A stretch of 59,256 nucleotides of DNA from Acidobacteriota bacterium. Its GTDB lineage: Bacteria; Acidobacteriota; Aminicenantia; Aminicenantales; Aminicenantaceae. This document shows positions 1 through 59,256 of the stretch, in pieces. The translations under genes and the position numbers were made by a program. The notes beneath the pieces were generated by a model that did not search any database, had not been told where the DNA came from, and saw nothing but the letters and a program-made list of their open reading frames with translations. The DNA is taken from NCBI GenBank assembly GCA_030669585.1, contig DAOVDI010000003.1:1-59256 (forward strand), given 5' to 3'. Every line of letters begins with the position of its first letter. The first letter of the stretch is position 1.

Positions 1-62
1 AATACGGCTTCACGAACAGCCCCTTGCAGATGCATCAACCTCGACTCGTAAATAGTCCAGGC
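1..62. repeat. Dispersed hairpin repeat, copy A (truncated by window start)
   Basis: 60/62 identical to 14751-14812; similarity continues to ~92 vs ~14842. Confidence 0.9.
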
Positions 63-110
63 ACTTACTTCAACAGGACATAACAAAAACACCAGAATCC
101 TATTTTTATT

Positions 111-249
111 ATCGGCATTTTTTCCCTTTCAGGCGGGCCGACTCTCGGTACATCTGCTGTGTTATGACGGGTTTGCGGTGGATAACCACAGCTTCACCCG
201 CCATGCCTTGCATCTGCACCAATCTCGACCCGTGAATAATCCAGGTTAG
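111..249. repeat. Dispersed hairpin repeat, copy B (full length)
   Basis: Colinear with 53848-53983 (ATCGGCATTTTTT start, AATCTCGACCCGTGAATAA end); 208-249 is 41/42 identical to 14917-14958. Confidence 0.85.
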
Positions 250-269
250 TAAATCTTTTGAGAATTAAT

Positions 270-298
270 TTGACAAATATTATTATAGAATATAAGGT
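270..298 (+). promoter_or_regulatory. Putative sigma-70 promoter of the FHA/kinase operon
   Basis: TTGACA-17 bp-TAAGGT; GGAGG RBS before ATG 331. Confidence 0.55.
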
Positions 299-330
299 GA
301 TATAACCATTTTACCCAAGGAGGGATTGGG

Positions 331-1239
331 ATGAACAAAAAAATCATAATATTTTCTTTTGCTGTTTTTTTTCTGGTCGGGTTATTTGCAACGGATGCCC
401 TTGCAGCCCAGGAATGGATTAGTGATATTCTCGCCAATCCATCCAGATACTGGAACAGAAATGTCACTGTAGTCGGTGATGTTCAGGCAGTTGTCGCCAA
501 CCCACCCGGTACAACGCGGGGAACATATTCACTCTTGGATGACAGCGGGGTTGTTCCTCTAACGATCCAGACAAAAGACTTGCCGCCAATTGGCAAGACC
601 TTTCAGGTGACCGGTGTTATTGTCCAGGATCCGAATAATGCCAATGCTCCACTCATGAAGGAGAGCAAGAGAACGTCACCCGGATTGGCTTCCAATATGA
701 AGATCCTTCTGATCGCCGGAGGCGCCCTGTTCTTGATCCTGCTGATCATTTTTATAATTCTTCTAACTAAGCCAAAGACTCCGAGGGCCCCTCAGGCTAC
801 GGTTAGTCCCGCTCCCAGGCCGGTTCCTCCTCCTCCAGCTCAAGGTCCTGCTCCTGATAAAACGACCAAGATTCCCACTACGAAAACAGTTCCTCCTCCT
901 CCAACTCCGGATAAGACACAGGTTTTTTTGAGCCTTGGTGTAGAAATTATAATTGAAAAAGGGCCTGACCAGGGGAAAGAATTTGCATTGCACAAACAGG
1001 TCACAATGTTCGGCCGGTCAGGAGCCAGGAAAAACGAGATCGAATTGAAGGACGATACCGTATCCAAGGAACAGTGCTCAGTTTATTATGACAGTGTGAA
1101 CAAGCAGTTCACCATAAAAAACGAGAGCCAGACCAATGTCACTCAGTTGAATGGCCAATTGATCACAGATCCAGTAACCCTTAATAACGGTGACTTGATC
1201 GAAATGGGCAAAACAGTACTCAAATTTAAGAAAGAGTAG
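331..1239 (+). CDS. Membrane-anchored FHA protein (signal peptide, OB-fold-like periplasmic domain, TM, Pro-rich linker, C-terminal FHA)
   Basis: FHA motifs FGR...VSKEQ...TNVTQLNG...LNNGDLIEMG; TM ILLIAGGALFLILLIIFIILL; ALA-A signal peptide. Confidence 0.85.
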   Translation: MNKKIIIFSFAVFFLVGLFATDALAAQEWISDILANPSRYWNRNVTVVGDVQAVVANPPGTTRGTYSLLDDSGVVPLTIQTKDLPPIGKTFQVTGVIVQDPNNANAPLMKESKRTSPGLASNMKILLIAGGALFLILLIIFIILLTKPKTPRAPQATVSPAPRPVPPPPAQGPAPDKTTKIPTTKTVPPPPTPDKTQVFLSLGVEIIIEKGPDQGKEFALHKQVTMFGRSGARKNEIELKDDTVSKEQCSVYYDSVNKQFTIKNESQTNVTQLNGQLITDPVTLNNGDLIEMGKTVLKFKKE

Positions 1240-1337
1240 TTAATTTCCTATTTTTTAGGTGAAGGAAACCTGTTTTTTCAGGTAGAGGTCTATATATAGA
1301 TCATGATCGGTTGTTTTGATCGGAAGCGACAAGAACC

Positions 1338-2243
1338 ATGAAAATTGATGTATTCGGCCTTACAGATGTTGGGAAAAAGAGAAAAATAAATGAAGATAAT
1401 TTTCAGTGCACCATATTATCCAAAAAAAATATGGATAAAGGCGTTCCGGCATCACTGCTGATCGTTGCAGATGGAATCGGAGGACATGCAGGAGGGGATG
1501 CTGCCAGTGCCATGGCTGTAAATATCCTCAATGAGCGTATCCGAAATCAATACGGAACCGGCAATGCGGTGAAAGAAAATTATCATGCGATCATAGAAGC
1601 CGCTATTCAGGAAGCCAACAACGGCATATTTCAGAGGGCTGTAGAGGATCAAAACCTTGTTGGAATGGGAACAACAGTAGTCACTGCGCTTATTATCGAT
1701 TCTTTAGCTTTGATCTCCAATGTAGGGGACAGCCGCGCCTATTTGATCCGTGATAAGAATATCCTTCAAATCACAGAGGATCATTCCTGGAAAGCCGAGC
1801 AGTTGAAGTTGAAACTGCTCTTAGAGAAAGAGATCAGCGAGTCTCCGTTCAGGCATATGATCACACGCTCATTGGGATTTGATTCCAATGTAAATGTTGA
1901 TATTTTCTCTGTTGAGCTTTTTAATGATGATTTTCTCCTGTTGTGCTCAGATGGCCTGTATGAATCTCTGTCTGATGCGTATATGATGAATCTGATCCTT
2001 AAAAACAAGAACCCTGAAAAAATTTGCCTGAAGTTGATCAAAATGGCCAATAAAAAAGGGGGTCATGACAATATCACAGCCGTAGTCGCCCATTTAACCG
2101 GGAAGGAGAAAGCCGGCGCAAAAAAACCATGTCTTTCCGATACTGTAAAACTTGAGAAAAAGCACCGTGGTATGGCCGAAAAACATAGATGGAAGGATAC
2201 AGTGGATCTTTCTCCCTCCGACACAATTAAATTGGACACCTGA
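1338..2243 (+). CDS. PP2C/Stp1-family Ser/Thr phosphatase with C-terminal tail
   Basis: TDVGKKR, NED, DGIGGH, GMGTT, NVGDSRAY, LCSDGL, GGHDNIT. Confidence 0.95.
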   Translation: MKIDVFGLTDVGKKRKINEDNFQCTILSKKNMDKGVPASLLIVADGIGGHAGGDAASAMAVNILNERIRNQYGTGNAVKENYHAIIEAAIQEANNGIFQRAVEDQNLVGMGTTVVTALIIDSLALISNVGDSRAYLIRDKNILQITEDHSWKAEQLKLKLLLEKEISESPFRHMITRSLGFDSNVNVDIFSVELFNDDFLLLCSDGLYESLSDAYMMNLILKNKNPEKICLKLIKMANKKGGHDNITAVVAHLTGKEKAGAKKPCLSDTVKLEKKHRGMAEKHRWKDTVDLSPSDTIKLDT

Positions 2244-2288
2244 TCGATTCCGGCCGGAGGATATAATAACTCCGCAATGGAGATAGTG

Positions 2289-3437
2289 ATGAAAGAAAAT
2301 AATATTTGCTTTCTAAAATGGTCTGTTCTTGTATTGATCCTGTTAAGCTTTTTTCCCGTGCAGGGATATTCCCAGGATAAGGCTGTTAATCTTCAGCGGA
2401 TCGATATCACTCGGCTCCCTGAGATACGTCTTTTTTTTACGGTTACCAATGAGAATGGGGACTCGATCCCAGGTCTCACGGAAAATGAGCTGGAAATAAC
2501 TGTTGATGGCGAGAAGCAGCAGATCTCCTCTTTGACATCGGCCTTTGAAGGCGGTGTTTATCTGGCAGTAGCCCTTCTTTTTGACAGAAGCGGCAGCATG
2601 AAGAATGCTATTGATAAGTCCAAAGATGCAGGCGCAGCCTTCCTTAAAAGGATGAGCGGGGAGGACCGGATCGCTGTTATATCCTTTGATCATAAAGTGG
2701 AAGTCAATTCAACTTTTACAAAAGACAGGGCTGCAAGCGAAGAGGCGATCGACAAGATAGTTTTAGGAGGAGATACCGCACTTTATGACGCGATTCATGA
2801 AGCCCTCGGACTTTTAAAGAATGAGGCGACACCACGGCAGGCTGTTGTTATCCTAAGTGATGGTAAAGATACAAAAAGCCGCATTCAGAGAGATGAAATG
2901 CTGGCCGGATTAAAAAACAAAAATGTTCCCATTTTCGCCATCAACTTAGATAGTCAAGGGGATGAAAACAATCTGAAGGATCTTGCACAACAAACCGGCG
3001 GAAATTATTTTGAAGCTGCTACTCCCAATGAGCTTCTTTATGTGTACCGGGTGATCGCTGATCAGCTTAATAACCAGTATGTCTTGGCCTTTCAATCCAC
3101 ATCCATACAGGATGAAAAGTTTCATGGACTGGAAGTAACCTTTAAAGACCCTGCCGGGCAGAGCGTTTCCGTTCAAAAGGAATATATCGCTACTAAAGGG
3201 CCGGGTGTCCGGCTGGAGACGGTTTCCGGGTTAATGAGACAGGTGGAAATGCGGAGTGTTATCCTGATCGTTGGGATCGGAACAATTTTTGGTTTGCTTT
3301 TAGGACTGGTGATCCTGCTTCTTCTCAAGCTTGCGCGTCCCAAGATCCGCGTCTTTTCTTTGTTGAGCCTGGCTTTGATCCTTTCCACAGTAATTTTTGG
3401 TGGGATTATTGGTGCGATATATCATTATCTGTTATGA
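2289..3437 (+). CDS. Exported vWA domain protein with two C-terminal TM helices
   Basis: MIDAS DRSGS, GDTALYDA, LSDG; signal peptide; GGAG RBS favours ATG 2289 over 2277. Confidence 0.9.
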   Translation: MKENNICFLKWSVLVLILLSFFPVQGYSQDKAVNLQRIDITRLPEIRLFFTVTNENGDSIPGLTENELEITVDGEKQQISSLTSAFEGGVYLAVALLFDRSGSMKNAIDKSKDAGAAFLKRMSGEDRIAVISFDHKVEVNSTFTKDRAASEEAIDKIVLGGDTALYDAIHEALGLLKNEATPRQAVVILSDGKDTKSRIQRDEMLAGLKNKNVPIFAINLDSQGDENNLKDLAQQTGGNYFEAATPNELLYVYRVIADQLNNQYVLAFQSTSIQDEKFHGLEVTFKDPAGQSVSVQKEYIATKGPGVRLETVSGLMRQVEMRSVILIVGIGTIFGLLLGLVILLLLKLARPKIRVFSLLSLALILSTVIFGGIIGAIYHYLL

Positions 3438-3457
3438 TTTAAATACACTGGATAAAA

Positions 3458-5797
3458 ATGGAAAAAATCGGGAAATATAACATTACCGGAGAGATCGGCC
3501 GTGGCGCTATGGGGATCGTTTACAAAGGAGAAGATCCAGTTATCGGTCGTCCTGTGGCCATTAAGACCATCCGTTTCGACACTCTTACCCAGGCGAGTGA
3601 GCAGGTAAATGCCCAGCGCCGGTTCATGAGGGAAGCACGTTCTGCAGGGAATCTTTCTCATCCGAACATTGTGACTATTTACGATGTAGGAGAGGATGAA
3701 GGGCTGACCTATATCGTAATGGAGTTTATTGAAGGTCAAAGCTTCGAGGAGCTGATTACTGCCGGCCAACGGTTTTCTGTGGATGAGATCATAGCCATAA
3801 TGGCCCAGATTGGGGAGGCTCTGGATTTTGCACATAGTAAGGGTATCGTCCACCGGGACATCAAACCGGGCAATATCCTGCTGGATCGGGCGGGCCGGCC
3901 GCATATTGTTGATTTCGGAATTGCGAGAATCTCATCATCCACTATGACTCAGACGAGTATGGTCATGGGGACACCCTTTTATATGTCGCCTGAACAGATT
4001 GCCGGGAGAAAGGTCGACAACAGGGCGGATATATTTTCATTGGGTGCCGTATTGTATGAGATGCTCACTCTTCAGAAAGCTTTTCCCGGTGACAACATCA
4101 CTACTGTGATCTATAAGATTGTCAATGAGCATCCTGTGCCTGCACGAAACTTTCAACAAGACCTGCCTGACGGATTGGACCATATCCTTCATAAGGCACT
4201 TGCAAAAGACCCTTCTCAACGCTACTCCACCTGTGCGGAGTTGGCACAGGATCTGCAGAATTATCCTGCCTATGCCGGAATTGTTCCTAATGAGCCTCCT
4301 TTGGTTACTGCACCCATCCCGGTGCATGAAAAAGTGCGAAAAACGGCCCACAGGACAGATGTGCCTTCTGTGGCTGATCCGGTGTTTTCCGGGCAAAAGG
4401 AAAGAAACCGAAAACCGCTGCTGTATGTGTTGGGAGCAATGATGATTGTGGTGATCTTTATTGTTGTTGCTGTGGTGATCTTTTCAAATAAAGACAAGAC
4501 GCCGGTTGTTTCAGGGGGCGGAGGGCCTCCTGTTCAGCCAATAATCCTTCCAATGGAAAAACCGCAGGAAAAACCGGATCCGGAAATAAGCTTATCTGAA
4601 CAGATAAAATCTTATGAAGAGCGAGCGGAAACGCTTTTTAAGAAAGGCAATAATGAAGGGGCCATCCTTCTACTGGAAAAGATTCTGGAACTGAATCCAA
4701 AACACAGCAAAGCCGAATTGAATCTTGGTCTGGTCCTGGCTGACCAGGGTCGTTTGGATGAAGCAAAAAAGAAATTTAAAAACTATTTGGTAGATAATAC
4801 AGAGGACCCAGCGCCATATTTTTATCTGGGCCTTCTTTCAGAGGAAGTGAATGATCCGGAAAGGGCACTGGCTTATCTGAAGATATATAGGGACATGGCG
4901 CCTGAGGGGCCGGATATCTATGAGGTTGAAAAAACGATCAGCAAACTGGAAAAAGAAGCACAGGCGAAACAGGATCAGGAACAAATTGCCGATAATCCGC
5001 CTGAAAAAAAAGTAAAGACAGTTCTGGATATAACAGAACCCAGGAAAAAACCAGAGGTCAAGCCTATTGCAAAACAAAAAGAGGAAGGTCCAAAACCCGA
5101 AGAACAGGAAGAAAAGACCTCAGAGGTCTCATCACTTCTGGATCAGGGGATTAGGGCTTTTGATGCAAAAAAATATGATCAGACCATTCTGCAGATGAGG
5201 GCGGTTTTAGAAATAGAACCTCAAAACAGTATTGCCAATTACTACATCAACAAAGCCAAAAGCGTAAAGGCGGAAAGACAGAAACAGCAGAGAATCAAGA
5301 ATCTTCTGCGGGGAGCAAAGTCAGACCTGGATAAAAATGATTTCAACCGGTGCATCCAGCGGACTCGGAATGTTCTCCAGCTTGATCCAAAAAATGCGGA
5401 AGCCTCTGATATCATGGTGCGGGCGAATGCTGCTAAACAGGAATATTCGGTCCGCTCCATCTTTGACGCTTACAGCAGGAGTTATGGGTCCGGGAATTTG
5501 GATGCTTTTTTTAAAAAATATTGTGTTCCCACAGTTTACAATAAGGAAAAATCCAAGGCCAGGATGCTTACTTCCTTTTACCGTAATTTCAGCAATCAGT
5601 TCAGCGATCCTGAAATTATTATGACTATTGATGGTAACGGTCCTGACAGCGCCATAGTGCAGTTCCAACAGGTCAGCAAAGCGATATCCAAGGCACAGGG
5701 CATAGAAGGAGAGATCGTTAATGGTTCATACAAATGGGAGCTCAAGGAGGCCGGGAAAAATTGGATGATCATTAAGATTACTTACTGGGGACGGTAA
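3458..5797 (+). CDS. Transmembrane Hanks-type Ser/Thr kinase with extracytoplasmic TPRs
   Basis: GRGAMG, VAIK, HRDIKPGN, DFG, TMTQT...GTPFYMSPE; TM near aa 322-343; TPR-like helices; C-terminal alpha/beta (NTF2-like?) domain. Confidence 0.95.
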   Translation: MEKIGKYNITGEIGRGAMGIVYKGEDPVIGRPVAIKTIRFDTLTQASEQVNAQRRFMREARSAGNLSHPNIVTIYDVGEDEGLTYIVMEFIEGQSFEELITAGQRFSVDEIIAIMAQIGEALDFAHSKGIVHRDIKPGNILLDRAGRPHIVDFGIARISSSTMTQTSMVMGTPFYMSPEQIAGRKVDNRADIFSLGAVLYEMLTLQKAFPGDNITTVIYKIVNEHPVPARNFQQDLPDGLDHILHKALAKDPSQRYSTCAELAQDLQNYPAYAGIVPNEPPLVTAPIPVHEKVRKTAHRTDVPSVADPVFSGQKERNRKPLLYVLGAMMIVVIFIVVAVVIFSNKDKTPVVSGGGGPPVQPIILPMEKPQEKPDPEISLSEQIKSYEERAETLFKKGNNEGAILLLEKILELNPKHSKAELNLGLVLADQGRLDEAKKKFKNYLVDNTEDPAPYFYLGLLSEEVNDPERALAYLKIYRDMAPEGPDIYEVEKTISKLEKEAQAKQDQEQIADNPPEKKVKTVLDITEPRKKPEVKPIAKQKEEGPKPEEQEEKTSEVSSLLDQGIRAFDAKKYDQTILQMRAVLEIEPQNSIANYYINKAKSVKAERQKQQRIKNLLRGAKSDLDKNDFNRCIQRTRNVLQLDPKNAEASDIMVRANAAKQEYSVRSIFDAYSRSYGSGNLDAFFKKYCVPTVYNKEKSKARMLTSFYRNFSNQFSDPEIIMTIDGNGPDSAIVQFQQVSKAISKAQGIEGEIVNGSYKWELKEAGKNWMIIKITYWGR

Positions 5798-5823
5798 AAA
5801 AAACAAGGAGGGATAGGAAGACA

Positions 5824-6924
5824 ATGAGTAAATTTAAGAGAAATCGGTTTTTTTTGTATCTAGCTTTGATGGCCACGTTTATATTTGTTTTGATTCCGAG
5901 TTTTGAAACTGGTCTGAATGGGTCTCAGGCAGCGTCATTAATGCGAATCTCACATACGCAGGTGAAGTATTTTATTCCCGGAGCCAGGATCCAGGTAAAA
6001 GCCCTGGTTTCTGATGAAGCAGGAGTTATGCTTGTACGCTGTTATTTTAAAGCCAAAGGCGAAACGAATTATGTTTTTGTAGAAATGCCTTTGATCGTTG
6101 GAAATGAGTATATTGGCGTTTTGCCCGCCCCGTCAGCAGCAACCAGTGCTATTGAATACATCCTGCTGTCTGTCAATCAGAACGGCCTGGTGGTTCGCAG
6201 CCAGGTATTTGAGGCCAAGCGCGACACAGGCCGGGAAAAGCCTGTATGGCAGGATGTCAATATGAGCGGCAGCGTTGCAGTGAATACAGAACTGGCCCGG
6301 GCGCCTCGCAGTCTGCCTGGTTTTGCCGATAACATTACAGCTGATGTCATTGAATCGGCCTTTCGGTTTGGTTATGTGGTCGAGGGGATCTATATGCTCA
6401 GCCAGATGGTCGGCGCTGCTCCGGTTGGTGCTGTCAGCGGCGGAACTGTTTCCGCCACCACTACAAAGGCCATTTCTCAGATAGAATCCACTCCCAAAAT
6501 ATCAAGAATTCCCGTGACCAGGCAGCCGGCAAAAACTCCTCCTAAGAAAAAGAAAGGGATCAGTCCTCTTATTATCGTTGGCGGAGCGGCCATAGTAACC
6601 GGAGGAGTGCTTCTAGCGACAGGAGTGCTTGGGACAAAGAAGTTGAATGTTCGGATCACGGTGTCGGATTATGGAGTTATTGATAATCAATTTGAAGTTT
6701 ATCTAGACGGTGAATTGCTAGGTACTACAACTCCCGGAGGGAGCGGTTCTTGGACGAGAGAATTAAAGGAAAAATCCACTCATACGCTTAAAATCACTAA
6801 TCTTACTGGCGGTACATATTGCACTTTTTCAATTTCCAATACGAATAAATCGGCAGAGGACTTTGTCTGGTTAGACTACGGCGTGTCCCATACTGTGTCA
6901 TTTATAGTCAACGAAGCGAATTGA
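5824..6924 (+). CDS. Unknown exported protein (beta-rich N domain, linker, KKKK + Gly-rich hydrophobic helix, beta-rich C domain)
   Basis: Long ORF in operon with GGAGG/AGGA RBS; signal-like N-terminus; LIIVGGAAIVTGGVLLATGVLG segment. Confidence 0.75.
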   Translation: MSKFKRNRFFLYLALMATFIFVLIPSFETGLNGSQAASLMRISHTQVKYFIPGARIQVKALVSDEAGVMLVRCYFKAKGETNYVFVEMPLIVGNEYIGVLPAPSAATSAIEYILLSVNQNGLVVRSQVFEAKRDTGREKPVWQDVNMSGSVAVNTELARAPRSLPGFADNITADVIESAFRFGYVVEGIYMLSQMVGAAPVGAVSGGTVSATTTKAISQIESTPKISRIPVTRQPAKTPPKKKKGISPLIIVGGAAIVTGGVLLATGVLGTKKLNVRITVSDYGVIDNQFEVYLDGELLGTTTPGGSGSWTRELKEKSTHTLKITNLTGGTYCTFSISNTNKSAEDFVWLDYGVSHTVSFIVNEAN

Positions 6925-6945
6925 AGTTATGTAACCGGAATTTAT

Positions 6946-8349
6946 TTGGTGCGATTTTTTCTCGTTATTTTGCTTGCTTGTGTTACTGCCGGTGTATTTC
7001 TCTGTCAGTCCGGAATTTCTGAATCCGCGGATGATATTCTCCATTTTACACTGGAGGAGGCGATCAACCGGGCTCTAACCGCCAATCGAAGTATTGCCAA
7101 TGCCCTTGATCAGGTTGCGCAGACCCGGTTTTCTCTGGTTTCTTCCAGAACTGATTTTGAGCTTAAGATAATCCCCGAGGTCTACCTGGACCTCGCCAAA
7201 GGGAGAAAAGATTATGGGGCAGCCCTTTCTATTGATAAAAAACTTTCAACAGGAACAGGGCTGTTGATCAGTCCTTCTATTCAGAGGATCGGTGAAACTT
7301 ATGAAACGGGCATGGATATTTTACTGACCCAGTCTCTTCTCCGCGGTTTCAGCACAGATTATAATCTTCGGGGGGTCAAACAATCCGAGTATTTGCTCCG
7401 TTCGTCTCAAAGAGATCTTTACTTGACGCAGGTTAGTGTTGTTCTGGCCGCGGTTTCGGCTGTCTACAATGTAATACGCCTGAGGGAGATCCTTCGCCTC
7501 CAGCAGTCCTCTCATGAAAGATTGCAGGGTTATACCGAAGCGGCTGGTGTAAAGCAGAAGATGGGATTGGCCACAGCCATTGATGTGTACAGAGCAAGGA
7601 TCAAACTCAATCAGGCGGAAAGCTTCCTGATCGCAAGCCGCGAAGCCTATCAGGATGCCCTGGACAATCTTCGGATCATACTGGCTGTTCCCCTTGAAAA
7701 GGCGATAGATGTTTCCGCTCCATTGACATACACGGTCATTCATGTGGAGGAAGAAAATGCCATTCTGGTTTCAATGAGTGAACGCGTGGAGATCATTCAG
7801 ATCAAAGATCTGATCGCTAATCTGGAACTTCAGGCCAGAACTGCAAAACACAATATTCTTCCTGACGTGGACCTGACCTTGAAATATTCCTCCAAAGGCT
7901 CAGACTCAGCCCTGAAAGAGAGTCTGAAAACCAATAAGGGCAGTGTAGAGCTGGGACTGGCGACTTCAGGGAATGTATCCCGCACCAGGGAAAAAGCGGC
8001 CTACGAAAGAAGCCGGATCGCGATTCACAGCGCATCCCGGCTGATGGACTTGAAATGTGATGAGATCAAAAGGGAAGTGAAGTTTTCCCTTCGCAACCTT
8101 TATCGAAACATGAAGAACATCGAGATCCAAAAGGAGCAGATCACTCAGGCGAAGGGAAAACTCGAACTGGCGAAGGTGAAATTTTCCAGGGGCATGGCAG
8201 GCAATTTTGACATGATAGAAGCAGAGACAGAGCTGCGCACAGCAGAAATAAGCCTTATATCGGCTGTCATTCAATATATTGAAAGACAATTCAGACTGAA
8301 GGCGGCCATGGGCATTTTGATAGACAAGCAGGGGAAGGTGTCTTCATGA
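6946..8349 (+). CDS. TolC-family outer membrane protein
   Basis: FTLEEAINRALTAN start, helical OEP repeats, terminal LKAAMG; adjacent to MFP. Confidence 0.85.
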   Translation: MVRFFLVILLACVTAGVFLCQSGISESADDILHFTLEEAINRALTANRSIANALDQVAQTRFSLVSSRTDFELKIIPEVYLDLAKGRKDYGAALSIDKKLSTGTGLLISPSIQRIGETYETGMDILLTQSLLRGFSTDYNLRGVKQSEYLLRSSQRDLYLTQVSVVLAAVSAVYNVIRLREILRLQQSSHERLQGYTEAAGVKQKMGLATAIDVYRARIKLNQAESFLIASREAYQDALDNLRIILAVPLEKAIDVSAPLTYTVIHVEEENAILVSMSERVEIIQIKDLIANLELQARTAKHNILPDVDLTLKYSSKGSDSALKESLKTNKGSVELGLATSGNVSRTREKAAYERSRIAIHSASRLMDLKCDEIKREVKFSLRNLYRNMKNIEIQKEQITQAKGKLELAKVKFSRGMAGNFDMIEAETELRTAEISLISAVIQYIERQFRLKAAMGILIDKQGKVSS

Positions 8350-9836
8350 CCAGGATCGATCGAAAAACAATCATTATCAGTGCGGTTGTGATTTTTGTTC
8401 TTGCTGCTGTTCTTTTGATCTTTTTAAACCGGAATAAAAGCCAGATACAGGCAATCCCTTTTGCAAGCGTCGGCTTCAGGAATTTTGAGGTCAATGTTTT
8501 TGCTTTAGGCGAGCTGGATTCGGAAAAGTCCATTACTGTCAGTTCCGGGCTCAAAGAAGAAGGGAAGATCGTTTTTCTGATCGAGGATGGGACCAGTGTT
8601 GACCTTGGAGATGTTCTGGTTAAAATGGACCCGGCTCCTTTTGAAGAAAAGGTTTCACAGCTGACATCCAAAGTCAATGAATGGAACGCCATTATTGCTG
8701 CTCAGCAGCAGACCCTGGAGTGGGAGAAGATTCAGGCAGATCAGGAATTACAGACTTCAAAATACGACTTTCAGGTAGCAGAACTGGAACTGCAAAAGCT
8801 GGAAAAAGGGGATGGGCCTTTGGAACTGTCCAGACTTGAAGGCGCCATGCTGGAGGAAAAAAAGAAATATGAGGAATTGAAGGGATACATCGATGATCTG
8901 GAGGACTTGGTAAAAAAGGGGTATAGTAATCCTCTTGAGATTGCGCAGGCAAAGGAGCGGGTGGATAAGCTTGAAAAAAGTTATGAGGTCGCCAGGCAGC
9001 AGTATGAGAGCTATAGAGATTTTATTCTACCTACTTTGCTCAAGAGCGCAAAAGTCAAAGTTGAAAAAACAAAGATGGTTATTGAACAAACCAGAAAAGG
9101 GGCAGGATTCAAGATAGGAAAAGCCATTGCCGAACTTAATAAGAGCAAGCAGGAATACAAAGCACTGCAGCAGCTTCTTGCAAATGCACAGATAGAACTG
9201 GAGAAGACAACTGTCCGGGCGCCTCAAAGAGGGCTTGTTGTTCTTAAAGAGTCCTACCGTGAAGGGGAGATGCGAAAACCACGCGTGGGGGACATGGTGA
9301 TCCGGAATCAGCCTATCCTGTTTTTACCCGACATCTCTTCCATGATGGCAAAGATCCTGATCCGGGAGGTCGATCTTTATAAGATCGATATCGGAAAACC
9401 TGTTAAGATCCAGGTGGATGCCTATCCCGAGCTTTCATTCGAGGGTGAAGTTGTTTTTATCGGTATTTTGGCCGAGCGGCGCCGTGAAGTCAGAGGGGGT
9501 GAAAAATATTTCAAGGTGAATGTTACCATCCATGAGCCTGACAGCAGGCTCAGACCGGGGATGACGGCCAGAGTGAGGATTTTGTCAAAGGCAAAAAAGG
9601 AAAAAACCATAGTTGTGCCCATCCATGCTGTGTTTCAGGAAGAAGAAATGCGATTCTGCTATATCGCACGTCCGGAAGGATTTGAAATACGAGAGGTGCT
9701 GCTTGGAGCGCAGAACGATACCTTTGTCCAGATTTTGGATGGATTGAATAAGGGAGAAAAGATCTGTTTGAGCCGCCCTCCAAAAAATAGGGTAAAAACA
9801 ACAAAATATTTAGAGAAACCTCAAAAAATGAATTGA
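8346..9836 (+). CDS. Efflux periplasmic adaptor (MFP, MacA/HlyD-like)
   Basis: N-terminal anchor, lipoyl halves (G..VDLGDVL; TTVRAPQRG), long coiled coil, LRPGMTA. Confidence 0.9.
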   Translation: MTRIDRKTIIISAVVIFVLAAVLLIFLNRNKSQIQAIPFASVGFRNFEVNVFALGELDSEKSITVSSGLKEEGKIVFLIEDGTSVDLGDVLVKMDPAPFEEKVSQLTSKVNEWNAIIAAQQQTLEWEKIQADQELQTSKYDFQVAELELQKLEKGDGPLELSRLEGAMLEEKKKYEELKGYIDDLEDLVKKGYSNPLEIAQAKERVDKLEKSYEVARQQYESYRDFILPTLLKSAKVKVEKTKMVIEQTRKGAGFKIGKAIAELNKSKQEYKALQQLLANAQIELEKTTVRAPQRGLVVLKESYREGEMRKPRVGDMVIRNQPILFLPDISSMMAKILIREVDLYKIDIGKPVKIQVDAYPELSFEGEVVFIGILAERRREVRGGEKYFKVNVTIHEPDSRLRPGMTARVRILSKAKKEKTIVVPIHAVFQEEEMRFCYIARPEGFEIREVLLGAQNDTFVQILDGLNKGEKICLSRPPKNRVKTTKYLEKPQKMN

Positions 9837-9845
9837 TACGAAATA

Positions 9846-11099
9846 ATGTTGAAGAGCAAAGATATACCCATAAATTGGATAAGGCATTTTCAGATGGCCT
9901 ACCATTCACTGCAGGAACACAAGCTGCGTTCCGCCCTCAGTATGCTCGGTGTTATTTTTGGGATCATTTCCGTTATCACGATGTTATCTGTTGGAGAAGG
10001 AGCTAAAAGAAAAACCCTGGAACAGATCGAGCAGTTAGGGATCCAGAATATTATACTTAAAACTATGAAGTTGACAGAGGCCCAGCAGCTCCATGCCAGT
10101 GAGCGCCTTTCTCATGGATTGAGTGAACGCGATGTTTTGCGGATCCGGGAAAGCTTTCCTTTTGTTGAGCTTGTAGCGCCTCTTAAAGAAGTGAGAGCAT
10201 CGGTACTGAGCGTCGGTCAGGAGTTTTATCCGGACATCCTTGCCATATCAGCCGAGTATCAGCTTGTCCATGACCTGGCTGTTTCTGAAGGCCGGTTTAT
10301 CAGTGACCTGGATTCCAGCCGGAGGAATTTTGTCTGTGTTATTGGAGATGAGATTGCCGGGATCTTGGGGGCCGTGGGGCGTGTGAGTGAGGTCATTCGC
10401 ATTGAAGAGGAAATATTCAAGATCGTCGGTATATTAAAACCAAGAAAAACCGCTTCACAGGGAAGTTCTGTTCTTGGGGTCAGAGATATCAACCGCGCAA
10501 TTTTTATTCCTCTCCGGACTGATACATTTTTTCTTGATCGGCCTGAACCGCTTCCATTTGATGAGATTGTGGTCAAGGTTAGGGATAAAGACCAGATCTT
10601 TTCTGCAGCCAATGGTATACAGGAGCTTATGGAAAGTTCCCATCAAGGAGCCAGGGATTACCAGATGATCATTCCACAGGAATTGATCAACAAACAGAAA
10701 CAGACACAGGCTAATTTCAACATTTTTCTGGGTTCCATTGCGATCATTTCCCTGATAGTAGGAGGGATCGGGATAATGAACATCATGTTGGCCAATGTCT
10801 CTGAACGGACGCATGAGATTGGGATTCGTAGAGCACTTGGCGCAACCCAGAATCACATCAAGTGGCAGTTTTTATCCGAGTCCATCCTTGTCTCGGTCAG
10901 TGGGGGTGTTATTGGATTATTCCTGGGACTGATGACGGTCTTGGCCATTTCTTTTTTTGGGGAATGGCGTGCAGTGGTCAATGCAGGGATACTGATTTTG
11001 GCCTTGATTATGGCATTTGCTGTGGGCCTGTTTTCCGGGCTTTATCCGGCAGTCAAAGCGTCAAAAATGGACCCGGTCGAAGCCCTCCGCTATGAATAA
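9846..11099 (+). CDS. MacB/FtsX-type ABC transporter permease
   Basis: KLRSALSMLGVIFG, VGGIGIMNIMLANVSERTHEIGIRRALGA, DPVEALRYE. Confidence 0.95.
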   Translation: MLKSKDIPINWIRHFQMAYHSLQEHKLRSALSMLGVIFGIISVITMLSVGEGAKRKTLEQIEQLGIQNIILKTMKLTEAQQLHASERLSHGLSERDVLRIRESFPFVELVAPLKEVRASVLSVGQEFYPDILAISAEYQLVHDLAVSEGRFISDLDSSRRNFVCVIGDEIAGILGAVGRVSEVIRIEEEIFKIVGILKPRKTASQGSSVLGVRDINRAIFIPLRTDTFFLDRPEPLPFDEIVVKVRDKDQIFSAANGIQELMESSHQGARDYQMIIPQELINKQKQTQANFNIFLGSIAIISLIVGGIGIMNIMLANVSERTHEIGIRRALGATQNHIKWQFLSESILVSVSGGVIGLFLGLMTVLAISFFGEWRAVVNAGILILALIMAFAVGLFSGLYPAVKASKMDPVEALRYE

Positions 11100-11109
11100 T
11101 TAAGGGCTG

Positions 11110-12273
11110 TTATCTTACTACTTCAGATGCAAATACTATATCTACACCATACTGTTTCTGCATCTTGAATAGATCCTTACTGAGAATTTGTAAAGTCATA
11201 TTTGAAGGATGGCAGATGCCGACCGCATGCCCGTTTTTCTGTGCCAGGCGAAAAAGTTCCTTCAATTGCCCTTTTATATAGCTTTTTTCCAGTTCTCCGT
11301 CCAGGAAGACATGCCTTCTTGCTGTGGGGATGTCCAGGCTTCGGGCCATTTTATAAGCTATGGAATCGCTTGTTGTCATACTGTCGATAAAATAGAGGTT
11401 TTTCTCTTTCAGCCGTTCGAGAAAGATGCGCATCGTGGTCCAATCCTCGGTTGCCTTTGATCCCATATGATTGTTGACTCCACGTGCATATGGAATGTCG
11501 TCCAGATCTTTATCGAGGATACTGCAGATCTCCTGTTCAGACATTCCGGATAGGATGATTCCATCCATTTTGTTAGCTTTGTTCAAATTTTTAGATTCAA
11601 GAGGAAGATGAAGGATGATTTCCAACCCGGATCTATGAGCGATTTCCGCTGTTTCTTGGGAAAGAGGACTGAAAGGAATGATGGCCACTGTTAATGGCAA
11701 ATTGATGCGGCAGATCGTGTTGATGGCCTGGAGATTGTAGCCCATGTCGTCCACAATTATCACCACGCGGTTTTTTTTCTTTGTTTGCTTTAATACTTTC
11801 CCGGGCTTGATTTCTGACAATCTATAGGAAAAAAGAAGAGAAAGTTTTTCGCCGGTTTTCCCCTCGACCTTCCACAGATGATACTGTTTCCCCGCGTCCT
11901 TGTATTTTTCTTTTTCAAGAACAACCGCCTTATTTATCCTGAAATTGTTTTCAAGAGAGGATTTGATCCGGGAATAGCTTTCTTCAGGAAGATTGATTAT
12001 CAGGTGATGGTTCTGCTCGCTATCCCAGAATTGACGAATGGATTCCGGTGTTATGGAGAGAGCGGAAAGATGATTCTGCACGATATCGCCCATAGTTTTG
12101 CTTCGAGGCAGGGATTTTGGCTTAGAGCGTTGAGAGAAAAGGAATGTGTTTTTCCCTTGAGTCCAGTTGATATAGTCCAATCCAATAATACTGAGAAGCG
12201 CCATTATTGAAAAAATGATGAATAACGTCCGCGGAAAATGCGAACTAGGAGGTTTTTCCCGGAATTGACGCAT
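11110..12273 (-). CDS. Divergent polysaccharide deacetylase (YibQ family)
   Basis: IIVDDMG, LHLPLE, GVNNHMGS, FIDSMT, VFLD, GICHP. Confidence 0.9.
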   Translation of the reverse strand: MRQFREKPPSSHFPRTLFIIFSIMALLSIIGLDYINWTQGKNTFLFSQRSKPKSLPRSKTMGDIVQNHLSALSITPESIRQFWDSEQNHHLIINLPEESYSRIKSSLENNFRINKAVVLEKEKYKDAGKQYHLWKVEGKTGEKLSLLFSYRLSEIKPGKVLKQTKKKNRVVIIVDDMGYNLQAINTICRINLPLTVAIIPFSPLSQETAEIAHRSGLEIILHLPLESKNLNKANKMDGIILSGMSEQEICSILDKDLDDIPYARGVNNHMGSKATEDWTTMRIFLERLKEKNLYFIDSMTTSDSIAYKMARSLDIPTARRHVFLDGELEKSYIKGQLKELFRLAQKNGHAVGICHPSNMTLQILSKDLFKMQKQYGVDIVFASEVVR

Positions 12274-13416
12274 CTATGACATTTTGTTCAGAATCTTATT
12301 TGTTGCATTGATAAATGCTGTAGATCCTTTTTCCTGCGGATTGACTTTTTCGTCAGGCTCCATGCCCTTGCCCCACAATTCCTTGCCGGATTCAAGATTG
12401 AATATTTCTGTTGTGATCAATAGTCCGCTTCCATCCTCAAAGGGGAAGATCTTCTGTTTCGGTACAAGACCCGTAGTTTGAATACCCACGATCTTGGCTC
12501 TATTAAAATCCTTGAGTACGGCTGTGACCATCTCGGCTGAACCGATTGTAGCCCGGTTAGACCATATTATCAGAGGAATGGTAGAGAGTTCCGGTTCATC
12601 CGGGCAGGACAGAATGCCCGACTTGCCGTTTCTATTAGAAAAATATCCGATCCTGTCCGCCTTTAAAAACAGGTTGATCAATCTCCGGGCCTCATTGATG
12701 CTGCCCTCATGACAGTTTCTGAGGTCCAGGACCAGAGGTTTTTTCTGTGCTTTAAGGCGTGGTAATACCTTTTTCTTTAGTTTGTCCACACAGGAATAAA
12801 GATGGTTGATCTTTAGAATGCCGGCTGTGTTTTTTAAAGGCAAAAACGAAAAACAGTCCTGGTAAAGAACCATTCTGCTGATCACAATATCTTCTGTCTT
12901 GTCGGATCTGAGAACTTTTAGTGAGATCGGGTTTTCTTTTGTGTCTTTGAGAAACAGATTTGCTTCCCGCATGCTGAGGGTCAGAGTGGACCTGTTATCC
13001 ATAGCGCTGATGAAGTCTCCGTATTTTATGCCCAGACGATCGGCAGGGGAACCTTCTCTGACTCCGATAACCTGGGGGAAAGCTCCATATGTTTTATAGA
13101 GGATTATTCCAACATCTGTATGAAGAGTTCCTGTCATTCTGCGGTATTTTTCAAGCTGATCCTTGTTCAGATAGCTGGACAGGACATCCAGGGAATCGAC
13201 CATTCCTTTGAATCCGCCCTCTAAAGTTCTTACAGCATTGAGTTCTTCAACATAATTGGATTTGATCAGGGAGATCGCTGTCCCTAGAATTTTATAGTTG
13301 CTGTAATCCGTCGGACGGAATAAAAGTCCGGATAAAACATTGGTCTTTATGAAAAAAAACAGGGAAGCTGCTATTATTATGCCGATGAGAACGAAGTGAT
13401 ATCTTTTTTTTGCCAT
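12274..13416 (-). CDS. S41 (CtpA-like) PDZ peptidase homolog with degenerate catalytic motifs
   Basis: GMVDSLD..SSYL, PDZ (GSPADRLGIK.GD), LVLDLRN, WGKGMEPD; between envC and yibQ; start taken at MAKKR. Confidence 0.8.
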   Translation of the reverse strand: MAKKRYHFVLIGIIIAASLFFFIKTNVLSGLLFRPTDYSNYKILGTAISLIKSNYVEELNAVRTLEGGFKGMVDSLDVLSSYLNKDQLEKYRRMTGTLHTDVGIILYKTYGAFPQVIGVREGSPADRLGIKYGDFISAMDNRSTLTLSMREANLFLKDTKENPISLKVLRSDKTEDIVISRMVLYQDCFSFLPLKNTAGILKINHLYSCVDKLKKKVLPRLKAQKKPLVLDLRNCHEGSINEARRLINLFLKADRIGYFSNRNGKSGILSCPDEPELSTIPLIIWSNRATIGSAEMVTAVLKDFNRAKIVGIQTTGLVPKQKIFPFEDGSGLLITTEIFNLESGKELWGKGMEPDEKVNPQEKGSTAFINATNKILNKMS

Positions 13417-13445
13417 TGTCCTGAAAAATTTCCAAAAATATTCTA

Positions 13446-14621
13446 TCATCTTCGTTTGAGCCATTGCAAGGGATTAAGGAATTTGTCCCTGAAGCGTATG
13501 GCAAAGTAAAGGGTCTTCCCCTCGAGCGAACCAATGTCTCCAACATAGGCTATAGCCTGTCCGGCATCTACAAAATCCCCCTTTTTCACCAGGAGATCGG
13601 CACAGTGACCATAGAGAGTATAATATTTCATTCCGTGGTCGAGGATGATCAGGTTGCCGTATCCACGGAAGTAATCCGAGTAAGCAACAGATGCAGGATG
13701 AATGGCCTTAACGACCAGATCAGTGCGTGGAGAAATCTCTATCCCGTTGTTCTGGGTGCGTGTGTTGAATTTTGGATGATGCTTTGTGCCGAAACGGGAA
13801 ATAATGGAGCCGGGGATCGGCCAATCCAGTTTCCCCTTTTTTTCATAAAGCGGAGACGGGACAAAAGGGAAAACAGATTCTTGAGTTAGGATTCTTTTGA
13901 GTAGGTTTTGAAGCTCTTTGTGTCTTTCATTGAGTTCTTCCAATCTCTGTTTATGGATTTGTTTATCCTGCTTGATCTTGTTTATGAGGGAACGGCTTTT
14001 CTGTTCCTTATTTGCAAGTTCCAGTCTTTTATCCTTTGCGCTGGCTAGAAGCCGGGCAATTTCCTGCTTTTTTGACTGCAGTCCTTTTTCCGCTTCTTTT
14101 AGTTCATTCATAGTTGCAATGTAATCGTAAAGGATCTTTTCCTGGGTTTTAGCAAGTAGAGTCAGATTCTTGTTCTCAGCAACGAGGCCTTTTATGTCTT
14201 TGACTTGAAACAACAGGTCCAGATAATTAAGCTCCCCGAACTTATACAGGGTGACGACGATCTTTGATATGGACTGCTTTCCATTATCCAGCTTTGACTG
14301 AAGAATGATAATCCGTTCTTGAATGTCACTCAGTTCGCTGTTCGCTTTCCGTAACCGAGTGTTGTACATCGCTATTTCTTTTCTTGCCAGTTCCTTTTTA
14401 AGGCCGATCTGGTCCAATTGTGCCAGAATGGAGGTTTCCCTTCGCATTTCTTCAGTCAGAATATGTTTGATCCTCTCGATCTGCAGGGCGATCTCTTTCA
14501 TTTTTCTTTGATATTGCGAAATATCTGTTTGCTGATCAGCCGGTATGAAAGCGAAGATGAAGAGAAAGATACACAGAAAAGCCTGGATCCTGATGGTGTA
14601 TCTTGCGCATGAGTCTCTCAT
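13446..14621 (-). CDS. envC: Murein hydrolase activator EnvC
   Basis: Long coiled coil plus degenerate M23 domain (KGKLDWPIPG, NNGIEI, GYGNLIILDH, LYFAIR). Confidence 0.85.
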   Translation of the reverse strand: MRDSCARYTIRIQAFLCIFLFIFAFIPADQQTDISQYQRKMKEIALQIERIKHILTEEMRRETSILAQLDQIGLKKELARKEIAMYNTRLRKANSELSDIQERIIILQSKLDNGKQSISKIVVTLYKFGELNYLDLLFQVKDIKGLVAENKNLTLLAKTQEKILYDYIATMNELKEAEKGLQSKKQEIARLLASAKDKRLELANKEQKSRSLINKIKQDKQIHKQRLEELNERHKELQNLLKRILTQESVFPFVPSPLYEKKGKLDWPIPGSIISRFGTKHHPKFNTRTQNNGIEISPRTDLVVKAIHPASVAYSDYFRGYGNLIILDHGMKYYTLYGHCADLLVKKGDFVDAGQAIAYVGDIGSLEGKTLYFAIRFRDKFLNPLQWLKRR

Positions 14622-14702
14622 GTTGTCTCTATTCTACTTCAAGTGAATACTATACGTAAACATGGACTTGTGAATAACCCAGGGTAGCCTGAACAATTTA
14701 CA

Positions 14703-14812
14703 AGCCGATATTATCCCATCTGCTGTGTTGCCGTCCGTTCGCAGTATATAAATACGGCTTCACGAACAGCCTCTTGCAGATGCATCAATCTCGACTCGTA
14801 AATAGTCCAGGC
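14703..14812. repeat. Dispersed hairpin repeat copy
   Basis: CATCTGC...GCAGATG stem, GTAT-ATAA-ATAC inner hairpin; matches 1-62 and 53848-53983. Confidence 0.9.
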
Positions 14813-14916
14813 ATTCAATTCAACAGGACACAATAAAAACACTATGACAATCAATTAATAAATTGTTAGAAAGAAAAACACTAGAACCCTAGACCCCTTG
14901 AATCCTACCATCTCTT

Positions 14917-14958
14917 TTGCATCTGCACCAATCTCGACTCGTGAATAATCCAGGTTAG
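14917..14958. repeat. Partial (3' end) copy of dispersed repeat
   Basis: 41/42 identity with 208-249; a shorter remnant lies at 14665-14687. Confidence 0.85.
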
Positions 14959-14998
14959 ATGAATTGAATAATTCATATGTTTCTGATAGATTTTTCAC

Positions 14999-15265
14999 AT
15001 GGTCGAAAAAAACAAAAAGATTTTTCAGGTCGAATGTACAATCTGCCATACTCTCCTGTGGATAGATCCGATAGCACATAAAATATTAAAATCAGAAAAG
15101 GTTAAACGGAAAAAAGACTCGCTGGATGAAATGCTGCTTAAAGAGAAGAAAAGAAAAGAGGGGTTTGCCCGAAAATTCGATGCAACAGCCGAGCTTCAGG
15201 AAAAAAAACGAAGAGAAGCCCAGGAAAAATTCAAAAAAGCATTCGATAGAATAAAAAAACAGTAG
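14999..15265 (+). CDS. Small hypothetical protein (CxxC knuckle + charged helix)
   Basis: VECTICHTLLWID, then Lys/Glu-rich coiled coil. Confidence 0.65.
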   Translation: MVEKNKKIFQVECTICHTLLWIDPIAHKILKSEKVKRKKDSLDEMLLKEKKRKEGFARKFDATAELQEKKRREAQEKFKKAFDRIKKQ

Positions 15266-15278
15266 TAACTGGTCCCTG

Positions 15279-16247
15279 TCAGATTTTTCTCTGTCCGGGA
15301 GTTTCAATATCGTGTTTTTTTATCAATTTAAATAATCCTTGACGACTGAGGCCAAGGTCCTTTGCCGTTTTTAGCCTATGGAAATTGCAGCGTCTTAATG
15401 CTTCATGGATAAAGCTTTTTTCAAATTCTGCCCTGGCATGAAAAAAACTGTAACAGGATCCTGGTGTTCTTTTTTGCCTGTAGATCTTTGAAGACAGATG
15501 TTTTTCACTGATAAAATTTTCTTTATTGCAGAGAACCATACATCTTTGAACTTCATTCTGGAGTTCACGAACATTACCCGGCCAGGAATAATTCATTAGC
15601 AGGCTCAAGGCTTGCGAAGAGAAACGGATGTCTGTGCGGTTCATGCTGTCGGAGTAAATTTTTATGAAGTGATTGAGAAAACAAATGATCTCATCCCTCC
15701 GTTCCCTCAGGGGTGGAATCTCTATTGAAATGATCTTCAGGCGATAATACAGGTCATCGCGGAACCTTTTTGATTCAATCTCATTCTCAATATTTTTGTT
15801 TGTTGCGCTGATAAAACGAACGTCTATATAACGTGTGCAGTTTTCCCCGATTCTACGGATTTCCTTTTCTTGAAGCAGCCTGAGAAGTTTGGCCTGCAGC
15901 CGGGGAGACAGGTCTCCTATCTCATCCAGAAAGAAAGTGCCCCCTTCCGCTTCCTCGATCAGACCGGGCCTGTTCCTCACCGCACCTGTGAATGCGCCTC
16001 TTATGTAGCCGAAAAGTTCGCTTTCGAGAAGGTGATCCGGGATCGCACTGCAGTTAACTGCAATAAATCGTTTGTTCTTCCTTGTTCCTGATTCATGGAT
16101 TGCCCTGGCAACAAGTTCTTTGCCTGTTCCGCTTTCTCCACAGATGAAAACTGGAACACTGCTGTCCTTCACGCGATCGATCATCTCCAAAACCCTGTAA
16201 AAAGCCGGCCCTCTTCCTATAAGCACCGGACCGGTTCTATTATACAT
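15279..16247 (-). CDS. Sigma-54 enhancer-binding protein (AAA+ and Fis HTH, no N-terminal sensor)
   Basis: GESGTGKE, ESELFG..GAFTGA, FLDEIG, WPGNVRELQN, C-terminal HTH; AAGGA RBS before ATG 16247. Confidence 0.9.
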   Translation of the reverse strand: MYNRTGPVLIGRGPAFYRVLEMIDRVKDSSVPVFICGESGTGKELVARAIHESGTRKNKRFIAVNCSAIPDHLLESELFGYIRGAFTGAVRNRPGLIEEAEGGTFFLDEIGDLSPRLQAKLLRLLQEKEIRRIGENCTRYIDVRFISATNKNIENEIESKRFRDDLYYRLKIISIEIPPLRERRDEIICFLNHFIKIYSDSMNRTDIRFSSQALSLLMNYSWPGNVRELQNEVQRCMVLCNKENFISEKHLSSKIYRQKRTPGSCYSFFHARAEFEKSFIHEALRRCNFHRLKTAKDLGLSRQGLFKLIKKHDIETPGQRKI

Positions 16248-16331
16248 GGCGTTCCTTCTATGATAGGGTAAACGAAAAGATCGGTCTGTTTTTCTCATGG
16301 ACAGAAAGAACATACTCTGGAAGAAATATTT

Positions 16332-18362
16332 TTATGTTTTTAATTCTTTTGTTTTCCGGCGGGCATCCCTGAAATTGGGATTCCAGGACGTAATCTCGTT
16401 GTAGAGTTTCAATGCTGTTTCAGTTTCCTTCATGGCTTCATAGAGTTCAGCCAGCTCATATTTCAAAGCCCAATCCCTATCAGAGGTTTTTTCCGTGAGT
16501 TCCTGTGCCTTTATGACCCATTTTACGGCACTTTTAAAGTCATTTTTTTTCTTATAACAAAGGCTGATAAAGCTGTAGCAGTCCATTTTGAGCTGATCCG
16601 ATCCGGATGCGATCTTGAACTCTTCGATAGCCTCATCAAAAAACTCCTGCTCCTGAAAGGCGATTCCCAGGGTGTAGCGGCTTTCATAATCATCCCGCGC
16701 CACCTTGCTTTCAACCCCTCGTCTGAATTCCTTTACGATCTCGCCCAAGTCCTTTTCGAGAATGGCGGTGTCTCCTTTAACCGGGTGCCGGGATATCGCT
16801 TTTATGGATTGTAATTCCTCTTCGATGGTCCGTGAAAGATCAAAATATGTTTTTTCTCTGCCTTCCTGTGCTCCGGTCTGTCTCAGGTCTGTACCGGAAA
16901 AAATGTCGGCAGAAGTCCAGATCTTATCATCCTCACCAATTTTTTGAGTTTCAGAGAGATCATCCGTGACGGCTGTTTGTTTGATGACATCGGGAATTTC
17001 TTTTTCCTTGATGCGGGAGGATATTTTTTCCATTTCAACGGTTTTATCACGGATTTTTTGATCATCAGGGAAGGACAACTTCAGTTGGGTAAGGATGCTT
17101 TCTGCATTCAGGATAAGTCCTTGTTCCACGCAGAGATCGACTTTTTCCAGCTCTGTTTTAATGATCTCGTCCGTTCCATCTTTGTCTTTTGTGATGCCAA
17201 ATTCCTCTCGTATACGATTGTACTGTGCCATTATGCTTTCATCCTTAGGGATCAGTTCGAGAAGCCGCTCTAAAACAGGAAGGGATTCTTTCTGCTTCTG
17301 TTGATTATTGTATTCCTTAAGGATCACTCTGTAGACGATAGCAAGATGGTCTGGCTGGTCTATTGATTCATAAACCGTAGCGAGCTTATTCAGGGAGGGA
17401 AGGTGGTTTTTAGCATGAGACAGGATCAAGCCCAGAAGCCCGATGGCCTTGGACGGCTTGTGTTTACTCAAGAGGTTATCGATCAGGGGCTCATATATTT
17501 TGAATGCTCTGTCCGTTTGTTTGTCGATGATATAGACCCGTCCCAATTTGATTTTTGCATTCATATCATCTGGTCTTAATTTTACTATTTGAGAAAAAAG
17601 CTCTTCTGATTTGGGCCGGTTCCCTTCATCATAGAAGAGATCTCCCAGTACATGGAGAGCAGCCACATTATCCTTGTTTTTTTTAAGAAGACCGAGGATA
17701 AGCTTAAAAGCCTGCTTTTTTTTGTCTTTCTTCAAGTAAAGATGGATTGAACTTGTGAGAGTTCGAATGTCATCTTCTTTTAAAGCTCTTGCTTCAGAAA
17801 GAAACTCATCCGCCTTATTATAGTCTTTTTTAAGGATCTTCTGTGCAGCAGCCGTATTGAGTTCTTCTACAGCCCGGTCGATATTGCCTTCTTTGATGCA
17901 GAGGTCGATCAGGATTCTTCTGGACTCGATGTCATTGGGATCGATCCTGAGCAGTCTGTCGAAATATCCAATGGCCTTTCCGGCATGACCGGTTTCTTGA
18001 AGCATAATGGCCAGATTGCGATATTCTTTTTTTGCATCGGATATAAAACCAAGCTCCATAAACAGGTCGGCCAGTCTACCGGCAGCCTTAGTATCTTCAG
18101 GATCCAGCTTTGTTATTCTCTTATAGATGGCGATAGATCGAGAGTAGAGTCCTTTATGTTCATAGTGATCTGCAACTTTTTTAAATTCTGCAAGAGCTTT
18201 TTTGGTTTGATTGGCCTTAACATACAAATTTCCTATGATGTTATTGATAGGAATATCCTGTTCTTTGCCGGTAAGGAGCTTCTGATATTCTGCGACCGCA
18301 TCCAGAAATTTCCCGCGTTTGATATATTTTTCCGCGTGGGCTTCGATTCTTTCTTTTTCCAT
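16332..18362 (-). CDS. Tetratricopeptide repeat protein
   Basis: Many TPR-like helices; C-terminal YESRYTLGIAFQEQEFFDEAIEEF block. Confidence 0.85.
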   Translation of the reverse strand: MEKERIEAHAEKYIKRGKFLDAVAEYQKLLTGKEQDIPINNIIGNLYVKANQTKKALAEFKKVADHYEHKGLYSRSIAIYKRITKLDPEDTKAAGRLADLFMELGFISDAKKEYRNLAIMLQETGHAGKAIGYFDRLLRIDPNDIESRRILIDLCIKEGNIDRAVEELNTAAAQKILKKDYNKADEFLSEARALKEDDIRTLTSSIHLYLKKDKKKQAFKLILGLLKKNKDNVAALHVLGDLFYDEGNRPKSEELFSQIVKLRPDDMNAKIKLGRVYIIDKQTDRAFKIYEPLIDNLLSKHKPSKAIGLLGLILSHAKNHLPSLNKLATVYESIDQPDHLAIVYRVILKEYNNQQKQKESLPVLERLLELIPKDESIMAQYNRIREEFGITKDKDGTDEIIKTELEKVDLCVEQGLILNAESILTQLKLSFPDDQKIRDKTVEMEKISSRIKEKEIPDVIKQTAVTDDLSETQKIGEDDKIWTSADIFSGTDLRQTGAQEGREKTYFDLSRTIEEELQSIKAISRHPVKGDTAILEKDLGEIVKEFRRGVESKVARDDYESRYTLGIAFQEQEFFDEAIEEFKIASGSDQLKMDCYSFISLCYKKKNDFKSAVKWVIKAQELTEKTSDRDWALKYELAELYEAMKETETALKLYNEITSWNPNFRDARRKTKELKT

Positions 18363-18370
18363 AGTTTAAT

Positions 18371-18997
18371 TCAGTTCTGCTTCTTTTTTCCAAGCCTGAA
18401 GGAACGCCTGTGCAGGGCTGTTGGGCCTAAACGTTCCAGCGACTCATAATGTGATCTTGTCGCGTATCCTTTATGTTGACCGAGACCGTAACCAGGGTAA
18501 ACCTTGTCCAATCGGTGCATGACCTCATCCCTTAGGACTTTGGCAACAATGGAAGCTGCGGCGATCACCGAGCATTTTCTGTCTCCCTGCAGCACGCCTA
18601 TCTGCGGATAATTTACATCATTAAGCTGAAAGCCGTCAATCAGAAGAAAATCCGGTTTAGAAGGCATGTTTATAACAGCCCTTTTCATGGCTGTTAGAGA
18701 GGCTTTATAAATATTCAGCTTGTCGATCTCCATGTGTGTTGCAAAGCCGATTCCAAGGGATTGGGCATTAAAGAGAATATGTTTTGCCAGATAATACCGT
18801 TTTTTAGGAGAAAGACTTTTTGAATCGTCAATTTCTTTCAGCCATTCTGATGGACTACCTGTTAAAAGATCCTGCGGGAAGGCAACTGAAACCGACACAA
18901 CGGGACCGAACAGGGCTCCCCGTCCCACTTCATCAACGCCCGCAATGGAATGGAACCCCTTATTTAAGAGCTGTCTTTCCATTCGAAAATCGGTCAT
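18371..18997 (-). CDS. rnhB: Ribonuclease HII
   Basis: IAGVDEVGRG, DDSK, AAASIVAKVLRD, HKGY, HRRSF; follows rplS; start approximate. Confidence 0.95.
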   Translation of the reverse strand: MTDFRMERQLLNKGFHSIAGVDEVGRGALFGPVVSVSVAFPQDLLTGSPSEWLKEIDDSKSLSPKKRYYLAKHILFNAQSLGIGFATHMEIDKLNIYKASLTAMKRAVINMPSKPDFLLIDGFQLNDVNYPQIGVLQGDRKCSVIAAASIVAKVLRDEVMHRLDKVYPGYGLGQHKGYATRSHYESLERLGPTALHRRSFRLGKKKQN

Positions 18998-19041
18998 CCC
19001 CCTCATTATATAGAAATAGAAAGAGATTAGGTAGTACAATT

Positions 19042-19096
19042 GTCATCCCGTTCCTCGATCAAAGTCGAGGGAATGACGAACGGAATAAACGGGATC
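19042..19096. repeat. REP-like (GTCATYCC-type) palindrome between rplS and rnhB
   Basis: GTCATCCC...GGGAATGAC enclosing CCTCGA-tcaaag-TCGAGG; related to 54185-54259. Confidence 0.6.
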
Positions 19097-19119
19097 AACG
19101 GCTTTAACGATGTAACAAT

Positions 19120-19461
19120 TTATTTGGCTTCCTTAAGCCGTGCCGCCTTACCTCTCAGTTTTCGGAGATAATAGAGTTTGGCCCTTCTGACTTTCCCGTG
19201 GCGGACCACATCGATCTTTTTGATCATCTTTGAATGAAGAGGAAATACCCTTTCGACTCCAGTACCAAAGGAAATTTTCCGGACCGTGAAGGAAGCGCTT
19301 GAACCGGTCCCTTTCTTGGCGATCACGTCTCCCTGAAAGAGCTGGATCCTTTCCTTTTCTCCTTCCCTTATGACAACATGTACTTTGACCGTATCCCCGA
19401 TATTAAATGGTGTCTGATCCTCTTTAATATCTTTTTTTTCAACTATATCAATCAGATTCAT
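19120..19461 (-). CDS. rplS: 50S ribosomal protein L19
   Basis: [33 protein letters not shown]. Confidence 0.98.
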
Positions 19462-20161
19462 CGTTATTTCCTCTCTTTTCCGAATTTAAATCGTTGAAAA
19501 GATCAGGGCGAATCGCCCGGGTCTTCTCAAGCGCCTTTATCCGGCGCCAGGCCTCAATCCTTTTGTGATCCCCGGAAAAAAGGACTTCAGGGACCTTCAT
19601 CCCCCGGAAATTCCGGGGTCTTGTATAATGAGGGTGATCGAACACGCCTCTTTGAAAAGAATCCTCCTCTACGGATTCTCTTTTTCCCACCACGTGGGGA
19701 ATATATCTCGAAACAGCATCGACTATCACCCAGGCGGCAGGCTCTCCTCCAGTCAGGATATAATCGCCTATTGAAATCTCTTCTGTTGCCAGGTGTTCAA
19801 GCACTCTTTCATCGACTCCTTCGTAACGGCCGCAGATCAAGATGATCTGGGAAAACTGAGCCAGATTTTCCGCTATTGCGGAATTAAACTGTTTCCCTTG
19901 AGGGGAAAGCAAATAAACGGGCGTATCCTCGTTTTCCCTGACCTTCTCGACTGCCTTAAAAATGGGTTCCGGTTTGAACACCATTCCCTGACAACCGCCG
20001 AAGGGCCGGTCATCCACCTGTCGGTGCTTATCAGAGCTGAAATCCCTGAGGTTATGGACATGAATCTCTAATAAGTCTTTTTCAAGCGCTTTTCTTACGA
20101 TTCCTCCAGAAAAAACGCTCCCGAACATTTCGGGAAAGATAGTTATTATATCAAATCTCAT
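19448..20161 (-). CDS. trmD: tRNA (guanine-N1)-methyltransferase
   Basis: [34 protein letters not shown]. Confidence 0.98.
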
Positions 20162-20673
20162 CCAACTCTAAAAGCCCGTCCGGAGGATCGATGATGATCT
20201 GTTTTTTTTTCAGATCGATCTCCAAGCATATTGTCTTAGAAAAGGGGATTAAAACCTCTTTATGGCCCTTTTTGATAACCAGGAGGTCGTTATCCTTGAT
20301 CGACAGCATATCTTTAACCATCCCAATCTTATGTCCATCCTTCAGAAGGACAGTACAACCGACGATCTGAAAATGATAAAAATCGTAATCTTCCAAAGGT
20401 CCAAGCATTTCTTCAGGGACCCGTATCTCTGTTCCTACAAGTCCGGAGGCCTGGTCAATAGAACATATCCCCTTAAATTTCAAAATTAAAAAATTATTGT
20501 GGAACCTTGAAAACTCGACTGAAAATTCTTCTTCGATACCAGATCTGTTAATAAATACTCTGGAAAAAAAAAGGCTCCGGCAGGCTTTCCTGAAAAAGCA
20601 TGATTCTAACCTCGCCTTTTCTTCCCTGAGTTCTGACGATTTTTCCTATACTGATCAACTTAGGGTTTCTCAA
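20151..20673 (-). pseudogene. rimM: Ribosome maturation factor RimM, frameshifted as assembled (one extra base in A9 tract 20564-20572)
   Basis: N-terminal frame LISIGKIVRTQGRKGEVRI from TTG 20673 joins the C-terminal frame (FLILKFKG...LIPF...PDGLLEL) if the tract is 8 nt; khpA-rimM-trmD synteny. Confidence 0.85.
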
Positions 20674-20896
20674 TGATCTCTAAATTGAATCTTCTTTTCA
20701 GCTTCATTCCAGCAGCACCGAGAATCACTCTGATGGCTCTTGCTGTCCTTCCCTGTTTCCCGATAACTTTACCAAGATCCTCGGGTGCAACTTTGAGCTC
20801 AAGGATTGTGGTCTGTTCTCCTTCGAGTTGTGAAACCTGCACCTTTTCCGGAATGTCCACCAATGCTTTTGCAATCATTTCAACTAGTTCTTTCAC
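20660..20896 (-). CDS. khpA: KH-domain RNA-binding protein KhpA
   Basis: [17 protein letters not shown]; lies between rpsP and rimM. Confidence 0.95.
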
Positions 20897-20916
20897 TATA
20901 ACCTCCTTATTGTTCG

Positions 20917-21171
20917 TTAATTAGAAATATTTTCGGATTTTTTCACTTTATTTAAAAGAGATTGTACTGTTTCTGAAGTTTGAGCTCCTTTTTCGACCCA
21001 ATAATTCACTTTTTCCAGATCGATCTTTATGTCAGGGGGTTCTTTTAACGGGTCATAATAACCGATAATGTCCTTGGTTTTGCTTTCCCTGGGTTTTTTG
21101 GAATCGATCACAACAATTCGATAAAAAGGTTTTTTCTTAGCGCCTAATCGCGTTAACCGTATTGCTATCAT
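20917..21171 (-). CDS. rpsP: 30S ribosomal protein S16
   Basis: [26 protein letters not shown]. Confidence 0.98.
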
Positions 21172-21206
21172 GTTTCACCAATTTTCCTGAACTGAAATAG
21201 AAATTG

Positions 21207-21235
21207 ATAATAGCCAAAACCGTCATATAAGTCAA
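21207..21235 (-). promoter_or_regulatory. Putative sigma-70 promoter of the rpsP operon
   Basis: TTGACT-17 bp-TATTAT on minus strand. Confidence 0.6.
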
Positions 21236-21252
21236 CTGATTTTAACGAGTTA

Positions 21253-22578
21253 TCAGCCAGGGAATTGGGAGAGTATTTTCTGAAACGCAGACTTTTTCAT
21301 CATTTTTTTCATCTCGGAAAACTGCTTGAGAAGCTGGTTGACTTCAGAGACAGGACATCCGCTTCCTCTGGCGATCCTTGATCTGCGGCTTCCGTTGATT
21401 ATCTTTGGATTGTCCCTCTCAGCAGGCGTCATGGAATTAATGATAGCCTCAAAATGAAGGATCTTTGTGTCATCGACATCGATCTTGGAGATGTTTTTGA
21501 AGGGGCCCGCTTTAGGCATCATGTTCAAAATCTGGGAAAAAGACCCCATCTTTTTCATCTGGGCTATCTGCTTTTGGAAATCCTCAAGGGAAAATTCCTG
21601 TCTTTTGAGTCTTTTTGCCATTTCCTCGGCTTCTTGAATATCCGCCTCGTCTTCAGCCTTTTCGATCAGCGTCAGCATATCACCCATTCCCAGGATACGT
21701 GAGGCCATGCGGTCTGGATGAAAGACTTCCAGTTGGTCAAGTTTTTCTCCCACGCCTGCAAACTTGATTGGTTTTCCGGTCACAGACACAATAGACAGAG
21801 CTGCGCCGCCTCTGGCATCACCATCAAGTTTGGTCAAAATGATTGAGGTCAGGCCGATCTTTTCCTCGAAAACCTGAGCGCTCTTAACAGCGTCCTGACC
21901 GGTCATTGCGTCACCTACATAGATCACTTCATTGGGCTGGAGGATATCACGCACTATTTTAAGCTCTTCCATCAGCTCTTCATCGACATGCAGCCTGCCG
22001 GCGGTGTCCACGATAAGCGGGCTGAATGCCTGTTTCCTGGCATATTCAATGGCGTTCTTGATGGCCTTTGTCGGTTTGGCCATTTGTTCCTTCGAAAGTT
22101 CATAGAAAGCAAGGTTCAGATTATGGGCGATGATCTTTAATTGGTCCTGAGCAGCCGGTCTTTTTATGTCAATAGAAACAAAAAGAGGTTTTTTCCCCTG
22201 TTTTGAGACAAGCTTTCCCAGCTTGCCGCAGGTTGTGGTTTTTCCCGATCCCTGAAGGCCGACAAGCATGAATTTGGAGGGAGGAGTACCGGATAGATCC
22301 AGCTTCTTTTCTTCATTTCCCAGGAGAGAAGTAAGTTCATCCTTGATGATCTTGATCACCTGTTGAGCCGGTGTCAGGCTTTGCATCACTTTTTCATCAA
22401 GGGCTTTTTCTTTTATCCCTGCTTCAAAATCCTTGACGACTTTATAATTAACGTCCGCCTCCAGAAAAGCCATTCTCATCATCTTCAAGGCTTCTTCCAT
22501 GTTTTTTCCCGTGATTTTCCCCTCACCGCGGAGAAACTTCATGGCCTTTTGCAGTCGTTCAGATAATTGATCTAACAT
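21253..22578 (-). CDS. ffh: Signal recognition particle protein Ffh
   Basis: GLQGSGKTT, DTAGR, TKLDGDARGG, M domain SRRSRIARGSG. Confidence 0.98.
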   Translation of the reverse strand: MLDQLSERLQKAMKFLRGEGKITGKNMEEALKMMRMAFLEADVNYKVVKDFEAGIKEKALDEKVMQSLTPAQQVIKIIKDELTSLLGNEEKKLDLSGTPPSKFMLVGLQGSGKTTTCGKLGKLVSKQGKKPLFVSIDIKRPAAQDQLKIIAHNLNLAFYELSKEQMAKPTKAIKNAIEYARKQAFSPLIVDTAGRLHVDEELMEELKIVRDILQPNEVIYVGDAMTGQDAVKSAQVFEEKIGLTSIILTKLDGDARGGAALSIVSVTGKPIKFAGVGEKLDQLEVFHPDRMASRILGMGDMLTLIEKAEDEADIQEAEEMAKRLKRQEFSLEDFQKQIAQMKKMGSFSQILNMMPKAGPFKNISKIDVDDTKILHFEAIINSMTPAERDNPKIINGSRRSRIARGSGCPVSEVNQLLKQFSEMKKMMKKSAFQKILSQFPG

Positions 22579-22651
22579 TATTTTCCTTGTAATGTTTCTG
22601 TTTATTCATGCTAGGCTAATTTCTAACTGAAATCAACTACAGTTCAGTCCC

Positions 22652-22680
22652 TTGACTTTCTGAGGCAATATGATTAAGGT
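22652..22680 (+). promoter_or_regulatory. Putative sigma-70 promoter of accBC
   Basis: TTGACT-17 bp-TAAGGT. Confidence 0.5.
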
Positions 22681-22718
22681 ATATCTACTTTTCCGGCAAG
22701 ATCAAAGAAGGACATACC

Positions 22719-23183
22719 ATGAAATCAAAAATCGATTATAAAGAGGTCACAAAACTCATAGACCTTCTGGAAGAACGGGATCTATCTGAGTTTGAGCTGG
22801 AGGTTGAGGGGTTTAAGATCAAGATCAGCCGCAGCCCGAAGGGAACTATGCCGGCTCAGCCGCCTCCAGCGCCCGTTGTTTCGCCTGAAAATAAATCAGT
22901 AACAAAAATCGACGAAATCGAACCGGATGAGGAGACGAATGAACTTCACATCGTCCGATCTCCCATGGTCGGAACTTTTTACCGTGCTCCGGATCCATCC
23001 TCTCAGTTGTTTGTGGAGATTGGTGAGAGCGTCCAACCGGGCCAGACCGTCTGTATCATAGAAGCGATGAAATTAATGAACGAGATCGAATCCGATATTG
23101 ACGGCGTCATTGAAAAAATATATGTCGAGAACGGCAAAACGGTTGAATACGGACAAAAACTGTTCGGAATCAAATCTCTCTGA
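22719..23183 (+). CDS. accB: Acetyl-CoA carboxylase biotin carboxyl carrier protein
   Basis: SPMVGTFYRAP, EAMKLMNEI. Confidence 0.95.
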   Translation: MKSKIDYKEVTKLIDLLEERDLSEFELEVEGFKIKISRSPKGTMPAQPPPAPVVSPENKSVTKIDEIEPDEETNELHIVRSPMVGTFYRAPDPSSQLFVEIGESVQPGQTVCIIEAMKLMNEIESDIDGVIEKIYVENGKTVEYGQKLFGIKSL

Positions 23184-23193
23184 AGATAATCCC

Positions 23194-24543
23194 ATGTTTT
23201 CAAAAATACTCATTGCCAACCGTGGGGAGATCGCGCTGAGGATTATTCGCTCTGCCAGGGAGCTGGGTGTAAAAACCGTTGCTGTCTATTCGGAACCGGA
23301 TAAAAACAGCCTGCATACTTTGCTGGCTGACGAAAAGATCTGCATCGGTCCGGGCCGGCCTTCCGATAGCTACCTTAATATTCCCGTTATCATGGCGGCA
23401 GCCGAGGTCACCAAGGCAGAGGCCATTCATCCCGGATACGGTTTTCTTGCTGAAAACCCTCGGTTACCCGAGATCTGTGGATCGGCCGGAATAACTTTTA
23501 TCGGACCGTCCGCCCATATCATGAGGCTTTTGGGAGATAAAAACAGGGCCAGGCAGGAAATGATCAAAGCCAAGCTCCAGGTCATCCCCGGAAGTGACAA
23601 GATCATCACGGATATAGACGAAGCAAAGGCCACGGCGAAAAAAATCGGGTTTCCTGTAATACTTAAAGCGTCAGCCGGAGGTGGAGGAAAGGGGATGAGA
23701 ATAGTCCGGGCAGCTTCTCAGATAGAAGAGCAGTTCTCCATCGCACAGGCGGAAGCCCAAGCAGCCTTCGGCGTTCCCTCCCTCTATATGGAGAGGTTTT
23801 TAGAGGTAGCGCGCCATATCGAGGTTCAGGTTGCAGGAGACGGCAAGGGTAATGTTGCTGCCTTTGGAGAAAGAGAGTGTTCTGTCCAGAGAAAACATCA
23901 GAAGCTGATCGAAGAGGCCCCTTCTCCTTTTATCGATGAAAAATTCAGGAAAAAGATCATTAAAGCGGCAAAAGATGCTGCCACATTTATCAAGTATCAA
24001 AGCCTGGGAACATTTGAATTCCTTGTGGATGAAAATAAAAATTTCTATTTCATGGAAGCAAACACCAGAGTTCAGGTGGAACATCCGGTAACGGAAATGA
24101 TCTATAATGTGGATCTGATAAAGGAACAGATCATTATAGCTGCAGACAATGAGTTATCTCTTTCCCAGAACCTGGAATCGAGTGGTCATAGTATAGAATG
24201 CCGCATCAATGCCGAGGACCCGGAAACCTTTATTCCATCTCCCGGAAAGATAGATTTTCTTGTTCTTCCAGGCGGGCAGGGCATCCGGGTAGATACAGCT
24301 GCTTACACCGGTTGGAGAATCCCGCCGGAATATGATTCTTTGATCGCGAAGATCATAACCTATGCACCGACCCGGGAACAGGCCGCCCAAAAAATGTTGG
24401 TAGCTTTAGAAATGACGACTATTGTGGGGATAAAGACCAATATTTCCCTTCAGATCAAAATTCTCTCCGATTCCGATTTTAAAAAGGGAGATTATGATAT
24501 TCGGTTTATGGACAAATTTTTTACGAAAAAACAGGTGTCTTAA
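23194..24543 (+). CDS. accC: Biotin carboxylase
   Basis: MFSKILIANRGEIA, HPGYGFLAEN, GGGGKG, EANTRVQVEH; start corrected to ATG 23194. Confidence 0.95.
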   Translation: MFSKILIANRGEIALRIIRSARELGVKTVAVYSEPDKNSLHTLLADEKICIGPGRPSDSYLNIPVIMAAAEVTKAEAIHPGYGFLAENPRLPEICGSAGITFIGPSAHIMRLLGDKNRARQEMIKAKLQVIPGSDKIITDIDEAKATAKKIGFPVILKASAGGGGKGMRIVRAASQIEEQFSIAQAEAQAAFGVPSLYMERFLEVARHIEVQVAGDGKGNVAAFGERECSVQRKHQKLIEEAPSPFIDEKFRKKIIKAAKDAATFIKYQSLGTFEFLVDENKNFYFMEANTRVQVEHPVTEMIYNVDLIKEQIIIAADNELSLSQNLESSGHSIECRINAEDPETFIPSPGKIDFLVLPGGQGIRVDTAAYTGWRIPPEYDSLIAKIITYAPTREQAAQKMLVALEMTTIVGIKTNISLQIKILSDSDFKKGDYDIRFMDKFFTKKQVS

Positions 24544-24549
24544 GAGCGC

Positions 24550-25131
24550 TTATCTCAGATAGAAGGTCACTCTGAAATAGCCTGTGTTATCCTGTACAAC
24601 AATCTCATTGATCCCAAGATAAAGCCGGCCGTCCATCGGCATAATGACGTCATTCTTTGAGCCTATGTAAAAGTATCGGATCAGTTCATTCCGTATCTCT
24701 TCACCGGATTCCTCGTCAATTTCAATAGAAACAAGTCTTGCCACCCGGCCGATCAGGGCTCCGAAGTTTTTTCCTTTTATTGGCTGCTGTATGGTTTTCA
24801 GGTTTTTCCCATCAGGACCGCACCAGGCAACAGGATTTCCGCTCTGCAGAGAAATTTTCCTGTTTGGATCTGTGATAAAACGTATTTCCTGGCCTTCGAA
24901 CACATCAAAACCCGTATCAGTCCAAAATACATAACTCGGAACACTGATTTCATGGAGATGACCTGGCATTAGAGGGTTTTTCAGCTCAATGCGGGACATA
25001 ACCTGCAGTTCTTCTTTTTCCTGTTCTTTTTCCTGTGCATTTAGGCTGAACAGAAGTGCAGCAGCAAGAAAACAAAAAAAAGCCACCGATCTGAATCGAG
25101 GTTTTTGACTTCTGTTGTTCTTCTTTAACAT
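24550..25131 (-). CDS. Secreted protein, LecA/PA-IL-like beta-sandwich
   Basis: Signal peptide; WTDTG, CGPDG, GALIGRV, GRLYLGINE, DNTGYFRV pattern. Confidence 0.55.
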   Translation of the reverse strand: MLKKNNRSQKPRFRSVAFFCFLAAALLFSLNAQEKEQEKEELQVMSRIELKNPLMPGHLHEISVPSYVFWTDTGFDVFEGQEIRFITDPNRKISLQSGNPVAWCGPDGKNLKTIQQPIKGKNFGALIGRVARLVSIEIDEESGEEIRNELIRYFYIGSKNDVIMPMDGRLYLGINEIVVQDNTGYFRVTFYLR

Positions 25132-25135
25132 TTTT

Positions 25136-25924
25136 TCACACTTTTTTTTTTGACTGCAGGACTTCCACCATCTGTTTGTGGATCAGACCGTTAGATCCCA
25201 GGGTCTCTATCCCGAATATGTTTAAAGGGTTCCCGTGGAAGTCACTGGCCCTGCCGCCGGCTTCAGAAAGGATCAGAGATGCAGCGGCTACATCCCATGG
25301 CTTCAGCTTTATCTCCCAAAATCCGTCAAAACGTCCGCAGGCCACATAACAGATGTCTAATGCGGCAGATCCGCATCTCCGGACCGCCTGGGCCTGTTTT
25401 ATGAAATTGATAAAATGATCGATGTTATTCATTCGGCTTTTACGGAGATCATAAGGGAATCCGGTTGCTAGAAGGCTTTTATCCAGGTCGTCGATCCGTG
25501 ATACCATGATCCTGCTGCCGTTGAGGTGCGCGCCATCCCCTTCAACTGCGGAAAAAATTTCATCACGCATAGGGTCGTATATGATACCGGCTGCAATATT
25601 ATCTTGATATTCGAGGGCGATGGAAATGCAGAATACGGGAAAGCTGTGAGCAAAGTTAGTCGTGCCGTCGATCGGGTCGATGATCCATCGGAATTCCGAA
25701 CGCCTGCGCTCGGACGGATCTTCTTCAGCAAGAAAATCATGATCCGGGAAAAAACTCGAAAGATGGTTCAGGATAATATCTTGAGACCTGGAATCAAAAT
25801 TAGTGACAAGATCGACAACTCCCTTATAGGTTATCTCGCGGTGGGAACTCATGTTCTCTCGGAGCATACGTCCTGCTTTAAGAGCGGCTTCAATCCCAAT
25901 ATCCTGATATTTTGTCCAATTCAT
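25136..25924 (-). CDS. suhB: Inositol monophosphatase family protein
   Basis: WIIDPIDGTTNF, GSAALD, WDVAA. Confidence 0.9.
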   Translation of the reverse strand: MNWTKYQDIGIEAALKAGRMLRENMSSHREITYKGVVDLVTNFDSRSQDIILNHLSSFFPDHDFLAEEDPSERRRSEFRWIIDPIDGTTNFAHSFPVFCISIALEYQDNIAAGIIYDPMRDEIFSAVEGDGAHLNGSRIMVSRIDDLDKSLLATGFPYDLRKSRMNNIDHFINFIKQAQAVRRCGSAALDICYVACGRFDGFWEIKLKPWDVAAASLILSEAGGRASDFHGNPLNIFGIETLGSNGLIHKQMVEVLQSKKKV

Positions 25925-26072
25925 TACATATTCATATTAACAACTTGAAAGCCTCTAGGCAAATGATCATCAAGAAAGGACAGGTCCTGTTTTGGGATAT
26001 ATAGAGTGCGGTCGAACTTTTTGCCTTTTATGACGTAGTATACTATGATATCCGTTTCTGAGAGGTTCATAA

Positions 26073-27311
26073 ATGAATGTGCAGAAAAAGAAATCAGGGA
26101 AGAAAAAAGCATTTTTAATTATCGGGGTTATCGCTGTTATCGCCGTAATCGTTATTTTCAGTATGCAGGCGAATCGTGAAAAAACAGTCGCGGTCAATGT
26201 GGAAAAGGTGAAGAGTGAGAATCTCACGTCTATTATTTCTGCATCCGGCGAGGTGAAGCCCAAAAAAAACATCAATATAAGCGCCCATATTCCAGGCAGG
26301 ATCGTGAAGATCGGCGTAGTTGAGGGGCAGAGGGTCCATGCCGGGGATTTTCTTCTAAAGCTGGATTCCACTCAGTATGAGGCAAATGCTGACAGAGACA
26401 GGGCAACTATCCGTATATATATGGCGGAAATAATTAAAGCTGAAGCCCGTTTGAAAAAAGATGAGAAGTATTTTGAGCGGCAGAAAAAACTATATGATGA
26501 AGATCTGATCTCAGGCGAGCAGCTTGAGGCCGCCAAAGCAAATTTCGATATTTCTAAAGCCCAGAATGAGGCCATCCTCTACCAGAAAATACAGGCCGAA
26601 GCGTCGCTTCAGAGTTCGCTGGATAACCTTCAAAAAACAGTCTACAATTCGCCTATCGATGGTATTCTAACAAGCCTCCGTGTGGAAGAAGGAGAGATTG
26701 CTCTTGTGGGTACGATGAATAACCCGGGTACTGTTCTCATGACCATTGCTGACCTTTCTGTTATGGAAGTGGAGGTTGAGGTCGATGAGACTGATGTGGT
26801 GTCCGTTGAGATCGGGCAGTCCGCAGAAGTGCGTGTAGATGCATTTCCGGATAGAGTCATAAAAGGAATAGTCACGGAGATCGGGAGTTCCGCTCTGCAA
26901 AAATTAACCGCTTCTCAGGAATCAAAAGATTTTAAAGTAGTGATTACTCTGGAGGATACTCCTGAAAATCTGAAACCTGGTCTTTCTGCTTCAGCCGACA
27001 TCATCACTTCAGAAAAAGAAAACGTTCTGGCAGTGCCGATCTCGGCGCTTGTTCTGAAGGAGATAAATGATAAGGAAAACAAAGGCAAGGAAGACAAGCA
27101 AAAGCAGGAAGAAGGTGTTTATCTTGTCAACGAGCAGGGAAGGGCTGAATTTGCCCCGGTTAATAAAGGGATCATGGGCGAGTTGAAGATTGAGATCGTA
27201 TCCGGCCTTGAGGAAGGGCAGGATATTGTCATTGGCCCATACAGCGCCCTTCGTTCTCTTCGTGAGGGCATGCTGCTTAAAATTGAAAAGAAAAAAGATA
27301 AAGAGACTTAA
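26073..27311 (+). CDS. Efflux periplasmic adaptor (MacA/YknX-like)
   Basis: N-terminal anchor, lipoyl halves, VDETDV, LKPGLSA. Confidence 0.9.
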
Positions 27312-28021
27312 TGATGGCCGTAGCAAATAACGCTCTCATCTCTGTTCACGACTTATGGAAGGTCTATCAGCTGGGCGGACAAGAGGTCAAGGCTCTTTGT
27401 GCTGTAACCTTTGATATTCATCGCAATGAACTCGTTGCAATCATGGGTCCCTCTGGTTCGGGCAAATCGACCTTGATGAATCTTATCGGCTGTCTCGATA
27501 CACCGACCAAAGGTGAATATCTGTTGAACAATAAAAAAGTCTGCGACCTGAGTGAAAATGAACTGGCCCACATCCGGAACCGTGAGATCGGTTTTGTATT
27601 TCAGGTTTTTAACCTGCTCCCGCGGGCAACGGCATTTCACAATGTAGAACTTCCCTTGATCTACAAGGGAGCAAGCAGGAAGGAAAGAGAGACCAAGACA
27701 CGAAAGGCCTTAGAGATGGTTGAGATAGAGAATAGGGCGGACCACCGCCCTTCCGAACTATCAGGTGGGGAAAGACAGAGAGTGGCCATTGCCCGGGCTC
27801 TTGTCAATGAGCCGTCGATCCTTTTGGCTGATGAGCCGACAGGGAACCTGGATACAAAAACCGGGTTTGAGATCATGAAACTCTTCCACAAGATCCATGC
27901 TGATGGAAATACGATCATTATGGTCACTCACGATCCTGAGATCGCAGTACACGCCCATAGGACTATTTATCTAAGGGATGGACGGATTGAGAAAGAAGTC
28001 AGAAAGGAGCATATAGAATGA
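27311..28021 (+). CDS. ABC transporter ATPase (LolD/MacB/YknY-type)
   Basis: [29 protein letters not shown]-loop. Confidence 0.95.
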
Positions 28022-28725
28022 ATATACTCAATCGCTTCTTGGGGATATTTTTAAGCCCTCAACAAACAGTCAAAGCCGTATCTGGGAAACCGGTCTGGAT
28101 CGAAGCTCTCATCATCCTTTTTATCTTCACTGCCTTATTCTCCTATTTTACCATGCCTTATCAGCAGCAGGACACCTATCAGATGATGAAAGACAATGTG
28201 AAACTGAGAGAGCGTATGGGGGAAGACCGCTTTGAGGATTATCTGGAAGGGATTAAGACCCCATCAACAGCAGGAACACTGGTTCGATCTTTTCTGTTGG
28301 GTCCTTTAGCTTTGTTCATTGGTTTCCTTTTTCAATGTTTGATTTTTTTAGGAATGGGCAGGTTGTCATCGACCGAAGGAAGATATAAGCAGATCTTTGC
28401 TGTTTTCCTTCATGCACGTTTTATAGATATTGGGATCGGGGGGGCTTTGCGGCTTTTTCTGGTTCTGTCTAAAAAATCCTTTTTTCAGACATCCACAAGC
28501 CTGGCAGTGTTCTTTCCCAAGCTTGAAGTGACATCCTCGGCCTATATCGTGTTAAGCCAATTTGATTTCTTTCAGATATGGGCTTATGGGATCATAGGTC
28601 TTGGCCTTTCCTATGTTTTTAAAGTCGAGCCGAAAAAGGGCCTGATCACTGCCTATGTCCTGTGGTTTATCAAAACACTTTTATATATAGGCTTTGGATT
28701 TCTCAGTCGAATTTATATGATTTAA
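28018..28725 (+). CDS. Yip1-family membrane protein (YknW-like)
   Basis: GIFLSP start motif, multiple TMs, FDFFQIW; follows MFP and ATPase. Confidence 0.75.
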
Positions 28726-28783
28726 CAATGAGTTAAGATTACTTTTAAAGGCGAAATCTGTTTGATGATGTACAAGGAGATCT

Positions 28784-30427
28784 ATGAGACGAAACCTCAA
28801 ATGGCTGTCCTTTCTTATTGCCATTGTTATCATAATTCTGGTTCGTGAAAATACTAGGCTTATTCAGTTAAACGAGGGGACGCAGGACTTCGGTTTTTGG
28901 TCGGTGGTTCCAGCTCTCTTAACACTTACACTCTGTTTTGTCACTCGAGAAGTGGTCCCGTCGCTTTTTCTAGGCATAGTTGCAGGGGGTGTTATTAGCG
29001 GAGAGTACAATATTATTAAAACATTTCTAATTCCAGGTATCGGGAGCAAAACTTACGGCGAGATCTTGCTGATCTATCTTTGGTGTTTGGGCGGTCTTAC
29101 TGGTTTGTGGACCAAAACCGGCGGCGCACAATATTTTGCCAACTGGGTGGGTGCGCGTGTTGTTAAAGACCGGCGTTCGGCAAAGTTGTTTGCTGCTCTT
29201 ATGGGGACTGTTTTCCACCAGGGAGGCACCATCAGCACGGTCCTTGCAGGTTCTACGGTAAAACCTTTATGCGACCGTAACAAGGTTTCGCATGAAGAAT
29301 TGTCGTATATTATCGATTCAACCGCCTCGCCGGTGGCGACCCTTTTACCATTCAACATCTGGCCCATTTACGTGGCAGGATTGGTAGCGGCCACGATTCC
29401 ATCCATCCTGCCCGATGAAAGCGCAGCCATCAGCTTCTTCTATCGAGCGGTACTATACAACTTCTACGCAATCGTCGCCATCGTTTTCACTTACGCCCTT
29501 TCCCTTGAACGGCTTCCCTGGTATGGCAAGAGAATGAAACGGGCGATGATTCGCGTTCAGACAACCGGCAAACTAGATCATATTAAGGCGACACCGCTTT
29601 CCTCCAAGGAACTGACGGAATTGAGGGTTCCCAGGGGATATAAAACGGGCAACATCGATTTTCTCTTTCCAATTTTAACACTTCTCTCTATTACCATTAT
29701 CCCGTTTCTGATACAGGTTATCCCCCAGTTGGTGAAGTATGGCGGGATTAAAGAGACATTCAAGCTCTATGTATTTGAGGCATTTATGCTGGCGGTTCTG
29801 GTATCGGTCGGAACAGCGCTTTACAAAGGTATGGCGCTTAAAAAGGTCATGGAAGGTATTATCGACGGCTGCAGGGGTGTGACTCTGGGCGCCATCATTT
29901 TGGGGCTTGCTATAACGTTAAAAGGGGTTTCTCAGCATCTCGGCACGGCCAATTATCTGATCCGAACAACGAGTGAAGTGCTCGTGCCGTGGTTGCTGCC
30001 AGCGCTCTTTCTAGGCCTTGCTATGTTCATGGCTTTTGCCACAGGTACCTCGTGGGGCACTTATGCGGTTGTCTTTCCCATCGCCATGCCCCTGGCGTGG
30101 GCGATCAATCCTGATCCTCATTTCCTGACACTTTGTTTTGCGGCCGTCCTAGGCGGTTCTGTGTATGGTGACAACTGTTCGCCTATATCCGACACTACGA
30201 TTCTCTCATCCCTGGTGTGCGGCGCCGATCATATGGATCATGTAGTCACGCAGATACCCCTTGCCACAGTTGCAGCCATAATTTCGGCCGTATTCTTTAC
30301 GGGCATGGCGCTGTTTAAAGTACCGCTGCTGGTGATCTATCTCATCATCATTATTGGCACGGTGACAATGGTCTTTTTATCAAAGAGAGCAAAAAATCAC
30401 GATTTGGATCGTGAGCAGCGAATGTGA
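28784..30427 (+). CDS. NhaC-family Na+/H+ antiporter-like transporter
   Basis: LSYIIDSTASP, FATGTSWGT, GDNCSPISDTTILSS, DHVVTQIP. Confidence 0.9.
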   Translation: MRRNLKWLSFLIAIVIIILVRENTRLIQLNEGTQDFGFWSVVPALLTLTLCFVTREVVPSLFLGIVAGGVISGEYNIIKTFLIPGIGSKTYGEILLIYLWCLGGLTGLWTKTGGAQYFANWVGARVVKDRRSAKLFAALMGTVFHQGGTISTVLAGSTVKPLCDRNKVSHEELSYIIDSTASPVATLLPFNIWPIYVAGLVAATIPSILPDESAAISFFYRAVLYNFYAIVAIVFTYALSLERLPWYGKRMKRAMIRVQTTGKLDHIKATPLSSKELTELRVPRGYKTGNIDFLFPILTLLSITIIPFLIQVIPQLVKYGGIKETFKLYVFEAFMLAVLVSVGTALYKGMALKKVMEGIIDGCRGVTLGAIILGLAITLKGVSQHLGTANYLIRTTSEVLVPWLLPALFLGLAMFMAFATGTSWGTYAVVFPIAMPLAWAINPDPHFLTLCFAAVLGGSVYGDNCSPISDTTILSSLVCGADHMDHVVTQIPLATVAAIISAVFFTGMALFKVPLLVIYLIIIIGTVTMVFLSKRAKNHDLDREQRM

Positions 30428-30472
30428 TCCTTAGCTTCTTGACATTGATATCAGATTAGTCTTCATGTTTTA

Positions 30473-30501
30473 TTGACAGAAGCCACTCATCTTAATAAAG
30501 T
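30473..30501 (+). promoter_or_regulatory. Putative sigma-70 promoter (leaderless-type)
   Basis: TTGACA-17 bp-TAAAGT-6 nt-ATG 30508. Confidence 0.6.
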
Positions 30502-30507
30502 ATCTGC

Positions 30508-31611
30508 ATGGATCAGTCGAATGGCCGGAGAAGCTTCAAAGGGAATTTGTCCGGTCGCCCTTTCCCGCTCCTTCTTTTTTCTTTGTGGCAAGAAAGCGCG
30601 ACAGGCAGTCTGAAAATCAACGGTCCTTCTCTCAAGAAAGAGCTGGATTTCCTCAGCGGTTCCATTGTTTTCAGCGGAGAGAATCTTATGTTTGGACCAT
30701 TCTGCCAGGGACTTGTGAAAAAGGGGCTCCTGGGCGCTGAAGATCTGAAAAGCTGTAAGGATACGGCACGGGAACATAATGACTCCCTTATCAAAATATT
30801 TATGGAACAGCATGTTTTTACTCCTGACCGGTTCTGGCAGCTAATGGAGGAGTATGTTCAGGAAGACCTTTTCTCCCTGTTTGATCGTCTTGATGGCGAA
30901 TTTTTTTTTGATGCGGAAAAGGATCCGGCCAGGACAGGTGTTCTCCTTTTTATCTCTGTAACCGAGTTTATTCGACAGGGTGTGGACAGGATGAAGAATT
31001 TTGATGTTTTTAAAAAACATCTTCCTGGAAATTCCGACTCAGTTCTGACTTTGTCTCCCCGGGGTAAAAACCGGTCTTCTTTCCGGCCGCATGAAAAATA
31101 TTTGATGCATGTGATCGAAAATCACAAAAACCTGGAGGATATCCATAGATCCAGCAAGCTGGGGATGGTTGAAACTCAGAGGGTGCTTTTTTACCTCCTT
31201 TGCACCGGGGTTCTTATTGCAACGCGTAACGCGGGAAATGACCACTGGGCGAGTACAGTCTCCCAGACAGAGCTCCAGGATCAAATGGAAGACCTGAACA
31301 GGAGATGCGCATACATTCACAAATTTATGTCCAAAGAGATCGGGCCTGTTTCACTCAAGGTGTTGGAGAAGAGTATTAATGAGATCAATGGTTACCTGTC
31401 GCCCCTTTTTAAAGGCGTCAGACTTCAAAAAGACGGAAGAATAGATATCAAATCGATACTCAAAGCACAAATGACCCCATCCGGTAGAATATCCGGCAAG
31501 TATCTGTTCAGGGATTTGAATGAGATCCTTGCAGCAGAGGTTCTGGCTGTAAAAAAGACCATCGGGAGCAAAAAGGAATCTTTGCTTATTAAAAATCTCA
31601 AAGAAATATAA
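30508..31611 (+). CDS. DUF4388 (PATAN-like) domain protein
   Basis: FKGNLS..PFPLLL...ATGSLKI...LDFLSGSIV...DGEFFF pattern. Confidence 0.7.
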   Translation: MDQSNGRRSFKGNLSGRPFPLLLFSLWQESATGSLKINGPSLKKELDFLSGSIVFSGENLMFGPFCQGLVKKGLLGAEDLKSCKDTAREHNDSLIKIFMEQHVFTPDRFWQLMEEYVQEDLFSLFDRLDGEFFFDAEKDPARTGVLLFISVTEFIRQGVDRMKNFDVFKKHLPGNSDSVLTLSPRGKNRSSFRPHEKYLMHVIENHKNLEDIHRSSKLGMVETQRVLFYLLCTGVLIATRNAGNDHWASTVSQTELQDQMEDLNRRCAYIHKFMSKEIGPVSLKVLEKSINEINGYLSPLFKGVRLQKDGRIDIKSILKAQMTPSGRISGKYLFRDLNEILAAEVLAVKKTIGSKKESLLIKNLKEI

Positions 31612-31612
31612 A

Positions 31613-31696
31613 ATGATCAAGCGAAAGCAGCTCCTGGCGATTCTTCTGCTGGCCACACTGCTGGTTTTGTATGTTTTAATTAAAATTGCGATTTAA
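31613..31696 (+). CDS. Putative 27-aa single-pass membrane peptide
   Basis: [27 protein letters not shown]; starts 1 nt after the upstream stop and overlaps the miaA start. Confidence 0.5.
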   Translation: MIKRKQLLAILLLATLLVLYVLIKIAI

Positions 31697-32612
31697 ACAA
31701 AAAAGCCTCGTCATTATTTTAGGACCTACCGCTGTAGGGAAAAGCGCTGTTGCGGTCCAGGTTGCAAAAAAATTCAAGGGGGAGATCATCAACTGTGACT
31801 CCATGCAGGTTTATAAAGGTTTTGATATCGGTACGGATAAAATTTCCCCTGAGAAAATGGAAGGAATCGCCCATCATCTACTGGATTTTGTGAATCCTTC
31901 TTATCAATTCACTGCCGCTGACTTCATCAGACACACTATGGCCGCCTTGGAGGACATCCACAGCAGGAAAAAACTCCCTGTTATAACCGGGGGAACAGGG
32001 CTTTATCTAAAAACGCTTTTAGAAGGATTGTTTCCTGATGGGGGAAAAGACAGCCGCATTCGGAAGATACTTGAAGATGAGGCGAAAAAAAAGGGGCTCG
32101 AATATCAGTGGAAGATACTCTTGGATATTGATCCAATATATGCAGAGAAGATCGGCCCCAATGATCGGATCCGGATCATCAGGGCCCTGGAAGTTTTCTA
32201 TGCTACTAATAAGACATTAACAGAGCATTTCGCAGGGACAGAGCCATTTCTCAAAGATTTTTTTATTGTGAAGATCGGGTTAAAAATGGAAAGACCGCTC
32301 CTTTACACAAGGATCGAGGCAAGAGTCGATAAAATGTTCGAAAAGGGAATTGTCAAGGAAGCAAAAGCGCTTCTGAAATCCGGTATTGAAGCCGGGGCCC
32401 CTCCTTTCCGTGCGTTGGGTTACAAACATGTTTTGGCTTTTTTACAGCACAAGATAACTCTGGATGAAGCCGTCTGCATGACAAAGATAGATACGCGCCA
32501 TTATGCTAAAAGGCAGATGACCTGGTTTCGGAAGATGAATGGGATCATGTGGTTTCCCGCGGAGAAGAAGGAAGACATTTTAAGCTGCCTTGAGGAGATT
32601 TTGATCAAGTAA
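31686..32612 (+). CDS. miaA: tRNA dimethylallyltransferase
   Basis: [29 protein letters not shown]. Confidence 0.97.
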
Positions 32613-32613
32613 A

Positions 32614-33876
32614 ATGGAAAAAGCCATTCTTGTTCATCTGGCCACCAATAAGAGGGAAAAGATGGAGGCCGAAGAGTCTATGAAGGAACTTGAAGGATTG
32701 GCCTGCACAGCCGGGGCAAATGTGGCTGAGAAGATCTTTCAGTCCCGGAAGGAGATCACTCCGAGATACCTGATCGGAAAAGGGAAGGTCGATGAGATCA
32801 TACAACGGAAGAATGAGACGGATACGGATCTTATTATTTTTGAACATGATCTGACTCCAATACAACAGAGAAGCCTAGAGAACAAGATCGGGGAAAAGGT
32901 CATAGACCGCACACAGCTTATCTTGGATATTTTTTCCCAGCGGGCACGGAGCAAAGAGGGAAAGCTTCAGGTAGAAATGGCACAGTTAAATTATATTTTG
33001 CCAAGGCTCTCTGGAAAGGGACAGGCTCTGTCACGGCTGGGAGGTGGGATCGGGACAAGAGGACCGGGAGAACAAAAGCTGGAGGAAGACCGGAGAAAGG
33101 TCCAGGGCCGGATCACCAAGATCAAGAGAGACATTAAAAAGATCCAAAAGCGACGTGAGGATCAGAGAAGAAGCCGGAAGAAATCCCCTGTTCCTTTTGT
33201 TTCGTTTGTAGGTTATACAAATGCTGGAAAATCAAGCCTGTTCAATATTTTGACAAGGGGAAAGACCCTGACTTCGTCCTATCTGTTCGCCACCCTCGAC
33301 CCTGTACTCCGGCGTGTCACATTCACTGACGGGCTCTATTTTTTTCTCAGTGATACCGTTGGATTTATAAAAAGTCTTCCTGAAGAGCTAATTACGGCTT
33401 TTATGGCTACGCTTGAGGAGGTCCGTGAGGCCGATTGTTTATGCCACATTATTGACACGACTTCTTCTTATGCCGCAAACCAGATCGCCGCTGTAGAGAG
33501 CATACTTGCCAAACTGGGGATTCAGGATATTCCTGTGATCAAAGTGTATAACAAAATCGACCTTCTGCCAGATTTTCCGGTCCTTTTAAAAAAGAACGAA
33601 CAGGAATGTGGAACCGAGGTCTATATTTCGGCCAAAGAAAAACTCGGGATAATCAGCCTGAAAAAAACTCTGCATGATATCCTGTTCAGCGATTATTGCT
33701 GTTATCATATTCGGATACCAAAATCCCACAAAGAATTAATTCACTCTTTCCCAAAATGGTCAATTGTGTTAAAAAGAAGGGACAGAGGCCGTGATATGGA
33801 ATTCAAGATCATGGCAAGACCCGATAATATGATACAATATATGCCATATATCGTACGAGGAGACTGCCATTGGTAA
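32614..33876 (+). CDS. hflX: GTPase HflX
   Basis: [31 protein letters not shown]. Confidence 0.97.
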
Positions 33877-35195
33877 AGAAAATCCTATTCTGCCTGATCG
33901 TTTTATCTCTTTTATTCTGGTCCTGTGCAACCTATAAATCTCCCCCTCCCTCCATGTATTTAGAAGAGCTCCCGGCTGCCGGGACAGCGGATCTTTCTCT
34001 GGATGAACGGATTATCGCCGAAGATGCATGGGCGCTTCTTAAGAAGGGCAATACCAGGAAAGCCCGGAAGCTGTTTGCAAAGCTGGGAACATCCAATTTC
34101 TTTTATTACACCGGTATGGGGTATGCGTCCTATCTCCTCAGAGAACTGCCTGCTGCTGAGGAATTCTTCAAGTTTGCAGTCCGCCTTAAGCCGAATATGA
34201 CTCTGGCCCATCTGGGCCTGGCTCAGGTTTATCAGGATACGGGACGTTTGGACAATGCCTTTTCTGAATTCAGAGAAGTCCTGAAAAATGAACCAGAACA
34301 TACATGGGTTGTTGCCAGGTATGAAACCATCAAAGCAGAGAGAACAGAAGCCCTACTGAATGAAGCCAAAACCTTTTTAGCCGGCGGAAGCCTGGATAAA
34401 GGCAAAGAAACCTTTCTCAAAGCTCTGTTCTTTTCTCCGGATTCTGTCGATGCACATTGGAATCTTGCCAAGATCTTTTTCGAAGAAGAAAAATGGACAA
34501 GCGCTCTTGTCCATCTGAAATCCGCGATTTCCAAAGATCCGGATAATTCAGTCATTCTGAAACTTTATGCTGAGACACTATTTCAGGCAGAGGATTATAA
34601 GTCAAGCCTGGAGGCTTTCGAGAATCTTCAGGAATCCGATCCGGATAACCAGGAAATAAAAGAGCGCCTTGAGACTATCAAGAACCGCCTTGGTATTTTT
34701 GAGCTTCCGAGTCAGTATAATGCCATCCCATTTTCAGAAGCGATCACAAAACAGGATGTCGCTGCACTGGTCGGTGTGAAATTTAGGTCCATCATGAACG
34801 AACGCATTCAGAAACCGCCCATCATCATAGATATTGCAACTTCCTGGGCTCAAAAATATATCATCAAGGTCACAACACTTGGAATTCTTGATGTCTACCC
34901 CAACCATGAATTCCAGCCGGGAAAGATCATAACCCGGGCGGAAGCGGCAATAACTCTCGTCCGGTTGATCGACTATCTGAAAAAGAAGGGATTCAGCTTT
35001 GTTCAGCATATTCCGCCTGACCGTATTCAATTAGAGGATGTTTCCATCGATCATTTTGATTATATTCCCATTATCAAGATTTTATCTTATGATATCATGT
35101 CCCTGGAATCCGGTAGAACTTTTAACCCTGACAGACCGGTGGCGGGCCGGGAGATGTTCAAATACATAGATATTATCTTAGCGTTGGTCCAATGA
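33870..35195 (+). CDS. TPR lipoprotein with C-terminal S-layer homology domains
   Basis: Lipobox LFWSC; TPRs; SLH-like DI..SWA..YI...GI..YP..EFQP...ITRAE. Confidence 0.75.
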
Positions 35196-35225
35196 GCGCA
35201 GATGCCTGATTTGAGCTGATCATAG

Positions 35226-35804
35226 ATGAAAGATGAAATAAAAGACCGGATGTTTTCCATCCCAAATATTCTAAGCCTCATCAGAATCCTGCTAGTTCCT
35301 GTTTTTATTGTATTGATCTTGAATAAAAAGATCTTTGAAGGGTTTCTTGTTTTCCTGATCGCCAGCGCTACGGACGCCTTGGACGGCTTTATCGCCCGGG
35401 CCTTCCATCAGAAAACAAGACTGGGGCAGTTCCTTGATCCTGCCGCTGATAAGCTGTTGATGAACGCTTCTTATATTGTCCTATCGATTTCCTCCCTCCG
35501 CTATTCCAATGTTATCCCCATTTGGTTGACCGGATGTGTTTTCGTTCGTGATATCCTGATTGTGAGCGTTTCTTTTTATTTGTACAGTATAACGAACAAA
35601 AAGTATGTCAGTGTGAGTATTCCGGGTAAACTGACGACTATCTGTCAAACAGCAGTGCTTCTTCTGGTCCTTTTTTTTAACTGGAAAGAGATAACACCCT
35701 CGATTCTAATGTGGTTTTATTATTTAACGCTGATCCTGACCATTTTTTCTGGAATAAACTATACGGTAAAGGGTTTCCAGCTGTATAAGCGCCGAACACG
35801 CTGA
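35226..35804 (+). CDS. CDP-alcohol phosphatidyltransferase (PgsA-like)
   Basis: PNILSLIR, DALDGFIAR, G.FLDPAADK. Confidence 0.9.
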   Translation: MKDEIKDRMFSIPNILSLIRILLVPVFIVLILNKKIFEGFLVFLIASATDALDGFIARAFHQKTRLGQFLDPAADKLLMNASYIVLSISSLRYSNVIPIWLTGCVFVRDILIVSVSFYLYSITNKKYVSVSIPGKLTTICQTAVLLLVLFFNWKEITPSILMWFYYLTLILTIFSGINYTVKGFQLYKRRTR

Positions 35805-35821
35805 AGCCTGCCCTGGAGCGG

Positions 35822-37270
35822 TTATATAGTTTTGTCTATAAAACCTTTTCTTAGCGTCTTCCAGAGGATCTTAATATCGAGAAGAAGCGACCAATTCTCT
35901 ATGTAATAAAAATCGTATTCGATCCTTTTCTCGATGGGTGTATCCTGGCGCAGGCCGTGAATCTGAGCCCACCCGGTCACACCGGATTTAACTTTATGAC
36001 GCAGCATATATTTGGGAATTTTTTCTTTGAAATCTTTTACAAAAACGGGCCTTTCCGGACGAGGCCCGACCAGGCTCATTTTTCCCATGAGAACATTGAA
36101 GAGCTGCGGCAGTTCATCAATACTTAATTTTCTCAGGATCCTGCCTAACTTTGTAATTCGGGGATCATCAGGCTTGGACATGACAGGACCGGTCGATTTT
36201 TCTGCGTCACTTACCATGGTTCTGAATTTGTGCATGACAAATTTTTTTCCGTCCAACCCGGTTCTATCCTGATGGTAATACACTGACCCTCTGGATGTTA
36301 TTTTTATCAGAAGAGATACGATCAGAAAAAGCGGGAGAAGCAGGACCAGGGCAATAAAAGATACTACTATGTCCATAATTCGTTTAACGAAGATCATTAT
36401 GCCGCGTGCAGGAGGTTCATCAATACTGATGACAGGAAGCCCGTCAAGGTCTTCAATTCGGGAGTTCAAGGTCATAAGCTGAAATAGATCCGGAATAAAA
36501 CGAACATTGACAGTGTATTTATTCATGACTTTGAGAATATCTATAATTTTCGGATAGTTGGTTAAATTGAGCGCGACATAAACATCGTTGATATCTCCTC
36601 CTTCCAGGAGGGGCTCGAGTTTATCCAATCCGCCGAGAACCTTGACTTCCTGGCCGATATCGATTTTTTGACCTTCTTTAACTCCATCATCCAGAAAACC
36701 TTTTACTGTAAATCCCAGGTCTTTATATTTTGCCAGCTTGAGACCGACGGCTTTTCCCATTTTTCCGGCGCCGATGATTAGGACATTCTGGAGGCTCAGT
36801 CCTCTGGCATAACGTCTTTTCATGTAGAAATAGATCTGATTTCTCAAGAAAGAGATCATAAAGATAACCACAATAAAATAGACGCCGAGGAACCAGTGGC
36901 TTATTTTAAAATCAAAGTGGAACAGGGGGGCTGCCCCCTGACTGTACGAATAAAGATAATTCTGTGCAGCCTGGAAAAAAATCATGGTAAATATCGCGTT
37001 CAGCATGATGGTGAAAAAGTCATCCAGTTTGGTCCGCCGGAGCCGGGTTTTGTAAAATCCCTGCAAAAAGAAAATAAAGAGATGGACGATCAGAAATGCA
37101 GGAAACACATAGATATAGGATTTTAGAGGCGGGATGCCCTTTTCAGGGTTGATGGGTATGATATAAACGTAGAAGCGGAAACCGTAGGAATAAAAGTAAG
37201 AGAGAAAAATAGCGAGCATATCGCTCAGGATAAAAAGGCCGATCAAGCGTGTCTTGTATTTTCTAAGCAT
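35822..37270 (-). CDS. Undecaprenyl-phosphate sugar phosphotransferase (WcaJ-like)
   Basis: [38 protein letters not shown]. Confidence 0.92.
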
Positions 37271-38379
37271 ATTCCACTTGTGTGTTCATTCCATTTTTCT
37301 AAGATATATGACATGATTTTATTCTTGAATGCCTCGCGTGAAAACCTCATGGCATTTGAGCGAATTGATTTTTTATTAAAAGTCATGATGTTGAAATTGT
37401 CAAGCGCCTCAAGCAGCCCTTTCACAGACAGGTCATGGAACAAAATGCCTGTCTTGCCCTGGATAACGGTTTCCGCCGCGCCGCCCTGCCCGTATGCGAT
37501 GACAGGAACACCGCAGGCCTGGGATTCCAGAGAGTTGATCCCAAAATCCTCCTCACCGGGCATGATCAGCGCTTTGGCCCTTTGATAGATTTTCAGTAGA
37601 TCGCTGTCTTCAAGATATCCGAGAAATTGAATATTCTTTGACGCCATTTTCCGGAGTTTTTTATCATCGGGTCCCTGTCCAATAATCCTGAGCGGCAGGC
37701 CTGATCGATTGAAGGCTTTTACCGCGATATCGATCTTTTTATAAGGGACAAGGGCGGATACGATCAGATAGTAATCTTCTTCCTCCTCAGCAGGTTGAAA
37801 AAATTCCGTTTCCACAGGAGGATGGACTACATCGGCGTTTCTCCGGTAATAGCGTCTGATTCTCTGAGCCACAGCTCCTGAATTGGCAATAAAATGATCG
37901 ACCCTGTGAGATGAGGACTCATCCCACATCCTCAGGTAATGGATGACCGGCGGGATAAAAAAGCGGGAAAAAACACCGAGTTTTTCAATAGAAAAATAGG
38001 AAAAATACTGGTTCCATGCATACCGCATGGGAGAGTGAATATAGCTGATATGCAGGGAGTCCGGCCGTGGGATGATTCCTTTAGCCACACAATGAGAGCT
38101 GGAAATTATCAGATCGAAGTCCTGAAGGTCGAAGAGCTCGGCAGCCAGAGGGAATAACGGAAGGTAGTGCCGGAACTTTGATCTGAGGAAAGGAAGCCTC
38201 TGGATAAAACTGGTGTGGACACGCCTTTTTTCGATATCCTTGATCTGGCTTCCAGGAAAGTGGAACAGAGTATAGATAGGAGCATCAGGAAAGATTTCGG
38301 CAAAGATCTCAAAAACTTTTTCCCCTCCGCGGCGGACCGGAAACCAGTCGTGGACAAGAGCTGCCTTAATATTGTTCAT
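37243..38379 (-). CDS. GT4 glycosyltransferase
   Basis: LVHDW..RRGGEKV, EDFGINSLESQACG. Confidence 0.9.
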   Translation of the reverse strand: MNNIKAALVHDWFPVRRGGEKVFEIFAEIFPDAPIYTLFHFPGSQIKDIEKRRVHTSFIQRLPFLRSKFRHYLPLFPLAAELFDLQDFDLIISSSHCVAKGIIPRPDSLHISYIHSPMRYAWNQYFSYFSIEKLGVFSRFFIPPVIHYLRMWDESSSHRVDHFIANSGAVAQRIRRYYRRNADVVHPPVETEFFQPAEEEEDYYLIVSALVPYKKIDIAVKAFNRSGLPLRIIGQGPDDKKLRKMASKNIQFLGYLEDSDLLKIYQRAKALIMPGEEDFGINSLESQACGVPVIAYGQGGAAETVIQGKTGILFHDLSVKGLLEALDNFNIMTFNKKSIRSNAMRFSREAFKNKIMSYILEKWNEHTSGICLENTRHA

Positions 38380-38386
38380 TGGCGTG

Positions 38387-38416
38387 ATTATAATGAAGCC
38401 CTCGATCTTTTGTCAA
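38387..38416 (-). promoter_or_regulatory. Sigma-70 promoter with consensus hexamers (leaderless-type)
   Basis: TTGACA-18 bp-TATAAT-7 nt-ATG 38379. Confidence 0.7.
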
Positions 38417-39564
38417 TCGGCCTGGTCTTTTGCTTCAGATGCGAGGTATTTATAATAATTCTCGACCTCAGCAGTCATGCGGGTCAGGCCGTATGACTCA
38501 GTGATATGCTTCTTCAGATTTTGCGCCAGACGATCGGCCAGGCTCCTGTCTCGAACAAGGCGGAGCACAGCCACGGCCAGTCCGGTTGCATCCTCAGCCG
38601 GAACCAGAAGCCCGGTCTCTCCGTCCCTGATCATTTCCCTAACACCGTCGATAGAGGTTGCGACCACAGGCTTGGCCATTCCAGCCGCTTCCATCAGAAC
38701 ATAGGGAAGTCCTTCCCAGAGAGATGGAAGGATAAATATGTCAAACAGGGACAGGAGCTCCATTGCATCTTCCCTTTCTCCCAGAAAAAGGATCTTTTCA
38801 TCCAGGGCAAGATCACGGGTCAGGCTTTTTATTTTTTCTTCCTGAGGGCCCCCGCCAACGATCAGGAGTACAGCATCCGGCAGTTCCTTAGAGATTCCGG
38901 CCATAGCCTGAACGAGAAAGGGGATACCCTTCTGTCGATGAAGCCGGGCTACTGTTCCCAGGACTGGTTTTTTCAGATGGACACCAAGTGCAGCCTTCTT
39001 TTCCGCCTTAGCCACGGTTGAGAGGTTTTTTATTTCTGAAAAATTTATTCCGTTTTTAATGATTCGCATTTTTGATTCGGAACATAAACGGTATTTTATT
39101 GCCTGTTTCTGATCCGCCTCACTTACAAGGATTACGCCGTGGGTATAGCGGGAATACCACCTCTCCAGGAGGATATACAGGAGTCTTGCCACCGGATTCC
39201 TGTAATGAAGATAGTGGATGCCGTGGAGCGTGTGCAAAATGACCGGCACTCCACATTTCCTCGCGGCCCGGCGGCCGAAAAATCCGGCAACGCCTCCATG
39301 CGTATGGACGATATCAAAATGGTTGTTCTTAAAGACCTGGACAAGTGACTTTTGGGTCTTTCCATGAACTCTTTTGGAGAAGGGAACTGAAAAATGGGAG
39401 ATTCCCTGCCGTTTCACCTCATCCACGAAAGGACCGCCGCCGTCAGAACAAACAGCAATGTCGAATGTGTTCCTGTTCAGAGATGCAGCGATGGACAGAA
39501 CGTTGCGCTGCCCTCCTCCCAAGAACGGCCTGTCAATGATCTCAAGTATTCTTATCTTTTTCAT
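38413..39564 (-). CDS. GT4 glycosyltransferase
   Basis: GGGQR, VHTH, PSLWEGLPYVLMEA. Confidence 0.92.
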   Translation of the reverse strand: MKKIRILEIIDRPFLGGGQRNVLSIAASLNRNTFDIAVCSDGGGPFVDEVKRQGISHFSVPFSKRVHGKTQKSLVQVFKNNHFDIVHTHGGVAGFFGRRAARKCGVPVILHTLHGIHYLHYRNPVARLLYILLERWYSRYTHGVILVSEADQKQAIKYRLCSESKMRIIKNGINFSEIKNLSTVAKAEKKAALGVHLKKPVLGTVARLHRQKGIPFLVQAMAGISKELPDAVLLIVGGGPQEEKIKSLTRDLALDEKILFLGEREDAMELLSLFDIFILPSLWEGLPYVLMEAAGMAKPVVATSIDGVREMIRDGETGLLVPAEDATGLAVAVLRLVRDRSLADRLAQNLKKHITESYGLTRMTAEVENYYKYLASEAKDQAD

Positions 39565-40360
39565 GGATCCTGTTCAAGGTTTTTCGCAGGAAACATCGGA
39601 GGAGAATCCGGGACAATTTTGAATTGTGCTTCCTGTAGAAATATATTTGGCTTTCCCGGTAAATATACCGGCTTTTTATAGAGAGAGAAGATGTGCTGGC
39701 TCCTCCCTCATGGAAGACACGAGACTGGGGTACAAACGCTATTTTCCAGCCTTTGTTCTTTATCCGGTAGCAGAGGTCGATATCCTCATAATAAAGAAAA
39801 AAATGTTCGTCAAATGCTCCGGCCTGCTCAAAGGCTTTCCTTCGTATAAAAAGACAGGCGCCGCTGACCCAGTCCACCTCTTTAATTGTTTCCATCCGCC
39901 TGATCTTTCGCCTGTAAACTGAATTCAGGAACATCTTCAGGGCCATTTCATTAAAAAATCCACGTTTAAAGCCGAAAGACACCTGAAAGGTTTTTTCTTT
40001 TCCGAAAAGGACAGGACCGGCAGCTCCGGCCTCCGGGGTGTTTTTCATCCAGTCCATCAGGATTTTAAGGGCTCCTGAGCAGAGGACGGTATCGGTGTTT
40101 AAAAACAGGATAAAATCTCCGGAACTTTCTGTAAATCCTTTATTGTTGGCTCTTGAAAATCCGAGATTTTCCCGGTTCTGAATAAGACGGACATTGGGAA
40201 AACTCTTTTGTACCAGGGCCTGGCTTCCATCCGTAGAGGCATTGTCAACCAGAATGATCTCAAGGTCGACATGTTGTTCTTCCTTGCGGATAGACAGCAG
40301 GCAGTCTTCCAGATGAGGCCTGTCGTTGTAATTGACAATGATAACAGAGAGATCAGGCAT
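39542..40360 (-). CDS. GT2 glycosyltransferase (WbbL/rhamnosyltransferase-like)
   Basis: SVIIVNYN, VDNASTD, LNTD, WVSGAC, YYEDIDLC; start taken at MPDLS. Confidence 0.9.
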   Translation of the reverse strand: MPDLSVIIVNYNDRPHLEDCLLSIRKEEQHVDLEIILVDNASTDGSQALVQKSFPNVRLIQNRENLGFSRANNKGFTESSGDFILFLNTDTVLCSGALKILMDWMKNTPEAGAAGPVLFGKEKTFQVSFGFKRGFFNEMALKMFLNSVYRRKIRRMETIKEVDWVSGACLFIRRKAFEQAGAFDEHFFLYYEDIDLCYRIKNKGWKIAFVPQSRVFHEGGASTSSLSIKSRYIYRESQIYFYRKHNSKLSRILLRCFLRKTLNRIHEKDKNT

Positions 40361-41522
40361 GGTCCCTTTTTCCTCGGAGACACATATCAAATATGTCTTC
40401 GACCTGTCTGACGTGTTTTTCCAGAGAAAATCTTTCTTTATAAGTTTGGAGACCGTTTTTTACGATCTCAGAGGTCAGGACCGGATCATGAAAAACAGAC
40501 TCTACGGCCGATTGGATCGTATCAGGATCAGTTGAATCCATCAGATAACCGTTTTGTTTATGCGAGATTATTTCCGGAAGGCCGCCTGATTTAAGAGCGA
40601 GAACCGGAGTGCCTGCGGCCATAGCCTCAACCGCTGTGCGTCCGAACGACTCGACACGGGATGCAACAATCAGAAGGTCCATAGCTTTAAGATATTTAAA
40701 AACATCCGGGGCATACCCTGTAAAAAATATACGGTCTTGGAGACTGTATTGATGGATCAGCCTTTCAAGTTCCCGGTTGTATCGCCGGTCTTTAACAGCT
40801 CCAGTTATAAAAAGCTTGATCGAAGGAAGGCTCCGGCGAAGCCTTTCCACAGCCAGGATTACCTCTTTCTGGCCTTTACCGGCATATATCTTTCCGATGA
40901 TTCCCAATGTGAGATCATCATGTGAAAGACCCAGGGCCTTTTTCGCTTCTGTCCGGTCACGCGGCCCCTTGCCTTCGAAGGGGATCCCATTGTATACCAC
41001 CCGTACGTTGGGATATTCTTCAAAAGGGCGGCGGCTTGCTTCGGAATTGACGATAACACAGCACGACGATCTTGATATCAGGCGGACAAGGTTTTTCCGT
41101 CCAAGAATATAAAACAGGATGGACTGATCCCCGGCAAGTATTTCATGAATAGACCAGACATGGGGCACATTCAAACGTTTCGCAGCAAGAGAGCCGCTGA
41201 ATACAGAAGCGGAATTGGAGAAAATAAGCCGGACATTCTTCTCTGCAGCGGCTTGGGCGATCAACCTGGTGCTCCTTAAATTCAGAGCCCAGGATAATGG
41301 CTGCTTCCATATGTTTGCCCTTTCCGTCAGCCGCCATTTCATGGGGATGGTCAGAGATTCGCATCTGCATTTGACTGCTTCGTCTTTTAAAGGACCGTTT
41401 CTTGGTGTAATGAGAACAGGCCGGAATTTTGTGCGGTCGATCGTCTTTATCAGATTCAGGAGCATAAGTTCCGCCCCGTTGAGTTCGGCAGAATGAGAGA
41501 CGAAGAGAACAGCGGTTGTCAT
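40353..41522 (-). CDS. GT4 glycosyltransferase
   Basis: SHSAELNGAE, ESFGRTAVEAMA. Confidence 0.92.
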   Translation of the reverse strand: MTTAVLFVSHSAELNGAELMLLNLIKTIDRTKFRPVLITPRNGPLKDEAVKCRCESLTIPMKWRLTERANIWKQPLSWALNLRSTRLIAQAAAEKNVRLIFSNSASVFSGSLAAKRLNVPHVWSIHEILAGDQSILFYILGRKNLVRLISRSSCCVIVNSEASRRPFEEYPNVRVVYNGIPFEGKGPRDRTEAKKALGLSHDDLTLGIIGKIYAGKGQKEVILAVERLRRSLPSIKLFITGAVKDRRYNRELERLIHQYSLQDRIFFTGYAPDVFKYLKAMDLLIVASRVESFGRTAVEAMAAGTPVLALKSGGLPEIISHKQNGYLMDSTDPDTIQSAVESVFHDPVLTSEIVKNGLQTYKERFSLEKHVRQVEDIFDMCLRGKRDHA

Positions 41523-42652
41523 TGTTCCATAACCTTCTGATAGAAACTAAGGGTTTGCTCTGCGGTCGTCCTCCAGCTGAATTCGGCGGATCTTTTTTTC
41601 CCTCTTGATATGAGGGATTTGCGCAGAGTTGTATCTTCCAGCACTGTCAGAATGCTGCGGGCCATATCTTCCGGGTTTCCTGGATCAAAATAATCCACTG
41701 CGTTTTGTCCGATCTCTGAAAGGGCTGAGGTGCGGGAAGCAACGACAGGAACGCTGCATGCCATGGCTTCAACCATGGGAAGGCCGAATCCTTCGTGAAA
41801 TGACGGGAAAACAAACAGTGCGGCGGCAGAGTAAAGGCTGCGGAGCTCCTGTTCGCTGCAGTAGCCCGTCAGTTTCACGCAGCGATCGATCTTCAGTTCT
41901 TGTATTGTTCCTAAAATATTATTGGTATCTTCCCCCTTTCTGCCGGCAAGGACAAGATGAAGATTGTTATAACGCCTGCGGACGGTTTTAAATGCCTTCA
42001 GCAGGGTTACAAGGTTTTTTCGGCGCTCAAGTGCTCCCACAAATAAAAGGAACTGGGGATGGAGTTTAAAATGTGTCAAGACCGAATTTTGCTCCGGCCT
42101 GGTTGCTGCCTTCCAGAATGTCCTGTCCAGGCCCAGATAAACAACTTTAATTTTGTCCGGATCCAGATGAAATCTTTCCAGAAGATGCTTTTTAGTAAAG
42201 TGGGATATCGTGACGATTCCATCCGCTCTCTGAAGGGCGCCTGCGATCTTATGACGGAAATTTTGTCTTGCCTCCCTGTCTGCTTCATACGGCCGGTCCA
42301 TAAAAAACAGATCATATACTGTGACGATCTTTTTTCCGCTGCAGGGGAGCAGAAGCGGAGTGGGAGAATGGGTTAGATCAAGCTTTGTTCTAAAAAAAAA
42401 GTCAAGATGAGGCCATCCCATTTTATACCACAAAAAATTCATGGCCCTGACAGGAAGTTGGAAATCGCGGAATTGCATCTTTGAAAAAGACGGGATTTTA
42501 TAGGCTTGGAATCGATCTTTCCACGAGGAAGTGAAAAGATAGTATTCGTTTTCCGTATCTATGTCTGAAAGCGAAAAAAGAAGGTTTTTAAAGTAGATCC
42601 CCACACCGGTTTCTTCTTTGAGAAAAGACCTGATATCAAAACCGATTCGCAT
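41519..42652 (-). CDS. GT4 glycosyltransferase (mannosyltransferase-like)
   Basis: MRIGFD, TGVG.Y, RKNL, FPSFHEGFGLPMVEAMAC. Confidence 0.92.
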   Translation of the reverse strand: MRIGFDIRSFLKEETGVGIYFKNLLFSLSDIDTENEYYLFTSSWKDRFQAYKIPSFSKMQFRDFQLPVRAMNFLWYKMGWPHLDFFFRTKLDLTHSPTPLLLPCSGKKIVTVYDLFFMDRPYEADREARQNFRHKIAGALQRADGIVTISHFTKKHLLERFHLDPDKIKVVYLGLDRTFWKAATRPEQNSVLTHFKLHPQFLLFVGALERRKNLVTLLKAFKTVRRRYNNLHLVLAGRKGEDTNNILGTIQELKIDRCVKLTGYCSEQELRSLYSAAALFVFPSFHEGFGLPMVEAMACSVPVVASRTSALSEIGQNAVDYFDPGNPEDMARSILTVLEDTTLRKSLISRGKKRSAEFSWRTTAEQTLSFYQKVMEQ

Positions 42653-42709
42653 TATGAATTGTCCGCATGAGCAGAGTTAAATGTATTATCCTTCATATTA
42701 AAAGTCAAT

Positions 42710-43669
42710 TTAGTAAAACCTGCGGCTGATCTTGAGCGCTGTTCTGATCGTATTCATATGAACTTTAACTGTATCAGCAATATCGGTTGCATACCCTCCT
42801 GCCAGGACAATAAAAACAGGTATGCTCCGCCGCCGGGCCTCCTCGATGATGATTCTGTCCCGTTCTTCCAGACCGCTGAATGTTAGATCCAGCCCTCCTA
42901 GACGGTCTTTGCCGAGAGGGTCTGCTCCAGCCACGTAACAGACTATATCCGGAAGAAAGTCTTCAAAGATCTGAGGGATATGAGTTTCCAGTGCAGATAT
43001 ATAGGGCTCATCTCCGTCCCCTGACCAGAGACCGACATCTCTTGAGCTTCTGACTTTCTGTGAGGGATAGATGTCCATCTGATGTATGGAAAATGTAAAT
43101 ACATATGGCTTTTTCTCAAATATCTTAGCGGTTCCGTTTCCCTGATGAACATCACAGTCCACGATCATCGCCTTGTTTATAAGATCTTCTGATCTCAATT
43201 TCTCCAGAGCGATGGCAATGTCGTTTATGACACAAAAACCTTCCCCATGATCTGCAAAAGCGTGATGGAATCCCCCGCCGATATGGACTGATAGTCCGCA
43301 GTCAAGAGAAGTCAAGGCTGCTTTGATGCTGCCTCCGGCAGACAAGCGGGCGAATTCCATAACTTTTTCCGAAAATGGCAGTTCGAGTGTTAAAATCTCT
43401 CCTGTAGAAAGCGTGCCGGTGGTCAGTTTTTTCAGGTACTTTGAAGTGTGGACCCGCGCGATGTCCTCATCTTGGGCTGGTTCAGGAGACAGGAACTCGG
43501 CCTTTTTCACGCCCATTCGAATAAGCTGCTTGTAGAGCAGCCGGTACTTGTCCAGGGGGAAAATGTGTCCCTCTATATCGAACATCCAGTAGGAGTCGCT
43601 GTAGATAAATTTGAGAGAAGATTTTTTCCGGCTTAAGCGGGATAAGAGACTTTTTATAATCGAGGCCAT
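42710..43669 (-). CDS. Histone deacetylase-family (Zn-dependent) protein
   Basis: GGFHHA, GFCVIND, DCDVHQGNGT, AGADP..DRLG, GGY. Confidence 0.92.
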   Translation of the reverse strand: MASIIKSLLSRLSRKKSSLKFIYSDSYWMFDIEGHIFPLDKYRLLYKQLIRMGVKKAEFLSPEPAQDEDIARVHTSKYLKKLTTGTLSTGEILTLELPFSEKVMEFARLSAGGSIKAALTSLDCGLSVHIGGGFHHAFADHGEGFCVINDIAIALEKLRSEDLINKAMIVDCDVHQGNGTAKIFEKKPYVFTFSIHQMDIYPSQKVRSSRDVGLWSGDGDEPYISALETHIPQIFEDFLPDIVCYVAGADPLGKDRLGGLDLTFSGLEERDRIIIEEARRRSIPVFIVLAGGYATDIADTVKVHMNTIRTALKISRRFY

Positions 43670-43682
43670 GAATAAATCCAGG

Positions 43683-46394
43683 CTAAACTACATCTTTTTC
43701 CTTCAGTGCTGCCTGAGCTGCAGCCAACCGTGCGATGGGGATCTGGTATGCGGAGCAACTGACGTAATTGAGTCTGATTTTATTGCAGAAAACAATAGAG
43801 CGGGGATCGCCGCCGTGGACTCCGCAGATTCCGACCTTCAGGTCCGGCCTGGTCTGACGACCTTTTTCTACGGCCCACTTCATCAGCTCCCCGACACCGT
43901 CGATGTCAATAGTCTGAAACGGGTCGTCTTTCCAGATGCCATGTAAGAGATAATGATTAATAAAGGAAGCCCCGTCGTCACGGGAGATTCCGAATGTGGT
44001 CTGCGTCAGGTCATTAGTGCCAAAAGAGAAGAACTCGGCTTCTTTTGCCACATCGGCCGCTGTGATAGCTGCCCTGGGAATCTCGATCATGGTTCCGACC
44101 GTGTAGTCAAGATCGATCCCGGACTGTTCGATCAATTCCCCGGCGACCCTGACAATGATCGCCTTTTGGTCGGCCAGTTCCTCCGCGGATCCGATCAGAG
44201 GGACCATGATCTCGGGCCGGACATTTTGGCCTTCTTTTACAAGCTGACATGCGGCTTCAAAGATGGCCCTTGCCTGCATTTCAATGACCTCCGGATAGGT
44301 GATGCCCAGGCGGCAGCCGCGGTGTCCCAGCATCGGGTTAAACTCTGAAAGAGTGTTGACCCGTTCAAGGAGCTGTACAAGTTCCTGAGTCTTCTTTTTA
44401 TCTTCTTTTCCGGAGGCTTTCAGCGTGGCGATCTCGACCATCAGATCTTCTTTTTTGGGCAGGAACTCGTGAAGAGGCGGATCGAGAGTCCGGATAGTCA
44501 CAGGATTACCTTTCATAGCCTTGAACAGCTCATAAAAATCCTTTCTCTGGAAGGGCAGAAGCTTGCCTATATTGTCCCTGCGTTCTTCTTCGGTTTCAGC
44601 GAGGATCATGGCCTTTATAAAAGGAAGTCGCTCATTATCAAAAAACATATGCTCTGTGCGGGTCAGACCGATTCCCTCTGCGCCGAATGCAAAGGCTATC
44701 TGAGCATCTTCAGGAGTATCGGCATTGGCCCGGACATTCAATTCTCTGAAACCGTCTGCCCAGGAAAGCAATTTGCTGAAATTCAAATAAAGCTCGGATT
44801 CCTCAGGTTTGATATCGCCTTTGACGACCTGGATGATCACTGAAGGTCTTGTCTTGATTTCGCCCTTAAGGACTTCACCACTGGTACCGTCGATGGAGAT
44901 CCATTCTCCTTCTTTGATCTTTTGACCGCCGGCTGTAAAGGACTTTTCTTTCTCATTCAGGACAAGCGCTTCGCAGCCTACAATAGCGGGTTTGCCCATC
45001 TGCCGTCCGACAACTGCGGCATGCGACGTCATACCCCCTGTTGCCGTCAGGAGACCTTGAGAGGCGCTCATGCCGTGGATGTCATCAGGAGAAGTTTCGT
45101 CCCTGACAAGGATGATTTTCTTGCCGTCTTTTTTCCAGTCCACTGCATCGTTCGCTGTAAATACGACCTGTCCGGCGGCAGCCCCTGGAGAAGCAGCCAG
45201 TCCTTTTGCAATCTTGTCATGAGTGGCTTTTTCTTTGACATCAAAGACCGGGTGGAGCAGTTGGTTAAGAGAATCGGGCTCTACCAGCATTATGGCTCTC
45301 TCTTTGGAGATCAGTCCTTCCTCCACAAGGTCGACAGCGATTTTAACGGCCGCCTGCCCTGTTCTTTTTCCGCTCCGCGTCTGAAGCATATAGAGTTTGT
45401 CCTCCTGGATTGTGAATTCAAAATCCTGAATATCCTTATAGTGGTTCTCCAACTGGGTTGTGATGTCCTTCAATTCCTGGAATATCCGCGGCATCTCCTC
45501 CTCTAAATTTTCTATAGGGGAGGGTGTCCGGATCCCGGCGACCACGTCTTCGCCCTGGGCATTGACCAGATATTCGCCGTAAAGTTTTTTGCGGCCGTTG
45601 GCCGGATCGCGTGTAAAACCAACACCTGTCGCGGATGTCTCTCCGAAATTGCCGAATATCATCAACTGGACATTGACGGCTGTTCCCAGGTCATTAGGAA
45701 GATGGTTTAACCGTCTGTATGTTATGGCTCTCGGTGTGTTCCAGGAGCTGAATACGGCTGATACTGCCAGGAAGAGCTGTTCCCGCACATCCTGAGGAAA
45801 ATCTTTTCCGGTTCCTTTCTGGACCAGGGCTCTGTATTCACTGATGACTTTTTCCATGTGCTTTTCGGTCAGATCATAGTCGTTGACCACACCGGCATGG
45901 TCTTTAATGGTTTTTAGAATTGTTTCAAATTCTTTTTTGGAGACGTCAAGGACAACATCACCGAACATATGGATCAACCGGCGGTAGCAATCCAGTGCGA
46001 ATCGCCTAACACCGCTTTTTTTTGCCAGACTTTCCACGGTTGTGTCGTTCAGGCCAAGGTTTAAGATCGTGTCCATCATTCCTGGCATTGAAAACTTGGC
46101 TCCTGACCGGACGGAAACGAGGAGTGGATTTTCCTTGTCGCCGAATTTTTGTCCGGCGGCGTTTTCCAATTTGGAAAGATTTTCAAGGATCTCCTTCTGA
46201 ATATCTTCGGAAATTGTATTTCCGGAAGAGGTATATAGATTGCAGGCATCAGTGGAAACCGTAAAACCCGGAGGAACTGGAATACCGATACCAGACATCT
46301 CGGCGAGGTTGGCGCCTTTGCCTCCAAGTAGATCTCTCATATCCTTGTTGCCTTCAACGTCATTTCTGCTGAAAAAGTAGACATATTTTTTCAC
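43683..46394 (-). CDS. ppdK: Pyruvate, phosphate dikinase
   Basis: GGKGANL, VSVRSGA, GGMTSHAAVV, RTEHMF, FGTNDLTQ. Confidence 0.97.
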   Translation of the reverse strand: MKKYVYFFSRNDVEGNKDMRDLLGGKGANLAEMSGIGIPVPPGFTVSTDACNLYTSSGNTISEDIQKEILENLSKLENAAGQKFGDKENPLLVSVRSGAKFSMPGMMDTILNLGLNDTTVESLAKKSGVRRFALDCYRRLIHMFGDVVLDVSKKEFETILKTIKDHAGVVNDYDLTEKHMEKVISEYRALVQKGTGKDFPQDVREQLFLAVSAVFSSWNTPRAITYRRLNHLPNDLGTAVNVQLMIFGNFGETSATGVGFTRDPANGRKKLYGEYLVNAQGEDVVAGIRTPSPIENLEEEMPRIFQELKDITTQLENHYKDIQDFEFTIQEDKLYMLQTRSGKRTGQAAVKIAVDLVEEGLISKERAIMLVEPDSLNQLLHPVFDVKEKATHDKIAKGLAASPGAAAGQVVFTANDAVDWKKDGKKIILVRDETSPDDIHGMSASQGLLTATGGMTSHAAVVGRQMGKPAIVGCEALVLNEKEKSFTAGGQKIKEGEWISIDGTSGEVLKGEIKTRPSVIIQVVKGDIKPEESELYLNFSKLLSWADGFRELNVRANADTPEDAQIAFAFGAEGIGLTRTEHMFFDNERLPFIKAMILAETEEERRDNIGKLLPFQRKDFYELFKAMKGNPVTIRTLDPPLHEFLPKKEDLMVEIATLKASGKEDKKKTQELVQLLERVNTLSEFNPMLGHRGCRLGITYPEVIEMQARAIFEAACQLVKEGQNVRPEIMVPLIGSAEELADQKAIIVRVAGELIEQSGIDLDYTVGTMIEIPRAAITAADVAKEAEFFSFGTNDLTQTTFGISRDDGASFINHYLLHGIWKDDPFQTIDIDGVGELMKWAVEKGRQTRPDLKVGICGVHGGDPRSIVFCNKIRLNYVSCSAYQIPIARLAAAQAALKEKDVV

Positions 46395-46618
46395 GTTTCA
46401 ACTCCTACTGTGAATTCCAAATTTGTAAGCAAGAAATATACACTCAACAAGGGGAAAATTCAATAGAAGAGAGGGAATCGTGCCAAGTTTTCTCCGTTGC
46501 CTTATTACAGCTTTGTCCCTCCTACATCAATTATGGTGGGCAAATCTTTTATTGACTGGATATGTTTCTTCACTGTAATATTTTCACAAGAGGAGGTAAG
46601 AGAGCGAAAATACAACAA

Positions 46619-48772
46619 ATGAGTAAAAATCAAAATAAACCTAAAAAACATATTACTGTCTTCATATTCGTATTGGTTCTCGTTTTTTATTTAATTTCGT
46701 TTGCAGCATCACATTCAGCAGAAGAAATAGTAATTGAGTGGGGAGGGAAAGCGGAAATAACTTACGAGACAGGATTCATGAATATGCTGATGAAAAAACC
46801 TGCCGGCGGAATTTCACTTTTTAATATGGAGCTTGTCGAGAATGATGCGCCGGGAGCAGGTTTGAGCGAAAAAGAAACGAGTACGGATATCATTTGGGGA
46901 AAGTATTACGGAAGAAAAAAATTTCAGCTAAATGATCATCGGACTAATAAAGCCTGGCTGGTGATCTTTACAGTTCATCAGGGTAAATACCCGCTGAAAT
47001 TCAGTGTAAATGGGCATGAAAGCCAGGTTGACAACTGGGATTTAAAGAAAAACAGAGAGGTTTACCGCTGGACAGAGTTTCCTGCAAAGTGGCTTAAAAA
47101 AGGCAATAACATTGTGGAATTCTACTGCCCCCGGGCAAAAAATAGCGAAGAAGGCTGGGAACTTTATATCGCACGCGCAGATGAATTCGAAAATGGAGGC
47201 GGAAATCCGCAAGATGTGGGAATAACTTCATTTAAATCCTTTGATGGAGGAAAAAACTGGAAGCAGAGCCCTTTTGGACCTGACAGAAAGACAAAAGCTG
47301 AATATACAGTGAGATTGAGTTTGGACCGTTATGTAAAAAAGGGATGGCTGGCAACTCCGGTGATCGATCTATGGCGAGGGGAAGCAGCTGATTTTATTGT
47401 TCCGCTTTCTGAAATTAAGAGTGTTGAAATAACTATCAATACAGATGTTCCTCGGGGAGCGGCTGTCAAATATTATCTTAAAAAAGGCTCGGAAATGAGT
47501 CCTCACGGCGGTGATTGGGAAGATTATACATATATTGGGGCTGGAAGTACGCTGTTCTATTGTTTGAAAGGAAGCGACTTGCGCCGAAGATATATCCAGA
47601 TAAAAGCCGAGCTGTCGACCGGTGATCCGTTAAAAAGTCCGGTCGTCAAAGTTGTGAAAATAAAGGCAAATCTCCTGCGGCGGGTTCCCCGGCATAAAAA
47701 TATAGTTGTTGTGAGCGCAGAGAATCCGGTTATAAAATATTCCTCAATAAATTGGGAATGGGAGAAATGGGACAGGCCTGAATTCCGGGAATTACGGGAT
47801 AGAGAAACGCTTGATGAGGTGATCGCCGGATGCAGGACCGAATTTGAGGCGCAGGTGAAGCTTTTGGATTACGCGGCCAAACGTTGGCGGAATGCATCTC
47901 CTGTTCCCGGGTTTCCCGGTATGGATGCACTTTCGATCTTAAAACGCCTGGATAATATGGGAGCAGGCGGATATTGCCTTACTTTAAATAACACACTGGG
48001 CGGTATGTGTCTGGCTTATGGATGGCAGGCAAGGCATGTGAATGTTGTCGCACATGAGGTAATTGAAGTGTGGAATGATGATTATGGAAAATGGATATTT
48101 ATGGACGCTGATTATATGAATAATTATAATTACGACAGCCAGACCGCAGAGCCGCAAAATCTGCTGGAACTTCACCGGAAATATATTGATGTTTATTTCC
48201 CCGGCCGGCCGATCGACTGGATGAAAGACATGATCTCTGCTTATCCGGAACTGCCTAAAGATCTGCCGGTTTGCAATGGTTCTTTAACCCATCACAAAGG
48301 CATCAAGCTGACCGGTTTTTTACAGGCAGCTTTTATGCGCATGATCCCCAGAAATAACTGGTATGAAAAACCGTTTCCCCGGCCACTTAATCATGGTACA
48401 TCCTGGTGGCCGTGGAACGGATATATCAACTGGTACGATGAGAGAACCCCGCCAAAAAGACAGTACTCCTGGCACACGGATAGGCCACAGGATATGTGGC
48501 CGGATCTGAATCTGGTTCATGTCGATGCGACCACAGGTTTTGGAAATGACCGCATTTTTTTACGATTCGAGACATATACGCCAAATTTCAGCTATTTTGA
48601 GATCGATCTGGATGACGCCAAATGGAGAAAGATCGGAGGTGATCGATATTCCTGGCTGCTTGTTCCGGGGAAAAACAGGCTTCGGGTCAGGTCTGTAAAT
48701 AAGCTTGGCGCAAAGGGCAAACCATCTTGCTTTGTTATAAATCATGGGAATGCGCCTCTAGGGAAATACTGA
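46619..48772 (+). CDS. Secreted multidomain protein with transglutaminase-like (Cys-His-Asp) domain
   Basis: GGYC...GWQARHV...HEVIEVW...KWIFMD; signal peptide after Met 46619. Confidence 0.75.
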   Translation: MSKNQNKPKKHITVFIFVLVLVFYLISFAASHSAEEIVIEWGGKAEITYETGFMNMLMKKPAGGISLFNMELVENDAPGAGLSEKETSTDIIWGKYYGRKKFQLNDHRTNKAWLVIFTVHQGKYPLKFSVNGHESQVDNWDLKKNREVYRWTEFPAKWLKKGNNIVEFYCPRAKNSEEGWELYIARADEFENGGGNPQDVGITSFKSFDGGKNWKQSPFGPDRKTKAEYTVRLSLDRYVKKGWLATPVIDLWRGEAADFIVPLSEIKSVEITINTDVPRGAAVKYYLKKGSEMSPHGGDWEDYTYIGAGSTLFYCLKGSDLRRRYIQIKAELSTGDPLKSPVVKVVKIKANLLRRVPRHKNIVVVSAENPVIKYSSINWEWEKWDRPEFRELRDRETLDEVIAGCRTEFEAQVKLLDYAAKRWRNASPVPGFPGMDALSILKRLDNMGAGGYCLTLNNTLGGMCLAYGWQARHVNVVAHEVIEVWNDDYGKWIFMDADYMNNYNYDSQTAEPQNLLELHRKYIDVYFPGRPIDWMKDMISAYPELPKDLPVCNGSLTHHKGIKLTGFLQAAFMRMIPRNNWYEKPFPRPLNHGTSWWPWNGYINWYDERTPPKRQYSWHTDRPQDMWPDLNLVHVDATTGFGNDRIFLRFETYTPNFSYFEIDLDDAKWRKIGGDRYSWLLVPGKNRLRVRSVNKLGAKGKPSCFVINHGNAPLGKY

Positions 48773-48794
48773 AATTACATATAGATAGAAAAAC

Positions 48795-51700
48795 ATGAGA
48801 AGACATCTCGTTATTTTTTTGTCATTGCTTTTTGTGCTGTCTGCTCATCCACAAGATTCCAAAAAGGACTTTTCAGGAGAAACGCTCCATCTCGCTTTTG
48901 AAACAGAATCAGATATTCTTTCGGATTTTCTTTCATCTGCAAATATTTACAGGTATGCAAAGCCGGGAGAGATACTTGAGAATTCACTAAAAAGAAGAAA
49001 ACTTGAACTCACAGATGGAAAATTTGGAAAGGCTCTTCACATAAAACATGGCTGGTCTGTTACACGGGGAACAGCCAATGAGTCAGGAATAGATCTCGAC
49101 CTGATAGTAGCAACGATGTGGGGAGACTGGCGGACAAAGCCCCATTATTGGGGAGCCGGGAAATTTTATGGTGATAGAGGCTCCATCGCATTCTGGGTAA
49201 AGACCTCCGAGTTAAATCCGGGGATTGTTTTTATTCAGAGCAGTATTGCCTGGGGAAGAAAGGAAAAAGATCTGTTAAGAATCGACCTGGATGAAAATGG
49301 GAAACTAAGCGCCTCAATAAGGGATATTTTCTACCGGTATCATCAGATCAAGTCAAAAAAAGCTGTGTGGAAAAATAATGAATGGCAGCATATCGTTGTG
49401 GTTTATGACAAAGCGTATGGTCTGAAACTGTATTTTGATGGAAGCCTCATTGCGTCAAACTGGGGGAAAGACAGTTGGTGGCAGACGCCTCTTCCGGGTC
49501 TTTTCTCTCCATTTTTGCCTGAGTCTTGCTACGATGAAATTTTCTTTTTCGATTATTCTCTGAACGACGATGAGATAACATCGCTTTATACTTCAAATTC
49601 GCCGCCACAAAAAAGGGAGAAAAAAGCTGTCCTGGATAATCCAGCAAGAGAACGGCTGCTTTCCTCTTACGGGAATATTAACAAACTGGAGCTTCCGGTC
49701 TTGATAGCTGACAAAGATGTATTGTCTATGAAACAGACGGAAATTACTGACTGCCACGATGAAAAAATTCCCGCCTGGTGGGTAATGGATGGGAGATATG
49801 AGCTTGCCTGGCCCCATCCTTATATGTTGTTCACCTTTATTCTCGGAGATGTCGATTTTCATGGTGATAAAGTGAACATTGATCTTAAACAGGGAGAAAC
49901 AGCCAATTACATTTCACTTGAAGGAGTTCTGGACGGAATAGAGGTGTTCTCAGGAGAGAAAAGAGAAATAAATAATAAGAATAAGATTATTGATTTACAG
50001 AATTATCCGTATTTCTTTTACTCCACAAAATTAAATATGGGAAACAACACCTCGCTTCATTTCCCATTGGTCAGCGGATATGGAACTCCGCCTGGTCTAA
50101 TTGACAAAGGTAGTTTGAAATTTCCCCTGAGCGGTAAAATGAGGCTGCATGAAGTTCAACTCTGGAATGTTACAACAAAAAAAGAAGGAGCCGCAGCAGA
50201 TATTGTCTGGCGGTTACCTTATCAGGAAAATTTATCAGCTCTTGATATAAGATACCTTGATGCTTTCTTGAAACTAAAAGGCTCACAGGACAGGACCTTG
50301 TTTGCGAGTTCAAATATTTCAGGGAAAACAGATCCGGCTTTTATTGATCTGGCTCCGCTGCAGCCGTTCCATTTATTCAGCCCTGACATGAATCCGGATC
50401 TAGCTGTTGATAAGATTGGATTAAAAATTTATGTAATCCCTGATGAAAATTCAGATGTTTTGTGGGTTAAATTGAGAGATCCGGCAAATCCATCAAGAAT
50501 ATGGGCTCAGACAGTTATTCGCACTGAATTTAAACAACTTAATAAACCTCAAAAGATAGAAATAGAATTAGACCCGGTGGATATAATGCTTGCAAGCGAG
50601 GACAGGTTATGGGTTGAGCTTATGTTCGCAAATAATAAAAAAATTGCGGCAGCAGCCAATATGGCGCCGGAAATCAAACTTGTGTTGAGCAAAGATAGAG
50701 AAAAATCTCTTTCAGATTATGCCTTTAATGAAATGATTCCGGCAAGGATGCAGTACATAAAGGAATATAACTATCAACCCTGGTTATTTACCGGTGAACA
50801 GAGAAGCAAAAAAAGCTGGGCTTTCTTTGGCGGAAGCGTATCTACGAAAATTAGCCACATTACCTCTCAAAGTGAGAGTATGAATTTCTGGAGCAATTTC
50901 GGAGGGCCTTATGATATGTGGTATCCGCCTGATGCCGTATTAAGGCATGATCCGGATAATGAGATTGCCGCTATATACAAACGGATTACCGGAGAAAGAG
51001 GTTATATTTATGGCGGGGACTTTAAGAGTACATTTAATCAATATGATAGATTGGAGCTTTCGGAAAATATTCCTTTTAATGCGCCGTCCTGGGCAGTTTG
51101 GGAAAGAGAAATGTATAAAAAGCAGCTTCGGACAATCCACTGGATAGCGGGCATGCAGAGGAAAGACGGTTTCTTCTGGGGCGGTTCCAATGATGATGTG
51201 TTTATACCGCTTGGCTATGCCGGTATTCCATTTATGGGAGATGAGATCTCAAGAAAAGCTTTTTTAAAACTTTATGACGGTCTTGAAGAATTAGGTATTT
51301 ACAAAGACGGATACTGTGATATCTGGCCCATTGATTATCTTCATATCACTGATTTCCTCACCAGCAGAGGACTAATGATTCCCTATGCGCTTGGAGATCC
51401 TTATGTGTTGGAAAGAGAGATGATCACAGGCAGGGTCTATAAAGATATTATGGATAGAAACAATAAGGAAAGGGCAGAGAAAGGACTTCCGCCTTTTGAG
51501 TTAAAAAACAAATCACGCATAAAAGAACCAAAACTATGGGGAGAAAAACTGGTTCAGGACTATGAGCTGACACAGGTCTACTGGTACTGGGGAAAATCCC
51601 CGGAACCAGAGCCGCATCATATCGATGACCAAAATGAAATTGCCCGTGAGATGATGAATGTTGCGAATAAATATGACAGAACAGAAGAGTATGAATGGAC

Positions 51701-52451
51701 AAAAGCGATGAGGCACACCGATAAACAGGGAGCCGCACCTGGAAGGCAGCAGCTCATTACTGCTGCTCTGGGGGGCAGACTTCAGGGGCGCATAGAACCT
51801 CACCCACACTCAATAGCAGCAAGTTGGGATAATTCTGACCCTGATATTGCGCGTCTTGTATCTTATGCTGACAAAAAAACCGCAAAGGTAAACCTTTATA
51901 ATTTCAAATCAGAGCCGCAGGAGATCACTATGAGATTATGGCGGATTACAAAGGGTGAATATTTACTGCAAGTCGGCAGAGATTCTGATAATGACGGGGA
52001 AATAGATTCAAAGAAGGATATTTTGAGAAGAGAGAAAATAGAGCTGCGTAGATTTTCGACCATAAAACTAACCTTACCTTCGAAAAAGAATATCGCTGTT
52101 CAACTCAAGCTTTTGAAAAAAATAAAACAGCCGGCCAATATGCCTGATCTAGCGATCCATCCGAAAAGGGATATAAAACAGGAGGGAGATACACTGATCG
52201 TAAAAGTCCATAATATCGGAGATGGTGTCGCTAGAAATATTAGAATTGAATTATTAGAAAGAAATGGGAAAGTAATAGCGGAAAGTATTATTCCAGAGAT
52301 CAAGGCTCCGGTAGACCTTGTGCCTAAAACTAGATCCGTCGAATTTGATACAGCAGGTAAAAAATGGCATAAGATCATGATCGACAGGGGAAACAAGATA
52401 GAGGAGATTTTTGAAGGGAATAATAAAGCGATTAATGCCTTTGTAATTTAA
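48795..52451 (+). CDS. Large secreted protein with LamG-like jellyroll and C-terminal CARDB-like domain
   Basis: GKFGKAL, GSIAFWVK, WQHIVVVYD, DEIFFFD..L...EI..LY; PDLAI...VKVHNIG...IEEIFEGNN. Confidence 0.75.
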   Translation: MRRHLVIFLSLLFVLSAHPQDSKKDFSGETLHLAFETESDILSDFLSSANIYRYAKPGEILENSLKRRKLELTDGKFGKALHIKHGWSVTRGTANESGIDLDLIVATMWGDWRTKPHYWGAGKFYGDRGSIAFWVKTSELNPGIVFIQSSIAWGRKEKDLLRIDLDENGKLSASIRDIFYRYHQIKSKKAVWKNNEWQHIVVVYDKAYGLKLYFDGSLIASNWGKDSWWQTPLPGLFSPFLPESCYDEIFFFDYSLNDDEITSLYTSNSPPQKREKKAVLDNPARERLLSSYGNINKLELPVLIADKDVLSMKQTEITDCHDEKIPAWWVMDGRYELAWPHPYMLFTFILGDVDFHGDKVNIDLKQGETANYISLEGVLDGIEVFSGEKREINNKNKIIDLQNYPYFFYSTKLNMGNNTSLHFPLVSGYGTPPGLIDKGSLKFPLSGKMRLHEVQLWNVTTKKEGAAADIVWRLPYQENLSALDIRYLDAFLKLKGSQDRTLFASSNISGKTDPAFIDLAPLQPFHLFSPDMNPDLAVDKIGLKIYVIPDENSDVLWVKLRDPANPSRIWAQTVIRTEFKQLNKPQKIEIELDPVDIMLASEDRLWVELMFANNKKIAAAANMAPEIKLVLSKDREKSLSDYAFNEMIPARMQYIKEYNYQPWLFTGEQRSKKSWAFFGGSVSTKISHITSQSESMNFWSNFGGPYDMWYPPDAVLRHDPDNEIAAIYKRITGERGYIYGGDFKSTFNQYDRLELSENIPFNAPSWAVWEREMYKKQLRTIHWIAGMQRKDGFFWGGSNDDVFIPLGYAGIPFMGDEISRKAFLKLYDGLEELGIYKDGYCDIWPIDYLHITDFLTSRGLMIPYALGDPYVLEREMITGRVYKDIMDRNNKERAEKGLPPFELKNKSRIKEPKLWGEKLVQDYELTQVYWYWGKSPEPEPHHIDDQNEIAREMMNVANKYDRTEEYEWTKAMRHTDKQGAAPGRQQLITAALGGRLQGRIEPHPHSIAASWDNSDPDIARLVSYADKKTAKVNLYNFKSEPQEITMRLWRITKGEYLLQVGRDSDNDGEIDSKKDILRREKIELRRFSTIKLTLPSKKNIAVQLKLLKKIKQPANMPDLAIHPKRDIKQEGDTLIVKVHNIGDGVARNIRIELLERNGKVIAESIIPEIKAPVDLVPKTRSVEFDTAGKKWHKIMIDRGNKIEEIFEGNNKAINAFVI

Positions 52452-52487
52452 ATTTTTGTAGGATATTTATGGATTATCCGCCTGCGA

Positions 52488-53684
52488 TCAGTCGAATAGA
52501 GATTGATATTTTTTCAGCCCGGCCCTGAGGACCTTCAGGGCCCGGATAAGATCCTCTTCTTTCAGCACATAAGCGATCCGGATCTCATTAAGGCCTTTAC
52601 CCGGAGTGGCATAAAAACCCTGTGCAGGTGCAACCATGACCGTTTCATTATCCATCTGAAAATCCGTCAGCATCCACTGGGCAAAGTGCTCAGCGTTTTT
52701 GATGGGAAGTTTTACGACTATATAGAATGCGCCCCCTGGCTTAAACATGATGATGCCGGGAATATCCTTTAGGCCGTTAAACAGAATATCACGCCGTTTC
52801 TGGTACTCTTCCCTTACGGGCTTAAAATAGTCTTTTTTCATCCGGTAGGCGGCCAGCGCTCCCATCTGTTCCAGGGTGGGAGGGCACAGTCTTGCCTGCG
52901 CAAATTTCAGCGCCGCCTGGTAAAGGTCCTCGTTCCTGGTAATGATCGCTCCGATCCTGGCTCCGCAGCAGCTGAACCGTTTGGATATGCTGTCAGCTAC
53001 GATAACTCTGTCCGAAACGTCACTGTATTCAAGCACGCTGATGTGCCTGGCGCCGTCATAAACAAATTCTTTATACACTTCGTCAGAGATCAGAAACAGG
53101 TCGTGTTTTTTAACCAGGCCGATAATCGTTTCTATCTCTTCCTGCGTATAGACCGATCCTGTAGGATTGTTCGGCGAACAAAGAAGAAATGCCCTGGTTT
53201 TAGGCGTGATCTTTGATTCTATCTGTTCCACAGGAGGAAGGCGAAAGCCATCTTCAACTCTCAGGGTTAGGGGGATAAGATTGACATCGGCGAATGTAGC
53301 AAAGCCGTTGTAGTTGGTATAAAACGGCTCGGGAACGATGATCTCCCCTCCTGGGTCGGATACGATACTGAATGCAAAATGGAGGGCTTCTGAACCTCCG
53401 ACAGTGATAATGATATTGTCGGCGTTCAGAGAAATATTATAATCAGAATAATAATCGGCAACAGCCTGCCTCAGTTCAAGAAAACCCTGAGCTGGACCGT
53501 AACTAAGTACTTTCTCATCAAAGTTTTTCATAGCGTCCCAGACGTGCTGAGGCGTGGGAATGTCCGGCTGGCCGATATTAATAAAGTAAACTTTGATTCC
53601 CCTGGCGATCGCACTGTCGGCAAAAGGCTTCAGTTTCCGGATAGGGGATGCCTGGATCTCGATCCCTCTCTTTGAGATGTTCAT
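52488..53684 (-). CDS. PLP-dependent class I/II aminotransferase (AspC-like)
   Basis: NIGQPD, PNNPTG, SDEVY, SISKRFSCCGARIG. Confidence 0.92.
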   Translation of the reverse strand: MNISKRGIEIQASPIRKLKPFADSAIARGIKVYFINIGQPDIPTPQHVWDAMKNFDEKVLSYGPAQGFLELRQAVADYYSDYNISLNADNIIITVGGSEALHFAFSIVSDPGGEIIVPEPFYTNYNGFATFADVNLIPLTLRVEDGFRLPPVEQIESKITPKTRAFLLCSPNNPTGSVYTQEEIETIIGLVKKHDLFLISDEVYKEFVYDGARHISVLEYSDVSDRVIVADSISKRFSCCGARIGAIITRNEDLYQAALKFAQARLCPPTLEQMGALAAYRMKKDYFKPVREEYQKRRDILFNGLKDIPGIIMFKPGGAFYIVVKLPIKNAEHFAQWMLTDFQMDNETVMVAPAQGFYATPGKGLNEIRIAYVLKEEDLIRALKVLRAGLKKYQSLFD

Positions 53685-53690
53685 GATGCA

Positions 53691-53720
53691 ATTATGTCAA
53701 ATAAACAACGGACCTGTCAA
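53691..53720 (-). promoter_or_regulatory. Putative sigma-70 promoter (leaderless-type)
   Basis: TTGACA-18 bp-CATAAT-6 nt-ATG 53684. Confidence 0.6.
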
Positions 53721-53847
53721 TTTCCCTGCTTTATTTATAAAAACTGCCGATTCCCATATTTGTCTTGGATGGTCATAGCTTTCAATAAAGGATTTTACCA
53801 GGGATAAATTGAGTGCTGAATATCATAGATCGTCAATAAAAAAAATC

Positions 53848-53983
53848 ATCGGCATTTTTTACCCTTCGGGCGAGCCGATCTCACCGTAGTGGCTTCGTCG
53901 TGTTCCGTTCGCAGTATATAAATACAGCTTCACGAACCACTCCTTGCAGCTACGGCAATCTCGACCCGTGAATAAAGCAGGCT
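53848..53983. repeat. Dispersed hairpin repeat, copy C
   Basis: CCGTTCGCAGTATATAAATACAGCTTCACGAAC core shared with 14735-14767; colinear with 111-249. Confidence 0.85.
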
Positions 53984-54184
53984 CTCTGAATTATTCATAA
54001 AAACTGGCCGATACGTTGAAAAAAAGGGTTCAAGGAATCAAGGGTTCGAGAAGAGGCCAAAGGCCAATGCAAAAGAGGCCCAAAGGCGGCTAACGCCTGC
54101 GAGAAAAGCGAGAAAGGGTGAAGGCGAGAAAAGCCAGAATAAGAGAAGAGGCCAAGGACAGCTTAGCCCAAAGTCATTTAATTT

Positions 54185-54259
54185 ACGTCATTCCCGTGCA
54201 AACGGGAATCCAGTCTATCTTTTTTTTATACTGGATTCCCACTTTCGTGGGAATGACGT
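54185..54259. repeat. Paired CGTC-type REP (dRS3/RPE-like) palindrome
   Basis: ACGTCATTCCCGTGCAAACGGGAATCCAG...CTGGATTCCCACTTTCGTGGGAATGACGT. Confidence 0.85.
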
Positions 54260-54306
54260 CTTACATTGACCTTTCACCTTTGGCCTTTCGCCTCTTTTCT
54301 TATTTC

Positions 54307-54350
54307 GACTTCGATAGACTTCTATGGACCTCAATAGACTTCAATAGACT
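54307..54350. repeat. 10-bp tandem repeat (GACTTCAATA x ~4.4)
   Basis: gacttcgata gacttctatg gacctcaata gacttcaata gact. Confidence 0.85.
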
Positions 54351-54429
54351 GTTTTCCCTTGGCCTTTCCTCGACTCGTGAATTTTGTGACGATTCAATTT
54401 TCCCGGCGAAAATGTTAGAATCAATTCTC

Positions 54430-55215
54430 ATGATCAAAGACCCGTCGGCAAGGATAACTTATAGACGAAATTGGGGGGATTATTATCTCATCAGAATAAC
54501 ATCGCCCGAGATCGCGCAAAAAGCGCTACCTGGGCAGTTTATTATGGCCAGGGTTTCTGACAGGTCCGTCCCCCTGCTCAGGCGTCCATTCAGCATCCAT
54601 TCCAGGGAGGGGGACAGCCTGGAGATATTTTTCCAATCATCCGGGATCGGGACAACTCTCCTTGCCGGGAAAAAAGAGGGAGAAGACCTGGATATTTTAG
54701 GGCCTTTAGGAAATGGATTCGATATAAAGAACGGGATCGGAAAAAAAAGAGCGACTGCTGTCGGCGGAGGGCGCGGCATTGCGCCGATTTACTTTCTAGC
54801 CCAAGAACTTCTGGCCATGGGTTCGGATGTCACAGTATTTTACGGTGGGAAGACCGCCCGGGATCTTCCTCTAAAGGAGCGTTTTGAGGCAAAAAATTTA
54901 CGCCTCATGTGTTCCACGGAGGATGGATCGTTAGGATTCAGAGGATTTGTGACCGGGCTGTTTGAATCCAAAATGGACCAATTAAATCCTGAGATTGTTT
55001 TTGCCTGCGGGCCTGATCTAATGATGGAGGAGATAGCCGGAATCACCAAAAAAAATGGCATTCCTGCCCAACTGTCCCTTGAATCTATTATGGGATGCGG
55101 ATTCGGGGCGTGCTGGGGTTGCGTGAAAAAGATTCGAATGTCCGGGGCTGAAGAATGGACGAAAATCTGCCAGGAAGGACCGGTTTTTCCTGCTGACAGG
55201 ATTATATGGGAATAA
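54430..55215 (+). CDS. pyrK: Dihydroorotate dehydrogenase electron transfer subunit
   Basis: PGQF, LRRPFS, GPLGNGF, GGGRGIAP, CGFGACWGC...CQEGPVF; start moved downstream of the repeats. Confidence 0.93.
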   Translation: MIKDPSARITYRRNWGDYYLIRITSPEIAQKALPGQFIMARVSDRSVPLLRRPFSIHSREGDSLEIFFQSSGIGTTLLAGKKEGEDLDILGPLGNGFDIKNGIGKKRATAVGGGRGIAPIYFLAQELLAMGSDVTVFYGGKTARDLPLKERFEAKNLRLMCSTEDGSLGFRGFVTGLFESKMDQLNPEIVFACGPDLMMEEIAGITKKNGIPAQLSLESIMGCGFGACWGCVKKIRMSGAEEWTKICQEGPVFPADRIIWE

Positions 55216-55221
55216 ATCATC

Positions 55222-56133
55222 ATGACTGACTTATCTGTTGACCTGGGTTTCATCAAACTAAAGAACCCTGTGATCGCTGCAAGCGGCACTTTTGGCTATG
55301 GTTTGGAGTTTGCTCCTTTCATGGACTTGAAAAAGCTGGGTGGTTTTGTCGTCAAAGGCCTCTATTTTTCTCCCCGGGAAGGAAATCCTCCTCCCCGGAT
55401 CGCAGAGACTCCGAGTGGTATGATCAATGCCATTGGTTTACAGGGAGTAGGCGTGAAAAACTTTGCGGATGAGATCCTCCCTGAGTTGAAAAAGTACGAT
55501 ACATCGGTTTTCATCAATGTCTGCGGTGAGGACGAGGAAGAATATGCCAGGGTCGTCGATTTTCTGAACGGTCTTGAAGGAATTGCCGCGTATGAGCTGA
55601 ATATTTCCTGCCCGAATGTAAAAAAAGAAGGGAAGTGCCCGGCTCAGGATCCGGAGGCGACATATTCCGTCGTCAAACGGGTGAAAGAAATAAGCCGGTG
55701 CCCTGTCATCACCAAGCTTTCCCCTAATGTCACAGACATCGTGGAAATTGCACAAAGCGCTGAAGAGGCCGGTTCAGATGCAATATCCCTGGTCAACACT
55801 TTTCTGGCCATGGCGATAGACATCGAAACACAAAAAACAAAGATTGCCAATGTGTTCGGTGGGCTCAGCGGTCCGGCCATCAAGCCTCTTGCCGTTCGGA
55901 TGGTCTTTCAGGCAGCGTCAGTCGTCAATATCCCGGTTTTGGGTATGGGGGGTATTGCAACCGGCGGGGATGCGGTTGAGTTCATGCTGGCCGGAGCATC
56001 TGCTGTACAAGTTGGAACAGCCAACTTCATTGATCCGGACGCAACAATTCAAATCATCCGCGAGATAGAAACCTACTGCAAAAACCAAAATATTGACAGG
56101 GTCGAGGAGATCATAGGAAAAGTCCAAATTTGA
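55222..56133 (+). CDS. pyrD: Dihydroorotate dehydrogenase (family 1B) catalytic subunit
   Basis: ASGTFG, NAIGLQ, ELNISCPN, KLSPN, GGLSGPAIKP. Confidence 0.97.
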   Translation: MTDLSVDLGFIKLKNPVIAASGTFGYGLEFAPFMDLKKLGGFVVKGLYFSPREGNPPPRIAETPSGMINAIGLQGVGVKNFADEILPELKKYDTSVFINVCGEDEEEYARVVDFLNGLEGIAAYELNISCPNVKKEGKCPAQDPEATYSVVKRVKEISRCPVITKLSPNVTDIVEIAQSAEEAGSDAISLVNTFLAMAIDIETQKTKIANVFGGLSGPAIKPLAVRMVFQAASVVNIPVLGMGGIATGGDAVEFMLAGASAVQVGTANFIDPDATIQIIREIETYCKNQNIDRVEEIIGKVQI

Positions 56134-56150
56134 TAGAAGAGGCATAGAGA

Positions 56151-56876
56151 ATGATAAACAATCGGGATTTGGCCGGACGGATTATTGTGGCCCTGGATGT
56201 CGGGGATAAAGAAGCAGCTTTTTCTCTGGTGCGTGAACTGGAATTTGCAAAAACCTTTAAAGTCGGGTTAAAGCTTTTTACTGCCGAAGGACCTTCTTTT
56301 CTCCGGGCCCTAAGAGCACAGGGCAAGGATGTGTTTCTCGACTTAAAACTGCATGATATTCCCAACACTGTTTCTGAGACCGTTAAGGTCTGCACACGCT
56401 ATGGCGCTCATTTGATGACTCTTCATGCATCCGGCGGGAGAGATATGATGAACCGGGCCGCAGATGCCGCGCGTTCCGAGGCGGAGAATCAAGGGCTTCC
56501 TAAACCAAGTCTGCTGGCTGTAACTGTTTTGACAAGCCTGAATGACAGATCCATCCAGGAGATCGGAATATCGACAGATACAAAAGAGCAGGTCATAAAA
56601 CTGGCAAAACTGGCTGAAGATTCGGGCATGGATGGAATTGTCTGCTCACCCTGGGAGATCGAAATCGTTAAAAAAGAAACCGGTCAGGACTTTCTTGTTG
56701 TATCACCGGGAATCCGTCCTGCCTGGTCATCTGCACATGACCAGAAAAGAATAATGACGCCTTCACAGGCAATAGAAAAAGGCGCGGATTACATAGTCAT
56801 AGGACGGCCGATAATTGCCGCGCCTTCACCTTCGGAAGCTTTTGATAAGATCGTTCGCGAAATAAAAGATCAGTAA
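56151..56876 (+). CDS. pyrF: Orotidine-5'-phosphate decarboxylase
   Basis: IVALD, FLDLKLHDIPNTV, VTVLTS, PGIRP, DQKR, VIGR. Confidence 0.97.
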   Translation: MINNRDLAGRIIVALDVGDKEAAFSLVRELEFAKTFKVGLKLFTAEGPSFLRALRAQGKDVFLDLKLHDIPNTVSETVKVCTRYGAHLMTLHASGGRDMMNRAADAARSEAENQGLPKPSLLAVTVLTSLNDRSIQEIGISTDTKEQVIKLAKLAEDSGMDGIVCSPWEIEIVKKETGQDFLVVSPGIRPAWSSAHDQKRIMTPSQAIEKGADYIVIGRPIIAAPSPSEAFDKIVREIKDQ

Positions 56877-57472
56877 AACCTGCTGCTCCCTATTCCGCCG
56901 ACTGCAAAGATCGCTCCCATGATGAGCATTATAACTCCCATAAGCACGATGTAGATGACGATGCTGACAAGCAGATAACCTACAATCTTGTCTTTGGGTG
57001 TTCCCATCAAAGGTGAATTAAAACCCAGGTACAGGACATAAAAAGCATAAAAGCTGGCCAATAGTACCAGGATGCTGAGAAAAGGGATGATGTGGAGCAC
57101 GCCTGCCACCCATACTGGAGTCATGCTGTAAACAGCCAGTTTCATGGCATTGACAGCATCAGCTTTTGATGAGAATGTAGGTGCAAGAGCATTGATCACG
57201 ATCCCAAATACATATACAGTAGCCAGGGTAAATACATATGTGAGAATAGCATAGATCAATGCAGTCCCGATATTGTACCTGTACCATCCAATAAACGGAA
57301 CTCTTCGGCCGATCAAGCCCATACCGATAAACTGAGCAACAGCAGGAATAGCTGCCAGTATCATGGCATATGAAGTGAACAGCTCAACGATCTTTGGAGA
57401 TTCAGACTTGATCTTGTCCCACTCTTCTTTGGGTTTTAGTATTATTCCTTGTGCACGTGATACTAAATCCAT
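56870..57472 (-). CDS. Yip1-family membrane protein
   Basis: IILKPKEEWDKIKSE start, 5 TMs, AVYSMTP; GGAGG RBS. Confidence 0.85.
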   Translation of the reverse strand: MDLVSRAQGIILKPKEEWDKIKSESPKIVELFTSYAMILAAIPAVAQFIGMGLIGRRVPFIGWYRYNIGTALIYAILTYVFTLATVYVFGIVINALAPTFSSKADAVNAMKLAVYSMTPVWVAGVLHIIPFLSILVLLASFYAFYVLYLGFNSPLMGTPKDKIVGYLLVSIVIYIVLMGVIMLIMGAIFAVGGIGSSRFY

Positions 57473-57563
57473 CCGGGTCCTCCTATATATCTTAATTTGA
57501 TAGCACTATATATTTTTATATTTTGGTTGTCAACAGAATCCATTTTCAGGTTTGAAAGTCTAT

Positions 57564-57639
57564 TGGAGGCGCGGGTCGGATTCGAACCGACGAATCGAGG
57601 TTTTGCAGACCCCTCCCTTAACCACTTGGGTACCGCGCC
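57564..57639 (-). tRNA. tRNA-Cys (GCA)
   Basis: GGCGCGG acceptor stem, CT-GCA-AA loop, GGTTCGAATCC, U discriminator, encoded CCA. Confidence 0.97.
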
Positions 57640-57813
57640 TTACTGCCATAAAAAAGGAGCCGTGACATCTGTTTCCGAATCAGCGAGTGGCGAGTTGTCA
57701 GGCATTTGATATTCTATCGAAAAACTGGGATTGTGTCCAATCAAACTGTTAACTGCTTCAATCCGCTAAATATCCTGTTCCCTCCTCTTGAGCTCTCTAA
57801 CTACTTATCGGCC

Positions 57814-58929
57814 TCAATAATTCCAGGTAACCTTGTATCGTTTGACGAATTGGTAGCCGTCTTCGTCTTCTTCAATGGTGTAGAGCCTATTTTTCTTCCA
57901 AATTTGTGGCTGAACTTTGAGTGGAATTTTGGCTATATATCTTCCCTCTGAGTCAAAAACGTCATAATAAAAACCATTTTCATTTAATATTTTTTCATAG
58001 GTATGAACAAAAATCCTATCCTCATCATCAATAGTAAAATTTCTATAAGCATTGTAATAATCATCCCATACTATTTTTACTCCCGGTGAGACTTTGTCAT
58101 ATCCTCCAAATCTCTCTTTTATACAATTGTCTTTGTCATCTTGAGTAATTCTGACAGGATTATAATCTTTGATGATTTTCTTAATTAATATTCCTTCTGA
58201 GTTGATAATATTCAATTCATATTTATCAGGGAACCCCCAAATCACATTTCCTTCATATGTAATTTCCCAAGAAGCCCGTGGAAAGAATGGGTTGAGATTT
58301 GGGAATTTTAATATATCTGTGGAAAATATTTTCAAGACTTCTTTCAATCGGGAATCAAACTTTTTTAACATATAAGTTACTTTCTTATCCGTGATTAAAT
58401 GAGCAGCTACTATTTGTTCTTTTTGATCAACTTTTGGGCCACCAAAAAAAGTCATATTTGTCTGGGATACTGAACGTTTAAATATTCCATTTAAAGAAAA
58501 AAAATGAAGCTGACGTGCCCCAGTATCATTCACGAGTATCTCCTTCTGGGGTGTCAAATAAATCTGAGAAGGGCGTTGAAATTCACCTGGTCCCTGTCCT
58601 TTTCGTCCAATTGTATTTACATGTTTGCCTGATTTATCAAATACTTTAATATTAGTTTCCTTGTAATCAAGGACAAATATTCTTCCTTCAGAATCTACAT
58701 CTAGATCTCTTACTTCTGAAAATATATAATCTTCGCTTCCTTTTGTTTTTCCTATGATAAATTCTTCTTCAATGCTGAATACTTCTTCCCCATACATCGG
58801 CTCTTTGGGATTTTTGACGATTGTCACCCCATCAACGACTTCTATTGATCCCTTCCATTCAGCTTTTTGTTTGTTCCAGGAAATAAATAATAAAAGAATG
58901 ACAGGTATAAAAAAAATGCTTTTTTTCAT
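57814..58929 (-). CDS. 6-bladed beta-propeller (NHL-like) exported protein
   Basis: DVDSEGRIFVLD, IGRKGQGPGEF, YDVFDSEGRY; AT-rich. Confidence 0.85.
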   Translation of the reverse strand: MKKSIFFIPVILLLFISWNKQKAEWKGSIEVVDGVTIVKNPKEPMYGEEVFSIEEEFIIGKTKGSEDYIFSEVRDLDVDSEGRIFVLDYKETNIKVFDKSGKHVNTIGRKGQGPGEFQRPSQIYLTPQKEILVNDTGARQLHFFSLNGIFKRSVSQTNMTFFGGPKVDQKEQIVAAHLITDKKVTYMLKKFDSRLKEVLKIFSTDILKFPNLNPFFPRASWEITYEGNVIWGFPDKYELNIINSEGILIKKIIKDYNPVRITQDDKDNCIKERFGGYDKVSPGVKIVWDDYYNAYRNFTIDDEDRIFVHTYEKILNENGFYYDVFDSEGRYIAKIPLKVQPQIWKKNRLYTIEEDEDGYQFVKRYKVTWNY

Positions 58930-59079
58930 CTCATCCCCCTTGTAAAGATTTTATACGGAGAACGCATAAGCGCTTTAAGTGATATGGCTGAAGATTTCGG
59001 ATAATTGGTGAAGTATAGGGGTAAAAAGAACCTTCCCTCAAAAACGATTAAAACATCCATCCCTTTGCTGATAGATAGC

Positions 59080-59096
59080 AGCAAATTCCATGCCAG
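59080..59096 (-). promoter_or_regulatory. Sigma-54 (-24/-12) promoter
   Basis: CTGGCATGGAATTTGCT matches YTGGCAYRNNNNTTGCW with GG-N10-GC spacing. Confidence 0.65.
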
Positions 59097-59138
59097 CTTG
59101 CCCCCCTCCTAAGCGACTTAAAAAATAAGAGGAAAATC

Positions 59139-59213
59139 TGGAGCGGACGAAGGGATTTGAACCCTCGACCTTCTGCTTGGCAAGCAGACGTTCTACCACT
59201 GAACTACGCCCGC
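59139..59213 (-). tRNA. tRNA-Gly (GCC)
   Basis: GCGGGCG acceptor stem, TT-GCC-AA loop, GGTTCAAATCC, encoded CCA. Confidence 0.97.
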
Positions 59214-59256
59214 TCAATCAGGGCTGAAAATAATTCATGAGCCAGACTATCAAAAA

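Follow-up and report, generated by a model that had tools for sequence, protein, structure and literature searches.

The window analysed here is an entire contig of 59,256 nucleotides (DAOVDI010000003.1) from an uncultured sediment bacterium of the Acidobacteriota. Eight ORFs on the plus strand span 331-11099, separated in order by gaps of 98, 33, 20, 26 and 21 bp, a 4-bp overlap and a gap of 9 bp. Our ORF calls recovered the coordinates of a sequence-only reading that had described eight co-oriented genes with gaps under 100 bp (the largest is 98 bp), and Pfam and NCBIfam searches upheld its domain assignments for the eight proteins. The features are as follows.

258-286, plus strand: sigma-70-like match TTGAGA-17-TATTAT (10 of 12 positions), a candidate promoter between a dispersed repeat and the first gene.
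331-1239, plus strand: membrane FHA protein, 302 aa (Pfam FHA, 2.8e-12, residues 226-293; AF2 model).
1338-2243, plus strand: cytoplasmic PP2C Ser/Thr phosphatase, Stp1/IreP-like, 301 aa (NF033484, 240.7 bits, cut-off 230; Pfam PP2C).
2277-3437, plus strand: exported vWA protein, 386 aa (Pfam VWA_2, VWA and VWA_3; TIGR03436, 129.9 bits, cut-off 81).
3458-5797, plus strand: TM Hanks-type Ser/Thr kinase, 779 aa (Pfam Pkinase, 1.3e-57, plus TPR families).
5824-6924, plus strand: signature protein of an unnamed family, 366 aa (AF2 model; no Pfam, NCBIfam or PADLOC family).
6946-8349, plus strand: TolC-like outer-membrane factor (OMP), 467 aa, TTG start (Pfam OEP, 8.1e-24, in two stretches; TIGR01844 below cut-off).
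8346-9836, plus strand: MFP (periplasmic adaptor) with a long coiled-coil hairpin, 496 aa (TIGR01730 RND_mfp, 118.3 bits, cut-off 94.9; Pfam HlyD_D23 and HlyD_3).
9846-11099, plus strand: MacB-type (type VII ABC) permease lacking a nucleotide-binding domain, 417 aa (Pfam MacB_PCD, 1.5e-30; FtsX, 4.8e-21).

Downstream of the permease gene, the gene at 11110-12273 lies on the opposite strand. As the window is the whole contig, upstream DNA is limited to 330 bp, and the first ~250 bp of the contig are the dispersed repeat; in the sister genome (locus L004), two genes on the minus strand sit immediately upstream of the FHA gene. A single promoter had been proposed for the operon. There is indeed one consensus match, at 258-286, but the region holds fewer promoter-like sites than shuffled sequence (10 vs 16.0 ± 3.7), so this match is not evidence of function. 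No Rfam family matched within 1-12000. We also considered a defence system and rejected it: the PADLOC matches of the kinase (PD-T4-6 and mad6) reflect kinase domains in general, and none of the other operon proteins fits such a system.

Independent contigs from other studies span several junctions of the operon. Those of sequencing runs X3 (4986-6520) and X5 (5721-6094) bridge the junction between the kinase and signature genes, and X3 contigs also bridge the OMP/MFP (7789-9461) and MFP/permease (9680-10505) junctions. Another run, X18, is labelled RNA-Seq and is probably DNA. In the sister genome (G001), the gene order of the fused operon is identical and all eight genes are intact, with dN/dS of 0.14-0.41 against the window; the eight genes are under purifying selection. 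In a genome of another genus (G019), a vWA-kinase pair lies at a contig end and the export genes lie on a different contig (C62). Judged from these gene orders, two genera of the family retain the fused operon.

The first four genes encode the parts of a phospho-signalling system. In the AF2 model, the FHA protein consists of an N-terminal helix (residues 3-23), a TM helix (121-146), a disordered Pro-rich linker and the FHA domain (204-301), predicting a signal peptide, a periplasmic barrel, a membrane span and a cytoplasmic FHA domain; the helix at 121-146 agrees with the earlier view that this FHA protein is itself a membrane protein. Residues 44-115 are modelled as a five-strand beta-barrel (pLDDT about 90). 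An OB-like domain had been proposed here, and the barrel does have OB-like topology, but Foldseek gave no match for it, since FHA matches took up the list. All 66 clusters of this protein family carry FHA. The NCBIfam FhaB/FipA-like model NF049868 aligns to residues 132-298 at 47 bits, far under its cut-off of 125, so the protein is not an FhaB/FipA equivalog. The phosphatase translation contains, by eye, DG.GGH, SDG and DN, which we take to be the PP2C motifs, and the kinase VAIK, HRDIKPGN and DFG, presumably the kinase motifs; the catalytic motifs of both predicted enzymes thus appear to be present. By eye, the vWA protein has a putative signal peptide and a hydrophobic C-terminus that probably forms a two-helix membrane hairpin, and its vWA domain is predicted to be periplasmic. 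Its MIDAS, taken by us as the pattern DxSxS...T...D, is intact as had been noted (DRSGS, GGDT and SDGKDT). The kinase has its catalytic domain at 7-260, a TM segment near 320-343, periplasmic TPRs at about 384-492 and a C-terminal domain for which an Atlas match (score 0.91) gives a lead to the NTF2-like Cds6_C fold.

The signature protein has an N-terminal signal or anchor, an Ig-like beta-sandwich (residues 40-175) that carries the R-C-Y-F and E..RF motifs invariant in the family alignment, a Thr/Lys/Pro-rich linker, a Gly/Ala-rich hydrophobic segment at about 245-270 and a second beta-sandwich (273-362). The family comprises 1265 representative clusters at E<=1e-3. The hydrophobic segment is kept in 125 of 129 motif-bearing members, with flanking charges (mean K+R) of 0.78 upstream and 0.83 downstream. 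A PDB sequence profile search returned nothing at E<=1, the Atlas search gave no match of at least 0.9, and a fold search with the AF2 model found generic Ig-like matches only. The signature protein looks like cargo on three sequence features: the family occurs as tandem paralogues of 2-3 copies at six loci (L010, L011, L012, L015, L020 and L050), its C-terminal domains differ among members, and its gene has the highest dN of the eight (0.0935). A complex prediction of two permease copies with residues 38-200 of the signature protein, made without control runs, scored 0.00, which counts neither for nor against contact.

The remaining genes encode a pump. The permease is of the four-TM MacB_PCD plus FtsX type, and the MacB model NF007826 matches it over the permease half only (positions 258-646). 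MacAB-TolC, DevBCA-HgdD and YknWXYZ share with the operon a MacB_PCD plus FtsX permease, an MFP and a TolC-like OMP. DevBCA-HgdD and YknWXYZ have a split-ATPase gene layout, and related loci match it, with a separate ATPase of 220-279 aa encoded between MFP and permease. Unlike MacAB-TolC-type exporters, the window has a long MFP (496 aa) and no ATPase in cis, and the cassette always includes an Ig-like membrane or secreted protein.

Together with the signature protein, the OMP-MFP-ATPase-permease set forms a cassette of Desulfobacterota and Nitrospirota that is rare in the host's phylum. The signature protein is found in 3 of 301 genomes of the class and, at E<=1e-10, in 3 of 401 of the phylum, the other two of which match in the Ig-like core only; this rarity is consistent with recent acquisition. 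Four weak class-level matches (E 4.6e-4 to 2.7e-7) were rejected as homologues, as they align over nothing but the linker and hydrophobic stretch. Our cassette counts come from 69 non-redundant related loci, of which 31 have at least 6 kb of upstream DNA and 28 at least 5.5 kb of downstream DNA. Of the 48 loci whose downstream DNA is informative, 25 have the OMP gene directly after the signature gene, and OMP, MFP and MacB occur together in 18 of the 28. Among the 10 loci without the full trio, four (L022, L027, L034 and L060) keep pump genes: three are truncated by the end of the locus, and in L034 a single called ORF covers MFP to MacB. The other six (L006, L023, L036, L041, L059 and L067) have the signature protein without pump genes. 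Synteny across phyla indicates that the signature protein is tied to the pump, and the export cassette is horizontally spread.

The cassette is also recurrently linked to kinases. A Hanks kinase gene is present in 15 of the 31 loci with sufficient upstream DNA and absent from 16, FHA genes are present in 11, and the kinase gene lies immediately before the signature gene in 8 of the 69. The kinases carry different sensor domains: DUF4384 at three loci (L015, L007 and L017), PDZ at L008 and TPRs in the window. The presence of a Hanks kinase and FHA proteins, of another kind, beside the cassette in other phyla means that the linkage recurs. Synteny of the exporter with the kinase module therefore holds elsewhere for kinase and FHA but does not extend to PP2C, linked outside the genus in only 3 of 31 loci, or to vWA, linked in 1 of 31, that one being the sister genome. 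Other neighbours of related cassettes are caspase-like (18/31), CsgG-like (20/31) and GNA1162-like (16/31) genes; the window's own genome yielded no caspase or GNA1162-like gene and a single CsgG-like gene, located on another contig (C47). A position beside a T6SS or Tad locus had been named earlier as a setting that, if general, would count against the proposed system. This holds in part: such a setting is seen for some Desulfobacterota cassettes, in which a T2SSF gene (4 loci), T2SSE plus T2SSF (a fifth) or a VipA/VipB-like sheath fusion (3 loci) adjoins, but not for other loci or the window's own genome.

The signalling quartet has a different distribution. The FHA protein family is present in 32 of 301 genomes of the class; the FHA-PP2C-vWA-kinase order is identical in four of them (G004, G277, G287 and G152), and in 12 of 20 fetched loci the FHA and kinase genes belong to the same run of genes. 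All four families form one co-oriented cluster that is kept as a unit in relatives. An exporter lay beside the quartet in none of 19 informative fetched neighbourhoods, which speaks against a conserved co-occurrence of all eight genes, the check proposed earlier. The quartet is an independent, stand-alone module of the class, and as it stands alone in most genomes that have it, its usual output cannot be this pump. By gene content, the operon joins two modules that are each conserved on their own, the quartet (module A) and the export cassette (module B).

At related loci, the cassette includes a gene that the operon lacks, and this absence had gone unremarked in the sequence-only reading. In each of the 19 other loci with both an MFP and a permease gene, the cassette ATPase gene sits between the two; G019 has it as well. 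In the window the MFP-permease gap is only 9 bp, leaving no room for an ATPase gene there, and with none in the operon the pump is incomplete in cis. The deletion is clean, with both flanking frames whole, and the same ATPase-less junction is found in the sister genome and on the X3 contig (9680-10505). No cassette-ATPase orthologue was found in either assembly of the genus; the best match is 53% identical and falls outside the cassette clade. These comparisons indicate that the cassette ATPase gene is lost in this genus. The best match in the window's genome to cassette ATPases is the following.

27311-28021, plus strand: candidate trans-acting ABC ATPase, part of an MFP-ATPase-Yip1 trio.

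This protein is 52% identical to the L017 ATPase and 53% to the G019 ATPase. The trio is conserved in relatives, with no FtsX-type permease next to it. We rejected this gene as a relocated cassette ATPase, since it lies outside the cassette clade and is a core gene of the order (26/26 genomes) with its own MFP and Yip1 partners. As an ATPase that might be shared with the pump, it is a candidate only.

Several described systems share parts with the operon. In the Pseudomonas aeruginosa H1-T6SS pathway (TagQRST, PpkA, PppA and Fha1), the vWA domain is a periplasmic part of PpkA, and TagS belongs to the MacB/LolC type. The operon likewise has a TM Hanks kinase, a PP2C and an FHA protein, and Pfam supports the parallel that had been drawn between the two parts lists for kinase, PP2C, FHA, vWA and ABC-type permease. 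Unlike that pathway, it has a separate vWA protein, a membrane-anchored FHA protein with its own periplasmic domain, a TolC-like OMP, an MFP and the Ig-like signature protein, and lacks a TagT-like ATPase. According to the accessible text, kinase-dependent T6SS activation requires the ATPase activity of TagS/TagT, an ABC-like complex, so that an ABC-like inner-membrane component within an envelope-spanning signalling unit would be common to both (PMC13713981). No match to the T6SS markers TssC (PF05943), Hcp (PF05638) or TssF (PF05947) was found in the window's own assembly, extending the earlier statement that the window has no T6SS; at 87.75% completeness of the assembly, this does not prove absence.

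FHA proteins and kinases are combined in other ways elsewhere. Mycobacterial FhaB/FipA (Rv0019c) is encoded with a PP2C and Hanks kinases (PstP, PknA and PknB), and in M. tuberculosis the kinase PknF controls Rv1747, an ABC exporter with an FHA domain. The window's FHA protein resembles FhaB/FipA in its TM helix, Pro-rich linker and C-terminal FHA domain, and differs in its extra periplasmic beta-barrel and in an operon without cell-division genes. Systems of vWA, Ser-Thr kinase, FHA and PP2C proteins include Sulfolobus ArnA/ArnB. The operon shares these four families with Deinococcus radiodurans DRA0331-DRA0334, likewise a single operon and described in the accessible text as one phospho-signalling unit (10.64898/2026.01.23.701218), and an actinobacterial kinase-PP2C-vWA gene trio appears in the accessible text of Kaur et al. 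2020 (PMC7159879). Unlike the Deinococcus unit, the window has another gene order, an export cassette behind the quartet, a predicted periplasmic vWA domain and a membrane-spanning FHA protein, and this topology makes a cytoplasmic FHA-vWA contact unlikely. A literature search, supplements being outside its scope, found the gene combination in no paper, in keeping with the earlier remark that this is not a described system.

How, then, might the two modules work together? Tentatively, and at somewhat below an even chance, we favour a reading in which phosphorylation gates a type VII ABC pump that is powered in trans and exports or displays the Ig-like signature protein. Module A would be a membrane-embedded Ser/Thr phospho-switch typical of the class, composed of FHA, PP2C, vWA and TPR/NTF2-like kinase proteins, and module B a type VII ABC tripartite export cassette of Ig-like protein, TolC-like OMP, long-hairpin MFP and MacB-type permease. 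The three periplasmic domains would detect an envelope or periplasmic cue, the kinase would autophosphorylate on Thr, the membrane-tethered FHA domain would bind the phospho-Thr, and PP2C would reset the switch. The Ig-like protein, Sec-exported and tethered to the inner membrane through its Gly/Ala-rich hydrophobic segment, may be the cargo; the phospho-signal acting on the cassette would gate its passing to the permease, which would drive it out, or to display, through the MFP and TolC-like channel by mechanotransmission. As the cassette's own ATPase gene is deleted in the genus, ATP hydrolysis would have to be supplied by an ATPase encoded elsewhere. The tight gene order, the synteny across phyla, the cargo-like features of the signature protein, the linkage to kinases with unrelated sensor domains, the retention in two genera, the intact genes under purifying selection and the precedents of TagS/TagT and Rv1747 suggest this reading; the quartet standing alone elsewhere, the 16/31 cassettes without a kinase, the 6/28 signature loci without a pump, the lack of recurrent PP2C or vWA linkage and the missing ATPase gene speak against it. 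The earlier proposal of a stand-alone envelope-sensing circuit joined to an exporter fares similarly: the kinase and FHA linkage makes it plausible, but the quartet is independent and the pump has no ATPase gene of its own. We consider a functional link between Ser/Thr signalling and the exporter plausible from gene content, and there are hints that protein phosphorylation controls a MacB-type exporter of this kind.

The modules may instead be unrelated neighbours, the cassette having landed behind a resident signalling operon and being merely co-transcribed, with the kinase output elsewhere and the pump exporting a substrate that has no tie to phosphorylation (a lipid, a peptide or a toxic compound, for example). 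We consider this unlikely, if a serious contender: the solitary quartets of relatives, the kinase-free cassettes and the rarity of the cassette in class and phylum fit it well, but it leaves aside the independent linkage of the cassette to Hanks kinases with three different sensor domains, the fused arrangement kept in two genera and the 20-26 bp gaps flanking the module junction. Signalling could also run in the reverse direction, with permease, MFP, OMP and Ig-like protein acting, like TagST, as a sensor or energiser that informs the kinase of envelope state, and the true output lying elsewhere, through the FHA protein. The shared parts list agrees with this, as does the mechanotransmitter action of type VII ABC systems in signalling; TagST, in the accessible account, is required upstream of PpkA (PMC13713981). 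Against it, neither a T6SS nor another obvious output machine lies in the operon or turned up in the genome, sensing needs no full OMP-MFP channel, and the ATPase required for TagST function is missing from the operon; we regard it as improbable.

Least probable in our view, and distinctly so, is a decaying remnant, a pump non-functional since ATPase loss whose genes are still undegraded. The absence of the cassette ATPase from both assemblies of the genus, set beside its presence in all 19 other loci with MFP and permease, would be expected of such a remnant, but two diverged genomes (dS 0.11-0.31) both keep all four cassette genes intact, at dN/dS of 0.15-0.30, the permease (0.148) is among the most constrained of the eight genes, and the deletion is clean.

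A broader reading, speculative and on balance doubtful, is that the Ig-like protein and the OMP-MFP-ATPase-MacB pump lie at the heart of an envelope machine that is gated by phosphorylation, has so far gone undescribed and belongs to anaerobic sediment bacteria; the window would hold a minimal, re-wired version of it. In its full Desulfobacterota form, the machine would comprise three FHA proteins, a DUF4384 kinase, a caspase-like protease and CsgG-like and GNA1162-like lipoproteins, and would adjoin a type-IV-filament ATPase and platform, or sheath-like genes, and giant adhesin-like proteins. Such a machine would pull out a membrane-held protein and then display or release it on the surface; the window version would have been re-wired independently, recruiting another kinase set and borrowing an ATPase.

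The unnamed signature family marks a conserved export cassette in at least three phyla. If the link between the modules is functional, the operon would offer a clear example from nature of Hanks-kinase/FHA signalling connected to a MacB-type tripartite pump, and a compact eight-gene system for the role of type VII ABC pumps in signalling, a question left open for TagST in the accessible text of PMC13713981. A pump that stays under purifying selection after losing its own ATPase also raises the idea that ATPases may be shared between type VII ABC systems.

Between 331 and 11099 lie eight ORFs, all on the + strand, separated in order by 98, 33, 20, 26 and 21 bp, a 4-bp overlap and 9 bp, with a convergent gene beginning 10 bp past the last of them. 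Using Pfam and NCBIfam for domain calls, we find the following products:

Protein 1 (+): 302 aa, FHA protein
Protein 2 (+): PP2C phosphatase, scoring over the Stp1/IreP cut-off
Protein 3 (+): vWA protein, scoring over the TIGR03436 cut-off
Protein 4 (+): 779 aa, Hanks kinase with TPRs
Protein 5 (+): 366 aa, without an assigned family
Protein 6 (+): OEP/TolC-like protein (OMP)
Protein 7 (+): MFP, scoring over the TIGR01730 cut-off
Protein 8 (+): permease with MacB_PCD and FtsX domains

Eight co-oriented genes with these domains had been proposed in a sequence-only reading, and we confirm this observation because ORF calls, Pfam and NCBIfam, an AF2 model and the translations all agree with it. 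The single promoter of that reading is a candidate only, a lone consensus match at 258-286. Modelled with AF2, protein 1 has a signal helix, then a five-strand beta-barrel at 44-115 predicted with confidence, a TM helix at 121-146, a Pro-rich linker that is disordered, and an FHA domain whose fold matched the GarA and OdhI structures. The barrel resembles an OB fold in topology only. In the translated vWA protein we see a signal peptide, the pattern DxSxS...T...D and, at the C-terminus, two hydrophobic helices; the kinase and PP2C retain their catalytic motifs.

The source assembly (G000; 2.48 Mb, 191 contigs, 87.75% complete) holds the window as one whole contig, and named relatives of the window proteins are labelled Aminicenantes or Acidobacteriota. 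A dispersed repeat, built from two or more modules (roughly 1-92 and 100-250), occupies 1-250 and 14751-14958; copies at 89-99% identity occur on more than 40 contigs of the same genome, several at contig ends, and its word depth in metagenome contigs is 10-40x that of the flanks. This repeat is probably behind assembly breaks, including the start of the window contig. At 46562-52451 (+) are adjacent large ORFs, one of 736 aa without a Pfam family and one of 1218 aa with a Laminin_G_3 match only.

For protein 5, searches of Pfam, NCBIfam, PADLOC and PDB sequences were negative, and the Atlas returned nothing at 0.9 or more. Its AF2 model has beta-sandwiches at 40-175 and 273-362 with a low-confidence stretch between them, and Foldseek returned generic Ig-like folds only. 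A profile search shows the family to be real and large, with 1265 representative clusters retrieved at E≤1e-3 and, at E≤1e-30, 292. In the alignment, the R-C-Y-F strand is invariant; further hallmarks are an E..RF motif and, past a low-complexity linker, a Gly/Ala-rich hydrophobic segment, which 125 of the 129 members bearing the motif contain. In protein 5 the linker is Thr-rich at about residues 205-245. Some profile matches are to giant proteins in which the Ig-like core is repeated 14-20 times and which Pfam labels Big_7 or PKD; these are matches of fold and not of family. Strong matches occur in 3 of the 301 class genomes sampled (four others are linker-only); for the phylum the count is 3 of 401 genomes, the two others matching in the Ig-like core only. 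Record 12 of sequencing run X18, a cold-seep contig, matches the Ig-like gene from 5797 on and has different sequence upstream (junction 5797-5805), so a relative may have another gene instead of the kinase.

The FHA-PP2C-vWA-kinase quartet has a different distribution. The beta-barrel/TM/FHA family of protein 1 comprises 66 clusters, mostly from Aminicenantes or Acidobacteriota, and is present in 32/301 sampled class genomes. We collected 20 neighbourhoods from 20 FHA-bearing genomes, one of them mis-centred and showing none of the genes. FHA and kinase genes lie within one run in 12 and a vWA gene is present in 10, with the full order FHA-PP2C-vWA-kinase in G004, G277, G287 and G152. In the fetched neighbourhoods, neither protein 5 nor a pump stands beside the kinase, except in G019, a genome of another genus in the same family, where one contig ends inside the kinase gene and another starts inside protein 5 and holds the pump. 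Because the quartet stands without a pump in relatives and protein 5 is rare in class and phylum, we read the operon as a fusion of two modules, common to two genera of one family. As judged from these comparisons of sequence, a class-typical signalling module is fused to a cassette (protein 5 and its pump) that is rare within the lineage but common outside it.

We scanned collections of genomes and metagenomes with the family alignment and obtained 76 loci; 69 of them are non-redundant and contain a called family ORF. Desulfobacterota families, Nitrospirota and others appear in the record titles. The loci were annotated by phmmer with the window proteins, by profiles from Pfam-checked neighbours and by two Pfam runs. 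Of 48 loci whose downstream sequence is informative, 25 have the OMP gene immediately 3' of the family gene. Where at least 5.5 kb lies downstream (28 loci), OMP, MFP and permease genes are complete in 18, only some pump genes are present in L022, L027, L034 and L060, and none are present in L006, L023, L036, L041, L059 and L067. In pump-less loci, the gene after the family gene often encodes a large LRR, PKD, Lcl_C, NHL or MopE-repeat protein; six loci have 2-3 family genes in tandem. The metagenome contig L041 (9893-11815 and 17372-19084), from which pump genes are absent, encodes a 640-aa fusion of a family member with NHL repeats and, about 5.5 kb from it, a kinase that in its kinase domain and C-terminal region comes nearer to the window kinase than any other found (1e-101 and 2e-13).

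In the 31 loci whose upstream DNA reaches at least 6 kb, we find a Hanks kinase in 15, FHA in 11, PP2C in 3 and vWA in 1, the sole case being the sister genome G001; caspase-like, CsgG-like and GNA1162-like genes occur in 18, 20 and 16. The sequence-only reading had looked to co-occurrence of all eight genes: the order is shared with the sister genome and a Hanks kinase recurs beside cassettes, but the quartet is separate in relatives. A recurrent Desulfobacterota order runs T2SSF, three FHA(-TPR) proteins, kinase-DUF4384, caspase-like, CsgG-like and GNA1162-like, then the family gene(s), OMP, MFP, ATPase and permease. Examples of this large cluster and of a variant are:

L015 1-17106: large Desulfobacterota cluster
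L007 14-16260: large Desulfobacterota cluster
L044, and L012 with L113: large Desulfobacterota cluster
L060 4480-6054, L022 999-2570 and L063 4492-6015: single-chain fusions of VipA-like with VipB-like sheath domains, 507-524 aa

The large cluster includes T2SSE with MshEN, single-domain T2SSF, a caspase-like protein with Glucodextran_B and the four-gene pump. In one such genome, genes for a T2SSE ATPase and five MopE-repeat proteins are further upstream; in L113 the MopE-repeat proteins, five in tandem and one of them carrying a C-type lectin domain, precede the cluster. In the variant loci, which also encode DUF2169 proteins, the sheath fusion genes adjoin DUF2169 and FHA genes and a set of kinase, Ig-like family, Lcl_C-PKD and caspase-like genes. 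Caspase and GNA1162-like genes were not found in the window's own 87.75% complete assembly; it has one CsgG-like gene, on contig C47, and its T2SSF matches are two two-domain genes on other contigs.

A 220-279-aa ABC_tran ATPase is encoded between MFP and permease in 19/19 related loci with both genes, and the G019 cassette also has an ATPase gene. In the window, 9 bp separate MFP and permease. As the sister genome and an independent contig from sequencing run X3 of a different study (covering 9680-10505, with 7 differences) share this junction, loss of the cassette ATPase is genuine rather than an assembly artefact. The ATPases of cassettes group in one clade (support 88/95) that includes the G019 protein and 0/8 ATPases of the window's own genome. 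In both G000 and G001, the best match to the G019 ATPase has 53% identity, compared with 59-65% for the other pump proteins. This match, 27311-28021, lies in an MFP-ATPase-Yip1 trio (26073-28725) that resembles YknWXY minus YknZ. The trio ATPase is kept at 65-77% identity in 26/26 relatives, and synteny extends to MFP and ATPase in 14/14 loci and Yip1 in 12; an FtsX/MacB-type permease is beside the trio in none of the 14 loci examined. The product of 27311-28021 is a candidate shared ATPase, nothing more. With it, the ABC ATPases of the genome that come closest number six, the other five being on contigs C188, C29, C131, C4 and C191.

The Pseudomonas T6SS phosphorylation pathway, named as a parallel in the sequence-only reading, serves well as an analogy. 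Membership fails on the missing ATPase and on T6SS genes; beyond the locus, TssC, Hcp and TssF were not found in the 87.75% complete assembly. The role of TagST is still undefined, although its ATPase activity is required (PMC13713981); operons of vWA, kinase, FHA and PP2C genes have been published for Deinococcus (preprint 10.64898/2026.01.23.701218), and a kinase-PP2C-vWA trio is noted (PMC7159879). The window pump belongs to the MacB superfamily and has a layout of the split-ATPase type. A reversed, TagST-like sensor role is improbable. A full-text search in a collection with few subscription journals found no paper describing the cassette, its signature protein or the kinase link; the conserved cassette behind the operon is undescribed.

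That the cassette is a decaying remnant is more doubtful still, as all eight genes are intact in both G000 and G001 and dN/dS in this one pairwise comparison (dS 0.09-0.31) is 0.14-0.41 (FHA 0.31, PP2C 0.38, vWA 0.14, kinase 0.41, protein 5 0.30, OMP 0.23, MFP 0.24, permease 0.15). Chance co-location of quartet and cassette is a stronger contender, if an unlikely one. Against a functional link, the weightiest points are that the quartet is normally pump-free and that no kinase is seen with half of the cassettes. What supports it most is the pairing of cassettes with Hanks kinases of three unrelated sensor domains (DUF4384, PDZ and TPR), a recurrence suggesting that the pairing has been selected repeatedly. 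The proposed envelope circuit tied to a MacAB-TolC-like machine is partly supported. Collectively, we tentatively favour a model in which the quartet would act as a membrane phospho-switch gating the fate of the Ig-like protein, which a type VII ABC tripartite pump, powered by an ATPase in trans, would export or display.
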